Part shown: positions 1 to 33,411 of the stretch, piece by piece
Layout of the letters: each line of letters opens with the position of its first letter
How positions within the stretch are numbered: position 1 is the stretch's first letter
Assembly (NCBI GenBank): GCA_035290085.1
Contig: DATDVK010000110.1
Location: forward strand, 1 to 33,411
Length of the DNA: 33,411 bases
From: Candidatus Peribacteraceae bacterium
GTDB taxonomy: Bacteria; Patescibacteriota; Gracilibacteria; Peribacterales; Peribacteraceae
Reading direction: 5' to 3'
Translations under genes and position numbers: made by a program
The notes under the pieces: generated by a model
What the model was told of the DNA's origin: nothing
Databases searched by the model: none
What the model saw: the letters and a program-made list of their open reading frames with translations, nothing else

Positions 1-1
1 G

Positions 2-1558
2 GCAGGAGCCCCGCCGTACGCGACCGGGGTGTTCTACCCCGATACCGACGGGAACGGATCGGTTGAACCGCTGGACGTCCTGAAGGGCATTAACCGCTTG
101 AATACGGTTGGTTCCCGGGTGGTGGACATCTTTGCCGATGCGCCAAACTGGTACGATGCCAGTGGAGACGGATACCACTCCCCGTTGGACGAGCTGCTGA
201 AGATAAACTGGCTCAACCAGCATGGGTCCGGACCGTTCCCGAAGCCGCCGCTCACCAACTTCGCTCCGCGAGGACAGGACATGGTCATCCCCATGCCGGA
301 GCAATCCAGCATGGCGTTCAGCGCCCCATTCCTCGACCCCGAACAGTTACCGATGGACTTCTGGGTGATCGATGGGCCGCAGCACGGCACCATCACCCAG
401 GCGGTTCCGAACGGCAATGTGTTCGTCTATCGCCCCGAGTACGGCTTCTTTGATGGCACGGATTACGTCATCATCGAGGCCATGGACAGCGGTGCCATGA
501 CGGCGACCGCACGCGTAGAATTCACTGTTTCGTTCGATCCCTCCTTACCCCACCCGCCAGTCGCGGTTGTGGATGTCCTTGAAACGTGGGATGACATTAC
601 CGGATGGATAGATCCAACGTTGAACGACCGTTCCTTCAGTGGGGCGTTGCAAGTTGTCGACAATACGCAAGCCCAGAACGGTCAAGTCAATAGGATCTGG
701 AATGGCCTCTTCTACACGCCGAACCATGGTTTCGTCGGGCAAGATGCGTTCGAGTACACCATCGAGGACGGGGCCGGGTTGCGCGCTGAGGGACGGGTTG
801 AAGTCACAGTGATGTTCAACAACCCACCAGTGCCGAGCAGCCCGACGTTCCAGATGGTTGAGGACAACGCTTTCGCGTTCGTTGCCCGAGACCTCGGAAC
901 GGATCCTGATGGCCATGCCCTTGATTTTGTGGTCCTGTCGTCTCCACAGCATGGTGGCTTCTCCACGAGCCAAGATCCGTGGTCGTATGTCCCAAATCCG
1001 GATTTCATCGGGGAGGACAGTTTCACCTACCTGCTGGTCGACGATTTTGGGAAGACCGCGGCCGGTGTGGTCACGATCAACGTCCTGCCGGATCTCTTCG
1101 AGGGTCCGTACCTCACGCGTTCCGAAGTGGTCTACTCGCTCGTGGAAGCGTATGCGGGCGGTGTGATCATCGACCACACCGGAGTGCAGTCGTACAGCGA
1201 CGTCCCTTCCACCTACTGGGCGTGGGCCCATTGGGAGGAGCTCTCTTCGGAGGGCTGGGACGACTCCGGGTTCGCGGTCGGCACCGAGGCCTACCCCGAG
1301 CGGCCGGTCACCTACGGGGAAATCGTCCTGCTGGGCGAGATCCTCACCGGGCGGCCGTACGCGAACGGGATGCACCTGGCCACGGCGGTGGATCTGTGCT
1401 GGGTCACACAGGACGAAGCCAATCGTCCAGCGGATTCCGTGGCTACCCAGCGCGGGATCGCGCTCATGGCCGTGATGCACGAAGAGACCGCTTGCGGCCT
1501 CTCGCCCACGGACGTGGACCTGCTCGTGCAGGACTTCCTGCAGCAGATTCACCAGTAA
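2..1558 (+). CDS. Cell-surface protein, C-terminal part (5' end runs off the window): dockerin/EF-hand-like Ca-binding repeats, three cadherin/Ig-like repeats, SLH-like C-terminus
   Basis: The frame of track ORF 29..1558 has no stop back to nt 2 (GCA GGA GCC CCG CCG TAC GCG ACC GGG GTG), so the GTG at 29 is probably internal. Motifs: DTDGNGSVEPLDVLKGINRLN and DASGDGYHSPLDELLKINWLN. There are three ~90-aa repeats with the Y.P...F.G.D.F.Y..(E/D)D signature ending in V(E/T)(F/V/I)(T/N)V. The C-terminus has YSDVPSTYWAWAHWEEL...PERPVTYGEIV, which resembles an SLH domain. Confidence 0.75.
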   Translation, partial: AGAPPYATGVFYPDTDGNGSVEPLDVLKGINRLNTVGSRVVDIFADAPNWYDASGDGYHSPLDELLKINWLNQHGSGPFPKPPLTNFAPRGQDMVIPMPEQSSMAFSAPFLDPEQLPMDFWVIDGPQHGTITQAVPNGNVFVYRPEYGFFDGTDYVIIEAMDSGAMTATARVEFTVSFDPSLPHPPVAVVDVLETWDDITGWIDPTLNDRSFSGALQVVDNTQAQNGQVNRIWNGLFYTPNHGFVGQDAFEYTIEDGAGLRAEGRVEVTVMFNNPPVPSSPTFQMVEDNAFAFVARDLGTDPDGHALDFVVLSSPQHGGFSTSQDPWSYVPNPDFIGEDSFTYLLVDDFGKTAAGVVTINVLPDLFEGPYLTRSEVVYSLVEAYAGGVIIDHTGVQSYSDVPSTYWAWAHWEELSSEGWDDSGFAVGTEAYPERPVTYGEIVLLGEILTGRPYANGMHLATAVDLCWVTQDEANRPADSVATQRGIALMAVMHEETACGLSPTDVDLLVQDFLQQIHQ

Positions 1559-1594
1559 CGCCGTTTGAAAGCCGAAACTATTTTTGAACCCCCA

Positions 1595-1633
1595 AATCGC
1601 AGAGGCACTTGGAAACCCCTCTGCGATTTTTTT
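1595..1633 (+). terminator. Rho-independent terminator of the surface-protein gene
   Basis: An 11-bp perfect stem, aatcgcagagg (1595-1605) pairing with cctctgcgatt (1618-1628), is followed by a T-run to 1633. It lies 37 nt after the stop codon. Confidence 0.8.
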
Positions 1634-1651
1634 GCATAGTTGTCGTTTGTA

Positions 1652-1681
1652 TTGACTGCTTATCTTTCAAACGGGTAGCGT
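1652..1681 (+). promoter_or_regulatory. Candidate sigma70-type promoter (TTGACT - 18 nt - TAGCGT)
   Basis: TTGACT at 1652-1657 and TAGCGT at 1676-1681. It shares the TTGACTGC / CAAACGG / TAGC / GTTCAT blocks with the trpS promoter inside the element at 3132-3212. Confidence 0.35.
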
Positions 1682-1687
1682 TCATAG

Positions 1688-1826
1688 CGGCTGGAATCAC
1701 CTTCTTGGTGGGGCTGATACTCGCGGCTCCGGAAGGAATGGGTCCCTTCTTAAGCCAGGAAGGCTCTAGCTGCTTCGGGGCCGGGTGCAAAGATCGTATC
1801 GATGCACCTGGCCCTTAATTTTTTTT
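1688..1826 (+). ncRNA. Candidate small transcript (sRNA or very small ORF) bounded by its own promoter and terminator
   Basis: It lies between a terminated upstream gene and rluA-family gene. It has a putative promoter at 1652-1681 and a strong terminator at 1778-1826. No family was recognised. Track ORF 1609..1818 starts inside the previous terminator and is unconvincing. Confidence 0.3.
1778..1826 (+). terminator. Second, independent rho-independent terminator
   Basis: A 12-bp stem, gggccgggtgca (1778-1789) pairing with tgcacctggccc (1803-1814, one G-U pair), has a 13-nt loop and is followed by ttaatttttttt. Confidence 0.7.
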
Positions 1827-1873
1827 GTTCCCCTTGGCTGTTGGCTGAGAGAACGTTCGAGTAGAGTACCTCC

Positions 1874-2530
1874 ATGTCCATCTCCCGTGACCGCATCCTC
1901 TACGAAGACGCGTACCTCCTCGCAGTAGATAAGCTCGGCGGGGAATTGGTGGTGAAAGGCAAAGGGGAAGTGGGGAAATTGCCTCTTCTGGATTTCCTGA
2001 AGAAGGACTATCCCGGACTCCGCACGCTCCATCGTCTGGACTTTGAAACATCGGGGGTCGTCGTCTTTGCGCGTACGAAAGAAGCGTATGAGCAAGTGAT
2101 GGCTGCGCATTTTGCCGGGTGGAAGAAGATCTACCGCACTCTCGTCGTAGGGAGGATGGACCGGGAAAAGGGAGAGGTTCATAAGCCGCTTCCGGCCCGC
2201 AGCGGGAAGGGGACTGTGGAGGCGGTGACCCGGTACACCGTGCTGGATCGGTTTGCGAACTCCAGTGACGTCGAAGCCGAAATAGAGACCGGCCGCCACC
2301 ACCAGATCCGGCGTCACTTCGCTTCCATCGGGTACCCCCTTGTTCTCGATCATGTGTACGGGAACGAGAAGTTCAACCGCGTGTTCACACAGGAATTCGG
2401 GTACAGGAAATTCTTCCTTCATGCTGCAAGGGTGGAACTTCCTCATCCCATCACAGGAAAAAGCATCGTAATCGAAGCACCATTGCCAAAAACATTTGAG
2501 AAGATCATCAAGACGCTCAAATCACTGTGA
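1874..2530 (+). CDS. RluA-family pseudouridine synthase (no S4 domain)
   Basis: 218 aa. HRLDFETSG catalytic-Asp motif and ETGRHHQIRRH motif, with the typical RluA-family length and layout. Confidence 0.9.
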   Translation: MSISRDRILYEDAYLLAVDKLGGELVVKGKGEVGKLPLLDFLKKDYPGLRTLHRLDFETSGVVVFARTKEAYEQVMAAHFAGWKKIYRTLVVGRMDREKGEVHKPLPARSGKGTVEAVTRYTVLDRFANSSDVEAEIETGRHHQIRRHFASIGYPLVLDHVYGNEKFNRVFTQEFGYRKFFLHAARVELPHPITGKSIVIEAPLPKTFEKIIKTLKSL

Positions 2531-3131
2531 AAGTGCCAGGGGGAGAAGCTGACATCGCTGTACCCATCGGTACAACCGCACCGACTGCGAAGTTGGGTCA
2601 TTGGTGCGTGTGCAGTCCGCAGAGCGGACAGCGCAGCGAGGAAGAAGCCTCCTCCCTCACCTTGGCGCGATTGGCTCAGAAAGAACCGTGCGAAGTATGC
2701 AAAGCGTTACCCGTTCGACAAAGCGTGGCTGCTCTGCGGCCGCGTCATCAGAAAGTCATTCCTTCAGGGGCGGGCTCAGGGCGAAGCGCGGGGGCTCTGC
2801 CCCCGCGTGCTTCACGGTTGCCGACAATCATTTTCAGGTTGTTTTGATGGAGCCGGGGTGGGAAAACTGCTCCATGTCCTAGGCCATGTTCCGGGGGCTT
2901 TTTGAGATGCTCCCCGATGCATGCCGCAGACTGCGACATGAGAAGCCCGATTGCTTCTCGAGAATATGCCGCACAAACTGCGACTTGCAGTGAGACCAGG
3001 AATGGCCTCCTCCTCCCACCTCGGCGTTGTTCTCTTACACGAAAAGAACGTGGGAGAAATTTATTCCTCTACTATGATTATGCAATAATTTTCCAAAGAT
3101 TTTCTCCAGTGGTTATTTCTGCCTGGAAGCG

Positions 3132-3212
3132 CTAGACACGGCGTCGTTTGTCGATGCCGCAACGTATGTACAAAGTATGTAAAATTTTGACTGCAAACGG
3201 CGCTGTGTCTAG
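3132..3212 (+). mobile_element. MITE-like palindromic element, copy 1 (19-bp terminal inverted repeats, 43-bp core) carrying the trpS promoter
   Basis: Left arm ctagacacggcgtcgtttg (3132-3150) and right arm caaacggcgctgtgtctag (3194-3212), 17/19 complementary. The first 22 nt match the copy at 28568-28705 in inverted orientation. No transposase is present. Confidence 0.5.
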
Positions 3213-3215
3213 CAT
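3187..3215 (+). promoter_or_regulatory. trpS promoter, TTGACT - 17 nt - TAGCAT, 6 nt before the ATG (leaderless-type)
   Basis: -35 TTGACT at 3187-3192, an exact 17-nt spacer, and -10 TAGCAT at 3210-3215. The TAG of the -10 box is the last 3 nt of the inverted repeat. The ATG is at 3222. Confidence 0.55.
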
Positions 3216-3221
3216 ACGTTC

Positions 3222-4178
3222 ATGCGCGTGCTCTCCGCCATGCAGCCCTCCGGGCAGCTGCACTTGGGAAACTACTTCGGTTCCATGAAGCCGAACCTCG
3301 ATTTCCTCGCGCAGTCGGAGGACAGCTACTTCTTCATTGCCGATCTCCACGCCCTCACCTCGGTGCAGGATCCCGCACTTCTCCGGCAGTACAGGGAAGA
3401 TGCCATTCTGGGCTATCTTGCGGCGGGATTTGATCCCAAGAAGGCGGTGATCTTCTACCAGTCCGAGGTGCCGGAACACACGGAGCTTCTGTGGATTCTC
3501 TCCACGGTGTCCCCCGTGGGTTTGCTGGAGCGTGCGGTGAGTTATAAGGAGAAAGTGGAGAAGGGTATTTCCGCTTCCGTCGGCTTGTTTGCGTATCCTG
3601 TGCTGCAGGCGGCGGACATCCTGCTGTATGGTGCGGACAAGGTCCCCGTCGGGAAAGATCAGAAACAGCATGTGGAGATGGCGAGGGATATCGCCATCAA
3701 GTTCAACAACCAGTTTGGGGAGGTTCTCACGGTGCCGGAGCCGGTGATTGGTGAGGAAGTTGCGGTGGTCCCCGGTATAGACGGGCAGAAGATGAGCAAG
3801 AGCTACGGCAATACCATTCCGCTCTTCGGGGATGAGAAGGAAGTGAAGAAGGCGATTATGGGGATCGTGACCGATTCCAAGGAAAAAGATGATCCCAAGG
3901 ATCCTGAGACCTGCATCATCTATCAGATTCACCGTCTCATGCTGGGGAAGAAGGAGGCTCTTGCTTTGGCAAAGGAGTACCGCAGCGGGCTCCCGTACGG
4001 GGAAGCCAAGAAGAAGCTCTTCCAGTCGTACATGGAGTTCTTTGGGCCTATGCGTCAGCGCAGGGAGGTAATTTCTCTGAAAGAGGCACGGCATGTGCTG
4101 GATGAAGGGGCCAAAAAAGCCCGCTTTGCAGCCCAGAAGACGATGGAGGAGGTGCGCAGGGCCATTGGATTGAGGTAG
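3222..4178 (+). CDS. trpS: Tryptophanyl-tRNA synthetase
   Basis: 318 aa. HIGH-region PSGQLHLGNY and KMSKS (GQKMSKS), with the length and order typical of bacterial TrpRS. Confidence 0.93.
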   Translation: MRVLSAMQPSGQLHLGNYFGSMKPNLDFLAQSEDSYFFIADLHALTSVQDPALLRQYREDAILGYLAAGFDPKKAVIFYQSEVPEHTELLWILSTVSPVGLLERAVSYKEKVEKGISASVGLFAYPVLQAADILLYGADKVPVGKDQKQHVEMARDIAIKFNNQFGEVLTVPEPVIGEEVAVVPGIDGQKMSKSYGNTIPLFGDEKEVKKAIMGIVTDSKEKDDPKDPETCIIYQIHRLMLGKKEALALAKEYRSGLPYGEAKKKLFQSYMEFFGPMRQRREVISLKEARHVLDEGAKKARFAAQKTMEEVRRAIGLR

Positions 4179-4189
4179 AGGCAGAAATT

Positions 4190-4198
4190 TGGTATAAT
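4190..4198 (+). promoter_or_regulatory. Extended -10 promoter TGGTATAAT
   Basis: tTGgTATAAT at 4190-4198. The track ATG at 4202 is only 3 nt downstream, so the in-frame ATG at 4223 is the more plausible start. Confidence 0.5.
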
Positions 4199-4222
4199 GG
4201 TATGAAAATACCAACACACATC

Positions 4223-4915
4223 ATGAAGAACCGAAGATCCGCACACGTTCTCATCACAGCGCTCCTGGGGGTGATGACTATTCCAGTCGCAGTGCAGCAT
4301 GTACTGCTAGGTTCTGTTGTGAGTGACGAAGGAGACTATGCCATCTTCCGTTCTCTGGATGACGACGGAATGAATTTCCAGGGAGAGGATATTCGCCAGG
4401 ATGTCATCGATTACCAGAGTACGTTCCGTGCCCAACGGCGGGCATACTCACGTGCCGTTGAGCGCTGCCGTGACCGCCGCAGGGAGGACGAGAGCATCGA
4501 ATGTCCGGAATTCAATGATGCCGATGCGTATGAGGCAGATGTGATTCAGCCTGTGCATGCGGCTGCGGAACCCGGGCAGGGAGTGCGTGAGGCTCCGAGC
4601 AGCCGCGAACTTGTGCGCCAGCTGAGCACCGAAGAAAGGGAGCTGCTCCGCACGTATACGCGTGCAGGGTTCTGCAGCACCACATTGGGCGAGTCTCTCT
4701 ACGAGCTCTGCCGTGCCATTGTCGGCGAGGAGGACACCAAAACAGCACCCTCGGGATTTATCAATGACAATGTTCTACTCCACAGTCGCTACGCCGCGCC
4801 GCGCCCAACTCTGAAGTTGCGGCTGCAGATGCTGGACGAAGCTATCTCCGGTTCACGTGGCCGCCGCACCGACGTGGGTGGCCCCATGCGGTACCAGGGA
4901 GGCTTGAATAAGTAG
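4223..4915 (+). CDS. Secreted hypothetical protein (signal peptide, charged Cys-containing helical region)
   Basis: MKNRRSAHVLITALLGVMTIPVAV looks like a signal peptide. No family was recognised. The track start at 4202 is an alternative. Confidence 0.6.
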   Translation: MKNRRSAHVLITALLGVMTIPVAVQHVLLGSVVSDEGDYAIFRSLDDDGMNFQGEDIRQDVIDYQSTFRAQRRAYSRAVERCRDRRREDESIECPEFNDADAYEADVIQPVHAAAEPGQGVREAPSSRELVRQLSTEERELLRTYTRAGFCSTTLGESLYELCRAIVGEEDTKTAPSGFINDNVLLHSRYAAPRPTLKLRLQMLDEAISGSRGRRTDVGGPMRYQGGLNK

Positions 4916-4966
4916 CGTTCCAAATACTCGCTTCTTCATTGCGACTTGGTAGTACTATGCTGGTGT

Positions 4967-5554
4967 ATGAGCACTCCGTTCGTGCTTGCATCGGCGAGTC
5001 CGCAGCGCAAAATGCTTCTTCAGGGTCTTGGTGTGGATTGCATCGTTTGTGCGAGTGAGAAGGCCGAGTCGGTGTGCATGGAGGCAGATCCGGTGGAGCG
5101 TGCAAAAATACTCGCACGCCTGAAGGCGGATGATGTCGCCAGGCAGTACCCTGATGCTTGGGTCCTCGGAGGCGATACGCTGGTTGTTTCTTCTCGGGGA
5201 GAGCTCCTTGAGAAGCCGCTCGACGCGGATGACGCCCGGCGCATGCTCCGCTTCCACAGCGGTTCGGCTTCCACTGTGCACTCAACACTGTGCCTCAGGA
5301 GTCCTGCCGGAAAGTTTTTCGAGGGACTCTCGACGTCGAACGTGTATTTCCGGGAGCTTTCGGATGCAGATATTGAATGGTGGATAGCCACAGGACTGTG
5401 GAGGGACCGTTCGGGTGCCTTCCAGATCGATGGCCATGGCCAGCTCCTCATCTCGCGCCTCGAAGGAGACTGGTCGGGTGTTGTGGGGTTGCCGGTGTTC
5501 TTGTTCGGAGAGCTCTGCAGGCAGGCAGGTCTTGATTTGTTTCCAAAGAGATGA
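4967..5554 (+). CDS. maf: Maf-like nucleoside triphosphate pyrophosphatase
   Basis: Motifs LASASPQRK and GGDTLVV, with Maf-family length. The ATG at 4967 is preferred over the track TTG at 4946 because TTGGTAGTACTAT (4946-4958) looks like the promoter. A leaderless mRNA is likely. Confidence 0.85.
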   Translation: MSTPFVLASASPQRKMLLQGLGVDCIVCASEKAESVCMEADPVERAKILARLKADDVARQYPDAWVLGGDTLVVSSRGELLEKPLDADDARRMLRFHSGSASTVHSTLCLRSPAGKFFEGLSTSNVYFRELSDADIEWWIATGLWRDRSGAFQIDGHGQLLISRLEGDWSGVVGLPVFLFGELCRQAGLDLFPKR

Positions 5555-5556
5555 GA

Positions 5557-5582
5557 ATAAGAGAGTAAGAGCACCCTCTTAT
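5557..5582. terminator. Weak hairpin between convergent maf and IMPase genes
   Basis: ataagag (5557-5563) pairs with ctcttat (5576-5582) around a 12-nt loop. There is no clear U-tract. Confidence 0.25.
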
Positions 5583-5583
5583 C

Positions 5584-6411
5584 TCACGTGAGGTTCTTCT
5601 CAAACACAAATGAACACAGCTCATCAAAGATCGGTGCAGTGGAAGCGACGGCCAGGAGCCCTGAGCGCTTGTTTTTTGGCTCGAGAAACTCGTACCGGTA
5701 CTTGCCCCCAGCTTCTTCCATCATAAGGAAGCCTGCAGCGATGTCCCACAGCCGAATGCCTCTGAAGAAAGCTCCGTCGTTCTGCCCAAGAAGAATTTCT
5801 CCAAGCTCCTGGATGGCGCAGCCATAGTTTTCCATCGAAGCGCAAAATGGCATGGAGGCGTACCAGGCACCATCTTTTCCCTCTTCCGCGCGGCGCAGGA
5901 TGTTCGATGAGAGAATCGCATCATGCATTCCCTTTGTCTGCCGCAGCGAAACCTTCCGCCCGTTGATGGTGGCTCCTTTCCCGAGTGCCCCCTGGTACAG
6001 CTTCTTGAGAAGGGGCATGTACATAACACCTGCTTGGAATGTGCCGTTTTTCTGGACGGTGACGATCGTACCGAAGTTCTCTTTGCCGTGGACGAAGTTC
6101 GTCGTTCCATCCAGCGGATCGATGATCCACTCGTAGGGGGAGTCGGGATTTCCCAAATCATCTGCTCCTTCTTCCTCTGCGATGAACCGGTGATCCGGGA
6201 AGTGGTCCTGAATGGCAGAGATGATGGCATCCTGCGCGAGTCGATCCGCCTCTGTAACGAGGTCGATAGGGGAGCTCTTTGTACCTACTTCCAGCCGATC
6301 AGTTGCATGTGCTCCAAAGACGGCATGGTGCTTATCCACGAGTAAATCTGCAGCTCTCAGTACTGCCTCATTCGCGATTTCCAGCAGCGTTTCAACGGAG
6401 GGAGTACTCAT
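5584..6411 (-). CDS. Inositol monophosphatase family protein (IMPase/FBPase-type)
   Basis: 275 aa. Motifs EEEG, DPLDGTTNF and WDIAAG. Confidence 0.9.
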   Translation of the reverse strand: MSTPSVETLLEIANEAVLRAADLLVDKHHAVFGAHATDRLEVGTKSSPIDLVTEADRLAQDAIISAIQDHFPDHRFIAEEEGADDLGNPDSPYEWIIDPLDGTTNFVHGKENFGTIVTVQKNGTFQAGVMYMPLLKKLYQGALGKGATINGRKVSLRQTKGMHDAILSSNILRRAEEGKDGAWYASMPFCASMENYGCAIQELGEILLGQNDGAFFRGIRLWDIAAGFLMMEEAGGKYRYEFLEPKNKRSGLLAVASTAPIFDELCSFVFEKNLT

Positions 6412-6545
6412 GTCACCTCGTCTTCGACAGGATCATGCCCTTCGCCGATCATCTCTCCAATTTCGTCACCCATGTTGTAGGTTCCTTCTTCCGGCTGACA
6501 GGTGTTCTTGTCATCATCGTCATCATCATCGTCATCAAAGAACAT
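6408..6545 (-). CDS. Small (45 aa) highly acidic ORF with a poly-Asp run; its stop overlaps the IMPase start (ATGA)
   Basis: Hand translation: MFFDDDDDDDDDKNTCQPEEGTYNMGDEIGEMIGEGHDPVEDEVT. The TGA at 6408-6410 overlaps the IMPase ATG at 6409-6411. It is below the size cut-off of the ORF track. Confidence 0.35.
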   Translation of the reverse strand: MFFDDDDDDDDDKNTCQPEEGTYNMGDEIGEMIGEGHDPVEDEVT

Positions 6546-6596
6546 GATGAATGTGGGGAAAGAATGTAAGGCGATTGTAGAGCGCCTTGTGGGATA

Positions 6597-7298
6597 TTAC
6601 AACGTGGGTAATCGGTGATTCTGCAGTTGGTCCCGCAGGGCACGGTACCCTGGCAGAGCCTCTTCCACGAGGCTCCAGTAGGCCGGGGAATGATCTGCAT
6701 GCTTTCGGTGTGCGAGTTCGTGGATGACAATGTAGCGGAGCAGGGAGGGTGGCACGCAGAGCAGTGCTGCATTCAGCATGATGATTCCCCGCGGGGAGCA
6801 GCTGCCCCACTGCGAGGAGGCGAACCGCAGCCGCACACATTGTATGTGTATGCCGAGCGTCTGCTCATTCGCCCTCTCCACGAACCGGCACAAGCGGTTG
6901 CTCTCCCTCTCTGCGATGATGTTCCAGAGAAACCGGTGCAGTGCAGCGCGCCGCGTACGAGGACCCACAGAAACGATCCATCCTTTCCTTGTGCGCGTTG
7001 CAGAGAGTTTCGTGCCTGCTCGAAGCACAATCTCATATCTTTTTCCATTCGCAAGTTCTATGACATCTCTCTGCTTTCCACTGAGCAAGCCTTTGAACGG
7101 ATGAATGTACACAATATGTTTTTCCTCTCTGAGGAGCTGCTTTGTCATCCTATCGAGCAGGTCTTCCACATGTTTGCGCTCTTCTGTTTTTGAGAGGTTC
7201 CGTGCGAGGCGAATGATGATCGTGTCTTCCCGAAACACCGCGCGCGAGTGTTTGTTGCAGGTCCTTTCCACTCGGTGCGGATAGAGGTTCTTCGCCAT
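6597..7298 (-). CDS. YgjP/DUF45 family (M48-like) zinc metallohydrolase
   Basis: WGSCSPRGIIMLN followed by YIVIHELAHRKHADHS (HExxH plus a downstream H). Confidence 0.85.
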   Translation of the reverse strand: MAKNLYPHRVERTCNKHSRAVFREDTIIIRLARNLSKTEERKHVEDLLDRMTKQLLREEKHIVYIHPFKGLLSGKQRDVIELANGKRYEIVLRAGTKLSATRTRKGWIVSVGPRTRRAALHRFLWNIIAERESNRLCRFVERANEQTLGIHIQCVRLRFASSQWGSCSPRGIIMLNAALLCVPPSLLRYIVIHELAHRKHADHSPAYWSLVEEALPGYRALRDQLQNHRLPTL

Positions 7299-7380
7299 AG
7301 AGGCGAGTAAGTATAGAACAGGAGGAAGCGGGTTGTCCGGATACTTGCATGTTTATGTAAATGTGTTTATGTAATATACA

Positions 7381-7402
7381 AGAAAGCTTCTTTTGGCTTT
7401 CT
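7381..7402 (-). terminator. Possible terminator hairpin after the secreted-protein gene
   Basis: agaaagc (7381-7387) pairs with gctttct (7396-7402). On the minus strand it is followed by TTGTATATT. It lies 40 nt after the stop at 7443. Confidence 0.35.
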
Positions 7403-7442
7403 GAAGCCTAAAATGTCTACTCGATAAGTATCGCATTTCCCC

Positions 7443-8342
7443 TCATGAGTTTTTCCACCGTCTCCTCGGGGAGAGCTCCTCCCGGTTCTCCTGTGGCTCC
7501 TCGGGTGGAGGAGGATTCTCAAACAATTGCTGGAGCCTGTGTGCTTCCCTGAGGAGGTCTGTACAGGTCTGCAGGTGTGCCAGGGATTTCCCCAGAGCGG
7601 CATTGGCATCCTCGAATCCTTCTATGGTGCTCAGTCCCATCAGCTGGGTTTCTCCTTCCTCAAAGCAGGTGAATGCTTCAGAGGTTTTCTCGAACGCTTC
7701 CGGTCCGAGTTCCGTGTTCTGTGTTATGAGGAAGAGCTGGTGCAGGAGGTGTGCCACCCACGTGAGGGAGCGGTCAGCTTCTACACGGAGCTCTGCGAGG
7801 AGGGCGGGAACTCTGTAGGCACTATGAAGGTTTTTCTTCGCTTCTATGAGATCTTCTCTGCTCGTGAAGACGTCATTTTCCACTCCCTTGAGCAGCGCGT
7901 CGAGCGCCGAGAGGAATGCATCCTCTGCGAGGAGCGCCTGATCCCGCAGCACGCTTGATATGCCGGGGATACTCTCCATGTACTGGCGCTTCTTCTCGTG
8001 CAGTTCGCGGTCCAGCACCAGTTCTCTCTGGTGGCAGTGGAGGAGCGTGGAGAACTGCGCGTCGCGGTTCGCTCGCCGCAGATCCTCCCGGCACCTCTCA
8101 CGGTTCGCCAGAAGATCCTCTGTGTTTTTTTTCTGGAAGCTGTAGAACAATTCCACACCTCTGCGTGTCTGCAGCATGATGATGCGGAAACCTTCTGCAC
8201 GGTCGAATCTCCTTTGCCAAACCTCTTCCTCAGCGGTGGGTGGTTCCTGCAGCGCAGGCTCCGCTGTTTCCTGCGCGTACGCTGCAGCTGAGAAGCTGAG
8301 GAAGGTACAGAGGGTAACAGTGGTGAGGTGAAAACGATTCAT
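7443..8342 (-). CDS. Secreted hypothetical helical protein
   Basis: MNRFHLTTVTLCTFLSFSAAAYAQE is a signal peptide (AYA-Q). The ATG at 8342 is preferred to the track GTG at 8363. No family was recognised. Confidence 0.65.
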   Translation of the reverse strand: MNRFHLTTVTLCTFLSFSAAAYAQETAEPALQEPPTAEEEVWQRRFDRAEGFRIIMLQTRRGVELFYSFQKKNTEDLLANRERCREDLRRANRDAQFSTLLHCHQRELVLDRELHEKKRQYMESIPGISSVLRDQALLAEDAFLSALDALLKGVENDVFTSREDLIEAKKNLHSAYRVPALLAELRVEADRSLTWVAHLLHQLFLITQNTELGPEAFEKTSEAFTCFEEGETQLMGLSTIEGFEDANAALGKSLAHLQTCTDLLREAHRLQQLFENPPPPEEPQENREELSPRRRWKNS

Positions 8343-8385
8343 GGAGGAGAAGGGTAGCGGCACTCTACCATAGGATACTTCTGTC

Positions 8386-10458
8386 TCATCTTGTGTCCTT
8401 TACATCATAGTTTCCTTTGAGGATCTCCTTCTCTTTCTCGACGAAATCAAGGACAGTCTCCACGAATGTCGCATGACTCCATGTGAGAGGGGCAACGGAG
8501 AGAGGTTCTCCTGTGAGCGGGTTGAGCTGTTCGGCGAGTACGCCTGCCGGCGATGCGGAGCGGACGACCCAATCGAGCATGGCACGGGCTTTCTCCAGGT
8601 CTGCGATAGTCTGTGCCCGCCGTATGTACCACTGTGCATCCCAGAGTGTGGTAATAATCCACGGGTTTCCGGGTATGTCTTCCCTTGGTTCTGTGACGGA
8701 GTGATAGAGGTCCCCGGGGTATCGCGCGAGTCCTCCTATCGCTGTCCGTACTGTGAGAGCCTCTTCCAGCTGCTGCATGGTGGAGATGGACCGCGGGTCT
8801 TCCGGCGAGAGAACGTCGAGCTTCCAGATCACGGCCATGCTCGCATCGGGTGTGGGGTCTCTGTCCGTTGTCTGCCCGTTCTTCCGCTTGATCTTCTTGA
8901 GAAATCTTCCCAGCTTCTCATCATACAGATGGAAGAGGAGGGCCTGCTTCATTTCGTCTGCTGCGGTCTGGTACCGTTCCGAGTGCGTGTAGTGCCCGAG
9001 GATGTGGCAGATCCGGGCGGCTGCGTGCAGACCGGCGATCGTGCATGCCGTGGTGTATGTGAATACGCCCTTGTGCTCTTCCCATGGGTCGTAGCTCTGG
9101 AGCGGCAGTCCTGTTTCCGGTTCGCGGAAGTCACAGAGGAACTGTGCAGCCTTTTTCACGAGTTCCTCGTACATTTTCTGGAGGAATTCGAAGTCCTTCT
9201 CCCGCTCAAAGTGGTGCCAGAGCGCGTAGAGGACCAGGGCCGTTTCATCTTCCTGAATTGGCAGCTGCGCTTCTCCGTCACGGAACCACGGGTGCCAGGA
9301 GGATCCGTACGAACCATCCGGGTTGTACTTATGCAGCATGTAACCATCCGGCTGCTGAATGCGGCAGCAGAATTCGAAGAAACGCCGAGAAACTTCCATG
9401 AACCCCGCCTTATCGAGTGCGAGAGAAACAAACGCACCATCGCGCGGCCAGACGTATGTGTAGGTATCTTTGTTGAACATCATGATGTCCGCGTCAGCTG
9501 CGGCCATGATTCCTCCGTTGTTGTCGGAGTGCATGCGTATGAGCAGGAGGCTGCGTTTGTAGAGATCAATGATGCCGGGGCTGAGTGAGCCGAATGTTCT
9601 GTGCGTTTTGTTCACCCAGCTCTTCCAGTAGTTGTGGCAGTTGCGCTTCATGCGCTCCGGCGTCTCTTCCAGTATGAACTGCTGCAGCTCCACCACTTCC
9701 TCGAGGTTTTTCCCGAAACAGACCCAGAGGTGCAGCTCAGTTTCTTTCTCCGGTGACACTTCGCAATGGATGGAAACAGTGGAGTCCACGGATCCCTGGT
9801 CGATTGTCGTTCCTGCAAGTTTGCCGTCTTCCGCATCCTTCCAGGTTCCCACATATCCCTGATATTCGGATTTGCCAATGCTGTACTCGTTGATGCCGCA
9901 ACTCTGGATCTTTGTTTTGCTATGGAGGACAGACTTATATGCCTCCACGCTTTTCTCTCTCCGGCATGCAATGGGGTCCGATGTCTGCCCGCCGACCAGA
10001 AAGTACCGTTTCAGGCGGTAGTGGATGACGGTGTTTGTGTATGGCTCGTAGAATGCGGTGTCCTTCTGCTTGTCTCCGTAGATGTGGAAGTCGTGATGGA
10101 AGTAGAATCGCACTTCTTTCTTCTTCCCGTCCGTGCTCACCACCTTGAACTCACGCATGAGGATGTTGTACACCGGGTGCACGTAGTCTTCCGCGGTGAT
10201 CATGAGACCGAGCTTCTTGTTCCTGAGGAGCGAATGCCCGACGAGTGTCTCCGGCTTGTAGTTGGGCTGGATGTCCCAGTCATCGTCTTCAAACCAGGAG
10301 AATCCCAAATCCTCTACCCACACGCCCACGCGGTGCACGTCTCCGTAGGCAGTGTGGTCCTCCATTCCCACGTAGGGGTAGTATAAATCGCGCATTTGAA
10401 GGTTATTGTCGAATGTCGCGAGGAGGGAGCCGTTTCCGAGGATGATGGAGCGCGGCAT
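8386..10458 (-). CDS. Glycoside hydrolase family 15 (glucoamylase/glucodextranase-like)
   Basis: 690 aa. YTYVWPRDGAF motif and C-terminal GVLAEQLNPLTGEPLSVAPLTWSHA, typical of GH15 with an N-terminal beta-sandwich. Confidence 0.88.
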   Translation of the reverse strand: MPRSIILGNGSLLATFDNNLQMRDLYYPYVGMEDHTAYGDVHRVGVWVEDLGFSWFEDDDWDIQPNYKPETLVGHSLLRNKKLGLMITAEDYVHPVYNILMREFKVVSTDGKKKEVRFYFHHDFHIYGDKQKDTAFYEPYTNTVIHYRLKRYFLVGGQTSDPIACRREKSVEAYKSVLHSKTKIQSCGINEYSIGKSEYQGYVGTWKDAEDGKLAGTTIDQGSVDSTVSIHCEVSPEKETELHLWVCFGKNLEEVVELQQFILEETPERMKRNCHNYWKSWVNKTHRTFGSLSPGIIDLYKRSLLLIRMHSDNNGGIMAAADADIMMFNKDTYTYVWPRDGAFVSLALDKAGFMEVSRRFFEFCCRIQQPDGYMLHKYNPDGSYGSSWHPWFRDGEAQLPIQEDETALVLYALWHHFEREKDFEFLQKMYEELVKKAAQFLCDFREPETGLPLQSYDPWEEHKGVFTYTTACTIAGLHAAARICHILGHYTHSERYQTAADEMKQALLFHLYDEKLGRFLKKIKRKNGQTTDRDPTPDASMAVIWKLDVLSPEDPRSISTMQQLEEALTVRTAIGGLARYPGDLYHSVTEPREDIPGNPWIITTLWDAQWYIRRAQTIADLEKARAMLDWVVRSASPAGVLAEQLNPLTGEPLSVAPLTWSHATFVETVLDFVEKEKEILKGNYDVKDTR

Positions 10459-10464
10459 AGGCGG

Positions 10465-11823
10465 TTACAGGTGGAGCCGGGAACGCAAATCGCAGAGCGC
10501 ATGGCTGAAGCGCCGGTAAGCTTCGTATGGCGATTCATACGGACTGAAGTACTTGTGCACGTCTCCGTCGTTCCAGTACTTCGTGCACATGTAGTAGAAG
10601 TGGTCGGAGGTCTGGAGCAGTCGCCAGGCGCGGATGAGCTGTTCATTCCCACTCGCTTTCACTTGCTTCTCCAGTTCGTAGAGCGCCTGCAGTGCAGCCG
10701 ACTGGATCTGGTTTCCGTTCCATGCGGAGAGATCTCTCTCCGTGTCTGCCCAGGAGATGGAGAGGTGTGCGTCGAATGTCTTCTCCTGGAGTTCCAAAGG
10801 GGACTGCACAGTTCCGGGTCTCTTCCAGAGTGCGGAGAGTGCGGCAAGAATGGATGCCGCTTCCTTTTTCAGGTGTTCTTGCTCTGCCGGCTCTCGTGTT
10901 TTCTTCTCCCAGTCGTCGAGGACCTGCGATGGCGTGAGTGCCCGTATACCCCGGTCCTGCCAGAGTTCGGGGAGTTTGCGCAGGAACTCGAATATTCCTG
11001 TGTCTTTCCACTGGTGTTCACCGAACGTTTCATAATCCATGAAGAGGTTGATGTTGTGGCCTCCTGAACCGATGACCCAGTCCGTGAATGTTTCTGCTCT
11101 GAGCGGGAATCCAATCCAGCTTCTGTCTGAGAAGCGGAATGCCACGTCGTCACTCAGTTTGTAGTTCTTTAGAAGGACGAGGATCTTCTTCGGAGGGTAC
11201 ACTCCGGGGAAGAATTGCTTGATGACATTCCAGTATTTGTCTTCCGGGAGGAAGAACTCCGGCGGAGCGTACGGCTCGTTGGGGCTGCGCCCCTGCAGGA
11301 TATGGTCTGCGCCCTCTGCCAGGGTGCCGCGGAATCCCATCATACGGGCAGTGTGGGCGATTTCGTTGTTGAAGATGAGCTCTGTATTGCGGAAGATCTG
11401 TGGTTTCTGTCCGAAGAGTTCCTCTATTTTTCTGACGTGCATGGCCACCTGTTCGCAGAACTCCGGAATGGAGTGGATGGCACTCAGGGAGTGGTAGTAC
11501 GTTTCGGCGAGGAATTCCACTTTCCCGGTTGCTGCGAGCTTCTTGAATGAATCGAACACGTCGTGCCCGTACTCATTGCACTGTTCGAGGAACACGCCTG
11601 AGAGGGAGTAGGAGACATGGAATTCCGGATACTTTTTCAGGAGTTCCAGCATGAGGGCATTTGCCGGGAGGTAGCATTTCTCCGCGACTTTCCGGAACAC
11701 ATCGTGATTCTTCTGCCAGTCGAAGTATTCGCTCCCGTGGCCGATATCTGTGATACGGAGATCCCTGAGCCGGTAGGGTTGATGCACCTGAAAATAAAAG
11801 CAGATATTGGGGGTGGTGTTCAT
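10465..11823 (-). CDS. Glycoside hydrolase family 57 (alpha-amylase/branching-enzyme-type)
   Basis: 452 aa. N-terminal ICFYFQVHQPYR, then MDYETFGEHQW and SDHFYYM motifs. Confidence 0.85.
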   Translation of the reverse strand: MNTTPNICFYFQVHQPYRLRDLRITDIGHGSEYFDWQKNHDVFRKVAEKCYLPANALMLELLKKYPEFHVSYSLSGVFLEQCNEYGHDVFDSFKKLAATGKVEFLAETYYHSLSAIHSIPEFCEQVAMHVRKIEELFGQKPQIFRNTELIFNNEIAHTARMMGFRGTLAEGADHILQGRSPNEPYAPPEFFLPEDKYWNVIKQFFPGVYPPKKILVLLKNYKLSDDVAFRFSDRSWIGFPLRAETFTDWVIGSGGHNINLFMDYETFGEHQWKDTGIFEFLRKLPELWQDRGIRALTPSQVLDDWEKKTREPAEQEHLKKEAASILAALSALWKRPGTVQSPLELQEKTFDAHLSISWADTERDLSAWNGNQIQSAALQALYELEKQVKASGNEQLIRAWRLLQTSDHFYYMCTKYWNDGDVHKYFSPYESPYEAYRRFSHALCDLRSRLHL

Positions 11824-11827
11824 AGAG

Positions 11828-13045
11828 TTAGGAGTGGAGTATCTGTTGGTAGAGGGAGCGCACGGCCATTGCCTGGTGTTCCCAGGTCAGCCGGTCAAGT
11901 ACGCGCGAGGCTTCGGAGCGCAGCTGCCATGCGAGAGGGTCTTCGCGCAGGAGCGTGAGGACGCAGTCGGCCATCTTCGCCGTATCCCAGAAATCCACTT
12001 TGAATGCGTGGCCGATGACTTCACTCACGCCTGACTGCTTGGAGATGATGACGGGAGTTCCCTGCGCTATCGCCTCGAGGGCCACGAGTCCGAACGGTTC
12101 CGAGAGCGAAGGCATGACAAAGCAGTCTGCCTGTGCAAAGAGTACCTGCGCTTCGTCGTTGCTCACTTTCCCCGCGAAGATGATGTTGTTCTTCAGCCCT
12201 AGTTGCAGCGAGTGCTCAATGAGTTCCCCCAGCATGCCGCCGTCCCCTGCGACTACGAACTCAACATCCGGCCGGATACCGTGCACTGCGGAGGCCATTT
12301 CCAGGAATTGGTGCGGGCCCTTCTGCAGGGTCAGGCGTCCGAGGAAGAGCACCATCGGTGGGTGATTTTTCCTGTACTCCGAGTGGATGACTTCCGGATT
12401 GATGTCTCTTGTGATGTTGTTCCCGTTATGGACAACGGTGATTTTCTCCGCAGGGATTCCGTAGTGGGACACGAGGATCTGCTTGGTGTAATTGCTCACA
12501 GCAATGATTTTGTCCGCCTGTTCAAATCCCCACCTCTCCCGCTCGTAGATCCACTGGTTCGGGCTGAAGTGCGTGCGGTCAAGCTCTGTGGCGTGGATGT
12601 GTGCGACCAGGGGTTTGCGGTGGTAGCGCGCTGCCCTCACTCCTGCTTCATACGTCATCCAGTCGTGGCAGTGCACGATGTCCGGGCGGACGTCTTTTGT
12701 CATTTCCACGCTTGCTGCCGAGTAGTTGGCTATTGCTTGCCCCAGATCTTCCCCGTAGATTTGCTGCCGCTCTCTCGGTACGCTCTTCACTCTCTGGTAG
12801 TACTGCTGGGCGCTGTCGTACGGAGAAAGCATGCTTGCAATATGCATGTGTTCGAGCATCTCTTCCGTCGGGTAGAGAATATCCAAGTCTCCTTCCCGAT
12901 CGGCATCCGGGTGGGGGAGCACGAGTGTCACTTTTACGCCGTTCTTCATCAGTCCGCGCACGAGTCCTTGGCAGGCAACACCCAATCCGCCGAGATGAAT
13001 GGGGGGGTATTCCCAGCCGAACATGAGTGTATGCAAACGAGACAT
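11828..13045 (-). CDS. GT-B glycosyltransferase, glycogen/alpha-glucan synthase-like (GT4/GT5)
   Basis: 405 aa. N-terminal PIHLGGLGVA loop, C-terminal PSLSEPFGLVALEA motif, and 4 nt from the GH57 gene. Confidence 0.8.
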   Translation of the reverse strand: MSRLHTLMFGWEYPPIHLGGLGVACQGLVRGLMKNGVKVTLVLPHPDADREGDLDILYPTEEMLEHMHIASMLSPYDSAQQYYQRVKSVPRERQQIYGEDLGQAIANYSAASVEMTKDVRPDIVHCHDWMTYEAGVRAARYHRKPLVAHIHATELDRTHFSPNQWIYERERWGFEQADKIIAVSNYTKQILVSHYGIPAEKITVVHNGNNITRDINPEVIHSEYRKNHPPMVLFLGRLTLQKGPHQFLEMASAVHGIRPDVEFVVAGDGGMLGELIEHSLQLGLKNNIIFAGKVSNDEAQVLFAQADCFVMPSLSEPFGLVALEAIAQGTPVIISKQSGVSEVIGHAFKVDFWDTAKMADCVLTLLREDPLAWQLRSEASRVLDRLTWEHQAMAVRSLYQQILHS

Positions 13046-13092
13046 GATGGAGTCTGTGTGTGGGTGTTTGTGGGATTTTCTACAATCTTTAG

Positions 13093-13121
13093 ATTATAGC
13101 AGAAAACTGCCATTTTTGGAA
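13093..13121 (-). promoter_or_regulatory. Promoter of the glucan operon: TTCCAA - 17 nt - TATAAT
   Basis: On the minus strand, TATAAT lies at 13098-13093 and TTCCAA at 13121-13116. This leaves a leader of about 47 nt to the ATG at 13045. Confidence 0.45.
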
Positions 13122-13189
13122 TGTGTAATACCGGTTTGGTGCCACCGATCACCAAGCGCCGGTTTCGGCTGAGGGAAGCCGAGAAGATG

Positions 13190-13876
13190 TCACACAAGTA
13201 CGGCGACAGCTTCCTTCCCTTTCGGCGTGAGGCGGATGTGCTTGTTCCTGGCTTCTATGAGTCCTTCCTGCTCAAGCTTCAGCAGCTGTTTCGTCACGGT
13301 TTCCCGCGTGAGGCCCGTGGCGTTGGCAAGTTTTTCGTGCGTCATTTTTGTGGGTATTCTCAGAATAGGCGGGAGGATGCTCCGTTCCTCCTTTTCGCTG
13401 AAGAGGCGCACGGCGGAGAGAATGCGTTCCTGCGCGCCGAGCAAGGAGAGGAACTTCACCTGTGACTCGTACTCAGAAATCCGTTTGCTGAGCAGCCGCA
13501 GTGCCCGGAGAGCCACTTCCGGTTTCTTCCTGAGGAGTTGCACCATAAAATTCTCCGGCAGTGTGCAGATGAATGATCTCTGCGTGGTTTCCGCGTAGTG
13601 TTTTTCACCTGTCATGAAGCCGATGCTCCCGAAAATGGATCCCGGTTTCAGGATGTCGAGCAACACCTTTTTCCCCTCCGGTGTGGTCTGGTAGATGATC
13701 ACTTCTCCCTCTTTGAGAATGTACATGTCTTCCACCTGTTCCTGCGGAGTGTAGAGGATATAGTGATTGGGGAACTCCCCGTGGTTGATTTTCTGTACGA
13801 TCTCATTGATCTCTTCGTCCGACATAGTGGCGAAGAGCTCCACTTTCTTCAGGTACCAGACGGGAGGGCGGTGCAT
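13190..13876 (-). CDS. Crp/Fnr family transcriptional regulator
   Basis: A cNMP-binding barrel (YILKEGEVIIY, GSIFG) plus a C-terminal HTH (THEKLANATGLTRETVTKQLLKLEQEGLI). TACAAT lies 8 nt upstream of the ATG, so a leaderless mRNA is likely. Confidence 0.88.
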   Translation of the reverse strand: MHRPPVWYLKKVELFATMSDEEINEIVQKINHGEFPNHYILYTPQEQVEDMYILKEGEVIIYQTTPEGKKVLLDILKPGSIFGSIGFMTGEKHYAETTQRSFICTLPENFMVQLLRKKPEVALRALRLLSKRISEYESQVKFLSLLGAQERILSAVRLFSEKEERSILPPILRIPTKMTHEKLANATGLTRETVTKQLLKLEQEGLIEARNKHIRLTPKGKEAVAVLV

Positions 13877-13918
13877 GGAATAGACATTGTATCAATGCCT
13901 CTGTGTTCGGCAAGAATT

Positions 13919-14848
13919 CTATGACTGTTCTGTGCCGAGAACGTGTCCTTTGAGTGTTTCCAGTACAACATCGAGATCCTCGTTCACAAGAATGTGATCG
14001 AAGAGCTCGCTCCGCTCCTCGAAGAAGTCGAGATCTCTCTCCGCGTTCTTCATGCGGTCCTGGATGTGGCGTTCGGTGTCCCGCCCGCGGCTGCGCAGGC
14101 GGTGCAGGAGCTGTGAGAGCATGGCTCGCCGGCTCCTGCCCGGGGGGAGGAGGCCGAAGGAGAGAATGGATCTTCTCCCGTAGTAGGCACTGAGTCCCTG
14201 CAGCAGGTGCTGCTCGGTAATGACAACGGGAATTTTCCCCTTGTCCCATATTGCCTGGATATCTTTCTCCTGGTAGCCGTACCAGCGTTTCTCGGAATGT
14301 GAGGGGATCTGTGTAGCTGCAATAATCTTCTGCTCCTTCTGCATGCGTGTGAACTCTATGGTGCTCGTGTGGTTGTACTCGCCTTCATCACCTCTCTTCT
14401 TCCTCCGCGTGGTCACGATGGGAACGTTTTCCACGTAGTCGCCCAGCACCGTTGTGAGGAGCCGGCTGACGGTGGATTTGCCCACGCCGGACGGGCCGTA
14501 CAGCGCGACAATGTACCCCGGGAATTCCAGTTTCTGTTCCACCGCGAGAGGCTGGGAAACAGCAAGTTCATAGACGACATCGTAGATGCGCAGCCCCTGC
14601 GCGTTTGTTCTGATCAGCTGCATGCGCGGCAGGACCTTCTGCCCGATGCGGAGGGTGCAGTTTGCCGGGATGCGCATCTGACCCATGACGCGATTTCCAT
14701 CTTTCAGTTCAATGAGGCCAATGATGAACGGGCCTGCACCAAACCCCTCGGAGGGGTGGTTCACTGTTGTGAAAGAGATGATGGTCCCTTCCTGCATCTT
14801 GCGTTTGCATGCAGTTTTTGCCCTGTAGATGACGGAGGGATTAGACAT
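13919..14848 (-). CDS. Fusion protein: DUF35-like OB-fold domain (no zinc ribbon) + guanylate-kinase-like P-loop kinase
   Basis: The N-terminal region GTIISFTTVNHPSEGFGAGPFIIGLIELKDGNRVMG...IGQKV resembles the DUF35 OB fold. The C-terminal region has GPSGVGKST, VTTRRKKRGDEGEY, WYGY, RLRSRGRDTERHIQDRM and VNEDLD in guanylate-kinase order. The start ATG at 14848 overlaps the thiolase stop (ATGTCTAA). The track start at 14980 lies inside the thiolase gene. Confidence 0.75.
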   Translation of the reverse strand: MSNPSVIYRAKTACKRKMQEGTIISFTTVNHPSEGFGAGPFIIGLIELKDGNRVMGQMRIPANCTLRIGQKVLPRMQLIRTNAQGLRIYDVVYELAVSQPLAVEQKLEFPGYIVALYGPSGVGKSTVSRLLTTVLGDYVENVPIVTTRRKKRGDEGEYNHTSTIEFTRMQKEQKIIAATQIPSHSEKRWYGYQEKDIQAIWDKGKIPVVITEQHLLQGLSAYYGRRSILSFGLLPPGRSRRAMLSQLLHRLRSRGRDTERHIQDRMKNAERDLDFFEERSELFDHILVNEDLDVVLETLKGHVLGTEQS

Positions 14849-15956
14849 GGATATGTTCCAGAATGTGGATACCGCAGCTGGCGCACGCGCCGCCGAAATT
14901 ATGGGAGAGCCCCCAACGGTTGCCTGAGTTCCTGAGTTGCTTGCTGACGTCAATGAGCTGCTTGATGCCGGTGGCAGCAACAGGATGGCCGCACGCCTTC
15001 AATCCTCCGCTCGCGTTGATGGTGGGGACTGGATCTGCCTGCTCATACAGTTCTATGCCTCTCCCCGGTTCCGCAAAACCCAGATCCTCCACATTGATGA
15101 CTGCTGCAATGGAGAAGCAATCGTGTACTTCGATGTGTGAAATGCTGCTCCGGTCGGTGTCTGCTTCCTCCAGTGCCTTCTCCATCGCTTTCTTCGTAGC
15201 AGGGAACGAGGTGATGCTCTCGCGTTCAGTCAGACTTACAGCATCTGAAGCGAGCTGGGAAGCGGCAAGCTTCATATCACTCTCGAATGCTGTCGAGAGG
15301 ATGCAGGCTGCCGCACCATCACTGATGGGGGAGCAGTCGAGCATGCAGAGCGGGTCTGCCACCTTGGGACTCTGAGAGATCTTCTCTGCGGGAATTTCTG
15401 CGCGGAACTGCGCGAAAGGATTCGCCACTGCATTGTGGTGGTGCACTGCGCTCACCGTATTCAGCCGTTCGCGTGTGAGACCGTACTCGAACATGTACCG
15501 CTGTGCGACGAGCCCGAAAATGCCGGGGAACGTGAGGCCACAGGGGGCATCTTTCTCGCTGTCTGCCGCTCCCATGAGCGCAGTGGATACCTCTGCGGGC
15601 GTTACGTCTGTCATCTTTTCCACGCCGAGTACCAGCACTGTTTTCGCACGGCCGCTTTCCAGGAGGGCGCAGGCGGTGTGCAGCGCGACTGCGCCGGATG
15701 CGCATGCGGATTCCACGCGGAGAGCGGGGGGTCTGTGCGGGAGGAGTGACGAAGCTAGCGCACCGAGGTGAGCCTGCGCGTTCGTCCGTTCGGCAATCAT
15801 GTTTGCCACGACGACCGTATCAATATCGAGTGCGGTGCAAGGGGCGTTTTCGAGGGCGTCGTCTATTGCCTCGTACATGAGGTCGCGGATGCCTTTTTCC
15901 CACCACTCTCCGAAGCGGGTCTGTCCTGAGCCGATGAGGAAAACATCCGTGTTCAT
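14841..15956 (-). CDS. Acetyl-CoA acetyltransferase (archaeal-type thiolase)
   Basis: Motifs VESACASG, NASGGLKACGHPVAATG and GGACASCG. The start ATG at 15956 overlaps the HMGCS stop (ATGA). The track N-terminal extension to 16310 overlaps HMGCS. Confidence 0.88.
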   Translation of the reverse strand: MNTDVFLIGSGQTRFGEWWEKGIRDLMYEAIDDALENAPCTALDIDTVVVANMIAERTNAQAHLGALASSLLPHRPPALRVESACASGAVALHTACALLESGRAKTVLVLGVEKMTDVTPAEVSTALMGAADSEKDAPCGLTFPGIFGLVAQRYMFEYGLTRERLNTVSAVHHHNAVANPFAQFRAEIPAEKISQSPKVADPLCMLDCSPISDGAAACILSTAFESDMKLAASQLASDAVSLTERESITSFPATKKAMEKALEEADTDRSSISHIEVHDCFSIAAVINVEDLGFAEPGRGIELYEQADPVPTINASGGLKACGHPVAATGIKQLIDVSKQLRNSGNRWGLSHNFGGACASCGIHILEHIHV

Positions 15957-16990
15957 GCTTGTGCTGTCACAGCGTGCCCTCGCAGGCTGTACTGTCCGTA
16001 CGTGAGGTAGCGAGGGGTGCGCGTATCGGTTGGGAGGAGCACTCCATCGCGGAGCATGGTGAAGAGGAATGCATCGGAGCCTGCTCCGGAACCGTAGGAT
16101 ACGAGGAGAATTGTCTCTCCTTCCTTCGCTTTCTGCAATACATGTGCGAGTCCCAGGGGGGAGCAGGCACTGTAGGTGTTGCCAATGCGGGGCACGATGA
16201 ACCCGTGTTTCATCTGCTCTTTCGTGAATCCGAACTCCTTGGCGATCTTGCTCGGGAACTTCGCATTCGGCATGTGCAGGATGACATGGTTTACATCTTT
16301 CACGTCGCATTCCGCCGTATCCAGTATCCCTTTCGTTGCCTCGCGCACGTGGCGGAAATACGCAGGCTCGCCGGTGAAGCGCCCGGCATGGCTGGGGTAC
16401 TTGTCATGGGCGCCGCGCCAGAAATCGGGAGTGTCGGTGGTGAAGGAGAGTGTGTAGTCAATACGGCAGAGTGCGTTTTTTGAGCGCTCCGGTCCTATGA
16501 CGAAAGCAGCGGCACCCGCGGCGGCTGTGTATTCCAGGGCATCGCCGGGGGCTGCCTGTGCCGTGTCGCTTCCGATGGCAAGCCCGTAGCGGATCTGCCC
16601 TGCGCGCACCATGGAATCCACGATCTGCATGCCGGCCGTACCCGCTTTGCAGGCGAATTCCAGGTCTGCACAATGGCAGAACGGATCGAGATCCAGCGCA
16701 TCCGCCACCATGCCGCTCGTGGGTTTGACGGCGTACGGATGGCTCTCGGATCCGACGAATGATGCGGAGATCTGTGACGGCTTCACTCCGGCGATTTCTA
16801 TCGCCTGTTTGGCTGCCTCGTACGCCATGGTGAAAGTGTCTTCCCCTTCGCCGGGGACCGTTTTCTCCTGCACTCCCAGCCCACTCTCAATGGCATGGGC
16901 ATCCTGCTGCCATTCCGCAGCAATGTCTGCGGTGCGGATGCGGTCACTCGGCAGGTACATGCCAAAACCGATGATGGCAGATTTGCTCAT
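15953..16990 (-). CDS. mvaS: Hydroxymethylglutaryl-CoA synthase, archaeal type
   Basis: 345 aa. Motifs GSESHPYAVKP, DLEFACKAGT (catalytic Cys) and HMPNAKF, with context between HMGR and thiolase. Confidence 0.88.
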   Translation of the reverse strand: MSKSAIIGFGMYLPSDRIRTADIAAEWQQDAHAIESGLGVQEKTVPGEGEDTFTMAYEAAKQAIEIAGVKPSQISASFVGSESHPYAVKPTSGMVADALDLDPFCHCADLEFACKAGTAGMQIVDSMVRAGQIRYGLAIGSDTAQAAPGDALEYTAAAGAAAFVIGPERSKNALCRIDYTLSFTTDTPDFWRGAHDKYPSHAGRFTGEPAYFRHVREATKGILDTAECDVKDVNHVILHMPNAKFPSKIAKEFGFTKEQMKHGFIVPRIGNTYSACSPLGLAHVLQKAKEGETILLVSYGSGAGSDAFLFTMLRDGVLLPTDTRTPRYLTYGQYSLRGHAVTAQA

Positions 16991-17026
16991 TTATGGCAGT
17001 GTAGCAGACCGCAGCGAAAAATCAGC

Positions 17027-18226
17027 CTATCTGGCATGTTTTTTGTGGGCAGACGCAAGGGTCTGGTTGGCCTGCGCAGCGAGAAGTGAGATTTCCCCTG
17101 CGAGGACTGCTGCTCCTATACTCTCAGCAAGCTGCCTGCAGGGGTGGAGAGACGTGCGGTTCTTCAGGAGCATCTGCAGGCACTGGTTCTGTGCAGGGAG
17201 GGCCGTGCCGCCGCCGCGGACGCCGATGAGCAGAGCAGGGAGGCGGGTGGAAACAGCGAGATCATCACCTCGGAGCTCCACAGTCGTATCTGCGAGCGAG
17301 CCTTCTACAACGTGTGCCGCGTCCTGGCCGGTTGCCAGGTACAGCGCAGCAATGACATTGGCAGCATGGAGGTTCGCTCCGAGTGCTCCTGCAATCTCCG
17401 ATCCTTCTCTCAGTTTTGCGTCCGCGACTGCCGCCATATCTGTTGCAGTTGTCTTCAGCATGGAGGAGATCACTGTACCGGGGATGAGTGTCTTGGCTGT
17501 CACTTCGTACCCGCGGCCGCGGTCATGCGTCCGTCGGCTCGGCTTCTTATCACTGTCGACATTCCCGGCGATGGTGATGAGGCGGGGGGAGTAGTCCTGC
17601 ATGTTTTGAACGATCCAGTCGCCCACTGCCTGTGCTGCAATCGTCACCATGTTCATGCCCATGGCTTCATCTGTGTCACAGAAGAGTGTGAGGAACACGT
17701 ACTGCCCCCTCACATCGACATCGGAGTCCATCACATGCAGATGGCTGCTCGTTGCCTCTGCAATTTGGCTCCATTTGGCTTGCAGATCCTGTAATTTTTT
17801 GGTGAACATTTGTACACCATCCGTGCTCTTTTCCCTCTTATTCTCACCGGAAGCTCCACCGATCTGAAAAGCGATGGACCGGGTCATGCCGTGGTGGGTT
17901 GAGAGCGTGTGTACGTCCGTCTCGCAGAGCACTTTGCACCCCCGATTGATGCTCGCGACGAGTGCGCCCTCGGTGGTGGCGAGCGGCAGGTGAACGGTTG
18001 TCTTCTCACCGGAGCTGCACAGGAATGTGAGCGGTCCGGCGTACCCAACAGGCAATGGAACCATGCCGAACATCTGTTCACAGTTTTTTTCGTCTGCTTC
18101 GCCGGCATGTTCATCGTCTGTGCGCGTGTGTGTAAGATCGAGTTCCAGTTCCTGCTCCAAGCGTCTGCGTCTTTCATTGCAGCGTTCACCGGGGGAGAGG
18201 CCGTCTCTGAGGTTCCGTAAGTCCAT
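17027..18226 (-). CDS. mvaA: HMG-CoA reductase, class I
   Basis: 399 aa. Motifs PLATTEGALVAS, DEAMGMNM and IGVRGGGT. Confidence 0.9.
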   Translation of the reverse strand: MDLRNLRDGLSPGERCNERRRRLEQELELDLTHTRTDDEHAGEADEKNCEQMFGMVPLPVGYAGPLTFLCSSGEKTTVHLPLATTEGALVASINRGCKVLCETDVHTLSTHHGMTRSIAFQIGGASGENKREKSTDGVQMFTKKLQDLQAKWSQIAEATSSHLHVMDSDVDVRGQYVFLTLFCDTDEAMGMNMVTIAAQAVGDWIVQNMQDYSPRLITIAGNVDSDKKPSRRTHDRGRGYEVTAKTLIPGTVISSMLKTTATDMAAVADAKLREGSEIAGALGANLHAANVIAALYLATGQDAAHVVEGSLADTTVELRGDDLAVSTRLPALLIGVRGGGTALPAQNQCLQMLLKNRTSLHPCRQLAESIGAAVLAGEISLLAAQANQTLASAHKKHAR

Positions 18227-18242
18227 GTTCCACTATTGTGGA

Positions 18243-18270
18243 ATGGAAAATGAAAAATGGAAAATGGAAA
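18243..18270. repeat. Tandem heptamer ATGGAAA x4 (one ATGAAAA variant) in the HMGR upstream region
   Basis: Read directly: atggaaa atgaaaa atggaaa atggaaa. It abuts the palindrome TTCCAC-tatt-GTGGAA at 18228-18243. Confidence 0.8.
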
Positions 18271-18317
18271 AACAGGCAATTCTGAGTACAGCCGCTCGAG
18301 CATTTTCCAGGGGTTTC

Positions 18318-18812
18318 CTAAGAAAGCAGCTTCAGCATCAGATGCATGCGATCGATGTATCCTGCTCTGGCATAGAATTCGTGCGCGGAGATGTTCGGGG
18401 CGAAACAATCGACAAACGCGCAGGTGCACCCCTGTGTGCGGAAATATTCTTCCATTGCCTGCATCAGGCGCGTGCCCAAGCCGGATTTGCGGTGTTCCGA
18501 GGTCACGATCAGTTCGAGGATGGAGCCACTCTTCGACGGGTATGATTCCAGTGAGTCGATTTCGTTCTGTTCGGAGATAATGCCGACGATACATCCTGCA
18601 ATGCGGTCATCCTCCTCTGCGACGAAGATATTCCCGGAGCACTTTTCCACCCGCTTAAGCGTGCAGTCGATGTATGCGTCACCGTTGAATGCCGGAAGAT
18701 CCCGCGTCCGTTTGAGCGTGTCAAGATCGGAGACGTACTTCTGTAGCTCTTTGATGCATGACTTGATGCTTTCTCTGTCCGATGGCCGGTACTCGCGGAT
18801 GACCGCTTCCAT
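18318..18812 (-). CDS. GNAT family N-acetyltransferase
   Basis: 164 aa. RKSGLGTRLM acetyl-CoA motif A, with GNAT length. TATCAT lies 6 nt before the ATG. Confidence 0.85.
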   Translation of the reverse strand: MEAVIREYRPSDRESIKSCIKELQKYVSDLDTLKRTRDLPAFNGDAYIDCTLKRVEKCSGNIFVAEEDDRIAGCIVGIISEQNEIDSLESYPSKSGSILELIVTSEHRKSGLGTRLMQAMEEYFRTQGCTCAFVDCFAPNISAHEFYARAGYIDRMHLMLKLLS

Positions 18813-18852
18813 ACCACAATGATAGCAGGAATATCTGTTGGATTTCTGTTAC

Positions 18853-18997
18853 CTGATACCACTTCGCGTTTAAAACCGCACAAATCATTTTGATGTATCA
18901 ACTCGCTGTTCTAGGCTTGAGTAAACGCTACGTGGCACGAGAGGAGAGAGTAATTTGTTCTCTGGTGAGTGTCTTTTTTGTTGCAACTTGGTATGAG
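18853..18997. repeat. 145-nt intergenic repeat, copy A
   Basis: It shares ataccacttcgcgttta, aaacgctacgNggNacNagaggagagag and ttgcaacttggNat blocks, in the same order and spacing, with copies at 28731-28876 and 31090-31233. The centre has diverged. Confidence 0.8.
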
Positions 18998-19029
18998 AAG
19001 GAAACACTCGTGCTCCGATTTCTCAGTGA

Positions 19030-20040
19030 TTAAGGGATCAAGCATGCACCTGGTCCTGTCTTTGTCTCGAAGAGGGCGCATCCTTCCTGTGCCCGTGCGA
19101 AGGCCAGCACCCGGTCACGTGCTTCCTCCGTGCAGAGCAGCTGGACCGTCGGGCCAGCATCCATGGTGTAGAATACGGGAAGGTGCTCGCTCCTGCGCAG
19201 CTCCGTGATGTCTCTCGTGATACGGTGCGTGTCCTCCGTGAGGTAGTCGAGGGGCGGCGTGCTCGTCCGCATCACATGGTGCATGTCGATGCAGTCTTCC
19301 TCTACCACGCGCTGTAACTTCTCAAAGTCCTTCGCGAGGACCGCATCGATGCACTCCTGTTGCCGCCAGTTCCTGATGGCTTGCACCCGGGCAGCGTAGT
19401 GCGGGCTGGTGTGTGCGGTCGCGTGCCCCTCCGTGGAGCCGATCTTCTTTTCCTGCAGGGAGGGGACCAGGATGATGTCGTGGAGAGCCCAGTGATGCTC
19501 GTCTGCATACTGTCTGCCGTAGGCGCTCCCGATTGCATCACTCTCTCCTGCGAGGAGTGCGGAGAAGCCCCCGAAGATGCTGCGGGCGGCTGAACCGGAG
19601 CCGAGCCTTGCAAGGACGCTCGTCTGCTCGTCTGTGAGCTCGATCGTTGGAAGGATAAGCCCCTGCAGTGCGCGGGCGAGGCAGCTGAAGACGGCGGAGG
19701 AGGAAGCGAGCCCGACAGCTGAAGGGATCTGAGAGCGCACGGTAATCGTTGCGGATGCCGGGAGGGCATCTCCAGCGCCGAGCGTGCGCAGGTACTGCCT
19801 GATGAGCTCCAGCGTCTTCCCAAAGCGCTGGATATGCGCTGTCCCGAGCTCTTTCTCCGAGCCGTCCGGGCTGAAGGAGCGCACGCTGAGGACATCGGCA
19901 TGGTCCAGTGTGATCTCCACGGTCGGACTATCGAGCGTCATGGAGAACGAGTCTGCCATGGGGAGCCGTAAGGCATTATTCCGGTTGCCCCAGTACTTCA
20001 TCCAGGCGCTGTTCGGTGTGGATCTTGCAGTGACACTCAT
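19030..20040 (-). CDS. mvaD: Diphosphomevalonate decarboxylase family (MVD; could equally be a phosphomevalonate decarboxylase)
   Basis: Motifs WMKYWGNRNNALRLP and VGLASSSA (GHMP). The start ATG at 20040 overlaps the MVK stop (ATGA). The track extension to 20292 overlaps MVK. Confidence 0.85.
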   Translation of the reverse strand: MSVTARSTPNSAWMKYWGNRNNALRLPMADSFSMTLDSPTVEITLDHADVLSVRSFSPDGSEKELGTAHIQRFGKTLELIRQYLRTLGAGDALPASATITVRSQIPSAVGLASSSAVFSCLARALQGLILPTIELTDEQTSVLARLGSGSAARSIFGGFSALLAGESDAIGSAYGRQYADEHHWALHDIILVPSLQEKKIGSTEGHATAHTSPHYAARVQAIRNWRQQECIDAVLAKDFEKLQRVVEEDCIDMHHVMRTSTPPLDYLTEDTHRITRDITELRRSEHLPVFYTMDAGPTVQLLCTEEARDRVLAFARAQEGCALFETKTGPGACLIP

Positions 20041-20873
20041 ACATTGAGAGTGGAAAAGTGTGTGGGGACTGCGCGCAGGATCTTCTTGTGGTCTTCGTGG
20101 AGCACCAGGAGCATACCCCCGCCTCCCGTACGCCCTCCGGCTCCGATGATCTTCGCGCTGCCGCCTGAGTTCTCTATCTTTTCCACGAGTTCCTGCACAC
20201 TCTTCGGAACCACGCCCAGTGCCACCTGAGCGCGATGATGCTCGCGCATCACATTCCCAAGGTCTTCTCCTTCCATCAGTTTCTCTGTGCAACGGCCGAT
20301 AGTCCTCAGTGCTGGTTCAAGTTTTTCTCTGCGCTCCGTAATCCATGCAATGAGTTCCGGGGTCGTCTCGTTCGGTGCCCCCGTATCTATGAGCATCGTG
20401 TTCTTGAGGAGATTTCGAGGAAGCTTGATTGTTTCCGGCTTGTTGTCTTTCTGAAAGAGGGTGGGGGTGTTGTTCCATATCACAGAGAAATCCAGACCGC
20501 TGTGCCCGGGGTTGAGCGCATTCTCAATCTCCAGTGCTTTTTCCCTGCAATCTTTCCCAAGCAAACATCGGGAAACAGCAATGACAAGTGCGGTGGACGA
20601 ACCCATGCCTTTTCTCAGCGGGATACTGTTCTCAATGGTGAGATCTCCGGAGCATTTGCCGCACTGTGCGATGATGTGTTTCAGGTACTCCTGCCACTCC
20701 GGTTCCCGTGCGATTCCATTCCAGTGGATCCGCAGGTCTCTTGTGTCTTCCTGATTTTCCAGCGTTACTTTCATCGTGAGCGGCGATGGTACGGCGATGC
20801 CGGGGTAGCCAAAGAGGACGGCAAACTCTCCTGAAAGAATAATTTTCCCCGGTGCGGATGCTGTGCGTTTCAT
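20037..20873 (-). CDS. mvk: Mevalonate kinase
   Basis: 278 aa. Motifs APGKIILSGEFAV and KGMGSSTA (GHMP motif), plus C-terminal GAGGRTGGG. TGGTATCCT lies 10 nt upstream of the ATG. Confidence 0.88.
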   Translation of the reverse strand: MKRTASAPGKIILSGEFAVLFGYPGIAVPSPLTMKVTLENQEDTRDLRIHWNGIAREPEWQEYLKHIIAQCGKCSGDLTIENSIPLRKGMGSSTALVIAVSRCLLGKDCREKALEIENALNPGHSGLDFSVIWNNTPTLFQKDNKPETIKLPRNLLKNTMLIDTGAPNETTPELIAWITERREKLEPALRTIGRCTEKLMEGEDLGNVMREHHRAQVALGVVPKSVQELVEKIENSGGSAKIIGAGGRTGGGGMLLVLHEDHKKILRAVPTHFSTLNV

Positions 20874-21010
20874 CTGCCTTCGCAGGATACCATTTCCGTG
20901 CTTGTATCTTGGAATACATTCTGTGGAATTACGATACTGCTATGGCAGATTGCGCATGTACACGATGGATTCTTCATGGTGTTATTTTATAGCTGCGGGA
21001 TTTGAGAGCT

Positions 21011-21694
21011 TCATCCTCCGAATCGTCGGGAACGCTCCGTGTACGCATCCACCTCTTTCGCCAGGTCTTGCGCAGTGAACTCTGGGAATTTCTTCTGAGG
21101 GAACGCCCATTCGCTGTAGGTGGATTGCCAGAGGAAGAAGTTGCTCGTGCGCTTCTCGCCCGAGGTGCGTATGATGAGATCGATGTCGGGGAGTTCGGGG
21201 TGATCCAGATGTTTTCGTACGGAATCCTCTGTCGCATCTTTGGTGCTTTGCATTTTCCGGATGGCGCGGATGACCTCGTCGCGTCCTCCGTAGTCCAGTG
21301 CGAGGTGCAGCGTGAACGCGGTCATCTGTTTGCTTTCCTCTTCTATTTCACCGATGAGAGTCGCCAGCTTCTCCGGAATGCGGTCTTTGTGTCCCGAGTG
21401 CACAAGGCGTGTTTGCTTCTCCCGGAAGAGGTTCCTTTCCTTCATGAGGTACTCCTCGAGCATTCCCATGAGCATCTCGATTTCTTTCACGTCCCGTTTC
21501 CAGTTTTCGGTGGAGAAGCACCAGATGGTCAGTACGGCAATGCGGGGATCCTTATGGCACCAGTCCGTGAGGGACCGGAAATTGGCCACTGCTTTCCGGT
21601 GGCCTTCCCACGGGTCCAGCGCATGCTTCCTGGCCCAGCGTCTGTTGCCGTCCGGAATGATGGCGATGTGCAGGGGGGTCGTTCTTTTTTCCAT
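21011..21694 (-). CDS. uppS: Isoprenyl transferase (undecaprenyl diphosphate synthase family)
   Basis: Motifs IIPDGNRRWA and RTSGEKRTSNFFLWQSTYSE. The ATG at 21694 is preferred; the track GTG at 21766 would add 24 atypical residues. Confidence 0.88.
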   Translation of the reverse strand: MEKRTTPLHIAIIPDGNRRWARKHALDPWEGHRKAVANFRSLTDWCHKDPRIAVLTIWCFSTENWKRDVKEIEMLMGMLEEYLMKERNLFREKQTRLVHSGHKDRIPEKLATLIGEIEEESKQMTAFTLHLALDYGGRDEVIRAIRKMQSTKDATEDSVRKHLDHPELPDIDLIIRTSGEKRTSNFFLWQSTYSEWAFPQKKFPEFTAQDLAKEVDAYTERSRRFGG

Positions 21695-21774
21695 TGCTGC
21701 GTGAAGTGTAGTGGCGTTCCGAAGGAGGAAGTAGAAGAAAGAGGGGATATCGGCTCTCCATTGCACCTATTCCC

Positions 21775-22290
21775 TCATTTGAGGAGTTGCCTGAGGCCGA
21801 GCGTGAACCAGGGAGCGTACGCATCCGGATTCCTTTTCATATCTGCGAGCACTTTCTCCACCGGCGTCCATTTCGTTTCAGCGATCTCGTCTGGGTCCGG
21901 TTTGGTGTCCTGATTTCCGTCCACATCTCCCCGGAAGAGCGTGACATGTTCATGTTCGACTCCCCGTCCGCCCGGATCCTCAGCGCGGTACACGAGGGTG
22001 CCGGCCTCCCGCAGGCTGCACTCGATGCCGCATTCTTCCCGCAGGCGCCTTTTCCCTGCTTCCAGTATCCCTTCGCCCGGGAGCGGGTGGCTGCAGCAGG
22101 TGTTTGCCCAGAGGAGAGGGAAGAGCATTTTCTTGCTGCTCCGCTTCTGCATGAGGATTTCTTTCCCATCCTTCCGGAAGACGTACACGGAGAAAGCCCT
22201 GTGGAGCTTCCCTTTCCCCGTATGGGCATCCACGATCTCTGCATGACCTGTTTCCTTCCCCTGTCTGTCTGTGAGTACGACGTTTCGCAT
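21775..22290 (-). CDS. idi: Isopentenyl-diphosphate delta-isomerase, type 1 (Nudix)
   Basis: 171 aa. Motifs HRAFSVYVF, WANTCCSHP and EHEH. Confidence 0.88.
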   Translation of the reverse strand: MRNVVLTDRQGKETGHAEIVDAHTGKGKLHRAFSVYVFRKDGKEILMQKRSSKKMLFPLLWANTCCSHPLPGEGILEAGKRRLREECGIECSLREAGTLVYRAEDPGGRGVEHEHVTLFRGDVDGNQDTKPDPDEIAETKWTPVEKVLADMKRNPDAYAPWFTLGLRQLLK

Positions 22291-22373
22291 GGAGCCACCA
22301 TGCTCTCCTCCTTTGCTCTGCTACGCAAGTTGGTACTACTATTTTCACGATTTCCCCGTTCCGTCTCCATCCG

Positions 22374-23651
22374 TTGGCGCAGCAGCTCAATGCCGTTCTC
22401 CGTGAGCAGCATCCTCCGCTCTTCTCGTTGCTCTCGAAGAGGGGGAAGGCTATCTATTTCCCGTTCGATGGCATCCTCGGCCAGACTGCAGAGGCGAAGG
22501 GGAAGAAGTACGATGCAACCATTGGCATTGCCCTGGAGGATGATGGGACTCCCATGCGTCTGCGGGCGATTGGTGCGCGCGTCGATCTGCCGCCCGGAGA
22601 GGTGTTCTCCTACGCTCCCAGCTTCGGGAAGAAGGAGCTGCGGGAAACGTGGCGGCGGATGATCCTTGAGAAGAATCCTTCTCTCTCCGCGGAGGTCAGC
22701 CTGCCTGTCGTCACCGGTGGCATTACGCATGCGATGAGCATAGTTGCATCCATTCTGCTCGATGCCGGCGATGAGCTGCTTCTCCCGGATCTGTACTGGG
22801 GCAACTACGATCTCATCTTCTCCCATATGTACGGGGCGGGGCTCCGGACCTTCCGCACATTCAAGGGAGGCTGGTTCGATACCGGGGCGCTCCGGTCCGC
22901 ACTCCGGCGGGGGAAGGGCAAGAAGGTACTTCTGCTGAATTTCCCGAACAACCCAAGCGGCTACACTCCCACGGAGGAGGAGGCGCAGCGCATCGTTTCC
23001 ATCATCCGCGAGCGTGCCGATGCCGGGGATACCATCGCCGTGCTTCTGGATGACGCGTACTTCGGGCTCGTCTACCGGGAGGGTGTTTTCCGCGAGTCGC
23101 TCTTCTCTCTGCTCGCAGATCTCCACGAGAGGGTTCTTGCGGTGAAGATCGATGGTGCATCCAAAGAAGAGTATGTCTGGGGGCTGCGCATCGGCTTCGT
23201 CACATTCGCTGCAAAGGGGATGACCTCCGCAGTGCGTGAAGCATTCGAGGCGAAACTTGCGGGTACGGTACGTGCCACCGTCTCGAGTGCCTCGCACCTC
23301 TCCCAGAGCCTGCTCCTTGCAGCCTATGCTGACGAGTCCTATGAGCGGGAGAAGTACGAGAAGTATGCCATTCTGAAGGATCGTTTCGAGGAGGCACAGC
23401 GCGTCCTCTCCGATCCGAAGTTCGCGTCGGTCTTCACGCCCCTCCCGTTCAACTCCGGCTACTTTTTGTGCGTGGAGCTGCGGGAAGGACTGGATGCGGA
23501 AGCCATCCGCAAAAAACTTCTCTCCGCATTCGATACGGGAGTGATAGCGCTCGGCAACAAGTTCCGCATCGCGTATTCTTCCCTTCCTGTCTCCGCCATC
23601 CGCCCCTTGTTTGAGAATCTCTACCGGGCGTGTTCAGCAATGAAGCAATGA
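22374..23651 (+). CDS. PLP-dependent aminotransferase, class I/II
   Basis: 425 aa. NFPNNPSGY and the GASKEEYVWGLRIGF Lys motif. TTG start, with TTGGTACTACTAT at 22330-22342 upstream. Confidence 0.85.
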   Translation: MAQQLNAVLREQHPPLFSLLSKRGKAIYFPFDGILGQTAEAKGKKYDATIGIALEDDGTPMRLRAIGARVDLPPGEVFSYAPSFGKKELRETWRRMILEKNPSLSAEVSLPVVTGGITHAMSIVASILLDAGDELLLPDLYWGNYDLIFSHMYGAGLRTFRTFKGGWFDTGALRSALRRGKGKKVLLLNFPNNPSGYTPTEEEAQRIVSIIRERADAGDTIAVLLDDAYFGLVYREGVFRESLFSLLADLHERVLAVKIDGASKEEYVWGLRIGFVTFAAKGMTSAVREAFEAKLAGTVRATVSSASHLSQSLLLAAYADESYEREKYEKYAILKDRFEEAQRVLSDPKFASVFTPLPFNSGYFLCVELREGLDAEAIRKKLLSAFDTGVIALGNKFRIAYSSLPVSAIRPLFENLYRACSAMKQ

Positions 23652-23671
23652 GCATGTTCTCTCTTGGAAGT

Positions 23672-23781
23672 CTGGGTTTTGAGTACTGGAATACTAGAAT
23701 ACTTGAGTACCTGAATACTTGATCACTTGAAATATCCGAGTATTCCAGTGCTCAAGTACTCAAGGGAAAAAACCCAAATAC
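23672..23781. repeat. Array of 8-nt GA(A/G)TACTT units that switches to the reverse-complement unit AGTACTCA, forming a ~100-nt imperfect palindrome
   Basis: Read directly: gagtactg gaatacta gaatactt gagtacct gaatactt gatcactt ... agtgctca agtactca ... aatactca. Inner arms 23679-23695 and 23739-23755 are complementary with 1 mismatch. Confidence 0.75.
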
Positions 23782-23784
23782 TCA

Positions 23785-24699
23785 ATGCTGCATATCCCAT
23801 ATTTCCTCTATACTGCAGCTCCTGTGCAAGGCAGGCAGAACATTCTCGGCCAAGACTTCGCGAAGATGCTGAGAGGCGGGGTCATTATGGATGTTGTGAG
23901 CGCGGAGCAGGCATGCATTGCGCAGGCTGCTGGAGCGTGTGCTGTCATGGCTCTCGAACGCATACCGGCGGATATCCGCACGCAGGGCGGGGTGGCACGC
24001 ATGAGCGATCCGCAGCTCATCCGCGAGATACAGGAAGCAGTCTCTATTCCCGTCATGGCGAAGGTGCGCATAGGGCATACGGCGGAAGCGCGCATCCTCG
24101 AGGCTCTTGAGATCGATTTCATCGACGAGAGCGAGGTGCTCACGCCGGCAGATCCTTTCGCACACATCGACAAAACACAGTTTCAGGTGCCGTTCGTCTG
24201 TGGCGCAACCAATCTCGGCGAAGGTCTGCGCAGAGTGGAGGAGGGGGCATCGATGATCCGCACGAAAGGCGAGGCCGGCACAGGAAATGTCATTGAGGCG
24301 GTGCGTCACATGAAAATTATCAGGAGTGGAATCGCATCGTTGAGTGAGATGAGAGAGGAGGAGCTTGCCACGTTCGCTTCCAGGGAGCGGATATCTCTTG
24401 GTCTTGTGCGGAGTGTGCGGGATGCAGGGCGTCTTCCCGTTGTCACGTTCGTTGCGGGAGGAGTGGCCACTCCTGCCGATGCGGCACTACTCATGCAGCT
24501 GGGTGCCGAGGGCGTGTTCGTGGGGTCCGGCATCTTCAAAGCAAAAAATCCGCGGAGAATGGCCGAGAGCATCGTGCAGGCAACCATCCACTTCAGCGAC
24601 CCGAAGAAGCTTCTCGAGGTATCCACAGGTCTCGGAGATGCGATGCCCGGAGAGGAGATAGGGGCAGTTTCTGTCCGTATGCAGGACCGCGGCTGGTAA
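23785..24699 (+). CDS. pdxS: Pyridoxal 5'-phosphate synthase lyase subunit
   Basis: Motifs [25 protein letters not shown] and a C-terminal RGW. An alternative leaderless GTG start at 23824 lies 10 nt after TATACT (23808-23813) and gives an N-terminal length like known PdxS. Confidence 0.93.
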
Positions 24700-24701
24700 G
24701 T

Positions 24702-25262
24702 ATGGCAGCCGGTGTGCTCGCATTGCAGGGGAATTTCGCAGATCATTGCCGCGTGCTCCGGAGCATCGGGTGTGTCTGCAAGGAAGTGCGCTCACTGCAT
24801 GATCTCGTTCTCGTTGACCGCCTCATCATTCCCGGGGGAGAGAGCACGGTCATCGGGAAACTCCTCCAGGAGTCCGGACTTGCTCAGGAGATCAACCGCC
24901 GCCGCAGGGAAGGGAGGTTCCCGGTGTTCGGCACGTGCGCAGGCGCCATCGTCCTTGCGGACGAAGTCACGGGGACTCCGGTTCCCTCCCTCCGCCTCAT
25001 AGACATGTGCATCGAGCGAAATGCATACGGGCGGCAGTTGCAGAGCTTCCAAACGGATCTTGTTCTCCACGGTCATGCTGCGCCTGTGCCAGTTTCCTTC
25101 ATCAGGGCTCCGAGAATTGTACGCATGGGGCCTTCGGTCAATGTCCTGGCGACGCACGGCGGTTATCCTGTGCTGGTGCGACAGGGAGATGTGCTGGCGG
25201 CCACATTCCATCCCGAAGTGCATGAGGAAGCAGTGCTCCACAGATTGTTCATGGAGATGTGA
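24702..25262 (+). CDS. pdxT: Pyridoxal 5'-phosphate synthase glutaminase subunit
   Basis: Motifs GVLALQGN, IIPGGEST and the FGTCAG catalytic Cys. It starts 2 nt after pdxS. Confidence 0.92.
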   Translation: MAAGVLALQGNFADHCRVLRSIGCVCKEVRSLHDLVLVDRLIIPGGESTVIGKLLQESGLAQEINRRRREGRFPVFGTCAGAIVLADEVTGTPVPSLRLIDMCIERNAYGRQLQSFQTDLVLHGHAAPVPVSFIRAPRIVRMGPSVNVLATHGGYPVLVRQGDVLAATFHPEVHEEAVLHRLFMEM

Positions 25263-25292
25263 AAGGCGGAGATTTTCGGTATACTTTTCTCT

Positions 25293-25913
25293 GTGTCGGC
25301 GTTCCTCACCATTGCTGTCATCCATTTTCTGGCTGTTGTGAGCCCTGGTCCGGATTTTGCCATCGTGACCCGGAATAGCCTGAGTTACTCACGGAGGGAC
25401 GGTGTTGCCACCGCGGCGGGGTGCGGACTGGGTATCCTTGTTCACGTTTCCTATTCGCTCCTCGGGATCGGACTCCTGATCTCGCGGTCCATTTTGCTTT
25501 TCACCATTATCAAGTACATTGGTGCTGCCTACCTTATCTACATCGGGTGGAAAGCGCTGGCTTCGAAGCCAGAGAAGGTTTCTGCTCTGTGTGCCCAGAA
25601 GCTGCGACCGATCACTCTGAGGCAAGCGTTTTGCAATGGTTTCTTCACGAATGTTCTCAACCCGAAAGCGACACTGTTCATGCTGGCACTTTTTACGCAG
25701 GTGATCGAGCCTTCTACTCCCGTAGCTGTCCAGGCTTTCTACGGGATCTACATGGGTGTTGCTACATTCGTGTGGTTTTCATTCATTGCTTCTGTTTTTT
25801 CTCTCCGTGCCATCAGGCAGTGCCTCGGGGACATCCAGTCGGGCATCGAACGTTCCATGGGTGCGGTGTTGATTGCCCTGGGTCTGAAAGTGGCACTTTC
25901 GGCACAGGAGTAG
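25293..25913 (+). CDS. LysE/RhtB family amino-acid exporter
   Basis: 206 aa with about 6 hydrophobic helices and an N-terminal VSPGPDF motif. The GTG start lies 7 nt after GGTATACT (25278-25285). Confidence 0.82.
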   Translation: MSAFLTIAVIHFLAVVSPGPDFAIVTRNSLSYSRRDGVATAAGCGLGILVHVSYSLLGIGLLISRSILLFTIIKYIGAAYLIYIGWKALASKPEKVSALCAQKLRPITLRQAFCNGFFTNVLNPKATLFMLALFTQVIEPSTPVAVQAFYGIYMGVATFVWFSFIASVFSLRAIRQCLGDIQSGIERSMGAVLIALGLKVALSAQE

Positions 25914-25919
25914 GGAGAG

Positions 25920-25935
25920 GGAAGAAGCTTCTTCC
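25920..25935. terminator. Perfect 16-nt palindrome ggaagaagcttcttcc between convergent genes
   Basis: Read directly. It has no loop or U-tract and overlaps the stop of the minus-strand gene, so a terminator role is uncertain. Confidence 0.25.
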
Positions 25936-26606
25936 TACTCTTCTGTTCCTTCCACTTCCTCTTTCTCATAGAGTGCCTCTTCCCGTTCCCGAACTTCCTG
26001 CCGGATGCACATGATGCGCTGTGCTCCCCGCTTGTAGCGGCACACAACTTCTGCTTCCTTCTGGAAATCCTGCCTCTTCTCGAGTTTTTCACGGATTTCC
26101 CGTTCCATTGTCTGCATATCTGCTCTGCGGAGGGACCGGATATCTTCGTACTTTTCAAGATTCTCGCTTCTCCCGCGGATCTGCTGGCTTACACGATTGC
26201 GGACATTATCGCCTGTGCGATTCTGTATGAACTGGTTACTCGATTCTATGGTTCTCTGTGTCTGTGAGGAGCGTATACGCTCCGTGCGTGACTGCTGTCG
26301 TTTCTCCCTCTGTCCAGCCAAACGGCTGATATCCTCCTGTTTTTTCACAGTATTCAGACAGCGGCGCACGTAGAAACGCAGAGGGTTATCCACTTCCCAG
26401 AGGTACCCGATGTTTCCTGTGGAGAATCGGATGGATTCCTCATCAATTCCCACTGCTTTCATGCAAGCTGCTTCTGCTTCTTCCTCGGTTGCAAACGGTC
26501 CCTCCACTTCCAGGTACTTTTTTACAACCGGGCGTGCGGCAAATGCCACGGTTGGAATGAGCAGTACAAAGAGCGTACCGGTGGCAATAAAGGAGTGGAG
26601 TTTCAT
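25935..26606 (-). CDS. Secreted hypothetical protein, R/E/K/Q-rich C-terminal half
   Basis: MKLHSFIATGTLFVLLIPTVAFAARP is a signal peptide. The track N-terminal extension to 26849 overlaps the upstream gene. No family was recognised. Confidence 0.6.
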   Translation of the reverse strand: MKLHSFIATGTLFVLLIPTVAFAARPVVKKYLEVEGPFATEEEAEAACMKAVGIDEESIRFSTGNIGYLWEVDNPLRFYVRRCLNTVKKQEDISRLAGQREKRQQSRTERIRSSQTQRTIESSNQFIQNRTGDNVRNRVSQQIRGRSENLEKYEDIRSLRRADMQTMEREIREKLEKRQDFQKEAEVVCRYKRGAQRIMCIRQEVREREEALYEKEEVEGTEE

Positions 26607-26694
26607 AAGGAGAGGGGGTACCCGCAATTTTGCGCGTAGACTGCTTTTCGTGCAAACGCATCCTATTGGCACAGCCCTGAAACCTGACATAGAT

Positions 26695-28557
26695 TCAAAG
26701 GACTGTCCCGGGAGAATCACCTCTGCCAGACACTGATTCCTGTACTGGCAGAAGGACGATTTTCCCGTCGGGATCCCCCTGTCCTGCGGGGAGATACTTC
26801 TTCCCTTCATCCATGAAGAGTAGTGCACAGAGGTGTTCCTGCTTTGCAAGCGGCAATTGTTTCTCTGTCATGCTCACGAACCGGATATCTGTGCCCATCT
26901 GTTTTGCTCTCACAAAAAGTGGATAGTGATAGTACGAGAGCACACCGACGTTGTGGCAATCCATTCGCATCAGTTCGTCGATTGCATGTTCGTACGCGGT
27001 TTGCTTCTGGGGGCCGAGATCGTAGAAATACTGCGGCCACCTGTCGGCTATAAGAATGGAAGGAGCTCCCTTCCCCATCAGGAGCGTATTGGGAACAATG
27101 GGATTTAAGTCGCTGAAAAGCAGGGCGGGGATCGCTGCAACGTACAGAAATACCGCAATGAGTCGCAGCCATTTTCTTGAGGTAGCCGTAGCGAATGCTA
27201 TGCCGACTACAGGAGCAGCCAGTATGAGGAAGGGCATATGGAGTCTTGTCCCGTAAGGATTCCAACTGAGGAATGACCAGGTGATCACAAGACCGCCGAG
27301 GATGGCACCTAGGTACCAGTAATGCTGCTTTTTCTTGGGGAGAGAGAGCAGTGGCACACTCACAACACTTAGAATAATGATAAGGAAATGGAATGGGTTT
27401 CCGGCAAATACTTCATGCGTTTGTGATTTTGGGATATTGAATTCTTGGGATTCGGTGTTTGTACGGTCGATTTCTACGTGCATCACTGCATGTATGTTCT
27501 GGATACCTCGTTCGACAAATGGATTACCGACCATAAGTAATCCTGTTTCGAGGGAGGCATTCTTCAAAATATTCGAAGCGGCAATCGCCGGAGAAAATTC
27601 AGTGTTGATGTTTGTTGCCATATCTTTTCTTGGAACGAGGAAATGCCCAATACTTTCGATGTTTCGGAGGTACTGTGTGGCATTCAGGCTAAGAGCGATG
27701 CTGCCGACTATCAGTGCATGAGAAAGCAGGCGGGTTGGTTGCTTGCGGAGCGAAAGGATGTACCAGAGCACGAATGCGGGGGCGAAAAAATAAGCATTCA
27801 GTTTTGTGAGTAAGCTGAGTCCGAGCACTACTCCTATACGAAGAGCGTTTGCCGGGGATTGGCTGCATCTGTCCCTGAGGATGAGATATGCCAGCATGAG
27901 CAGCCAGAAGGTCACTGCGTGTGTCGCCGTTGCGTTCGTGGACTGCAGTATTCCTATGGGGAGTGTTGCAGCGAAAACCAGTGCAAAGCGTACTGTTCGC
28001 CGCTCCGCGCCGAGCTCTCTGGCGATGAGTGTCACCAGGAAGAGCGAGCCGGCGAATGCGAGCCACTGGGGCATGTGGGCCAGCAGGTCTGAGTCTGTGA
28101 GGAGATAGAGCTGTGCAATGAGGTACTCCGTCAGTGGTGGCATGTACAGCTGCCGCAAATCGAGCGCAGGGTAGTGCACAACGGATTGGTGCTGCACCCA
28201 GTACGCCACTCTTGTCATGTGGTAGCTGATGGAGTCGTGATTGTTCGGAGGTGTGGAGATCGCAATAGCGAAGGTGACGAGGAGGATTGTCCCGATGAGG
28301 ATGACGGTGATCGTCTCTCCTCTGAGTATGTTTCTGGTGTACGAGAGGAATGATCTGCGCTGTTCCCAGAGTTTCTTTCCAAAGAGCAGCCACCCAACGA
28401 TGCCCACGATGCTCCACAGGAACACCACCCATAGTGCGTTCAGCGCATGGAAAAAAGAGAGAAGTTCTGTGATGCCTACAATGGCCACTCCAAAGAAAAG
28501 TGTGATGTCAACGAGGAGGGGCACTTCGAACAAGTGTTCTTTCCCATCTGTTCGCAT
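26695..28557 (-). CDS. Polytopic membrane protein, GT-C fold glycosyltransferase-like (ArnT/PMT, GT39/GT83-like)
   Basis: About 620 aa with many hydrophobic helices. The first-loop motif PPNNHDSISYHMTRVAYW resembles the family. The ATG at 28557 is preferred because the first 12 codons of the track ORF (to 28593) lie in the MITE-like element and its -35/-10 boxes. Confidence 0.55.
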   Translation of the reverse strand: MRTDGKEHLFEVPLLVDITLFFGVAIVGITELLSFFHALNALWVVFLWSIVGIVGWLLFGKKLWEQRRSFLSYTRNILRGETITVILIGTILLVTFAIAISTPPNNHDSISYHMTRVAYWVQHQSVVHYPALDLRQLYMPPLTEYLIAQLYLLTDSDLLAHMPQWLAFAGSLFLVTLIARELGAERRTVRFALVFAATLPIGILQSTNATATHAVTFWLLMLAYLILRDRCSQSPANALRIGVVLGLSLLTKLNAYFFAPAFVLWYILSLRKQPTRLLSHALIVGSIALSLNATQYLRNIESIGHFLVPRKDMATNINTEFSPAIAASNILKNASLETGLLMVGNPFVERGIQNIHAVMHVEIDRTNTESQEFNIPKSQTHEVFAGNPFHFLIIILSVVSVPLLSLPKKKQHYWYLGAILGGLVITWSFLSWNPYGTRLHMPFLILAAPVVGIAFATATSRKWLRLIAVFLYVAAIPALLFSDLNPIVPNTLLMGKGAPSILIADRWPQYFYDLGPQKQTAYEHAIDELMRMDCHNVGVLSYYHYPLFVRAKQMGTDIRFVSMTEKQLPLAKQEHLCALLFMDEGKKYLPAGQGDPDGKIVLLPVQESVSGRGDSPGTVL

Positions 28558-28564
28558 AGCCAGT

Positions 28565-28593
28565 ATTCTAGACACGGCGTCGTTCCCAATCAA
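28565..28593 (-). promoter_or_regulatory. Promoter TTGATT - 17 nt - TAGAAT, 7 nt before the ATG at 28557 (leaderless-type)
   Basis: On the minus strand, -35 TTGATT lies at 28593-28588 and -10 TAGAAT at 28570-28565. The TAG is the terminal triplet of the inverted repeat, the same geometry as at trpS. Confidence 0.5.
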
Positions 28594-28705
28594 ACTTTCA
28601 CCCGACTCCGCAGGAGGCCACGGCCGTAAGGCCGTGGAGCTTCACTGGCTTTGCACAGCCATTATCGTGGCAATGATGTTCACCGACAAACGACGCCGTG
28701 TCTAG
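28568..28705 (-). mobile_element. MITE-like palindromic element, copy 2 (perfect 17-bp terminal inverted repeats, ~104-bp core with a GC hairpin)
   Basis: ctagacacggcgtcgtt (28568-28584) pairs with aacgacgccgtgtctag (28689-28705). The reverse complement of the right end, ctagacacggcgtcgtttgtcg, matches the copy 1 left end over 22 nt. The internal hairpin is ccacggcc-gtaa-ggccgtgg (28618-28637). Confidence 0.55.
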
Positions 28706-28730
28706 TTGGAGGTGAACGGCGATGCCACTT

Positions 28731-28876
28731 CTCATACCACTTCGCGTTTATAAACGATGCCAGTGCACTGCAGTTTTGCAGAAGCAATTCTTGGCTTGTG
28801 CAAACGCTACGCGGTACGAGGAGAGGAAGTCTCCGTTCTCGAGATTAGTATCTTTATTATTGCTGCCAAGTGTCAG
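28731..28876. repeat. 145-nt intergenic repeat, copy B
   Basis: By hand alignment it is roughly 75-80% identical to copy C over its whole length. The right end overlaps the MFS stop codon. Confidence 0.8.
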
Positions 28877-30027
28877 AAAAAGATGATCGGCAGTGCACTC
28901 ACGCTTCCGATGAAGAAGGAAGTCCGGATGCCATTGGTGAGGAACATCAGTCCAAGGAAGAGCATCGTACGTCCGAAGAGGAGAGAAAACTCTTTGAACG
29001 CAAAGAATTCGAGCGGCGATGCACTCTTTTTTGCCGATTCGTTGACAATACACTCAAATGGAACGTCCACGAGTATCTTCACCGTTGCGGCAATAACGGC
29101 TAGGTAGACGAGGAGTGTGGAATGGAGGGCAATGCCGAGGACGGCGAGCATGACTGCTGTCGCGACGACACCGATTCTGAGGACAGTACGTCTCCCGAGC
29201 CTGTCCACGCTGTGGCCGATTTTCATGGCGCAGAATACATTGCAGAGAGTGATGACAGACATAGCGGTACCCAGGAAGACAATGTCGCTTCTGCCGAGGA
29301 ACAGGGCAATCGGAAGAACAGCGAAGAATATGAATCCTTTTATGCCGTAGAGATTGAGCATGAGGAACATTTTCCGGTGGGTGCGGAAGTAGTGCCGGAA
29401 GTTTGTGAGCCGGAAGTGCGGGTGGTCCATGTTGCCCTCCACGAATGCGATGGGCACGACGGAGAATATGAGTACGAGGGAGACAATGGTGTAGAGCATG
29501 GCATAGCCAAACGTCATGACCACCCATCCTCCGGCAAGTGGGCCAAAGATTGTTCCCAGTGTGGGGAGTGCGATAAATTTGCTGGTTTGTGCTCCTTCGT
29601 GCCTGCGGGACATTACCTGTGAGAACAAGGAACTGATGGAGAGGGTGTAGAGACAGGAAGAGGTTCCGAGCAGCAGGGCAGGGAAGAGGTAGTACGATTG
29701 CAGCGAAGTGTTGGAGTTCATGGCACCGAGGTAGACGAGTGCCCCTACGAGAATGGGTGTGCGCAGGAGCACAACTTCCTTGATACCAACACGGCTGATG
29801 ATCATGCCGGAGAGAGGCGCCAGCAATCCAAAACACACCCATTCGACGAGGAGAAAGAGAAATGTCTGCCGGAGGGAAAATCCTAATTGCAGCAGCTGTA
29901 TGGGCACGAAGACGGAGATCATGGAAATAGCGATGGATTTCACTACTAAGTGCACATAGATGCCCCGGAGCTCCTCCTTCATCTGGCAGATTTTACTGAT
30001 GTGGTGCTGGTGTTGTTTGGTGTACAT
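28873..30027 (-). CDS. MFS transporter
   Basis: 384 aa with about 12 hydrophobic helices and the motif-A-like VDRLGRR. TGGTAAAAT (30046-30038, minus strand) lies 10 nt upstream of the ATG. Confidence 0.75.
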   Translation of the reverse strand: MYTKQHQHHISKICQMKEELRGIYVHLVVKSIAISMISVFVPIQLLQLGFSLRQTFLFLLVEWVCFGLLAPLSGMIISRVGIKEVVLLRTPILVGALVYLGAMNSNTSLQSYYLFPALLLGTSSCLYTLSISSLFSQVMSRRHEGAQTSKFIALPTLGTIFGPLAGGWVVMTFGYAMLYTIVSLVLIFSVVPIAFVEGNMDHPHFRLTNFRHYFRTHRKMFLMLNLYGIKGFIFFAVLPIALFLGRSDIVFLGTAMSVITLCNVFCAMKIGHSVDRLGRRTVLRIGVVATAVMLAVLGIALHSTLLVYLAVIAATVKILVDVPFECIVNESAKKSASPLEFFAFKEFSLLFGRTMLFLGLMFLTNGIRTSFFIGSVSALPIIFF

Positions 30028-30112
30028 GTATCAGTGCATTTTACCATATTTTCGTTTTTTTGGGTATCTCCTGCACTGTCAGCTCTCAGGAAATCCTAAG
30101 GTTTGAGTGGGC

Positions 30113-31066
30113 TCATACCCGTGGTTTCACTGTGTGCTCCGGCTCCTTCCCGGCCAGGAACTGATCGATGGACTCGAAGCAGTCAATGAACATGTTCTTC
30201 ATGCTGTCATCAGCGTAGAACGCGATGTGTGGCGTGGAGACGACGTTCGGGAGCTTGATGAGTTCTTTGTTCTCCTTGAAATTCTGTTCGTGCTCCAGCA
30301 CATCGAGCAGCGCGTACGCAACCTTGCCGCTCTTCAGTGCCTTGAGCAGGGCGTCGGAATCTATGAGGGAGCCGCGGGCGGTGTTCACCAGCACGACACC
30401 TTTGCGCATAGCTGCGAAGGCTTTTGCATTGATGATGTGCTCCGTCTCTTTGAGGGCCGGTATGTGCAGCGTAATGATATCGCTCTGCGAGAACAGTTCC
30501 GGAAGTTCCACGTACGTCACACCGAGGAGGTCTTCCAGTTCTGCGACGTGTACATGGTCACTCGCAAGGATTCTCATACCGAAGCCGTGCGCAATCTGTG
30601 CCACGCGGCGCCCGATCTTCCCCGTGCCAACAATGCCGATAGTCTTCCCGCGCAGCGCCATGCCGCGCAGGCCGTGGTAGTCGAATGTGCCTCCCTCCAC
30701 GCGGTCGTCCGCTTCCGCAACATGGCGGAGAGCACTGAGGAGCAGGGCGAAAACATGCTCTGCAATGACATGCGAACCGTAGTCCGGAACATTACAGACG
30801 ACGATGCCCCGTCTCTTACATTCTTCCATGTCGATGTGGTCGTACCCCACGGAGCGTGCTGCAACCAGTTTGAGCTTCGGGAGTGTATCAAGATCTTTCT
30901 TCTTCAGCTGTGAGTAAATGAATGTGGAGAGGATTTCTGCATTCTTGCACCGCTCCGGCACACCTTTGTCCTGGAGTTTCCCCGGGAGGACAAGACTCTT
31001 TCGGTATTTTGTCTGCACCTCTTTTTTGTCATCAGGCTCTATCTCGAGAAATACGATGTTGCTCAT
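30113..31066 (-). CDS. D-isomer-specific 2-hydroxyacid dehydrogenase (D-lactate/phosphoglycerate dehydrogenase-like)
   Basis: 317 aa. Motifs GIVGTGKIGRRVA (NAD site), NTARGSLID and STPHIAF. Confidence 0.88.
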   Translation of the reverse strand: MSNIVFLEIEPDDKKEVQTKYRKSLVLPGKLQDKGVPERCKNAEILSTFIYSQLKKKDLDTLPKLKLVAARSVGYDHIDMEECKRRGIVVCNVPDYGSHVIAEHVFALLLSALRHVAEADDRVEGGTFDYHGLRGMALRGKTIGIVGTGKIGRRVAQIAHGFGMRILASDHVHVAELEDLLGVTYVELPELFSQSDIITLHIPALKETEHIINAKAFAAMRKGVVLVNTARGSLIDSDALLKALKSGKVAYALLDVLEHEQNFKENKELIKLPNVVSTPHIAFYADDSMKNMFIDCFESIDQFLAGKEPEHTVKPRV

Positions 31067-31089
31067 AGAATAGTGGAGGAGTTGCTTCT

Positions 31090-31233
31090 ATCATACCACT
31101 TCGCGTTTAAACGATACCAATGCACCGCAGTTTGGCAGAAGCAATTGCTGACTTGTACAAACGCTACGCGGTACAAGAGGAGAGAGTTTCCATTTTCAGG
31201 AACAGTATCCTTGTAATTGCAACTTGGCATCAT
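31090..31233. repeat. 145-nt intergenic repeat, copy C (between divergent genes)
   Basis: Same blocks as copies A and B. The left end reads TGGTATGAT on the minus strand, 23 nt upstream of the dehydrogenase ATG. Confidence 0.8.
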
Positions 31234-31387
31234 CATGCAATAGCCTTTCTTTGTGAAGGGATTCTTGGTGGAGGAGATCCTTCTGCACTGCCGTATTCAT
31301 GCCTTCTGTATAAATTTGTTATATGCAAGACACTTGAATACTCAGCTTGGCAAACTATGCTGCTACCGTACGTTTCCCGCTCTTCCT

Positions 31388-33411
31388 ATGCGCCTCACCC
31401 GCATTCTGGTCCTGAGTTGCATTGTTCTCCTCCTCCCCATGCAGGGGGTGCACGCCCAGAGCAGTTTCTTTGATGTGTTTTTTGACCTTGATTCTCAGCC
31501 GGGGCAACCCGATCTCCCGCCATTCAGCGAGATTTCCCCTCCGTCGCCGGATACGTCTCAGGTCGGGAGTTTCTTCGATATCTTCTCTCAGATTGATATT
31601 CCAGAGCTTACGGAATGTAATCCCTGTGATGTGCTGAAGGCAGAACTCGAGGCAGCACAGGAAGAAGCTGTGGAGCTTGATGGTGCTCTTCGCGATGTGT
31701 ATTTCTCTCTCGATGGAGCGTCTCAGGAGCGAATGCGGCTGGGACAATTCCTCCGGGAGGCGGAACTTCTTCTCAGCGATCTCACCGATCCCCGCAGCTG
31801 GGTGGAGTCTGGCGGGAAGCGCATCGATACGTCTGATCTGCGTGTCATGGAAGCATACAATGCAGAGCTGTGGGAGTCCTATAAGTCTGGTTTCATGACG
31901 GCGGAGGAGTATCAGCAGCGTCTCACCCAGGGGTTAACTAATGAGGAGCGTACAGCAAGGAAACAGGAGATGATCAAGAATGTCCGCAAGCAGGTGAAGG
32001 ATCTGAAAAAGCAGCTCGAGGAGGCGAAGGAGAAAGAAGGGGATCTTGCAGCGCAGGCGGATGAACTTGAGGGACTGCTCGCTGCGGTGCGGGGACGCAT
32101 CGAGGACCTTCTGCGGAAGCTTGAAGAATGTCTGCAACGGTGTGTGGAGGGGCCGGTGAACATTGTCGAGGATTTCGGCATGGGGCAGGTGGAGGGGCCG
32201 AGCCTGCTTGAGCGTCTCTTTGGCTGGCTGTTCGGCGGTGAGCCGGAACCGCCGGCAGATACGCCTGCGGATGATCTTGGCTTTCCACCGCTGGGTGTTC
32301 CATTGCCGCCGGCATTATTCCCCCCCGGCTTTCTGGATTCGCTGTCCATTCCTCCCCCGTCAGGTCCCCTTGAGGGCTTCAGTCCCGGGATTGTCCTGCC
32401 CCCGTTCCCGCTTGTCCTGCCGGAGTGTGCCGAGTGTGATGAACTTCTCCAGATGATTCAGGAGATCGAGGATGAGCTCCAGGCTGTCGGGAAAGATTTG
32501 GATACTCTGAACGACGAACTTCTGGAGGCTCTGCTCGATGAGCACGATGCAGAACGGAGGCGGGATGATGTGCAAAAACGCCTCGAGGCATTTACGAATC
32601 CGCGGTCATCGGCTCAGTCAGGCGGTCATAGCATCACTTCCGCCGATCTTGAGGTCATGCGGGACTACAACCGCAGCCTCTGGCAGCAGTACCGCAGCGG
32701 AGACCTTACCGCACAGGAACTTGAGCAGAAGTGGGAGGAAGGTCTCTCGGATGCCGAGCGTGAGCAGCTCAAGGAAAAAATGAAAGAGCAGCTTGAGCAG
32801 GAGCTTGCGGATGCACAGAGGGAACTGGACGAGGTCAGTACGCATGCAGAAGATCTTCTGCAGCTTTTCAACGACACACTCGAAGCGGCGAACGGTCTCC
32901 TTGAGGAGTTGCAGAGACTGCAGGAGGAATATGATGCATGCATTCAAGAGTGCATCGATGAGGAAGAGATAAAGGTCGGTGGATTTGGAGTATTCCTTCC
33001 TCTGCCGGATGATTTCCAGGATGGATCAGAGTCCGGTATCGGTGGCACGGCGACGTTCAGCAATGGGGTTGTCATACAACCGGGACAGCCGCTTGATGTG
33101 AATGATCTTCTCAAAAAATCAGACCAATTTGATCCGCAGACGGGAGAGCTGGATTTGGGGGGCCTGAAGTACAGGTTCGATGCCGGGAACAATCTGGTTC
33201 CCAGCGGAGAGGAGAATGCCGCTCCTGTCATTCCATCAGACGGCGTAGAGGACAGAGGTTTCTTCTGTAGGATATTCGGGCTCTTCTGCCCGGAGGAGGC
33301 CGAGCTCCCTCTGCCGGCATTCGGTGATTACGTTGATTGTGTGGCACAGAAATCTCAGGAGCCTTCCTGCATGCCATTCGATGCGAATGAGGATGGTGCA
33401 GTGGATCTTGC
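31388..33411 (+). CDS. Large secreted protein, N-terminal part (3' end runs off the window): signal peptide, two ~175-aa Cys-bounded coiled-coil modules, Pro-rich linker, D-x-N-x-D-G motif at the edge
   Basis: It is not in the ORF track, presumably because it has no stop in the window. I translated all 674 codons by hand and found no stop. The N-terminus MRLTRILVLSCIVLLLPMQGVHA-QS is a signal peptide. TTGGCAAACTAT at 31347-31358 is a possible promoter. Confidence 0.75.
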   Translation, partial: MRLTRILVLSCIVLLLPMQGVHAQSSFFDVFFDLDSQPGQPDLPPFSEISPPSPDTSQVGSFFDIFSQIDIPELTECNPCDVLKAELEAAQEEAVELDGALRDVYFSLDGASQERMRLGQFLREAELLLSDLTDPRSWVESGGKRIDTSDLRVMEAYNAELWESYKSGFMTAEEYQQRLTQGLTNEERTARKQEMIKNVRKQVKDLKKQLEEAKEKEGDLAAQADELEGLLAAVRGRIEDLLRKLEECLQRCVEGPVNIVEDFGMGQVEGPSLLERLFGWLFGGEPEPPADTPADDLGFPPLGVPLPPALFPPGFLDSLSIPPPSGPLEGFSPGIVLPPFPLVLPECAECDELLQMIQEIEDELQAVGKDLDTLNDELLEALLDEHDAERRRDDVQKRLEAFTNPRSSAQSGGHSITSADLEVMRDYNRSLWQQYRSGDLTAQELEQKWEEGLSDAEREQLKEKMKEQLEQELADAQRELDEVSTHAEDLLQLFNDTLEAANGLLEELQRLQEEYDACIQECIDEEEIKVGGFGVFLPLPDDFQDGSESGIGGTATFSNGVVIQPGQPLDVNDLLKKSDQFDPQTGELDLGGLKYRFDAGNNLVPSGEENAAPVIPSDGVEDRGFFCRIFGLFCPEEAELPLPAFGDYVDCVAQKSQEPSCMPFDANEDGAVDL

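Follow-up and report, generated by a model that had tools for sequence, protein, structure and literature searches.

Two palindromic elements upstream of trpS and a PMT_2-family gene

The window, the whole stretch of 33,411 nucleotides analyzed here, comes from Candidatus Peribacteria, a CPR bacterium. CPR/Patescibacteria are uncultivated, have genomes of ~1.2 Mb, and are usually called poor in mobile DNA. Pfam searches and existing gene calls show housekeeping genes only in the window and no transposase. Two of its genes, trpS and a gene for a PMT_2-family glycosyltransferase, are each preceded by a copy of a short palindromic element, designated W1 and W2. Arm sequences of this element match four times in the window, compared to 0.09 expected, and none of 100 shuffles reached four matches.

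W1 (3132-3212, plus strand) is 81 bp long and aligns as the 94-bp basic unit of the family with a 13-nt internal deletion; homology with the main subfamily covers its left 25 nt and right 50 nt. The left terminal inverted repeat, CTAGACACGGCGTCGTTTGTCGATG (3132-3156, plus strand), is kept in all copies and is 96% complementary to positions 28681-28705. Within it, CTAGACACGGCGTCGTT (3132-3148, plus strand) is paired with an inverted copy at 3196-3212 that differs at 2 of 17 nt. An earlier reading of this DNA from its letters alone (the sequence-only reading) had described an 81-bp element bounded by 19-nt arms at this place, and such an element is indeed present, with 17 of 19 positions of the quoted arms matching; the terminal inverted repeats of W1 come to about 19 to 25 nt. 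The right subterminal region and right inverted repeat, TTTTGACTGCAAACGGCGCTGTGTCTAG (3185-3212, plus strand), are identical at 23 of 28 nt to the right end of the main subfamily, GTTTGATTGGAAACGGCGCCGTGTCTAG. The same copy is found in contigs L013-L017, L049, and L050 with 95 to 100% identity. A GTATGTA direct repeat, to which attention had been drawn, does occur in W1 (3164-3170 and 3175-3181); it is incidental, since the closest allele, that of L049 (95 to 97% identical), reads GTATGCA and GCATGTA there. A global alignment hinted that the core of W1 resembles the native promoter seen in L052; the resemblance was discounted, as this stretch is ~74% identical to the right half of the main subfamily.

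The end of W1 next to trpS has the layout of a promoter. A -35-like hexamer, TTGACT (3187-3192, plus strand), is supplied by the element and is separated by 17 nt from the -10 hexamer TAGCAT (3210-3215, plus strand), in which TAG is the element terminus or the duplicated target and CAT belongs to the native flank. The trpS ATG at 3222 lies 6 nt after TAGCAT and 9 nt from the element, without a Shine-Dalgarno sequence. The promoter scan calls the same site, so that both the scan and the coordinates agree with the arrangement originally proposed. The trpS gene (3222-4178, plus strand) encodes a tryptophan-tRNA ligase whose mRNA is probably leaderless. Counted from the ATG at 3222, residue 1 aligns with position 6 of the Pfam profile for class I W/Y tRNA synthetases, an in-frame TAG is located 4 codons upstream, and 120 homologues of 312 to 336 amino acids cover 98 to 100% of the query.

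W2 (28568-28705, minus strand) is 138 bp long, with arms that are perfect over 17 nt, and consists of the 94-bp unit plus a 44-nt GC-rich internal hairpin module (28597-28640, minus strand) that sets the 138-bp subfamily apart from the 94-bp one. In the DNA examined, the hairpin modules of longer copies were seen only inside the element and not as an independent repeat family. According to the promoter scan, an element-supplied TTGATT (28588-28593, minus strand) stands 17 nt from TAGAAT (28565-28570, minus strand), the pair spanning 28593-28565, and TAGAAT ends 7 nt before the ATG at 28557. Here TAG derives from the CTAG target or the terminus, and AAT is flank. The PMT_2-family gene (26695-28557, minus strand) is putatively served by this hybrid promoter. 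The sequence-only reading had recognized this second copy, and the similar promoter geometry that it described is there; in window coordinates, however, W2 is inverted relative to W1, the 25-nt left arm of W1 being the reverse complement of 28681-28705, and it faces a gene on the minus strand.

An element family of Peribacteria and its CTAG target

About 16 distinct insertion loci were found in public genomes and metagenomes, 7 of them genome loci; all belong to Peribacteria and all have two convergent arms. Arm matches outside Peribacteria are single, as chance predicts. The genome of the window has at least two copies (W1 and W2); it is partly represented in the metagenome scan, where W2 was not recovered. 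Genome MFYJ01, the sole representative genome with several matches, has at least five loci. Copies range from 81 to 289 bp, their cores being nonconserved or made of hairpin modules, and have no coding capacity. The terminal inverted repeats extend over roughly 21 to 25 nt (CTAGACACGGCGYCGTTTGTC): 11 aligned copies share an almost invariant terminal stem of 18 nt, and arm similarity reaches 21 to 25 nt. Copies at unrelated loci share 93 to 98% identity (247/253 between the copies of L001 and L011; 133/138 between W2 and that of L011), and many contigs break off within the element, as repeats do. These data support the view that W1 and W2 are real copies of a family of nonautonomous DNA transposons (MITEs) confined to Peribacteria. 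Counting further copies and comparing empty with filled sites in relatives had been put forward as checks of the MITE reading, and both speak for it: several Peribacteria genomes carry copies at loci unrelated to one another, and orthologous sites in relatives are empty.

Two clean loci have a single CTAG when empty and CTAG...CTAG when filled, exactly at the insertion point. In L058-L060, where the PMT_2 protein is 84% identical, the MFS-PMT_2 spacer is 39 nt long, lacks the element, and reads ...CCAG-CTAG-GATGCACCT-ATG, compared to ...CCAA-CTAG[134 nt]CTAG-AATACTGGCT-ATG in the genome of the window. In L066, where a flanking protein is 79% identical, the convergent gene ends in TTC-TAG, and so in CTAG, and in its filled counterpart L011 the element lies exactly at AAC-TAG. 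The proposal that the C-TA-G flanks reflect a target duplication is upheld by these two sites. Orthologous sites without the element are also seen at trpS (L052/L053, L054, L056, and L057), in L025 for the L002 site, and in L041 for the L024 site. At the ~16 loci, the flanks are CTAG or its single-base decay to CTGG, with no CTAA or TTAG. At trpS itself a CTAG target is assumed, since GTAGCAT, not CTAGCAT, stands at the nearest trpS sites without the element. CTAG is scarce in the window, with 13 occurrences compared to 126 expected from base composition (~10-fold depletion) and 27 expected from a Markov model, whereas other 4-nt palindromes are close to their expected counts; element ends account for 4 of the 13.

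Filled sites with CTAG on either side fit equally well with a TA duplication, in which the element ends in G...C, and with a duplication of all 4 bp of CTAG, in which the element proper is ACACGG...CCGTGT. The latter would imply mobilization by an IS5-type or other transposase, an alternative that we regard as fairly unlikely. IS5 elements target YTAR, and an IS5-family transposase is encoded on L002, a MITE-carrying Peribacteria contig: a screen for open reading frames between inverted repeats returned this insertion sequence (L002 5859-7024; DDE_Tnp_1 plus DUF772) and an amino acid permease that was a false positive. The L002 insertion sequence was rejected as a partner, its ends (GCTGAAAAACTCC...) being unrelated to those of the MITE, and the lack of CTAA and TTAG among the flanks also argues against the IS5-type alternative. 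A duplication of TA alone agrees with the documented choice by IS630 of TA within 5'-CTAG-3' (Tenzen and Ohtsubo 1991, listed among the references of PMC2170065).

An IS630-like transposase with matching terminal inverted repeats, which the sequence-only reading had envisaged, was found neither in the window nor in the loci examined. No IS630-family DDE transposase lies beside any copy in ~0.5 Mb of loci, no autonomous relative with the same ends was detected in ~70 loci or in viral and plasmid collections, and no wide arm pairs (>300 bp and up to 3 kb apart, with 4 to 5 mismatches allowed) exist in the ~70 loci. The scan of viral contigs gave just two single-arm chance matches, both within coding sequence, and a distant blastn search of plasmids with the 289-bp copy gave no match.

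Proposed hybrid promoters at trpS and the PMT_2-family gene

The interpretation that we favor, with a probability of roughly three in four, is that a CTAG-inserting MITE of Peribacteria, mobilized in trans by an IS630-type transposase, has made hybrid leaderless promoters at trpS and the PMT_2-family gene. Insertion into CTAG would most likely proceed via an IS630/Tc1-mariner-type DDE transposase acting in trans; the central TA would be duplicated, and the terminal G and C of the element would rebuild CTAG on both sides. CTAG, strongly depleted in these genomes, survives at, among other places, C-TAG stop codons and (TG)C-TAGNNT -10 boxes, the latter placed 6 to 8 nt ahead of start codons, as most genes here seem to be leaderless. 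Insertion at these sites would be self-repairing, in that either the -10 hexamer or the stop codon would be restored. Some copies occupy C-TAG stop codons, others C-TAGNNT -10 boxes, and one lies in frame within a gene. At trpS and the PMT_2-family gene the element would have displaced native upstream promoter DNA, at trpS by landing on the 5' edge of the native -10 box. The TTGAYT of the element now precedes the regenerated -10 box by exactly 17 bp, and both genes would probably give rise to leaderless mRNAs from hybrid promoters in which the -35 and spacer come from the element and the -10 is ancestral.

Element-free trpS orthologs (L052, L053, and L057) already have TAGCAT-N6-ATG, indicating that the -10 box and the leaderless layout are ancestral and that only the -35 and spacer were donated. 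All trpS orthologs carry TAGCAT or TACACT 6 to 8 nt before ATG, and the empty PMT_2 site reads CTAGGAT-N6-ATG. Hence, the original statement that the element terminus forms the trpS -10 box is correct insofar as TAG overlaps the element end, but the box was not created by the element. In W1, W2, L008, and the majority of main-subfamily copies, the distance between the terminal TAG and TTGAYT or TTGAAG is exactly 17 nt, and a valid -10 box arises only where the flank adds NNT, as in W1, W2, and L041. The L041 copy, ahead of an ABC-2 transporter gene, reads TTGATT-17-TAGCAT-N6-ATG, so that three independent copies share the -35/17/-10/N6-7/ATG layout.

It is also conceivable, if rather improbable, that the hybrid promoter is not used and that trpS is transcribed from further upstream, for example by read-through from the co-directional pseudouridine synthase gene, leaving the element in a 5' untranslated region. 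TAGCAT matches the -10 consensus at just 4 of 6 positions, and the native TG extended -10 motif (tgg-TAGCAT in L052) was lost upon insertion, which would favor such an upstream start. However, no Shine-Dalgarno sequence is present in the 9 nt between element and ATG, such a leader would carry a hairpin of -36 kcal/mol at its end, TANNNT-N6-ATG is modal in these genomes and conserved in all trpS orthologs, and three independent copies share the promoter layout.

A bolder version of the favored interpretation, which we advance tentatively, sees in the element, rather than tolerated junk, a self-repairing, promoter-upgrading transposon with ends shaped for a tiny, CTAG-depleted, and largely leaderless genome, served by an IS630-like transposase that is still active in the lineage. 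If true, the combination of the ...GTGTC-TA-G end and CTAG targeting would automatically rebuild TAG, whether as a stop codon or as the opening half of a -10 box, TTGAYT 17 bp inside would give each promoter that is hit a near-consensus -35 box, and the expression of housekeeping genes such as trpS would be rewired in CPR bacteria.

RNA and operator roles, and relation to known elements

A mainly RNA-level role, in which the element is a structured RNA or a terminating, stabilizing, or RNase III-cleaved hairpin spread by selection for that role, is highly improbable. Every copy has a terminal stem of 18 to 23 bp with folding z-scores of -6 to -8.5, several copies directly follow stop codons, and RNase III acts on the Correia elements (PMC2649163). 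Against this, a consensus fold of 11 copies has compensatory changes at 0 of 18 consensus pairs and retains only the invariant terminal stem, and an RNA family was therefore dropped as an explanation. Both arms are conserved in sequence without compensatory changes, which agrees better with recognition by a protein than with pairing in RNA. The window has no Rfam match at gathering thresholds, and no T-run terminators were found near W1 and W2; the tRNA scan of the window was negative as well. In addition, copies occur in either orientation relative to transcription and also upstream of predicted transcription starts, and the insertion polymorphism demonstrates mobility. RNA-level side effects are possible where copies are transcribed. 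Last, a fixed transcription factor operator or looping site conserved with the trpS promoter, the alternative raised at the outset, would suit the long, strongly conserved arms, the overlap of the proximal arm with the promoter spacer and -10 box, and the Crp-family regulator encoded at 13190-13876, but it is refuted, to the point of being almost negligible, by orthologous trpS, PMT_2, and other loci without the element, by copies that lie between convergent genes, at stop codons, or in frame within an open reading frame, by near-identical copies at unrelated loci, and by arm spacings of 47 to 255 nt.

The MITE family as interpreted here has its closest functional analogue, as judged by layout, in the Correia "Black promoter" of Neisseria, in keeping with the likeness to promoter-donating Correia elements seen by the sequence-only reading. 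Correia elements (CREE) have terminal inverted repeats, length variants from internal indels, insertion polymorphism among strains, and a frequent TA target, and the Black promoter consists of a gene-proximal -35 and a partial -10 that the flank completes in some locations (PMC2649163). Like CREE, the Peribacteria elements are small (~70 to 157 bp in this comparison), noncoding, and bounded by terminal inverted repeats, with indel-derived length variants, insertion-site polymorphism, a long terminal stem that is a potential RNase III substrate, and a Black-promoter arrangement in the predicted promoters at trpS, PMT_2, and L041. They differ in their host phylum (CPR Peribacteria), in a target that is the full CTAG and not simply TA, as CREE often use, in copy number (~5 per genome compared to >100), and in promoters that are probably leaderless with a -10 box that demonstrably existed before. 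A MITE that supplies a -35 and a partial -10 is thus a mechanism already known from the Neisseria Correia elements.

The family is filed as a functional analogue and not as a CREE member because its host is Peribacteria and its repeat, CTAGACACGGCGTCGTTTGTC, as compared by eye, does not appear to resemble the Correia repeat. MITEs of the IS630/Tc1-mariner type likewise have TA-flanked terminal inverted repeats and a length of ~100 bp, ISY100/IS630 being the autonomous type, and RUP of Streptococcus pneumoniae is a comparable bacterial MITE of this derivation; the difference is that the loci examined here yielded no IS630-family transposase whose ends match. The in-frame copy (L024 11676-11769) lies inside a conserved open reading frame for a two-domain glycosyltransferase and adds a predicted linker peptide of 31 residues, whereas the L041 ortholog is uninterrupted, with a net difference of 23 residues. 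This copy recalls the Rickettsia palindromic elements, of which in-frame palindromic insertions are reportedly, after Ogata et al. in 2000, the hallmark. Unlike them, just one of the ~16 copies is intragenic, and the length of the basic unit, 94 nt, is not divisible by three.

The literature searched contained no description of MITEs in CPR/Patescibacteria. The clean empty and filled sites show recent transposition in CPR genomes, and the family offers three natural, predicted cases of hybrid promoters. The CTAG preference and the genome-wide leaderless promoters would make -10 boxes and stop codons the places where insertions land.

A separate observation concerns gene starts. Across 142 Peribacteria gene starts, the position of TANNNT peaks 6 nt before ATG (17 cases compared to a background of ~1.6), spacers of 6 to 12 nt occur in 54 of the 142, and a Shine-Dalgarno peak is absent; TANNNT-N6-ATG is the modal geometry in the genomes examined. 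For the annotation and engineering of Peribacteria, this sharp signal may prove no less useful than the element.

Copies, length variants and insertion sites of the element

The 81-bp palindrome that the sequence-only reading placed before trpS (W1, positions 3132-3212, plus strand) was borne out, with arms consisting of CTAGACACGGCGTCGTT(TG) and its reverse complement that pair with 2 mismatches. The second copy, W2 (28568-28705, minus strand), has perfect 17-nt arms. A longer, 25-nt left arm of W1 matches the reverse complement of 28681-28705, indicating that W2 is inverted in the window. Arm matches in the 33-kb window number 4, against 0.09 expected, and no shuffle reached 4.

Further copies exist beyond the window. 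Scanned for an exact 17-mer of the arm, a set with one genome per species yielded 12 loci. All 7 in Peribacteria/Peregrinibacteria have a second, convergent arm 94 to 289 bp off; the 5 in other phyla have a single arm each and were rejected as chance matches. An 18-mer arm scan of JGI metagenomes added loci, and ~16 distinct insertion loci remained once duplicates were removed by their flanks. The repeat, together with the trpS protein, assigns the window to Candidatus Peribacteria (CPR/Patescibacteria). The contigs with matches are groundwater assemblies of the Rifle aquifer type, several of which terminate within the element, the expected behavior of a repeat. Most often the element is 94 bp long (9 loci); its other lengths are 81, 97, 138, 193, 253 and 289 bp. 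Arms of ~21 to 25 nt are common to all copies, and in the main subfamily the core is shared too, with 93 to 98% identity between unrelated loci. W1 is the 94-bp unit minus 13 nt through an internal deletion, and 23 of the 28 nt at its right end agree with the main subfamily. Longer copies add GC-rich hairpin modules, nested one in another, to the 94-bp unit; in the DNA compared, these modules were found only inside the element. They measure 44, ~115 and 36 nt among the longer copies (L011, 1555-1843; L001, 1016-1268; L032, 1262-1454; L023, from 42). The L011 and L023 copies occupy orthologous sites with different modules, so the cores change fast between constant ends.

In related genomes the gene order is preserved and the element is missing. 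At the PMT_2 locus, contigs of the RIFOXYC2_FULL_55_14 type (PMT_2 84% identical) have an MFS-PMT_2 spacer of 39 nt, TGA-GAAGTAGCATCGCAGTCCCCCTCCAG-CTAG-GATGCACCT-ATG, and the filled site of the window genome reads ...CACCTCCAA-CTAG[134 nt]CTAG-AATACTGGCT-ATG. The 289-bp copy in L011 separates two convergent genes and sits precisely on the stop codon AAC-TAG of one of them; in a genome with a flanking protein 79% identical, that gene ends in TTC-TAG, which makes the site a CTAG, and the element is absent. In these two clean cases, one CTAG when empty becomes CTAG...CTAG when filled. Four more distant trpS loci lack the element within the same pseudouridine synthase-trpS-Maf synteny, the L002 insertion site is empty in L025, and that of L024 is an uninterrupted open reading frame (ORF) in L041. 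This comparison supports the MITE reading, and we put the probability of a mobile MITE family with CTAG as its target at about 0.9. The c-TA-g flanks had been called compatible with a TA target duplication, and so are the empty and filled sites: TA would be duplicated within CTAG, and the terminal G and C of the element would rebuild the tetranucleotide. Duplication of the whole 4-bp CTAG fits equally well. CTAG is depleted ~10-fold in the window, with 13 sites versus 126 predicted by base composition and 27 by a Markov model, and 4 of the 13 are element ends; GATC, TCGA, AGCT, CATG, GTAC, ACGT and TGCA are near expectation.

Promoter geometry and probable leaderless starts

ATG 3222 is the true start of trpS: its product aligns from residue 1 with the class I W/Y synthetase Pfam profile, the 120 homologues listed are 312 to 336 aa long with 98 to 100% query coverage, and an in-frame TAG lies four codons 5' of the ATG. 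The promoter described before this gene stands by both coordinates and a promoter scan, with TTGACT (3187-3192), a 17-nt spacer, TAGCAT (3210-3215) and 6 nt to the ATG, all on the plus strand. The scan likewise finds TTGATT-17-TAGAAT (28593-28565, minus strand) 7 nt before ATG 28557 of the gene downstream of W2, which encodes a 620-aa PMT_2-family glycosyltransferase (Pfam). The two copies thus have identical geometry toward a gene start, as had been claimed, but on opposite strands, W2 being inverted and its gene lying on the minus strand.

Is this layout a product of the insertion? Among 142 Peribacteria gene starts, TANNNT peaks 6 nt before the ATG (17 cases versus a background of ~1.6), 54 have it at a spacing of 6 to 12 nt, and no Shine-Dalgarno peak is seen. 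TG(C/G) often directly precedes the -10 box, about one-fourth of the promoters have TTG 17 to 19 nt upstream, and 16 of 50 aligned -10 hexamers begin with TAG; (TG)C-TAGNNT is among the sequences in which CTAG persists. These features suggest that leaderless-type starts are the norm in these genomes, and leaderless mRNAs seem to be the default of the lineage; no literature report of such a default in Peribacteria was found. All element-free trpS orthologs carry TAGCAT-N6-ATG (L052/L053 and L057) or TACACT-N7/8-ATG (L054 and L056), and the empty PMT_2 site has C-TAGGAT-N6-ATG, indicating that the -10 box and leaderless layout are older than the insertion. Hence, the TAG of the trpS -10 box does coincide with the element terminus, as proposed, but the box is ancestral rather than formed by it. 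Inserting at the 5' border of the box, the element regenerated TAG and replaced everything upstream with its own DNA, placing TTGACT or TTGATT exactly 17 bp from the box. Where the flanking DNA fails to provide NNT, a copy lacks a valid -10 box. The suggested likeness to promoter-donating Correia elements agrees with the "Black promoter" as described in PMC2649163, where the element has a -35 box and a partial -10 box completed by the flank. Sequence statistics point to promoter activity and leaderless translation, and hybrid promoters driving leaderless trpS and PMT_2 transcripts are a slightly favored reading. It is possible that trpS is instead transcribed from upstream with the element in its 5' untranslated region, but the geometry disfavors this.

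Elsewhere in the window, a 26-nt inverted repeat at 23679-23755 (85% complementary, 25 nt apart) holds a rare CTAG (23694, within TAGAAT) just upstream of a PdxS/SOR_SNZ homologue gene starting at 23785, and possibly serves as an operator or promoter structure.

Proposed mobilizing enzyme and nature of the element

According to Tenzen and Ohtsubo (1991), as cited in PMC2170065, IS630 duplicates TA within 5'-CTAG-3', the same behavior as the change from CTAG to CTAG...CTAG here. A mobilizing enzyme of the IS630 type, a class read from the target alone, would have an even chance of being correct. The IS630-like transposase with matching terminal inverted repeats, for which a search had been proposed, was not found in the window, where Pfam and gene calls gave only housekeeping genes, nor adjoining any copy, nor in the viral and plasmid collections searched. 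Mobilization may instead be of the IS5 type. One MITE-bearing Peribacteria contig (L002) contains an IS5-family insertion sequence, whose ends show no relation to those of the MITE. This insertion sequence is complete (5859-7024, 1,166 bp, 26-nt inverted repeats GCTGAAAAACTCCGCCACTGACAGCG), encodes a 331-aa transposase with DDE_Tnp_1 and DUF772, and lies ~2.2 kb from a MITE copy.

That the element is primarily an RNA element is not supported: strong hairpins are predicted in its copies (z-scores of -6 to -8.5), but none of 18 pairs shows compensatory changes, the sequence of both arms is conserved, and neither an Rfam match nor a terminator was found.

The other interpretation offered from the sequence, a fixed operator palindrome around the promoter, is refuted by empty sites and by the variety of contexts. 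At L001, L011, L012/L020, L004/L036 and L026/L051, the TAG that ends the element doubles as the stop codon of the neighboring gene; the W1, W2 and L041 copies lie 9 to 10 nt before an ATG; and a 94-bp copy (L024, 11676-11769) sits in frame inside the ORF of a 771-aa two-domain glycosyltransferase, adding 31 residues in the linker. A single BLASTP alignment with the uninterrupted L041 ortholog (619-2271) shows 46% identity over 479 residues, and its only gaps are the 31 element-encoded residues.

Overall, the original observation is confirmed and its MITE interpretation supported, with two refinements: the ancestral -10 box and the inversion of W2. In kind, the element belongs with bacterial MITEs: its hybrid promoter is Correia-like, its choice of target IS630-like, and one in-frame copy, in L024, resembles a Rickettsia palindromic element (RPE). 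The Peribacteria genome paper (PMC4736985) mentions neither such repeats nor leaderless genes, and full-text literature searches for MITEs together with CPR or Patescibacteria brought up incidental co-mentions only.

Other small repeats in the window

About 103 nt of the long pseudouridine synthase-trpS spacer (2711-2813) are missing in the 95 to 97% identical contig L049. They hold a GC-rich hairpin, GCGGGGGC-TCT-GCCCCCGC, like the modules nested in longer MITE copies, and may be another small insertion.

A second repeat of ~145 nt occurs at 18851-18996, 28723-28866 and 31086-31232, with imperfect inverted ends of ~12 nt (TACCACTTCGCG...GCAACTTGGTA) and a flanking 3-bp direct repeat, TGA or TCA; judged by its sequence, this family appears to be another MITE, one with a TNA-type duplication. 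Contig L058, whose orthologous MFS-PMT_2 spacer is 39 nt long, lacks the copy at 28723-28866, the place of which would be directly behind the TGA that ends the MFS gene; the spacer grew from 39 to 315 nt through two independent insertions. The copy at 31086-31232 is also present in L058, with 77% identity.

Follow-up and report, generated by a model that had tools for sequence, protein, structure and literature searches.

The window examined here, the whole 33,411-nucleotide stretch of Candidatus Peribacteraceae contig DATDVK010000110.1 that was analysed, comes from a member of the Peregrinibacteria, within the candidate phyla radiation (CPR), and carries a minus-strand mevalonate (MVA) operon whose last gene joins a DUF35-type OB fold to a guanylate-kinase-fold (GK-fold) domain. 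Features of the operon and of the fusion are summarized in Table 1. The fusion reading frame opens with an ATG at 14848-14846, within ATGTCTAA, and overlaps the thiolase stop codon (TAA, 14843-14841), as had been noted in an earlier sequence-only reading of this DNA. ATGA overlaps are also found at the GHMP kinase/MVD and HMGCS/thiolase junctions, which indicates tight coupling along the operon.

Table 1. Operon genes and fusion-gene features, with positions in the window, strand, and basis of assignment.
Feature	Position	Strand	Basis
Crp/Fnr-type regulator, directly downstream of fusion	13190..13876	minus	Pfam
DUF35-OB/GK-fold fusion gene	13919..14848	minus	ORF and translation, 309 aa plus stop
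GK-fold kinase domain, aa 113-305	13934..14512	minus	PF00625, TIGR03263 (below cut-off), Foldseek
Lid region RLRSRGRDTERHIQDR, aa 250-265	14054..14101	minus	Arginines equivalent to yeast Gmk R131/R135/R146
Acceptor-site motif PSHSEKRWYGY, aa 182-192	14273..14305	minus	Alignment to yeast Guk1, conservation
Walker A / P-loop GPSGVGKST, aa 118-126	14471..14497	minus	Read off sequence
OB-fold domain, aa 18-95	14564..14797	minus	PF01796, 6esq_E profile match, AF2 strands
Archaeal-type acetoacetyl-CoA thiolase	14841..15956	minus	Pfam, NCBIfam
Archaeal-type HMG-CoA synthase (HMGCS)	15953..16990	minus	NF003274 (439 bits), TIGR00748 (399 bits), both above cut-off
HMG-CoA reductase, class I	17027..18226	minus	PF00368, E=6e-88
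GNAT	18318..18812	minus	Operon member
MVD-family decarboxylase	19030..20040	minus	Best PDB match 6n0x, specificity positions
Divergent 278-aa GHMP kinase (GHMP278), MVK-like	20037..20873	minus	TIGR00549 96.8 bits (cut-off 163), PDB matches
Cis-prenyltransferase (UPPS)	21011..21694	minus	TIGR00055, 193 bits
Type 1 IPP isomerase (IDI)	21775..22290	minus	NF002995, 161.7 bits, above cut-off

Neither a GHMP-type phosphomevalonate kinase (PMK) nor an amino-acid-kinase-family isopentenyl phosphate kinase (IPK) was found among the large window ORFs scanned; within that scope, the initial description of a window with an MVK-like kinase, an MVD-family decarboxylase, and IDI, but without PMK or IPK, holds. 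PDB matches of GHMP278 were exclusively mevalonate kinases (MVKs). A PMK-like interpretation of its GEYAV motif was discarded when an N-terminal consensus peptide searched against the PDB returned MVKs only.

Domain composition of the fusion protein

The fusion protein begins MSNPSVIYRAK and comprises an N-terminal helix, a DUF35-type OB fold, a linker, and a GK-fold domain. Profile searches of each half bore out the domain assignments previously proposed: OB_ChsH2_C (PF01796) matched aa 19-72 (E=7.4e-10, 39.1 bits vs. a cut-off of 27.1) and Guanylate_kin (PF00625) matched aa 114-300 (E=2.7e-15, 57 bits vs. 25.2), both exceeding the curated Pfam thresholds. When a profile built from the first 105 aa was searched, the best PDB sequence was 6esq_E ('Pfam DUF35', E=1.1e-5), with the alignment confined to its OB part (residues 50-109). 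The fusion has no zinc ribbon, as there is no PF12172 match and no CxxC, and only 17 residues precede the OB fold; the sole cysteines are C14 and C64, in keeping with the reported absence of the DUF35 CxxC pairs.

An AF2 model (mean pLDDT 87.9) places a helix (aa 4-17) upstream of a five-stranded OB fold (strands 21-29, 41-48, 53-59, 71-81, and 87-95), followed by a disordered linker (aa 101-106) and the GK fold. The top Foldseek match was the yeast Gmk-GMP structure 1gky (target TM 0.89, rmsd 2.0 A, 25% identity). All of the kinase motifs on which the claim of a full guanylate-kinase motif order had rested (GPSGVGKST, TTRRKKRGDE, WYGY, and RSRGRDTERHIQDR) are present.

Relationship to guanylate kinase

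The fusion scored 72.6 bits against the guanylate-kinase equivalog TIGR03263 (cut-off 160.45) and 32.8 vs. 263 for NF011325. Alignment to yeast Guk1 reveals outright substitutions at three of the four guanine contacts and a conservative one at the fourth (S34 to P143, E69 to A, S80 to Y192, and D100 to E212); P-loop K124, the phosphate clamp (R38, R41, Y50, and Y78 of yeast, corresponding to R148, K151, Y158, and Y190), and the lid arginines (R131, R135, and R146, corresponding to R250, R254, and R265) are kept. Across 100 fusions the P-loop lysine, clamp, and lid arginines are invariant or nearly so, with G118-K124 and lid residues R250, R252, R254, and R265 invariant. Acceptor-site residues R188, Y190, and Y192 are likewise invariant, as are Pro143, Tyr192, and Glu212 throughout the fusion family. 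The base-reading region, previously described as diverged from that of Gmk, is indeed so; however, it is not idiosyncratic, but forms a family-specific, near-invariant motif (IPSxxExRxYGY) that replaces the guanine-reading segment and arises through a four-residue insertion relative to Gmk.

Two further features of the pocket weigh against the function proposed below. A proline in place of Ser34 is what inactivates Gmk in MAGUK evolution (PDB titles 4f4j, 9jae), and a substrate bearing a carboxylate, phosphomevalonate for example, would fit the invariant Glu186 and Arg188.

JGI and KEGG pipelines label the fusion guanylate kinase (K00942), as would be appropriate if it were the housekeeping enzyme fused by chance. 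This explanation, which we consider to have next to no chance of being correct, was rejected given the missed TIGR03263 cut-off, the replaced guanine contacts, the separate canonical gmk in the complete genome of a relative (see below), and an end-of-operon position that is kept in 136 genomes. Judged by these sequence comparisons, the fusion kinase is not the cell's guanylate kinase.

Pathway context and distribution

The complement of gmk, PMK, and IPK genes was checked in Ca. Peribacter riflensis, a relative with a complete genome (PMC4736985, supplement 2), and not in the window's own genome. In the relative, the same operon closes with a 312-aa K00942-like gene (103.7 bits), and a 200-aa gmk (K00942, 157.7 bits) is encoded separately; its complete genome lacks K00938 (PMK), K06981 (IPK), K13273, and K17942. 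A canonical PMK or IPK elsewhere, together with the lack of any other gmk, would have refuted the sequence-only reading, and this combination does not hold in the relative. The 2016 paper describing the first complete Peregrinibacteria genomes termed the MVA pathway 'near-complete', listing conversion of mevalonate-5-phosphate (MVA-5P) to mevalonate-5-diphosphate (MVA-5PP) as unidentified and thereby leaving one phosphorylation unassigned (PMC4736985). As had been suspected for the fusion, the literature searched yielded no earlier account of it, nor of any isopentenyl phosphate (IP) or phosphomevalonate kinase with a GK fold.

NCBIfam labels the window decarboxylase a diphosphomevalonate decarboxylase (MDD; 179.4 vs. 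171.35 bits). Its best PDB match is 6n0x, the Anaerolinea phosphomevalonate decarboxylase (MPD), and its MPD-type signature consists of KYWGN...LR (Asn21/Arg27), IGSTEGH, and the catalytic DAGP. Relative to 6n0x, the engineered 6n0z carries N->K and H->M at exactly the positions occupied by K and M in true MDDs. The MPD specificity residues reportedly originate from Thomas et al. in 2019. Here, the engineered positions were inferred by comparing 6n0x with 6n0z and cross-checked with Table 4 of Dellas et al. (2013), which gives Lys21 as strictly conserved among MDDs and Arg27 as occurring in MPDs; a clash between Arg27 and the beta-phosphate is predicted (Dellas et al. 2013). Operon decarboxylases fit the MPD column of that table, with Asn21, Arg27, and GS(T/S)EGH observed in 55/55 typical members, the window's included. 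A second decarboxylase type (MVDc) also has the MPD-like Arg27; one locus (L079) combines an MVDc-like decarboxylase bearing Lys21 with an intact kinase and no extra MVK. Since an MPD-type decarboxylase implies that the missing enzyme is an IP kinase and not a PMK, the former is favoured of the two steps initially left open.

A survey of the fusion's distribution and its co-occurrence with MVA genes showed that it closes the same operon in no fewer than 136 species-level genomes, most of them Peregrinibacteria. Homologues numbered 372, and nearly all of the best 120 have the same two-domain architecture. Adjacency to thiolase and HMGCS and translational coupling are kept in approximately 80 loci, and in at least 50 loci with readable flanks the operon contains two GHMP-type genes only and no AA_kinase. 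The kinase family is sharply bounded, with 18 representatives at E<=1e-30 and generic Gmk beyond. Standalone kinases without an OB domain occur beside UPPS and IDI (IDI-UPPS-GK-Crp in L008; UPPS(-)/GK/IDI in L104; UPPS-His_Phos_1-GK in L009 and L171), with no mevalonate genes in the flanks (+-10 kb), and many diverged standalone copies retain intact motifs. A metagenome scan with four standalone sequences recovered only 14 family loci, the remainder being ordinary gmk. A Crp-type regulator also lies downstream of the fusion or standalone kinase in L008, L013, and L037, and UPPS is the only gene that accompanies the kinase in all contexts observed. Because linkage to UPPS/IDI persists when the kinase is unfused, it can be tied to isoprenoid genes. 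IPK is reported to remain syntenic with IDI in CPR from which most MVA genes are missing (PMC6107057), an arrangement mirrored by the standalone kinases beside UPPS/IDI. The absence of PMK and IPK and the presence of a separate gmk in the relative, the retained catalytic residues, and the isoprenoid linkage support the earlier suggestion that the fused kinase is a candidate for the missing phosphorylation, the identity of its substrate being inferred.

Proposed function and comparison with known systems

We propose that the GK-fold domain is a kinase for a phosphomonoester of the lower MVA pathway, most likely converting IP to isopentenyl diphosphate (IPP); both substrate and catalysis are inferred, and we give the proposal an even chance. 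The C-terminal domain would be a catalytically competent kinase of guanylate kinase descent, retaining the ATP site, lid arginines, and acceptor-phosphate clamp, with the guanine pocket presumably rebuilt as a small, family-specific pocket, and would stand in for the amino-acid-kinase-family IPK without being homologous to it. The predicted route is of the haloarchaeal/Chloroflexi type, in which the MVK-like GHMP kinase would turn mevalonate into MVA-5P, the MPD-type decarboxylase would turn MVA-5P into IP, and the fusion kinase would turn IP into IPP, followed by IDI and UPPS. The OB fold may represent the partner-binding half of a DUF35 scaffold joining archaeal-type thiolase and HMGCS, with a helix in place of the zinc ribbon. 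In its fullest form, the proposal is that the GK-fold proteins constitute an unrecognised, non-homologous class of IPK completing an MVK, MPD, and IP kinase pathway in Peregrinibacteria and related CPR; that the zinc-ribbon-less OB fold tethers the kinase to thiolase/HMGCS, joining the first and last enzymes; and that standalone copies beside UPPS/IDI salvage IP for undecaprenyl-phosphate in CPR without the pathway. This extended version, in which physical tethering is also inferred, is tentative and falls somewhat short of an even chance.

The pattern of kinase decay complicates this proposal. The acceptor motif or the whole catalytic set is eroded in L013, L068, L086, and L094, which represent at least four independent lineages that acquired a canonical MVK (passing TIGR00549, 215 bits) and MVDc; the MVK acquisitions fall at no fewer than four points in the tree. 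Erosion is found in 4/5 genomes with the acquired MVK vs. 0-3/50 without (Fisher p=4.9e-4), R188/Y190 changes in 4/5 vs. 0/50, and acceptor-motif erosion is confined to genomes with the MVK+MVDc cassette or to unknown contexts. GHMP278 is still conserved in cassette genomes, and a search of the unassigned ORFs around the cassettes of L068, L080, L086, L094, and L079 turned up no amino-acid-kinase-family IPK. The simplest reading of the erosion is redundancy with MVK and not with an IP kinase, which the scheme of the sequence-only reading does not simply account for. An extra 323-aa GHMP kinase in L013 had been considered as a canonical PMK; NCBIfam and PDB searches show it to be a mevalonate kinase, whereby the argument from a natural experiment was lost and the possibility of an MVK analogue arose. 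In L006, L007, and L013, the P-loop/kinase motifs are decayed, and the domain is nevertheless retained over its full ~200 aa, as is its core motif LSxGLLPPG.

Were the GK-fold domain to phosphorylate mevalonate itself, with GHMP278 acting as PMK or IP kinase, the association of erosion with acquired MVK would be explained, as would the conservation of GHMP278 in cassette genomes (it would not be redundant with MVK), its score under the MVK equivalog cut-off, and the intact kinase of L079, which has the new decarboxylase type and no MVK. Nevertheless, we know of no PF00625-family member that phosphorylates a hydroxyl, the entire acceptor-phosphate clamp is invariant, GHMP278 matches only mevalonate kinases in the PDB even with its N-terminal peptide alone, and standalone kinases by UPPS/IDI without a nearby MVD are hard to explain; this function thus appears rather unlikely. 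A PMK analogue making MVA-5PP from MVA-5P, with the decarboxylase a true MDD in a classical route that would parallel the animal P-loop PMK, would supply exactly the step listed as unidentified (PMC4736985) in a relative whose complete genome lacks PMK. It is compatible with the NCBIfam label, the conserved phosphate clamp, the Lys21 decarboxylase accompanying an intact kinase in L079, and the invariant R188 and E186, which could bind a carboxylate or 3-OH. We nonetheless regard it as unlikely, given that all 55 typical decarboxylases share Asn21/Arg27 with the characterised Anaerolinea MPD, where MDDs strictly conserve Lys21 and a clash of Arg27 with the beta-phosphate is predicted (Dellas et al. 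2013), and that standalone kinases beside UPPS/IDI would have no use as PMKs should their genomes lack MVD.

The GK fold might alternatively be a structural or regulatory module of a thiolase/HMGCS/DUF35 complex (MAGUK-like, or a nucleotide/IPP sensor), compensating for the lost zinc ribbon, with the missing kinase being something else. Pro143 at the Ser34 position is a MAGUK-type change, and the persistence of the domain and LSxGLLPPG in the three loci with dead motifs suggests a second, structural role. However, a MAGUK-type degenerate P-loop is not the rule, GPSGVGK(S/T) being invariant except in those loci; the Walker A lysine, lid arginines, and clamp are invariant in ~100 fusions, kinase copies stand alone without any OB domain, and erosion tracks pathway-gene content. 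A purely non-catalytic role is accordingly the kind of explanation we would accept only with great reluctance.

Isoprenoid synthesis in the CPR has been invoked in arguments over the ancestral pathway. The fusion gene provides a concrete candidate for the unassigned phosphorylation in the 'near-complete' Peregrinibacteria MVA pathway (PMC4736985), and implies that these organisms use the MPD route and not the classical one assigned by annotation. If this is right, it would represent a new non-orthologous enzyme displacement, in which a kinase derived from Gmk acts on an isoprenoid phosphate, and a new fusion of first to last enzyme on a DUF35 scaffold; the labels 'guanylate kinase', 'OB-fold domain-containing protein', and 'diphosphomevalonate decarboxylase' would mislead for several hundred public-database proteins. 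Engineered isopentenol-utilisation pathways would likewise benefit from an IP kinase that is small, soluble, and differently folded.

The fusion kinase shares its fold, P-loop, TTR/Arg-Tyr phosphate clamp, and lid arginines with Gmk (PF00625, TIGR03263; yeast Guk1, 1GKY), and is likewise expected to transfer phosphate to a phosphomonoester. It differs from Gmk in its ~25% identity, its sub-equivalog score, the Pro/Ala/Tyr/Glu that occupy the guanine-binding Ser34/Glu69/Ser80/Asp100 positions, its OB fold, its location in an MVA operon, and its coexistence with a genuine gmk. The PF00625-family enzymes Gmk and PhnN pass phosphate to a phosphomonoester. PhnN (ribose 1,5-bisphosphate phosphokinase), a Gmk relative, provides an example of a non-nucleotide substrate; its models match the fusion kinase weakly (24-31 bits), far under the cut-off (156), and pocket and context are unlike. 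MAGUK GK-like domains resemble the fusion in the proline at the Ser34 position and in placing a GK fold within a multidomain scaffold protein, but have lost the P-loop and catalysis, whereas the catalytic residues of the fusion are invariant.

The animal PMK, a P-loop, NMP-kinase-like enzyme, performs the phosphate-to-diphosphate step of the mevalonate pathway and sets a precedent for an NMP-kinase-type fold in that role. It belongs to a different family (no Pfam match to it among the 22 families listed, and no match of the fusion to TIGR01220, NF040957, or PMK-family Pfam), and its substrate, MVA-5P, is disfavoured here by the MPD signature. In archaea, a DUF35 protein scaffolds the thiolase/HMGCS complex, 6esq being from Methanothermococcus. 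With this scaffold (6ESQ/6ET9) the fusion shares a homologous OB fold, and its gene directly follows, and is translationally coupled to, those for archaeal-type HMGCS and thiolase; it has a helix instead of the N-terminal four-Cys zinc ribbon and an additional C-terminal 200-aa kinase, and its binding to thiolase/HMGCS is only inferred.

The proposed reaction and pathway position are those of the amino-acid-kinase-family IPK. No homology links the two, the fusion having a P-loop NMP-kinase fold, and with no match to PF00696 (AAK fold, catalytic His60) in Pfam it can be only a functional analogue of IPK, not a member, its activity being only proposed. The functional role of an IPK is nevertheless matched by the co-occurring MPD-type decarboxylase (55/55) and by the absence of K00938 and K06981 from the complete relative genome, and adjacency to IDI (and UPPS) without nearby MVA genes is as for IPK in other CPR.

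The fusion gene and its operon

A sequence-only reading of the window had described a gene coupling an OB fold of the DUF35 type, without the CxxC zinc-ribbon pairs, to a guanylate-kinase-fold (GK) domain, and our analysis confirmed this description in every particular (open reading frame, Pfam domains and operon). The fusion ATG is read directly within ATGTCTAA, where it shares bases with the end of the thiolase gene upstream, whose stop codon it overlaps. Both domains exceed Pfam gathering thresholds: PF01796 (OB fold of DUF35/ChsH2) at residues 19-72 (E=7.4e-10) and PF00625 (guanylate kinase) at residues 114-300 (E=2.7e-15). A profile of the first 105 residues of 28 orthologues, searched against solved-structure sequences, best matched 6esq_E, which is the 'Pfam DUF35' chain in the thiolase/HMG-CoA synthase complex of Methanothermococcus, with the alignment limited to residues 50-109 of 6esq_E, its OB part; the fusion contains no CxxC, and just 17 residues precede its OB fold. 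In a confident AlphaFold2 model built with 100 homologues (mean pLDDT 87.9), a helix leads into an OB fold of five strands, and a disordered linker connects this to a GK fold that superposes on yeast guanylate kinase-GMP (1gky) with a TM of 0.89.

The operon order on the minus strand is IDI, UPPS, an MVK-like GHMP kinase (GHMP278), an MVD-family decarboxylase, GNAT, HMGR, HMGCS, thiolase, fusion and Crp-type regulator. HMGCS and thiolase are both archaeal-type, and ATGA overlaps couple GHMP278 to the decarboxylase and HMGCS to thiolase. The GNAT acetyltransferase was otherwise seen only in the closest relatives (L015, L100), its slot elsewhere being empty or holding a HAD hydrolase or small ORF. 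The Crp/Fnr-type protein (cNMP-binding and HTH), directly 3' of the fusion, also lies behind a standalone kinase (L008) and behind the fusion in L013 and L037, and is possibly the operon regulator. The block of GT5/GT4 glycogen-synthase-like, GH57 and GH15 genes just downstream of the operon recurs in L001, L003 and L013, a synteny kept across distant Peregrinibacteria. Four sizeable ORFs have no Pfam match; a no-Pfam gene (226-247 aa) adjoins maf in L001, L003, L004 and L013, as does one of these. The window also begins with part of a large extracellular protein of a type noted as abundant in Peribacteria genomes.

Coordinates of features in the window and at comparison loci (L###, other genomes)
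Feature	Locus	Coordinates	Strand	Length
Fusion gene	window	13919-14848	minus	309 codons
GHMP278	window	20037-20873	minus	278 aa
Crp/Fnr-type regulator	window	13190-13876	minus	
GNAT acetyltransferase, between decarboxylase and HMGR	window	18318-18812	minus	
GT5/GT4 glycogen-synthase-like, GH57, GH15 glucoamylase-like genes	window	8386-13045	minus	
Partial extracellular protein, Big_9 and cadherin-like repeats	window	29-1558	plus	
ORF without Pfam match	window	1766-2446		
ORF without Pfam match	window	3132-4217		
ORF without Pfam match, maf-adjoining type	window	4202-4915		
ORF without Pfam match	window	25935-26849		
MVK+MVDc cassette (also L014, L068, L080, L086, L094)	L013	4260-6208		
IS200-like (Y1 transposase) ORF and unknown 589-aa ORF	L094	5396-6085		
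His_Phos_1-UPPS-His_Phos_1-standalone kinase	L171	7870-10651		
UPPS-His_Phos_1-kinase	L009	4193-6187		
His_Phos_1-kinase	L010	1844-3929		
His_Phos_1-kinase	L011	719-1953		

The fusion is a conserved family and not a one-off. A large protein collection held 372 relatives, and the best 120 of these were almost all two-domain proteins of about 300 aa, with Candidatus Peregrinibacteria/Peribacteraceae as named sources. Among one-genome-per-species contigs, at least 136 genomes encode a relative, the closest (98% identity) being from 'Candidatus Peribacteria bacterium RIFOXYB1_FULL_54_35', and the window's gene order or a simple variant occurs at every locus with sufficient flank. Database labels for the family are 'guanylate kinase', 'OB-fold domain-containing protein' and 'hypothetical'. 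When only the kinase domain was used as query in an exhaustive HMMER search, the family boundary was sharp: 18 representatives at E<=1e-30, followed by ordinary Gmk at 50-100 bits. One fusion-bearing sub-clade is labelled Kaiserbacteria or Saccharibacteria. A sub-clade with a rearranged operon, in which UPPS is inverted upstream and IDI follows the fusion (L062, L068, L070, L073, L078, L080, L083, L086), derives from MAGs with Kaiserbacteria, Saccharibacteria or Parcubacteria labels yet nests among Peregrinibacteria in the thiolase+HMGCS tree, which points either to mislabelling of the bins or to the operon having moved laterally as a unit.

Kinase residues, decarboxylase type and the missing step

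The kinase domain scores 72.6 bits on TIGR03263, against a cut-off of 160.45. Alignment to yeast Guk1, with conservation assessed over 100 fusions, shows that the P-loop lysine is retained, as are the acceptor-phosphate clamp (Guk1 R38, R41, Y50, Y78; fusion R148, K151, Y158, Y190) and the lid arginines (R131, R135, R146; R250, R254, R265). The divergence already noted for the guanine-reading region extends to all four residues (S34 to Pro143, E69 to Ala, S80 to Tyr192, D100 to Glu212), and a four-residue insertion gives rise to IPSxxExRxYGY, a motif of the family in which R188 is invariant. The complete genome of Ca. Peribacter riflensis (PMC4736985, supplement 2) carries the same operon, whose last gene is K00942-like and encodes 312 aa, together with a separate 200-aa gmk that scores much better; K00938 (PMK), K06981 (IPK), K13273 and K17942 are all absent from that annotation table. 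The refuting condition set by the sequence-only reading (canonical PMK or IPK elsewhere and no other gmk) thus does not hold in this relative. Failure at TIGR03263, replaced guanine contacts and the relative's separate gmk rule out a housekeeping guanylate kinase.

In the published text on that genome, mevalonate-5-P to mevalonate-5-PP is the one pathway step left out, and the pathway is termed 'near-complete' (PMC4736985). The operon decarboxylase is annotated as diphosphomevalonate decarboxylase (MDD) and passes TIGR01240 narrowly (179 vs 171 bits), its closest solved relative being 6n0x, the Anaerolinea thermophila mevalonate-5-phosphate decarboxylase (MPD) and sole such structure (PMC9254496). 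Engineered 6n0z differs from 6n0x by N to K in KYWG(N/K) and H to M in G(H/M), and true MDDs (Enterococcus, Staphylococcus) have K and M at these positions. Lys21 is conserved in all MDDs, whereas MPDs have a non-Lys residue at 21 and Arg at 27 (Dellas et al. 2013, PMC3857490, Table 4). The window enzyme has KYWGNRNNALRLP and IGSTEGH at these sites and retains the catalytic DAGP, and Asn21 and Arg27 occur in 55/55 decarboxylases of typical operons. PDB matches of GHMP278 are mevalonate kinases only; it falls below the MVK equivalog cut-off, with GE(Y/F)AV vs the GEHAV of MVKs.

Since the decarboxylase is MPD-like, we read the pathway as MVK, MPD, isopentenyl phosphate (IP) and IPP, which makes the unassigned enzyme an IP kinase rather than a PMK. 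A PMK analogue would supply exactly the step missing from the published text, but the Asn21/Arg27 signature calls for an IP kinase instead, and we regard a PMK as unlikely. The earlier proposal that the fused kinase performs a missing phosphorylation thus stands as to a lower-pathway kinase and narrows, of PMK and IPK, toward the latter, with the substrate inferred.

Kinase erosion, standalone kinases and rival functions

Five species genomes, at no fewer than four separate places in the thiolase+HMGCS tree, carry a cassette of canonical MVK and a second decarboxylase type (MVDc) in place of the usual decarboxylase. The MVK passes TIGR00549 (215 bits; best PDB match Methanosarcina MVK, 2e-42), and MVDc is a distinct MVD paralogue (cross-type scores about 130 bits vs 330-650 within type) with Arg21/Arg27 and the catalytic Asp changed to Asn (NTGQD where the usual type has DAGPN/T). 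Erosion of the fused kinase is seen in 4/5 cassette genomes: one (L013) lacks the Walker lysine, lid and acceptor motif, three (L068, L086, L094) have lost R188 and/or Y190, and that of L080 is intact. R188/Y190 were lost in 0/50 genomes without the cassette (Fisher p=4.9e-4 even under a lenient definition of change). GHMP278 is fully conserved in cassette genomes, and L079, with an MVDc-like decarboxylase and no extra MVK, keeps an intact kinase. Judged from these gene patterns, the fused kinase with MPD-type decarboxylase is functionally interchangeable with canonical MVK plus MVDc. No AAK-family IPK was found near cassettes (neighbourhoods only, whole genomes lying outside the scan). In L094, which bears the cassette, the two ORFs that separate HMGR from HMGCS are consistent with recent rearrangement.

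The interchange can be read in two ways. We favour a route swap, in which MVDc acts on the diphosphate, one MVK-like kinase serves as PMK and an IP kinase becomes unnecessary. Alternatively, the GK-fold kinase could be the mevalonate kinase and GHMP278 the phosphate kinase; erosion beside a canonical MVK with GHMP278 retained, and the intact kinase of L079, would both fit, and this reading, though improbable, is not computationally excludable. The route swap is preferred because the phosphate clamp is wholly invariant and, to our knowledge, no PF00625 enzyme phosphorylates a hydroxyl, because GHMP278 is MVK-like by every search, and because the contexts of standalone kinases make little sense for an MVK.

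These standalone proteins, many in number and about 200 aa long, have the P-loop at their N-terminus and lack none of the motifs. One context (L008, IDI-UPPS-kinase-Crp) looks like the window operon minus everything from the GHMP kinase through the OB domain; another (L104, UPPS(-)/kinase/IDI) represents a similar deletion from the variant operon and still carries FPGYILAL, the linker of the fusion. A third context (L009, L010, L171; on a 1.01-Mb contig) is His_Phos_1-UPPS-His_Phos_1-kinase in a cell-envelope glycan cluster, a conserved arrangement that is complete in L171 and partial in L009, L010 and L011. The last histidine-family phosphatase of the cluster overlaps the kinase start, and in L010 and L171 the neighbours include WecG, UDP-GlcNAc 2-epimerase and Wzy_C genes. 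UPPS is the sole partner shared across all kinase contexts. In CPR lacking most MVA genes, canonical IPK is typically still syntenic with IDI (Hoshino and Gaucher, PMC6107057); the GK-like kinase occupies the same genomic niche. The deep-branching L006 and L007 have dead kinase domains at HMGCS-thiolase-fusion loci (flanks beyond these not covered) and may depend on a standalone copy; that the dead domain has been kept hints that it also has a structural role.

Comparison with known systems

The fusion is a genuine, conserved feature that has not been described before: full-text literature searches found no account of it, in agreement with the sequence-only reading, nor of any GK-fold IP/PM kinase. 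The best explanation is that a kinase derived from Gmk completes the lower mevalonate pathway, its substrate inferred, and we give even odds to isopentenyl phosphate kinase specifically. Mevalonate would pass through the MVK-like step and MPD to IP, which the fused kinase would convert to IPP. Its fusion partner is the DUF35 domain that scaffolds the first two pathway enzymes; a physical tethering to them is likewise inferred.

That an NMP-kinase-type fold can act on a phosphomonoester other than a nucleotide has precedents in animal P-loop PMK and in PhnN, and PhnN models match the fusion-family kinases weakly. The C-terminal domain shares fold and ancestry with Gmk but fails the tests defining Gmk itself, and the N-terminal domain is an OB fold without the zinc ribbon typical of DUF35. 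In function, it comes closest to the haloarchaeal/Chloroflexi-type mevalonate pathway, whose AAK-family IPK is not homologous to the fusion kinase.

Follow-up and report, generated by a model that had tools for sequence, protein, structure and literature searches.

An intergenic repeat of Candidatus Peribacteria is very probably a recently active MITE with TNA target duplications

Genomes of CPR/Patescibacteria are small and usually described as poor in mobile DNA. In Neisseria, the Correia elements (CREE) are about 100-155 bp long and bounded by terminal inverted repeats (TIRs), and their termini together with the target-site duplication (TSD) create outward-facing -10-like boxes. Correia elements duplicate TA, and experiments have demonstrated promoter, IHF-site and RNase III functions for them; they are an orphan MITE, for which we know of no cognate transposase. 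Correia elements often adjoin genes (PMC10969869). Duplications of three bases are found in other groups: IS1031-group elements insert at TNA with an exclusive 3-bp repeat (PMC12016507), and elements of the PHIS superfamily typically give 3-bp duplications, some of them with fixed outer bases, such as TWA in PIF/Harbinger and C|TNA|G in NuwaII (PMC4482050).

We analyzed a stretch of 33,411 nt from a Candidatus Peribacteraceae assembly (contig DATDVK010000110.1, hereafter the window). A sequence-only reading had pointed to three intergenic segments of about 145 nt that share one order of blocks, and reading and aligning the segments bore this out. The 17-mer ATACCACTTCGCGTTTA has three exact occurrences in the window for 0.03 expected, block 2 (AAACGCTACGYGGYAC) likewise occurs three times, and block 1 is an imperfect reverse complement of block 2 with three mismatches. 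A profile made from 15 diverged members of the family matches the window exactly three times (nhmmer E ~1e-31 to 1e-30), with matches extending over 18857-18993, 28735-28867/72 and 31094-31229. The segments as originally delimited were thus real and reached a few bases into the flanks; Table 1 lists the elements themselves. Copies B and C, estimated by hand at 75-80% identity, measure 80-82% over 113-134 nt. Copy A has the ends and the central block in common with them and differs in the variable regions.

Table 1. Positions in the window of the three element copies, their parts and one unoccupied target site
Feature	Position	Strand	Details
MITE copy A	18857..18993	+	137 nt; left end = TACCACTTCGCG end; nhmmer E=1.1e-30, model positions 1-137
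Copy A left TSD (TGA)	18854..18856	.	identical to 18994-18996
Copy A right TSD (TGA)	18994..18996	.	identical to 18854-18856
Copy A left TIR (TACCACTTCGCGTTTAAAACCGCAC)	18857..18881	+	pairs with right end
Copy A internal TIR-like block 2 (AAACGCTACGTGGCAC)	18923..18938	+	third inverted copy of terminal motif
Copy A right TIR (…TTGTTGCAACTTGGTA)	18969..18993	+	end-to-end pairing in subfamily alignment
MITE copy B	28735..28872	+	138 nt; right tip degenerated to AAGTG; nhmmer E=2.2e-31
Copy B left TSD (TCA)	28732..28734	.	matches 28873-28875
Copy B right TSD (TCA)	28873..28875	.	doubles as TGA stop codon of minus-strand MFS gene 28873-30027
MITE copy C	31094..31229	+	136 nt; nhmmer E=1.4e-31
Copy C left TSD (TCA)	31091..31093	.	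matches 31230-31232
Copy C right TSD (TCA)	31230..31232	.	matches 31091-31093
Unoccupied TNA site (TCA, + strand)	19023..19025	.	filled by 137-nt copy D in other same-species strains

Boundaries of the family were defined by lining up near-identical copies from the MFXU01 assembly: the element starts with TACCAC, finishes with TGGTA and has an identical T-N-A outside each end. The element is non-coding and 135-139 nt long. It is composed of TIRs of about 25 nt (TACCACTTCGCGTTTAAAAC… / …ATTGCAACTTGGTA), a third, inverted copy of that motif in the interior (AAACGCTACGCGGTAC) and two variable spacers of about 35 nt. Alignment of 15 subfamilies reveals end-to-end pairing of the TIRs in 90% of cells, compared with 33-46% in slid controls; six pairs, amounting to 15 cells, have changed on both sides, and these changes are compensatory between subfamilies. 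None of 500 TIR shuffles reached the observed share of paired cells, number of both-side-changed cells or covariation score, and the observed values of two pair-count measures were reached by 3 and 5 of the 500. Block 2 is conserved also in the family members that lie outside the search-pattern selection described below.

Insertion duplicates three bases of the target. More specifically, an identical TNA stands on both sides of 109 of the 119 non-redundant full copies defined by the profile (TGA in 44, TCA in 42, TAA in 16 and TTA in 7), and the middle base agrees in 109 of 114. Identical flanking triplets were also obtained for 108 of 127 complete copies selected by pattern. All three window copies follow the TNA rule (TGA, TCA, TCA). 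Across the 119 non-redundant copies no 4-bp repeat was observed at the flanks, and an S|TNA|S context is weak. In having a 3-bp TSD with fixed outer bases the element resembles PIF/Harbinger-Tourist MITEs and other PHIS elements; PIF/Harbinger-Tourist elements differ in being eukaryotic, and in the Peribacteria TSD the middle base is usually G or C. Any TNA triplet reads as a stop codon on one of the two strands, and the TSD serves as a stop codon in 8 of 136 gene-end flanks of the family, which is roughly the chance level.

Comparison with related genomes provides the corresponding empty sites. Copy A is absent from four contigs (L244-L247) of a RIFOXYC2_FULL_55_14-like sister species that are 84-94% identical to the window over aligned blocks. 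In these contigs 77 nt separate the MVD and GNAT genes and include …GTTTCCTTC-TCA-GGTAACAG…, where the window has TCA-[137 nt]-TCA; on the minus strand of L244 the empty site is CTTC-TCA-GGTAAC, with a single TCA/TGA. This site was reached via the MVD ortholog, GNAT orthologs being too few or non-syntenic for dating; the best homolog of the window's MVD (92%) is from Candidatus Peribacteria bacterium RIFOXYC2_FULL_55_14. Copy B is absent at the syntenic locus L011 (MFYJ01000007.1, RIFOXYB1_FULL_54_35; 86-93% identity), where the site is ctacttcTCAgaagaag, i.e., …ctacttc-TCA-gaagaag…. At L011 the upstream MFS gene ends with this single TCA (stop codon TGA), and duplication of the triplet restores the stop. 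Copy C is the older insertion since it is present at the orthologous L011 site, with 93.4% identity and a nested 33-nt hairpin insert. Accordingly, copy C was inserted before the lineage parted from the MFYJ01 relative, and copy B after that.

Insertion polymorphism was also found within the species of the window. A further copy, D, fills the unoccupied site of Table 1 with a 137-nt insert and a duplicated 3 nt in contigs of five assemblies (L105, L106, L107, L109 and L111; 97.6-99.8% identical to the window), while L108, L110 and the window have the empty site. In three further runs the contigs end at exactly this place, running into TACCCCTTTGCG… and …CAACTTGGTA. The strains that segregate copy D are 97.6-99.97% identical. 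Copies B and C are fixed, being present in all strain contigs that extend across them (for copy B, L113-L117; L118 stops inside the copy). With B and C fixed and D polymorphic, the family has been inserting from before the last speciation until essentially now, and it is recently active in the window's own lineage.

The sequence-only reading had called the segments portable, and TIRs, TNA target duplications, empty sites and within-species polymorphism establish that they are mobile DNA. Given the short size, within the range of about 50-800 bp for MITEs, and the lack of coding capacity, TIRs, fixed-length TSD, high copy number and empty sites, we conclude with high confidence that the element is a MITE, that is, a non-autonomous and non-coding DNA transposon, 135-139 bp long, whose hosts are Candidatus Peribacteria (Peregrinibacteria, CPR). 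A palindromic repeat of the REP/BIME kind, or one spread by recombination, with no DDE transposase involved, would agree with the fact that a cognate transposase was not found in the flanks examined. Such an origin is nevertheless very improbable: REP-type elements come without the regular 3-bp TSD that 109 of 119 copies have here, and the empty sites contain precisely one TNA.

The search for additional copies located the family well beyond the window. We scanned one genome per species, 185,579 species in all, with the pattern ACCACTTCGCGTTT-N40-60-AAACGCTAC and obtained 104 matching stretches, all of them in 11 Peribacteria/Peregrinibacteria MAGs (the assemblies are labeled Candidatus Peribacteria, Peribacteraceae or Peregrinibacteria). 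This distribution marks the window as a Peribacteria (CPR) fragment, in agreement with the best MVD homolog and with related contigs from assemblies of groundwater metagenomes. A scan of metagenomes gave at least 120 matches and one of viral contigs none; a further scan of metagenomes with the TIR of copy D gave no match. Copy number is highest in MFXU01 (RIFCSPHIGHO2_02_FULL_51_15), with at least 135 profile matches, 104 of them full length, and 75 copies are one identical 135-mer, TACCACTTCGCGTTTAAAAC…GTTTTAAATGCAAAATGGTA. The remaining genomes contain 1-6 copies each, belonging to diverged subfamilies. When genes were modeled crudely from ORFs, 131 of 133 copies fell between genes.

The family also leaves its mark on assemblies. 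At many MFXU01 loci (e.g., L002, L007, L020, L021, L031, L040, L062, L066, L068), contigs or scaffold gaps stop about 90 nt into the MITE, and the Ga0155281, Ga0155828 and Ga0156152 contigs stop in the same manner. The MITE repeat is thus a main cause of the fragmentation of the MFXU01 MAG.

The sequence-only reading had considered a structured RNA as another possibility. Such an RNA would be either a cis-regulatory element (riboswitch or leader) or a small RNA in which blocks 1 and 2 form a stem around a variable loop. The pairing on which this is based is real: 12 of 15 positions are paired between blocks 1 and 2, with 79% of cells paired versus 28-53% when the partner is slid, and the element lies in the 5' regions of three window genes. 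When this stem was tested for compensatory changes, however, no covariation was found; no pair has changed on both sides, and changes in block 2 are uncompensated. The 'stem' is a real inverted repeat, namely the internal third copy of the TIR motif, and the covariation that was seen connects one terminus with the other, which is what TIRs should show. Single-sequence folds of either strand have unremarkable stability (MFE z -0.2 to -1.8). Rfam gave no match at the gathering threshold in the whole window and, at E<=1 over 18820-19030, only a chance CRISPR-DR35 match outside the element; the window has no tRNA or tmRNA genes. Moreover, the downstream genes are functionally unrelated (GNAT, PMT-type glycosyltransferase, dehydrogenase), copies occur in both orientations relative to neighboring genes, and TSDs and empty sites identify the element as mobile DNA. 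The RNA reading is therefore largely refuted, and we give it very little credence.

A small protein gene on the plus strand is less credible still. ORFs 28757-29107 and 31120-31473 start inside copies B and C, respectively, and share a similar N-terminal peptide (…LGLxKRYAVREE…), a similarity that follows from the identity of the DNA. Across the 15 subfamilies this 'KRYAV' frame shifts relative to the element ends and has no conserved start, and several copies (MFXU main, CAZLUK, CAZWBO, JBBAAJ) contain in-frame stops. We rejected the frame as a gene on these grounds.

What the sequence-only reading took for a promoter module is explained by the anatomy of the MITE. Its TGGTAT(G/C)A boxes consist of the terminal TGGTA of the TIR followed by the duplicated TNA, and they face outward at both ends because the element is symmetric. 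Since TIR tip and TSD produce the box, its conservation requires no promoter function. The right-hand box of copy A, which had been described as pointing antisense into the MVD gene, is present and is simply the right TIR plus TSD. Promoter and terminator scans of the three loci gave no sigma-70-type site (-35/-10 with 16-18 nt spacing) leading out of the left end of copies A, B or C, a result that is to be read in view of promoter types in CPR being uncharacterized; an extended -10-like TGGTATNA is the only promoter-like feature at these left-end junctions.

Placement relative to genes was assessed on 133 copies with the crude ORF-based gene model. All three window copies do lie upstream of a minus-strand gene, as had been observed, but the family as a whole follows no such rule: the gene boundary that the left end faces is a start in 42 cases and an end in 70, and for the right end the numbers are 44 and 66. 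There is no orientation bias relative to genes among these copies, and the constant position upstream of a minus-strand gene is a coincidence of n=3. The absence of bias does not by itself bar promoter activity, as the same outward motif is found at both ends. In relatives without copies A and B, the corresponding genes are separated by 77 and 37 nt, respectively, so that no imported promoter is needed there; this spacing suggests operons that tolerate insertions and are co-transcribed. Three small metatranscriptomes from a related study had no reads over the 18 kb of window 15000-33000.

A promoter role has a precedent in Correia elements (PMC10969869), and a portable promoter module of this kind would use its ends and the TNA as outward extended -10 boxes (TGGTATNA) to drive adjacent genes. 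Both ends read TG-G-TAT-N-A outward, which gives two junctions per insertion; about 35 of the 86 start-adjacent copies are less than 50 nt from a predicted start codon, and the ATG of the 2-hydroxyacid dehydrogenase gene is 27 nt away from copy C, which is well conserved. We nonetheless judge this reading unlikely. The motif is wholly accounted for as set out above, the left ends of A, B and C have no site with a -35, gene ends adjoin copies more often than gene starts do (136 versus 86 flanks), the close spacing of the gene pairs without A and B suggests co-transcription, and the near-identical MFXU01 copies indicate a recent selfish burst.

Individual copies may still carry a function. The central block TTCTTGGCTTG…AAACGCTACGCGGTACGAGAGGAG is conserved beyond the needs of a purely selfish interior, and copy C is 93% identical to its L011 ortholog where the adjacent coding sequence is 88-89% identical. 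Together with the proximity of some copies to predicted starts, these observations make co-option a candidate for some insertions. The family could be a mobile regulatory cassette that Peribacteria have co-opted, composed of the central block and the outward TGGTATNA junctions, although we assign this only a low probability. The parallel with Correia elements extends to size, to the status of a TIR-bounded orphan MITE, to outward -10-like boxes formed from termini and TSD, and to gene-adjacent placement. The two differ in TSD (TA versus TNA), in sequence and in host, and any such function of the Peribacteria element would be a prediction from its sequence.

For the MITE itself, we propose that a DDE transposase supplied in trans would bind the terminal and internal repeats, make a 3-nt staggered cut at TNA and integrate the element, with gap repair yielding the duplication. 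The likeliest driver would be an IS1031-group-like transposase of the IS5 family (PHIS superfamily), as IS1031-group elements are recognized by their exclusive 3-bp duplication at TNA. The three window copies would be passengers in intergenic spacers, and any effect on their neighbors, whether by read-through or by the outward extended -10 TGGTATNA, would be a by-product. The IS1031 group and its derived MITEs share with the Peribacteria element the exclusive 3-bp TSD at 5'-TNA-3', TIRs of about 17-25 bp, intergenic location and multiple copies. In contrast to them, the Peribacteria element has no transposase gene inside or nearby and an extra internal copy of the terminal motif, and its host is a CPR bacterium. 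The TIR of ISLrh (GAACCTGTCTAGTATCT), the sole IS1031-group comparator (PMC12016507), bears no resemblance to TACCACTTCGCGTTTAA of the element here.

Several screens were directed at an autonomous partner. In the flanks fetched from 11 genomes, no TIR pairs 0.3-4 kb apart enclose a transposase and no ORF family is multi-copy. Left-end-only or half-element matches in about 1.6 Mb of flanks all fall at contig ends, N gaps or nested inserts. A phmmer search with IS5 InsH and HARBI1 queries, which is a weak and crude screen, gave no match, and no Myb-like or DDE_Tnp_4 partner was seen in these flanks. One 1.2-kb candidate for an autonomous element, at L004, was rejected, being two inverted MITEs that flank a thioredoxin/DsbA-like gene. 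At this place (L004 6237-7432, MFXU01000025.1) the two copies belong to a second subfamily and are abutted by a main-subfamily copy, in a layout that resembles a composite transposon. As with the Correia elements of Neisseria, the family must for now be called an orphan. As no cognate transposase was seen in the flanks from the 11 genomes, the enzyme might come from outside the chromosome, i.e., from the host bacterium, a plasmid or a phage, a possibility that we rank below the regulatory cassette. The lineage is episymbiotic, with a genome of about 1 Mb.

Other inserts were noted in the course of the analysis. Another MITE-like element, not related to the first and with 17-nt ends that match perfectly (CTAGACACGGCGTCGTT…AACGACGCCGTGTCTAG), is located at window 28568-28705 and ~3132-3215. 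Its 138-nt copy lies 10 nt upstream of the start codon of the PMT-type glycosyltransferase gene and is absent in L011, where a single CTAG is found, the target being TA or CTAG; with this insert and copy B, an operon spacer of 37 nt has grown to 315 nt. Nested within MITE copies of several genomes, at differing positions, are GC-rich hairpins of about 33-35 nt (CCTCCTTCGC…GAGCTTCGG…GGGCA…). These inserts occur in several places (L011 ~4978-5011; L013 ~5356-5390; L089 ~4308; L232 ~638-700; none in the window) and look like another tiny mobile palindrome. Another indel or insertion is seen between the start of the MFS gene and the stop of the dehydrogenase gene, where L011 has about 276 nt (3630-3906), including the hairpin ccacctttttccggcgaaaaaggtgg, and the window about 38 nt (30066-30104).

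Two neighboring regions of the window also deserve mention. The ~155-190 nt between copy C and a 1300-aa plus-strand gene (31230-31420) are 96.3% identical to L011, with flanking coding sequence at about 88%, and may represent a constrained 5' UTR or regulatory region, as judged from conservation. The minus strand of 15953-22290 carries a mevalonate-pathway cluster of IDI/NUDIX, UPP synthase, mevalonate kinase, MVD, GNAT, HMG-CoA reductase, HMG-CoA synthase-like and thiolase genes. Homologs of the GNAT are very few beyond close relatives, the next best being 52% identical.

The kind of element described here is well known, and the family appears to be undescribed. Transposons are unmentioned in the paper on complete Peribacteria genomes (PMC4736985), our literature search for MITEs in CPR returned no describing paper, and CPR are absent from a prokaryotic MITE review and a large MITE survey. 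For annotation, neither the TGGTATNA ends, conserved as they are, nor the inverted repeat inside the element should be called promoters or riboswitch-like RNAs. The recurring ~135-bp sequence explains where such MAGs fragment, and its insertions are usable as natural markers for strain tracking. If the regulatory-cassette reading were true, insertions like copy C would supply promoters or a host-factor site to unrelated genes. For the biology of Peribacteria, the family is a case of an active MITE burst in a reduced CPR genome, with insertions that segregate: one genome of roughly the 1-Mb class has at least 135 copies, and this, together with segregation among co-occurring aquifer strains, indicates that transposition is shaping these genomes now.

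Follow-up and report, generated by a model that had tools for sequence, protein, structure and literature searches.

The sequence immediately in front of a PMT_2-family glycosyltransferase gene raises the question of what kind of element stands there and whether it could drive the gene. An earlier note described it as the second copy of a promoter-bearing palindromic element, inserted into an older 5' UTR of the window (here the whole 33,411-nt stretch of DNA that was analysed). Our best overall explanation, with a probability of about 0.72, is that this copy (copy 2) is an IS630-like MITE that landed in a -10 box, where it would have formed a hybrid promoter, and that it carries a nested IS200/IS605-type remnant. 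The features discussed below are collected in Table 1.

Table 1. Features at the two MITE copies of the window.
Feature	Position	Strand	Remarks
MITE copy 1, in front of trpS	3132..3212	+	81 nt; empty site in locus L099
PMT_2-family membrane glycosyltransferase gene	26695..28557	-	620 aa
ATG start codon, PMT_2-family gene	28555..28557	-	7 nt past the -10; probable leaderless start
-10-like hexamer TAGAAT	28565..28570	-	Sequence, consensus scan, orthologous empty site
-35-like hexamer TTGATT, within element	28588..28593	-	Sequence, consensus scan
MITE copy 2 with bounding CTAGs	28568..28705	-	138 nt; repeats and empty site in locus L040
Copy 2 element proper, TA-duplication model	28571-28702	-	132 nt, without duplicated TA and outer C and G
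Copy 2 duplicated TAs	28569-28570 and 28703-28704		TA-duplication model
Terminal inverted repeat, gene-proximal arm	28568..28584		CTAGACACGGCGTCGTT
Terminal inverted repeat, gene-distal arm	28689..28705
Nested insertion	28602..28645		44 nt, TTCAC on both sides, absent from 94-nt copies
Repeat B (A/B/C repeat family)	about 28727-28879	-	Not part of the MITE; in rearranged intergenic region

The two arms of the copy 2 inverted repeat are 17 nt each, 100% complementary, and enclose a core of 104 nt, as the earlier note had described. With up to 3 mismatches allowed, the 17-mer occurred four times in the window, at both ends of copy 1 and of copy 2, while shuffled sequences were expected to hold 0.09 occurrences and none of 100 shuffles reached four. 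The core ends common to the two copies (TGTCGnTG following one repeat, TTTGAyTG preceding the second) agree with the match proposed previously. Copy 2 is oriented with its -35-bearing end facing the PMT_2 gene on the minus strand, and the coordinates confirm its placement between repeat B and this gene. The range first given for it (28557-28705) does contain the element but also takes in 11 nt of flank and the start codon. Only a spurious 12-codon extension and a 45-aa antisense ORF were observed as ORFs across copy 2. Rfam gave no matches in the window at gathering thresholds and none at E <= 5 within 28500-28900, a tRNA scan found none, and no RNA runs holding the element sequence were found.

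Orthologous loci lacking the insertion, a comparison suggested by the earlier note, were observed for both copies in a sister genome (MFYJ01000007.1), which carries an exact empty site with a single CTAG in each case. The copy 1 empty site reads ...ctggaagcg-CTAG-catacgttc-ATG, with flanks identical to those in the window, and the copy 2 empty site reads ...ccctccag-CTAG-gatgcacct-ATG. The orthologue comparison for copy 2 covers this one sister genome, and the empty allele was identical in 4 independent run assemblies. Within the population of the window itself, Logan contigs from 4 runs contained no empty allele at the copy 2 locus and only other MITE copies, which were without the 44-nt module. 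The orthologous site holds neither the element nor repeat B and measures 39 nt from the upstream stop codon to the ATG, versus 315 nt in the window; the 276-nt difference is made up of repeat B (141 nt), the element with its TA (134 nt) and 1 nt. These precise empty sites support the claim that the palindromic element is mobile and is present a second time in the window, and we conclude that copy 2 is a non-autonomous transposon (MITE), with the generic features of such elements: small size, no coding capacity, terminal inverted repeats, dispersed copies, target duplication and empty sites. A fixed, immobile operator for a dimeric regulator upstream of several genes would also be palindromic and overlap promoter elements, but this reading is already contradicted by the empty sites, with their precise presence or absence and target duplication at two loci between sister genomes. 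It is further opposed by the occurrence of copies at non-orthologous loci with conserved ends and length but variable cores, and by the other mini-elements nested inside, leaving it next to impossible.

The filled sites are bounded as C-TA-element-TA-G and the empty sites read CTAG, which points to insertion at the TA of CTAG as for IS630, and the aligned alleles show, at the level of sequence, that the element targets this TA and duplicates it. A single CTAG at the empty site and CTAG at both filled ends are equally predicted if an IS5-type transposase moved the element and duplicated 4 bp, CTAG (YTAR). Elements of the IS5 group do duplicate 4-bp YTAR targets. However, at two further loci (L010 and L029) one end is TTAG and the other CTAG. 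The TA model needs no mutation to explain these ends, and a duplication of 2 bp (TA) accords with them more readily than one of 4 bp. A preference of IS630 for TA within 5'-CTAG-3' (Tenzen & Ohtsubo 1991, as cited in PMC2170065) also argues against the IS5-type origin, which we consider quite unlikely.

The family comprised approximately 24 distinct insertion sites in at least four Peribacteria genomes (MAGs) and in metagenome contigs. Element lengths ranged from 81 to 289 nt with a mode at the canonical 94 nt, a form that has terminal inverted repeats of about 17-20 nt and is without an ORF, the repeats being conserved in all copies. Paired repeats were observed in Peribacteria/Peregrinibacteria records only, and the family is confined to Peribacteria (candidate phylum Peregrinibacteria, CPR). 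Single, unpaired 17-mer matches in other phyla (Lactiplantibacillus, Cupriavidus, Pyrobaculum and others) were treated as chance, as was one unpaired match in viral contigs. The transposase would act in trans; a search for it or for a full-length parent gave no repeat pair 400-3000 nt apart in the approximately 100 loci with the repeat. The repeat expected to flank a cognate IS630-type transposase is GACACGGCGYCGTTT. An orthologue of the mgtE insertion site (locus L033) was sought in the window without clear correspondence, and the other JACPMB insertion sites had no orthologues among the loci fetched.

The claim that copy 2 had entered an older 5' UTR fed by repeat B is not supported by the comparison with the orthologous site. 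Relative to that site, repeat B represents about 141 nt of extra DNA (28732..28872) directly after the MFS stop codon, and its absence there indicates that it was not the ancestral 5' UTR of the PMT_2 gene. The model behind the claim places the gene's original promoter in repeat B (TGGTATGAG box), followed by a leader of about 35 nt that the element entered later. Some agreement with it is seen in the spacing: without the element, the extended -10-like TGGTATGAG would stand 39 nt from the ATG, and the distances of repeats A and C from the ATGs of their genes are 40 and 23 nt. Against it, the TGGTAT box falls in the 3' arm of the repeat's conserved hairpin, the gene that follows repeat A carries a TATCAT of its own 6 nt ahead of the ATG, and the insertion point of copy 2 is itself a -10-like hexamer at leaderless distance. 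We consider this model very unlikely. The allele comparison instead shows that the insertion landed in what reads as a -10-like hexamer native to the gene (cTAGGAT, separated by 6 nt from the ATG in the single orthologue at hand) and not in a leader. At this empty site TAGGAT overlaps AGGA. As this might just as well serve as a Shine-Dalgarno if the gene is co-transcribed with the MFS gene upstream, the ancestral state may not have been a promoter.

The orthologue also bears on where translation begins. The mechanical ORF start at 28593 uses the first three bases of the -35 hexamer, TTG, as had been noticed previously, and the 12-codon extension that it adds, MIGNDAVSRILA, consists wholly of element sequence, duplicated TA and flank. 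Conservation of this extension in orthologues had been named as an observation that would speak for the longer protein; the extension is absent from the orthologue, whose protein begins MRTDEKEHLF at the corresponding ATG, three codons downstream of an in-frame TAG. This shared ATG and upstream stop indicate that MIGNDAVSRILA is element-derived and that 28557 is the real start, in accordance with the earlier proposal and with public gene calls of 620 aa. The gene model is corrected from 28593 to 28557.

Read on the minus strand, TTGATT is followed by 17 nt, TAGAAT, 7 nt (ACTGGCT) and the ATG. This previously proposed geometry is real by sequence and passes a consensus scan, in which 3 promoter-like sites were observed in 600 nt versus 0.4 in shuffles; no T-tract terminator was detected at the element in the scanned region. 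Describing the element as promoter-bearing is correct for the -35, which lies within it, but not for the -10, which is made up of duplicated target (TA), the outer base of the CTAG (G) and pre-existing flank (AAT). Where the filled site has TAGAAT the empty site carries TAGGAT. The insertion would have parted the -10 from whatever lay upstream, and the duplicated TA would have rebuilt the hexamer (now TAGAAT), with the element's TTGATT placed exactly 17 nt from its end and the -10 completed by duplication and flank. We propose that the element's -35 at this spacing and the rebuilt -10 make a complete sigma-70-type promoter, and copy 2 appears in this way to rebuild the promoter with its own -35. 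The predicted transcription start falls at or beside the A of ATG 28557, and we infer promoter activity, transcription start and leaderless translation at copy 2 from this arrangement. A similar promoter-like site was observed at copy 1, with a -35 TTGACT (3187-3192), a 17-nt spacer, a -10 TAGCAT (3210-3215), 6 nt and the ATG at 3222. Copies may persist mainly where the arrangement keeps the downstream gene expressed.

Across 23 sites of the family, TAGnAT was observed 10 times at the -35-bearing end and once at the opposite end (binomial 1.3e-7 for the -35 end against a background of 0.054). TTGAnn occupied the -35 position in 17 of the 23 copies, and all 10 TAGnAT junctions fell among these 17, with none in the 6 copies without TTGAnn. 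The 17-nt spacing was exact in all subfamilies. At 7 of the 10 TAGnAT sites a long Pfam-supported ORF starts 4-9 nt past the hexamer, the genes being trpS, map, uppP, rhodanese, mgtE, ABC-2 permease and PMT_2. The other 13 of 23 copies are without a -10 at the junction, so a promoter is not obligatory for the family.

These counts help to weigh the possibility that the MITE geometry is unused, with transcription coming from the native -10 alone or from upstream and the TAGnAT bias reflecting CTAG availability and tolerance. CTAG is 10-fold depleted in the window (13 observed vs 126 expected) and may survive mainly in -10 boxes, so part of the -10 association may reflect where CTAG is tolerated and not selection. 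A -10 also pre-exists at both empty sites, the -35 at copy 2 matches the consensus at 4 of 6 positions, and 13 copies lack a junction -10. However, a bias due to the target alone would be symmetrical, which the 10 to 1 distribution between the ends is not, and it would account neither for the restriction of TAGnAT to copies keeping TTGAnn (10/17 vs 0/6) nor for the exact spacing. We regard unused geometry as unlikely.

The distance between hexamer and ATG is usual in the clade. Among trpS orthologues, 26 of 28 from Peribacteria have TAnnnT 6-8 nt ahead of the ATG vs 5 of 23 from other phyla, and SD-like motifs were observed in 1 of 28 vs 11 of 23. A TAnnnT at this distance with no Shine-Dalgarno indicates leaderless mRNAs, and the trpS survey indicates that leaderless genes, with a -10 box 6-8 nt upstream of the start codon, are common in Peribacteria. 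We found no literature on leaderless genes in Peribacteria, and these counts offer sequence-level evidence for them. A further step, which we take tentatively and with the odds against it, is that the family is a "promoter-safe" transposon specialised for leaderless Peribacteria promoters. Its CTAG/TA target would coincide with the first bases of cTAGnAT -10 boxes, the TA duplication would rebuild the box, and the carried -35 would sit exactly 17 nt from the element's end. If true, insertion in the promoters of the essential trpS, map, uppP and folA would leave expression unchanged or raise it. The element would then serve as a portable -35 module by which promoters turn over in a reduced CPR genome, and might be one of the causes of the 10-fold CTAG depletion.

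A role at the RNA level has a modest chance of being correct. In this case the element would lie in an MFS-PMT read-through transcript and act as an RNase III site, a stabiliser or a terminator-like insulator. The sense-strand fold of -70.1 kcal/mol (z = -5.9 vs shuffles), predicted as a 17-bp terminal stem with inner hairpins, is consistent with such a role, as is the 39-nt distance between the orthologous genes, which may be co-transcribed. RNase III cleavage documented in Correia repeats provides a precedent (PMC10969869, PMC2649163). The lack of a detected T-tract terminator counts against it, and it leaves the orientation bias and the fixed 17-nt spacing to the junction -10 unexplained. 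An RNA-level role can coexist with the promoter model.

The extra 8-bp GC hairpin reported for copy 2 is present, but it is not part of the element's own design. The hairpin, CCACGGCCGTAAGGCCGTGG with a GTAA loop, lies at 28618-28637 within the 44-nt module, and the same 20-nt sequence was observed 5-25 nt after Y1_Tnp (IS200-like) transposase genes (PF01797, E 1e-30 to 2e-34; loci L293, L183 and L214), in L293 at both ends of the Y1_Tnp-encoding element. Loci L011 and L036 have a two-hairpin, 159-nt form, of which a single hairpin is left in copy 2; the module there is thus no longer intact but a collapsed remnant. To judge from these matches, the module is a collapsed, nested miniature element of IS200/IS605 type; after its own insertion the MITE gained the two-hairpin form, which later collapsed to 44 nt. 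Like IS200/IS605 derivatives, the module shares the Y1_Tnp-adjacent hairpin and was inserted beside TTCAC, which is also its own 3' end, and there is no true duplication; unlike them, it has one hairpin left in copy 2. No IS200-type transposase was seen in the Peribacteria loci fetched, Rfam returned no family for the hairpin contexts and only sub-threshold generic miRNA-hairpin matches, and at hairpin-only loci the neighbours were unrelated housekeeping genes. A TnpB guide RNA or ribozyme had been considered for the hairpin and was rejected once the adjoining Y1 transposase genes were found.

The locus therefore holds three nested layers, namely a putative native promoter, an IS630-like MITE and an IS200/IS605-type hairpin element, and this nesting helps to interpret the many GC hairpins in groundwater metagenomes. 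The element is of an ordinary kind, but it is well documented in a little-studied lineage, the uncultured groundwater Peribacteria. A term search of the Peribacteria genome paper (PMC4736985) gave no mention of transposons, mobile elements or promoters, and we found no literature on MITEs in CPR. Active or recent transposition is documented here in these small genomes, and the filled and empty allele pairs at two loci provide natural material on how a MITE that splits a -10 box relates to expression.

Insertion sequences are known to form hybrid promoters from an outward -35 in the terminal repeat and a -10 derived from the flank. The Peribacteria element is similar in having an outward -35 near its end and a flank -10 at 17-nt spacing, but it is non-autonomous, 94-138 nt long, and its own target duplication would partly regenerate the -10. 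It shares with IS630/Tc1-mariner elements the insertion at TA, the 2-bp TA duplication, the CTAG preference and terminal inverted repeats, and its assignment to this group is made by target and duplication signature only. The closest parallel in architecture is with the Correia elements (CREE/NEMIS) of Neisseria, which are likewise small and non-coding with terminal inverted repeats, a TA target and several length classes, lie mostly just 5' of genes, have repeats that can form RNA hairpins and are without a known cognate transposase, as is the Peribacteria family. In the Correia "Black promoter" the element holds the -35 and part of the -10 and the flank completes the -10 (PMC2649163), an arrangement also found at 10 of 23 Peribacteria MITE sites. 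By its layout, TTGATT-17-TA|G|AAT, copy 2 fits this Correia-like hybrid promoter, a known mechanism. Neither the Correia core-end motifs CCGGTACGG and TCAGGACAA (PMC2649163) nor their complements occur in 28568-28705, and by these motifs the MITE is not a member of the Correia sequence family. It has no evident IHF site or second "Snyder" promoter, and Correia function has been shown experimentally, whereas a promoter function of the Peribacteria MITE is predicted from sequence. The Peribacteria family also differs in its CPR host and in its target, CTAG rather than just TA. Finally, unlike Correia elements, its two documented insertions lie within pre-existing -10 hexamers at leaderless distance, so that the hybrid promoter would give a leaderless mRNA.

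Copy 2, upstream of the minus-strand PMT_2 gene, is bounded by a perfect 17-nt inverted repeat, CTAGACACGGCGTCGTT, with 104 nt inside, as the earlier note had described. With three or fewer mismatches this 17-mer was observed four times in the window, at both ends of copy 2 and of the 81-nt copy 1 (3132-3212), while shuffled sequences predict 0.09, and a profile search of the window found these two MITE copies and no others. The repeat was searched for in one genome per species and then in a metagenome scan, which added copies. In the former, paired repeats were found exclusively in Peribacteria/Peregrinibacteria MAGs, namely JACPMB01 (~10 copies), the sister genome MFYJ01 (RIFOXYB1_FULL_54_35, 5 copies), CAZLYW01 and VMEW01; single unpaired matches in other phyla were rejected as chance. 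After removal of duplicates, 23 distinct insertion sites remained, plus one with a degenerate repeat (locus L039). The modal length was 94 nt, with the ends (~20 nt) and length conserved and the cores split into subfamilies. The source population of the window is Rifle aquifer Peribacteria. No autonomous element carrying these repeats was found among the loci retrieved with the repeat. An orthologous SIMPL (DUF541) gene has a MITE upstream in two species, of different subfamilies, at different distances from the gene and with unrelated flanks; these are either independent insertions or one old, diverged insertion.

Features of copy 2, related elements and the A/B/C repeat family (window positions unless a locus is named)
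Feature	Position or locus	Strand	Details
Arms of copy 2	28568-28584, 28689-28705		17 nt each
-35-like TTGATT	28593-28588	minus	sequence and consensus scan
-10-like TAGAAT	28570-28565	minus	17-nt spacer from TTGATT; sequence and consensus scan
ACTGGCT, then ATG	ATG at 28557	minus	directly after TAGAAT
Second promoter-like match	28661-28689	minus	TTGTCG-17-GATAAT, gene-facing
GC hairpin CCACGGCCGTAAGGCCGTGG	28618-28637
44-nt module	28602-28645		TTCAC on both sides (5-nt ambiguity)
Repeats A, B, C	18849-19000, 28727-28879, 31086-31235		~150 nt each
A/B/C family outside window	L040 326-508; L105 3093-3238
MITEs upstream of SIMPL gene	L001 6034-6127; L046 4618-4755		94 nt; 138 nt (same site as L037)
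Base of length series	L024		94 nt
Length variant	L011		253 nt; 94-nt element with 159-nt two-hairpin insert after TTCAC
Length variant	copy 2, L037		138 nt; two hairpins collapsed into one
Length variant	L036		289 nt; further 36 nt nested in hairpin loop
Separate inverted repeat	23679-23755		26 nt, 85% complementary

Precise empty sites exist for both window copies, in agreement with the mobility suspected for copy 2. In MFYJ01000007.1, whose orthologous protein is 84% identical, the MFS stop TGA is followed by gaagtagcatcgcagtccccctccag, CTAG, gatgcacct and ATG, with 39 nt between the genes and neither MITE nor repeat B. Four independent public runs each yielded contigs with this empty allele, with 0 differences. 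The filled site reads ...cacctccaa-CTAG-[ACACGG...CCGTGT]-CTAG-aatactggct-ATG, and repeat B (141 nt), the element with TA (134 nt) and 1 nt together make up the whole 276-nt spacer difference. The copy-1 empty site in the same genome, ...gcctggaagcg-CTAG-catacgttc-ATG, was even cleaner, with flanks exactly those of the window. Copy 1 is common to a third lineage (L096, 92-95% identical); all ~26 other Peribacteria trpS loci are without the MITE, and its insertion is thus the derived state. Since both empty sites hold CTAG, we take this as the target. The simplest reading of the junctions is a TA duplication, C-TA-[GACACGG...CCGTGTC]-TA-G, and two copies (L010, L029) whose ends read TTAG and CTAG favor a duplication of 2 bp over one of 4 bp. 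We put at about 0.95 the probability that copy 2 is a MITE whose target is CTAG/TA. Both CTAG (13 observed vs 126 expected, 4 of the 13 being MITE ends) and TTAA (9 vs 81) are depleted ~10-fold in the window. The separate inverted repeat is GTACT/GAATACT-rich, and its left arm includes a CTAG (TACTAGAATACT); it is intergenic, lies upstream of a plus-strand gene starting at 23785 and is not related to the MITE.

The earlier note had placed the insertion in an older 5' UTR served by repeat B, which these sites do not support. At the orthologous sites in MFYJ01 repeat C is present and B is absent, so that B is itself an insertion/deletion difference and not usable as the ancestral leader of the gene. 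The target is instead a -10-like hexamer, which in both empty sites has the target's TAG as its first three bases and is separated from the ATG by 6 nt (TAGCAT-acgttc-ATG for trpS, TAGGAT-gcacct-ATG for PMT_2). In a comparison of trpS orthologues, TAnnnT was found 6-8 nt ahead of the ATG in 26 of 28 from Peribacteria (trpS loci L099-L126) vs 5 of 23 from other phyla, and an SD-like motif in 1 of 28 vs 11 of 23. The same arrangement was observed at other window genes (TATCAT-6-ATG at 18812, TATACT-7-GTG at 25293; also 4967 and 13876). By standard promoter geometry, a -10 box at this distance would make transcription begin at the start codon or next to it. The genes would therefore be leaderless, as Peribacteria genes largely appear to be from their sequences; the MITE would then have split a -10 box rather than entered a 5' UTR. 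One trpS labelled Kiritimatiellales (L117, JAIPIN010000021.1) is 64% identical to that of the window with a Peribacteria-type TAAGCT-6-ATG upstream, and its contig may be misbinned Peribacteria sequence; the next-closest trpS relatives from outside Peribacteria belong to PVC-group bacteria (55-58% identity).

Members of the A/B/C family always lie directly upstream of a minus-strand gene and share a 3' hairpin, GUACCGC-GUA-GCGUUU...AAACGC-GAA-GUGGUAU, with some compensatory changes and a TGGTAT box in its 3' arm. The family had no Rfam match and may represent either a structured RNA or a further mobile element. The copy of C in the sister genome (L040) contains an extra 33-nt GC hairpin insert.

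The promoter-like site described for copy 2, ending 7 nt before the ATG, is present, as are all the other sequence features that the earlier note described. With TA duplicated on insertion, the gene-proximal junction reads TAGnAT once more, and exactly 17 nt upstream of it the element holds TTGAyT, TTGACG or TTGAAG; the duplication would thereby rebuild a -10 box paired with the element's -35. TAGnAT is completed at the TTGAnn-bearing end in 10 of 23 sites (binomial 1.3e-7 vs AT dinucleotide frequency) and at the other end in 1, all ten being among the 17 copies with TTGAnn and none among the six without. In seven of the ten, a long ORF supported by Pfam over its full length starts 4-9 nt on (trpS, methionine aminopeptidase, UppP/BacA, rhodanese, MgtE, ABC-2 permease, PMT_2). 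Of the remaining three, two stand ahead of SIMPL and LVIVD genes; the degenerate L039 copy has a folA-like ORF 13 nt on. An association driven purely by the target would be symmetrical; the observed asymmetry points to survival of insertions in which the element's -35 is directed toward the gene. On these patterns, we favor, with some reserve, the prediction that the hybrid promoter at copy 2 is functional. The element RNA is predicted to fold into a highly stable hairpin (-70 kcal/mol, z = -5.9), and read-through transcripts may in addition be affected at the RNA level. The second promoter-like match in copy 2 was found in the Rifle subfamily and is missing from the JACPMB subfamily.

The earlier note placed the ORF-track start inside the -35 box; this mechanical start (TTG, 28593) coincides with the opening TTG of that hexamer. 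The orthologue ORF begins at the equivalent ATG (MRTDEKEHLF...) with the TAG of CTAG as an in-frame stop three codons upstream, the 12 extra codons of the window (MIGNDAVSRILA) are made solely of element, duplicated TA and flank, and public gene calls give 620 aa on three contigs with this exact locus. The PMT_2 gene thus almost certainly starts at 28557. The extended N-terminus, kept in orthologues, and a lack of empty sites had been named as counter-evidence, and neither was found.

The GC hairpin is present in copy 2 as first noted, but it does not belong to the MITE's own design. Other copies in the same metagenomes are without exactly 44 nt, located 3 nt upstream of the -35, and the length variants align as a nested series. 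The 20-nt hairpin of this module, CCACGG(G/C)CGTAAG(C/G)CCGTGG, was observed in more than 119 loci (L180-L298) from many phyla, including CPR groups, Desulfobacterales, Planctomycetota, Acidobacteriota and Binatia. In several it follows an IS200-like Y1 transposase gene by 5-25 nt (PF01797, E 1e-30 to 2e-34), in L293 it stands at both ends of a Y1-transposase element, and some loci are transposase-less two-hairpin derivatives. Together with the nested series, this identifies the module as a collapsed IS200/IS605-type miniature element. In some soil and groundwater runs the hairpin 31-mers were covered 100-590x, vs 2-6x on the flanks. Bacteroidota have a TTAA-loop variant adjoining 'ggctaaagcc' hairpins, and Planctomycetota/Acidobacteriota have arrays with 'gcccccgcagggggc' hairpins.

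Copy 2 is an IS630-like MITE that probably forms a Correia-type hybrid promoter, both of known kinds; what is notable is that a CPR lineage has a MITE seated in the -10 box of probably leaderless genes, with an IS200/IS605-type remnant nested in it. Like the MITE, IS630 inserts at the TA within CTAG (Tenzen & Ohtsubo 1991, as cited in PMC2170065), and TA duplication by the IS630 family was shown in PMC2170065. In the Neisseria Correia 'Black promoter' the element supplies a -35 and partial -10 and the flank completes the -10 (PMC2649163; reviewed in PMC10969869); the MITE has the same architecture, here known from sequence, with promoter activity inferred.
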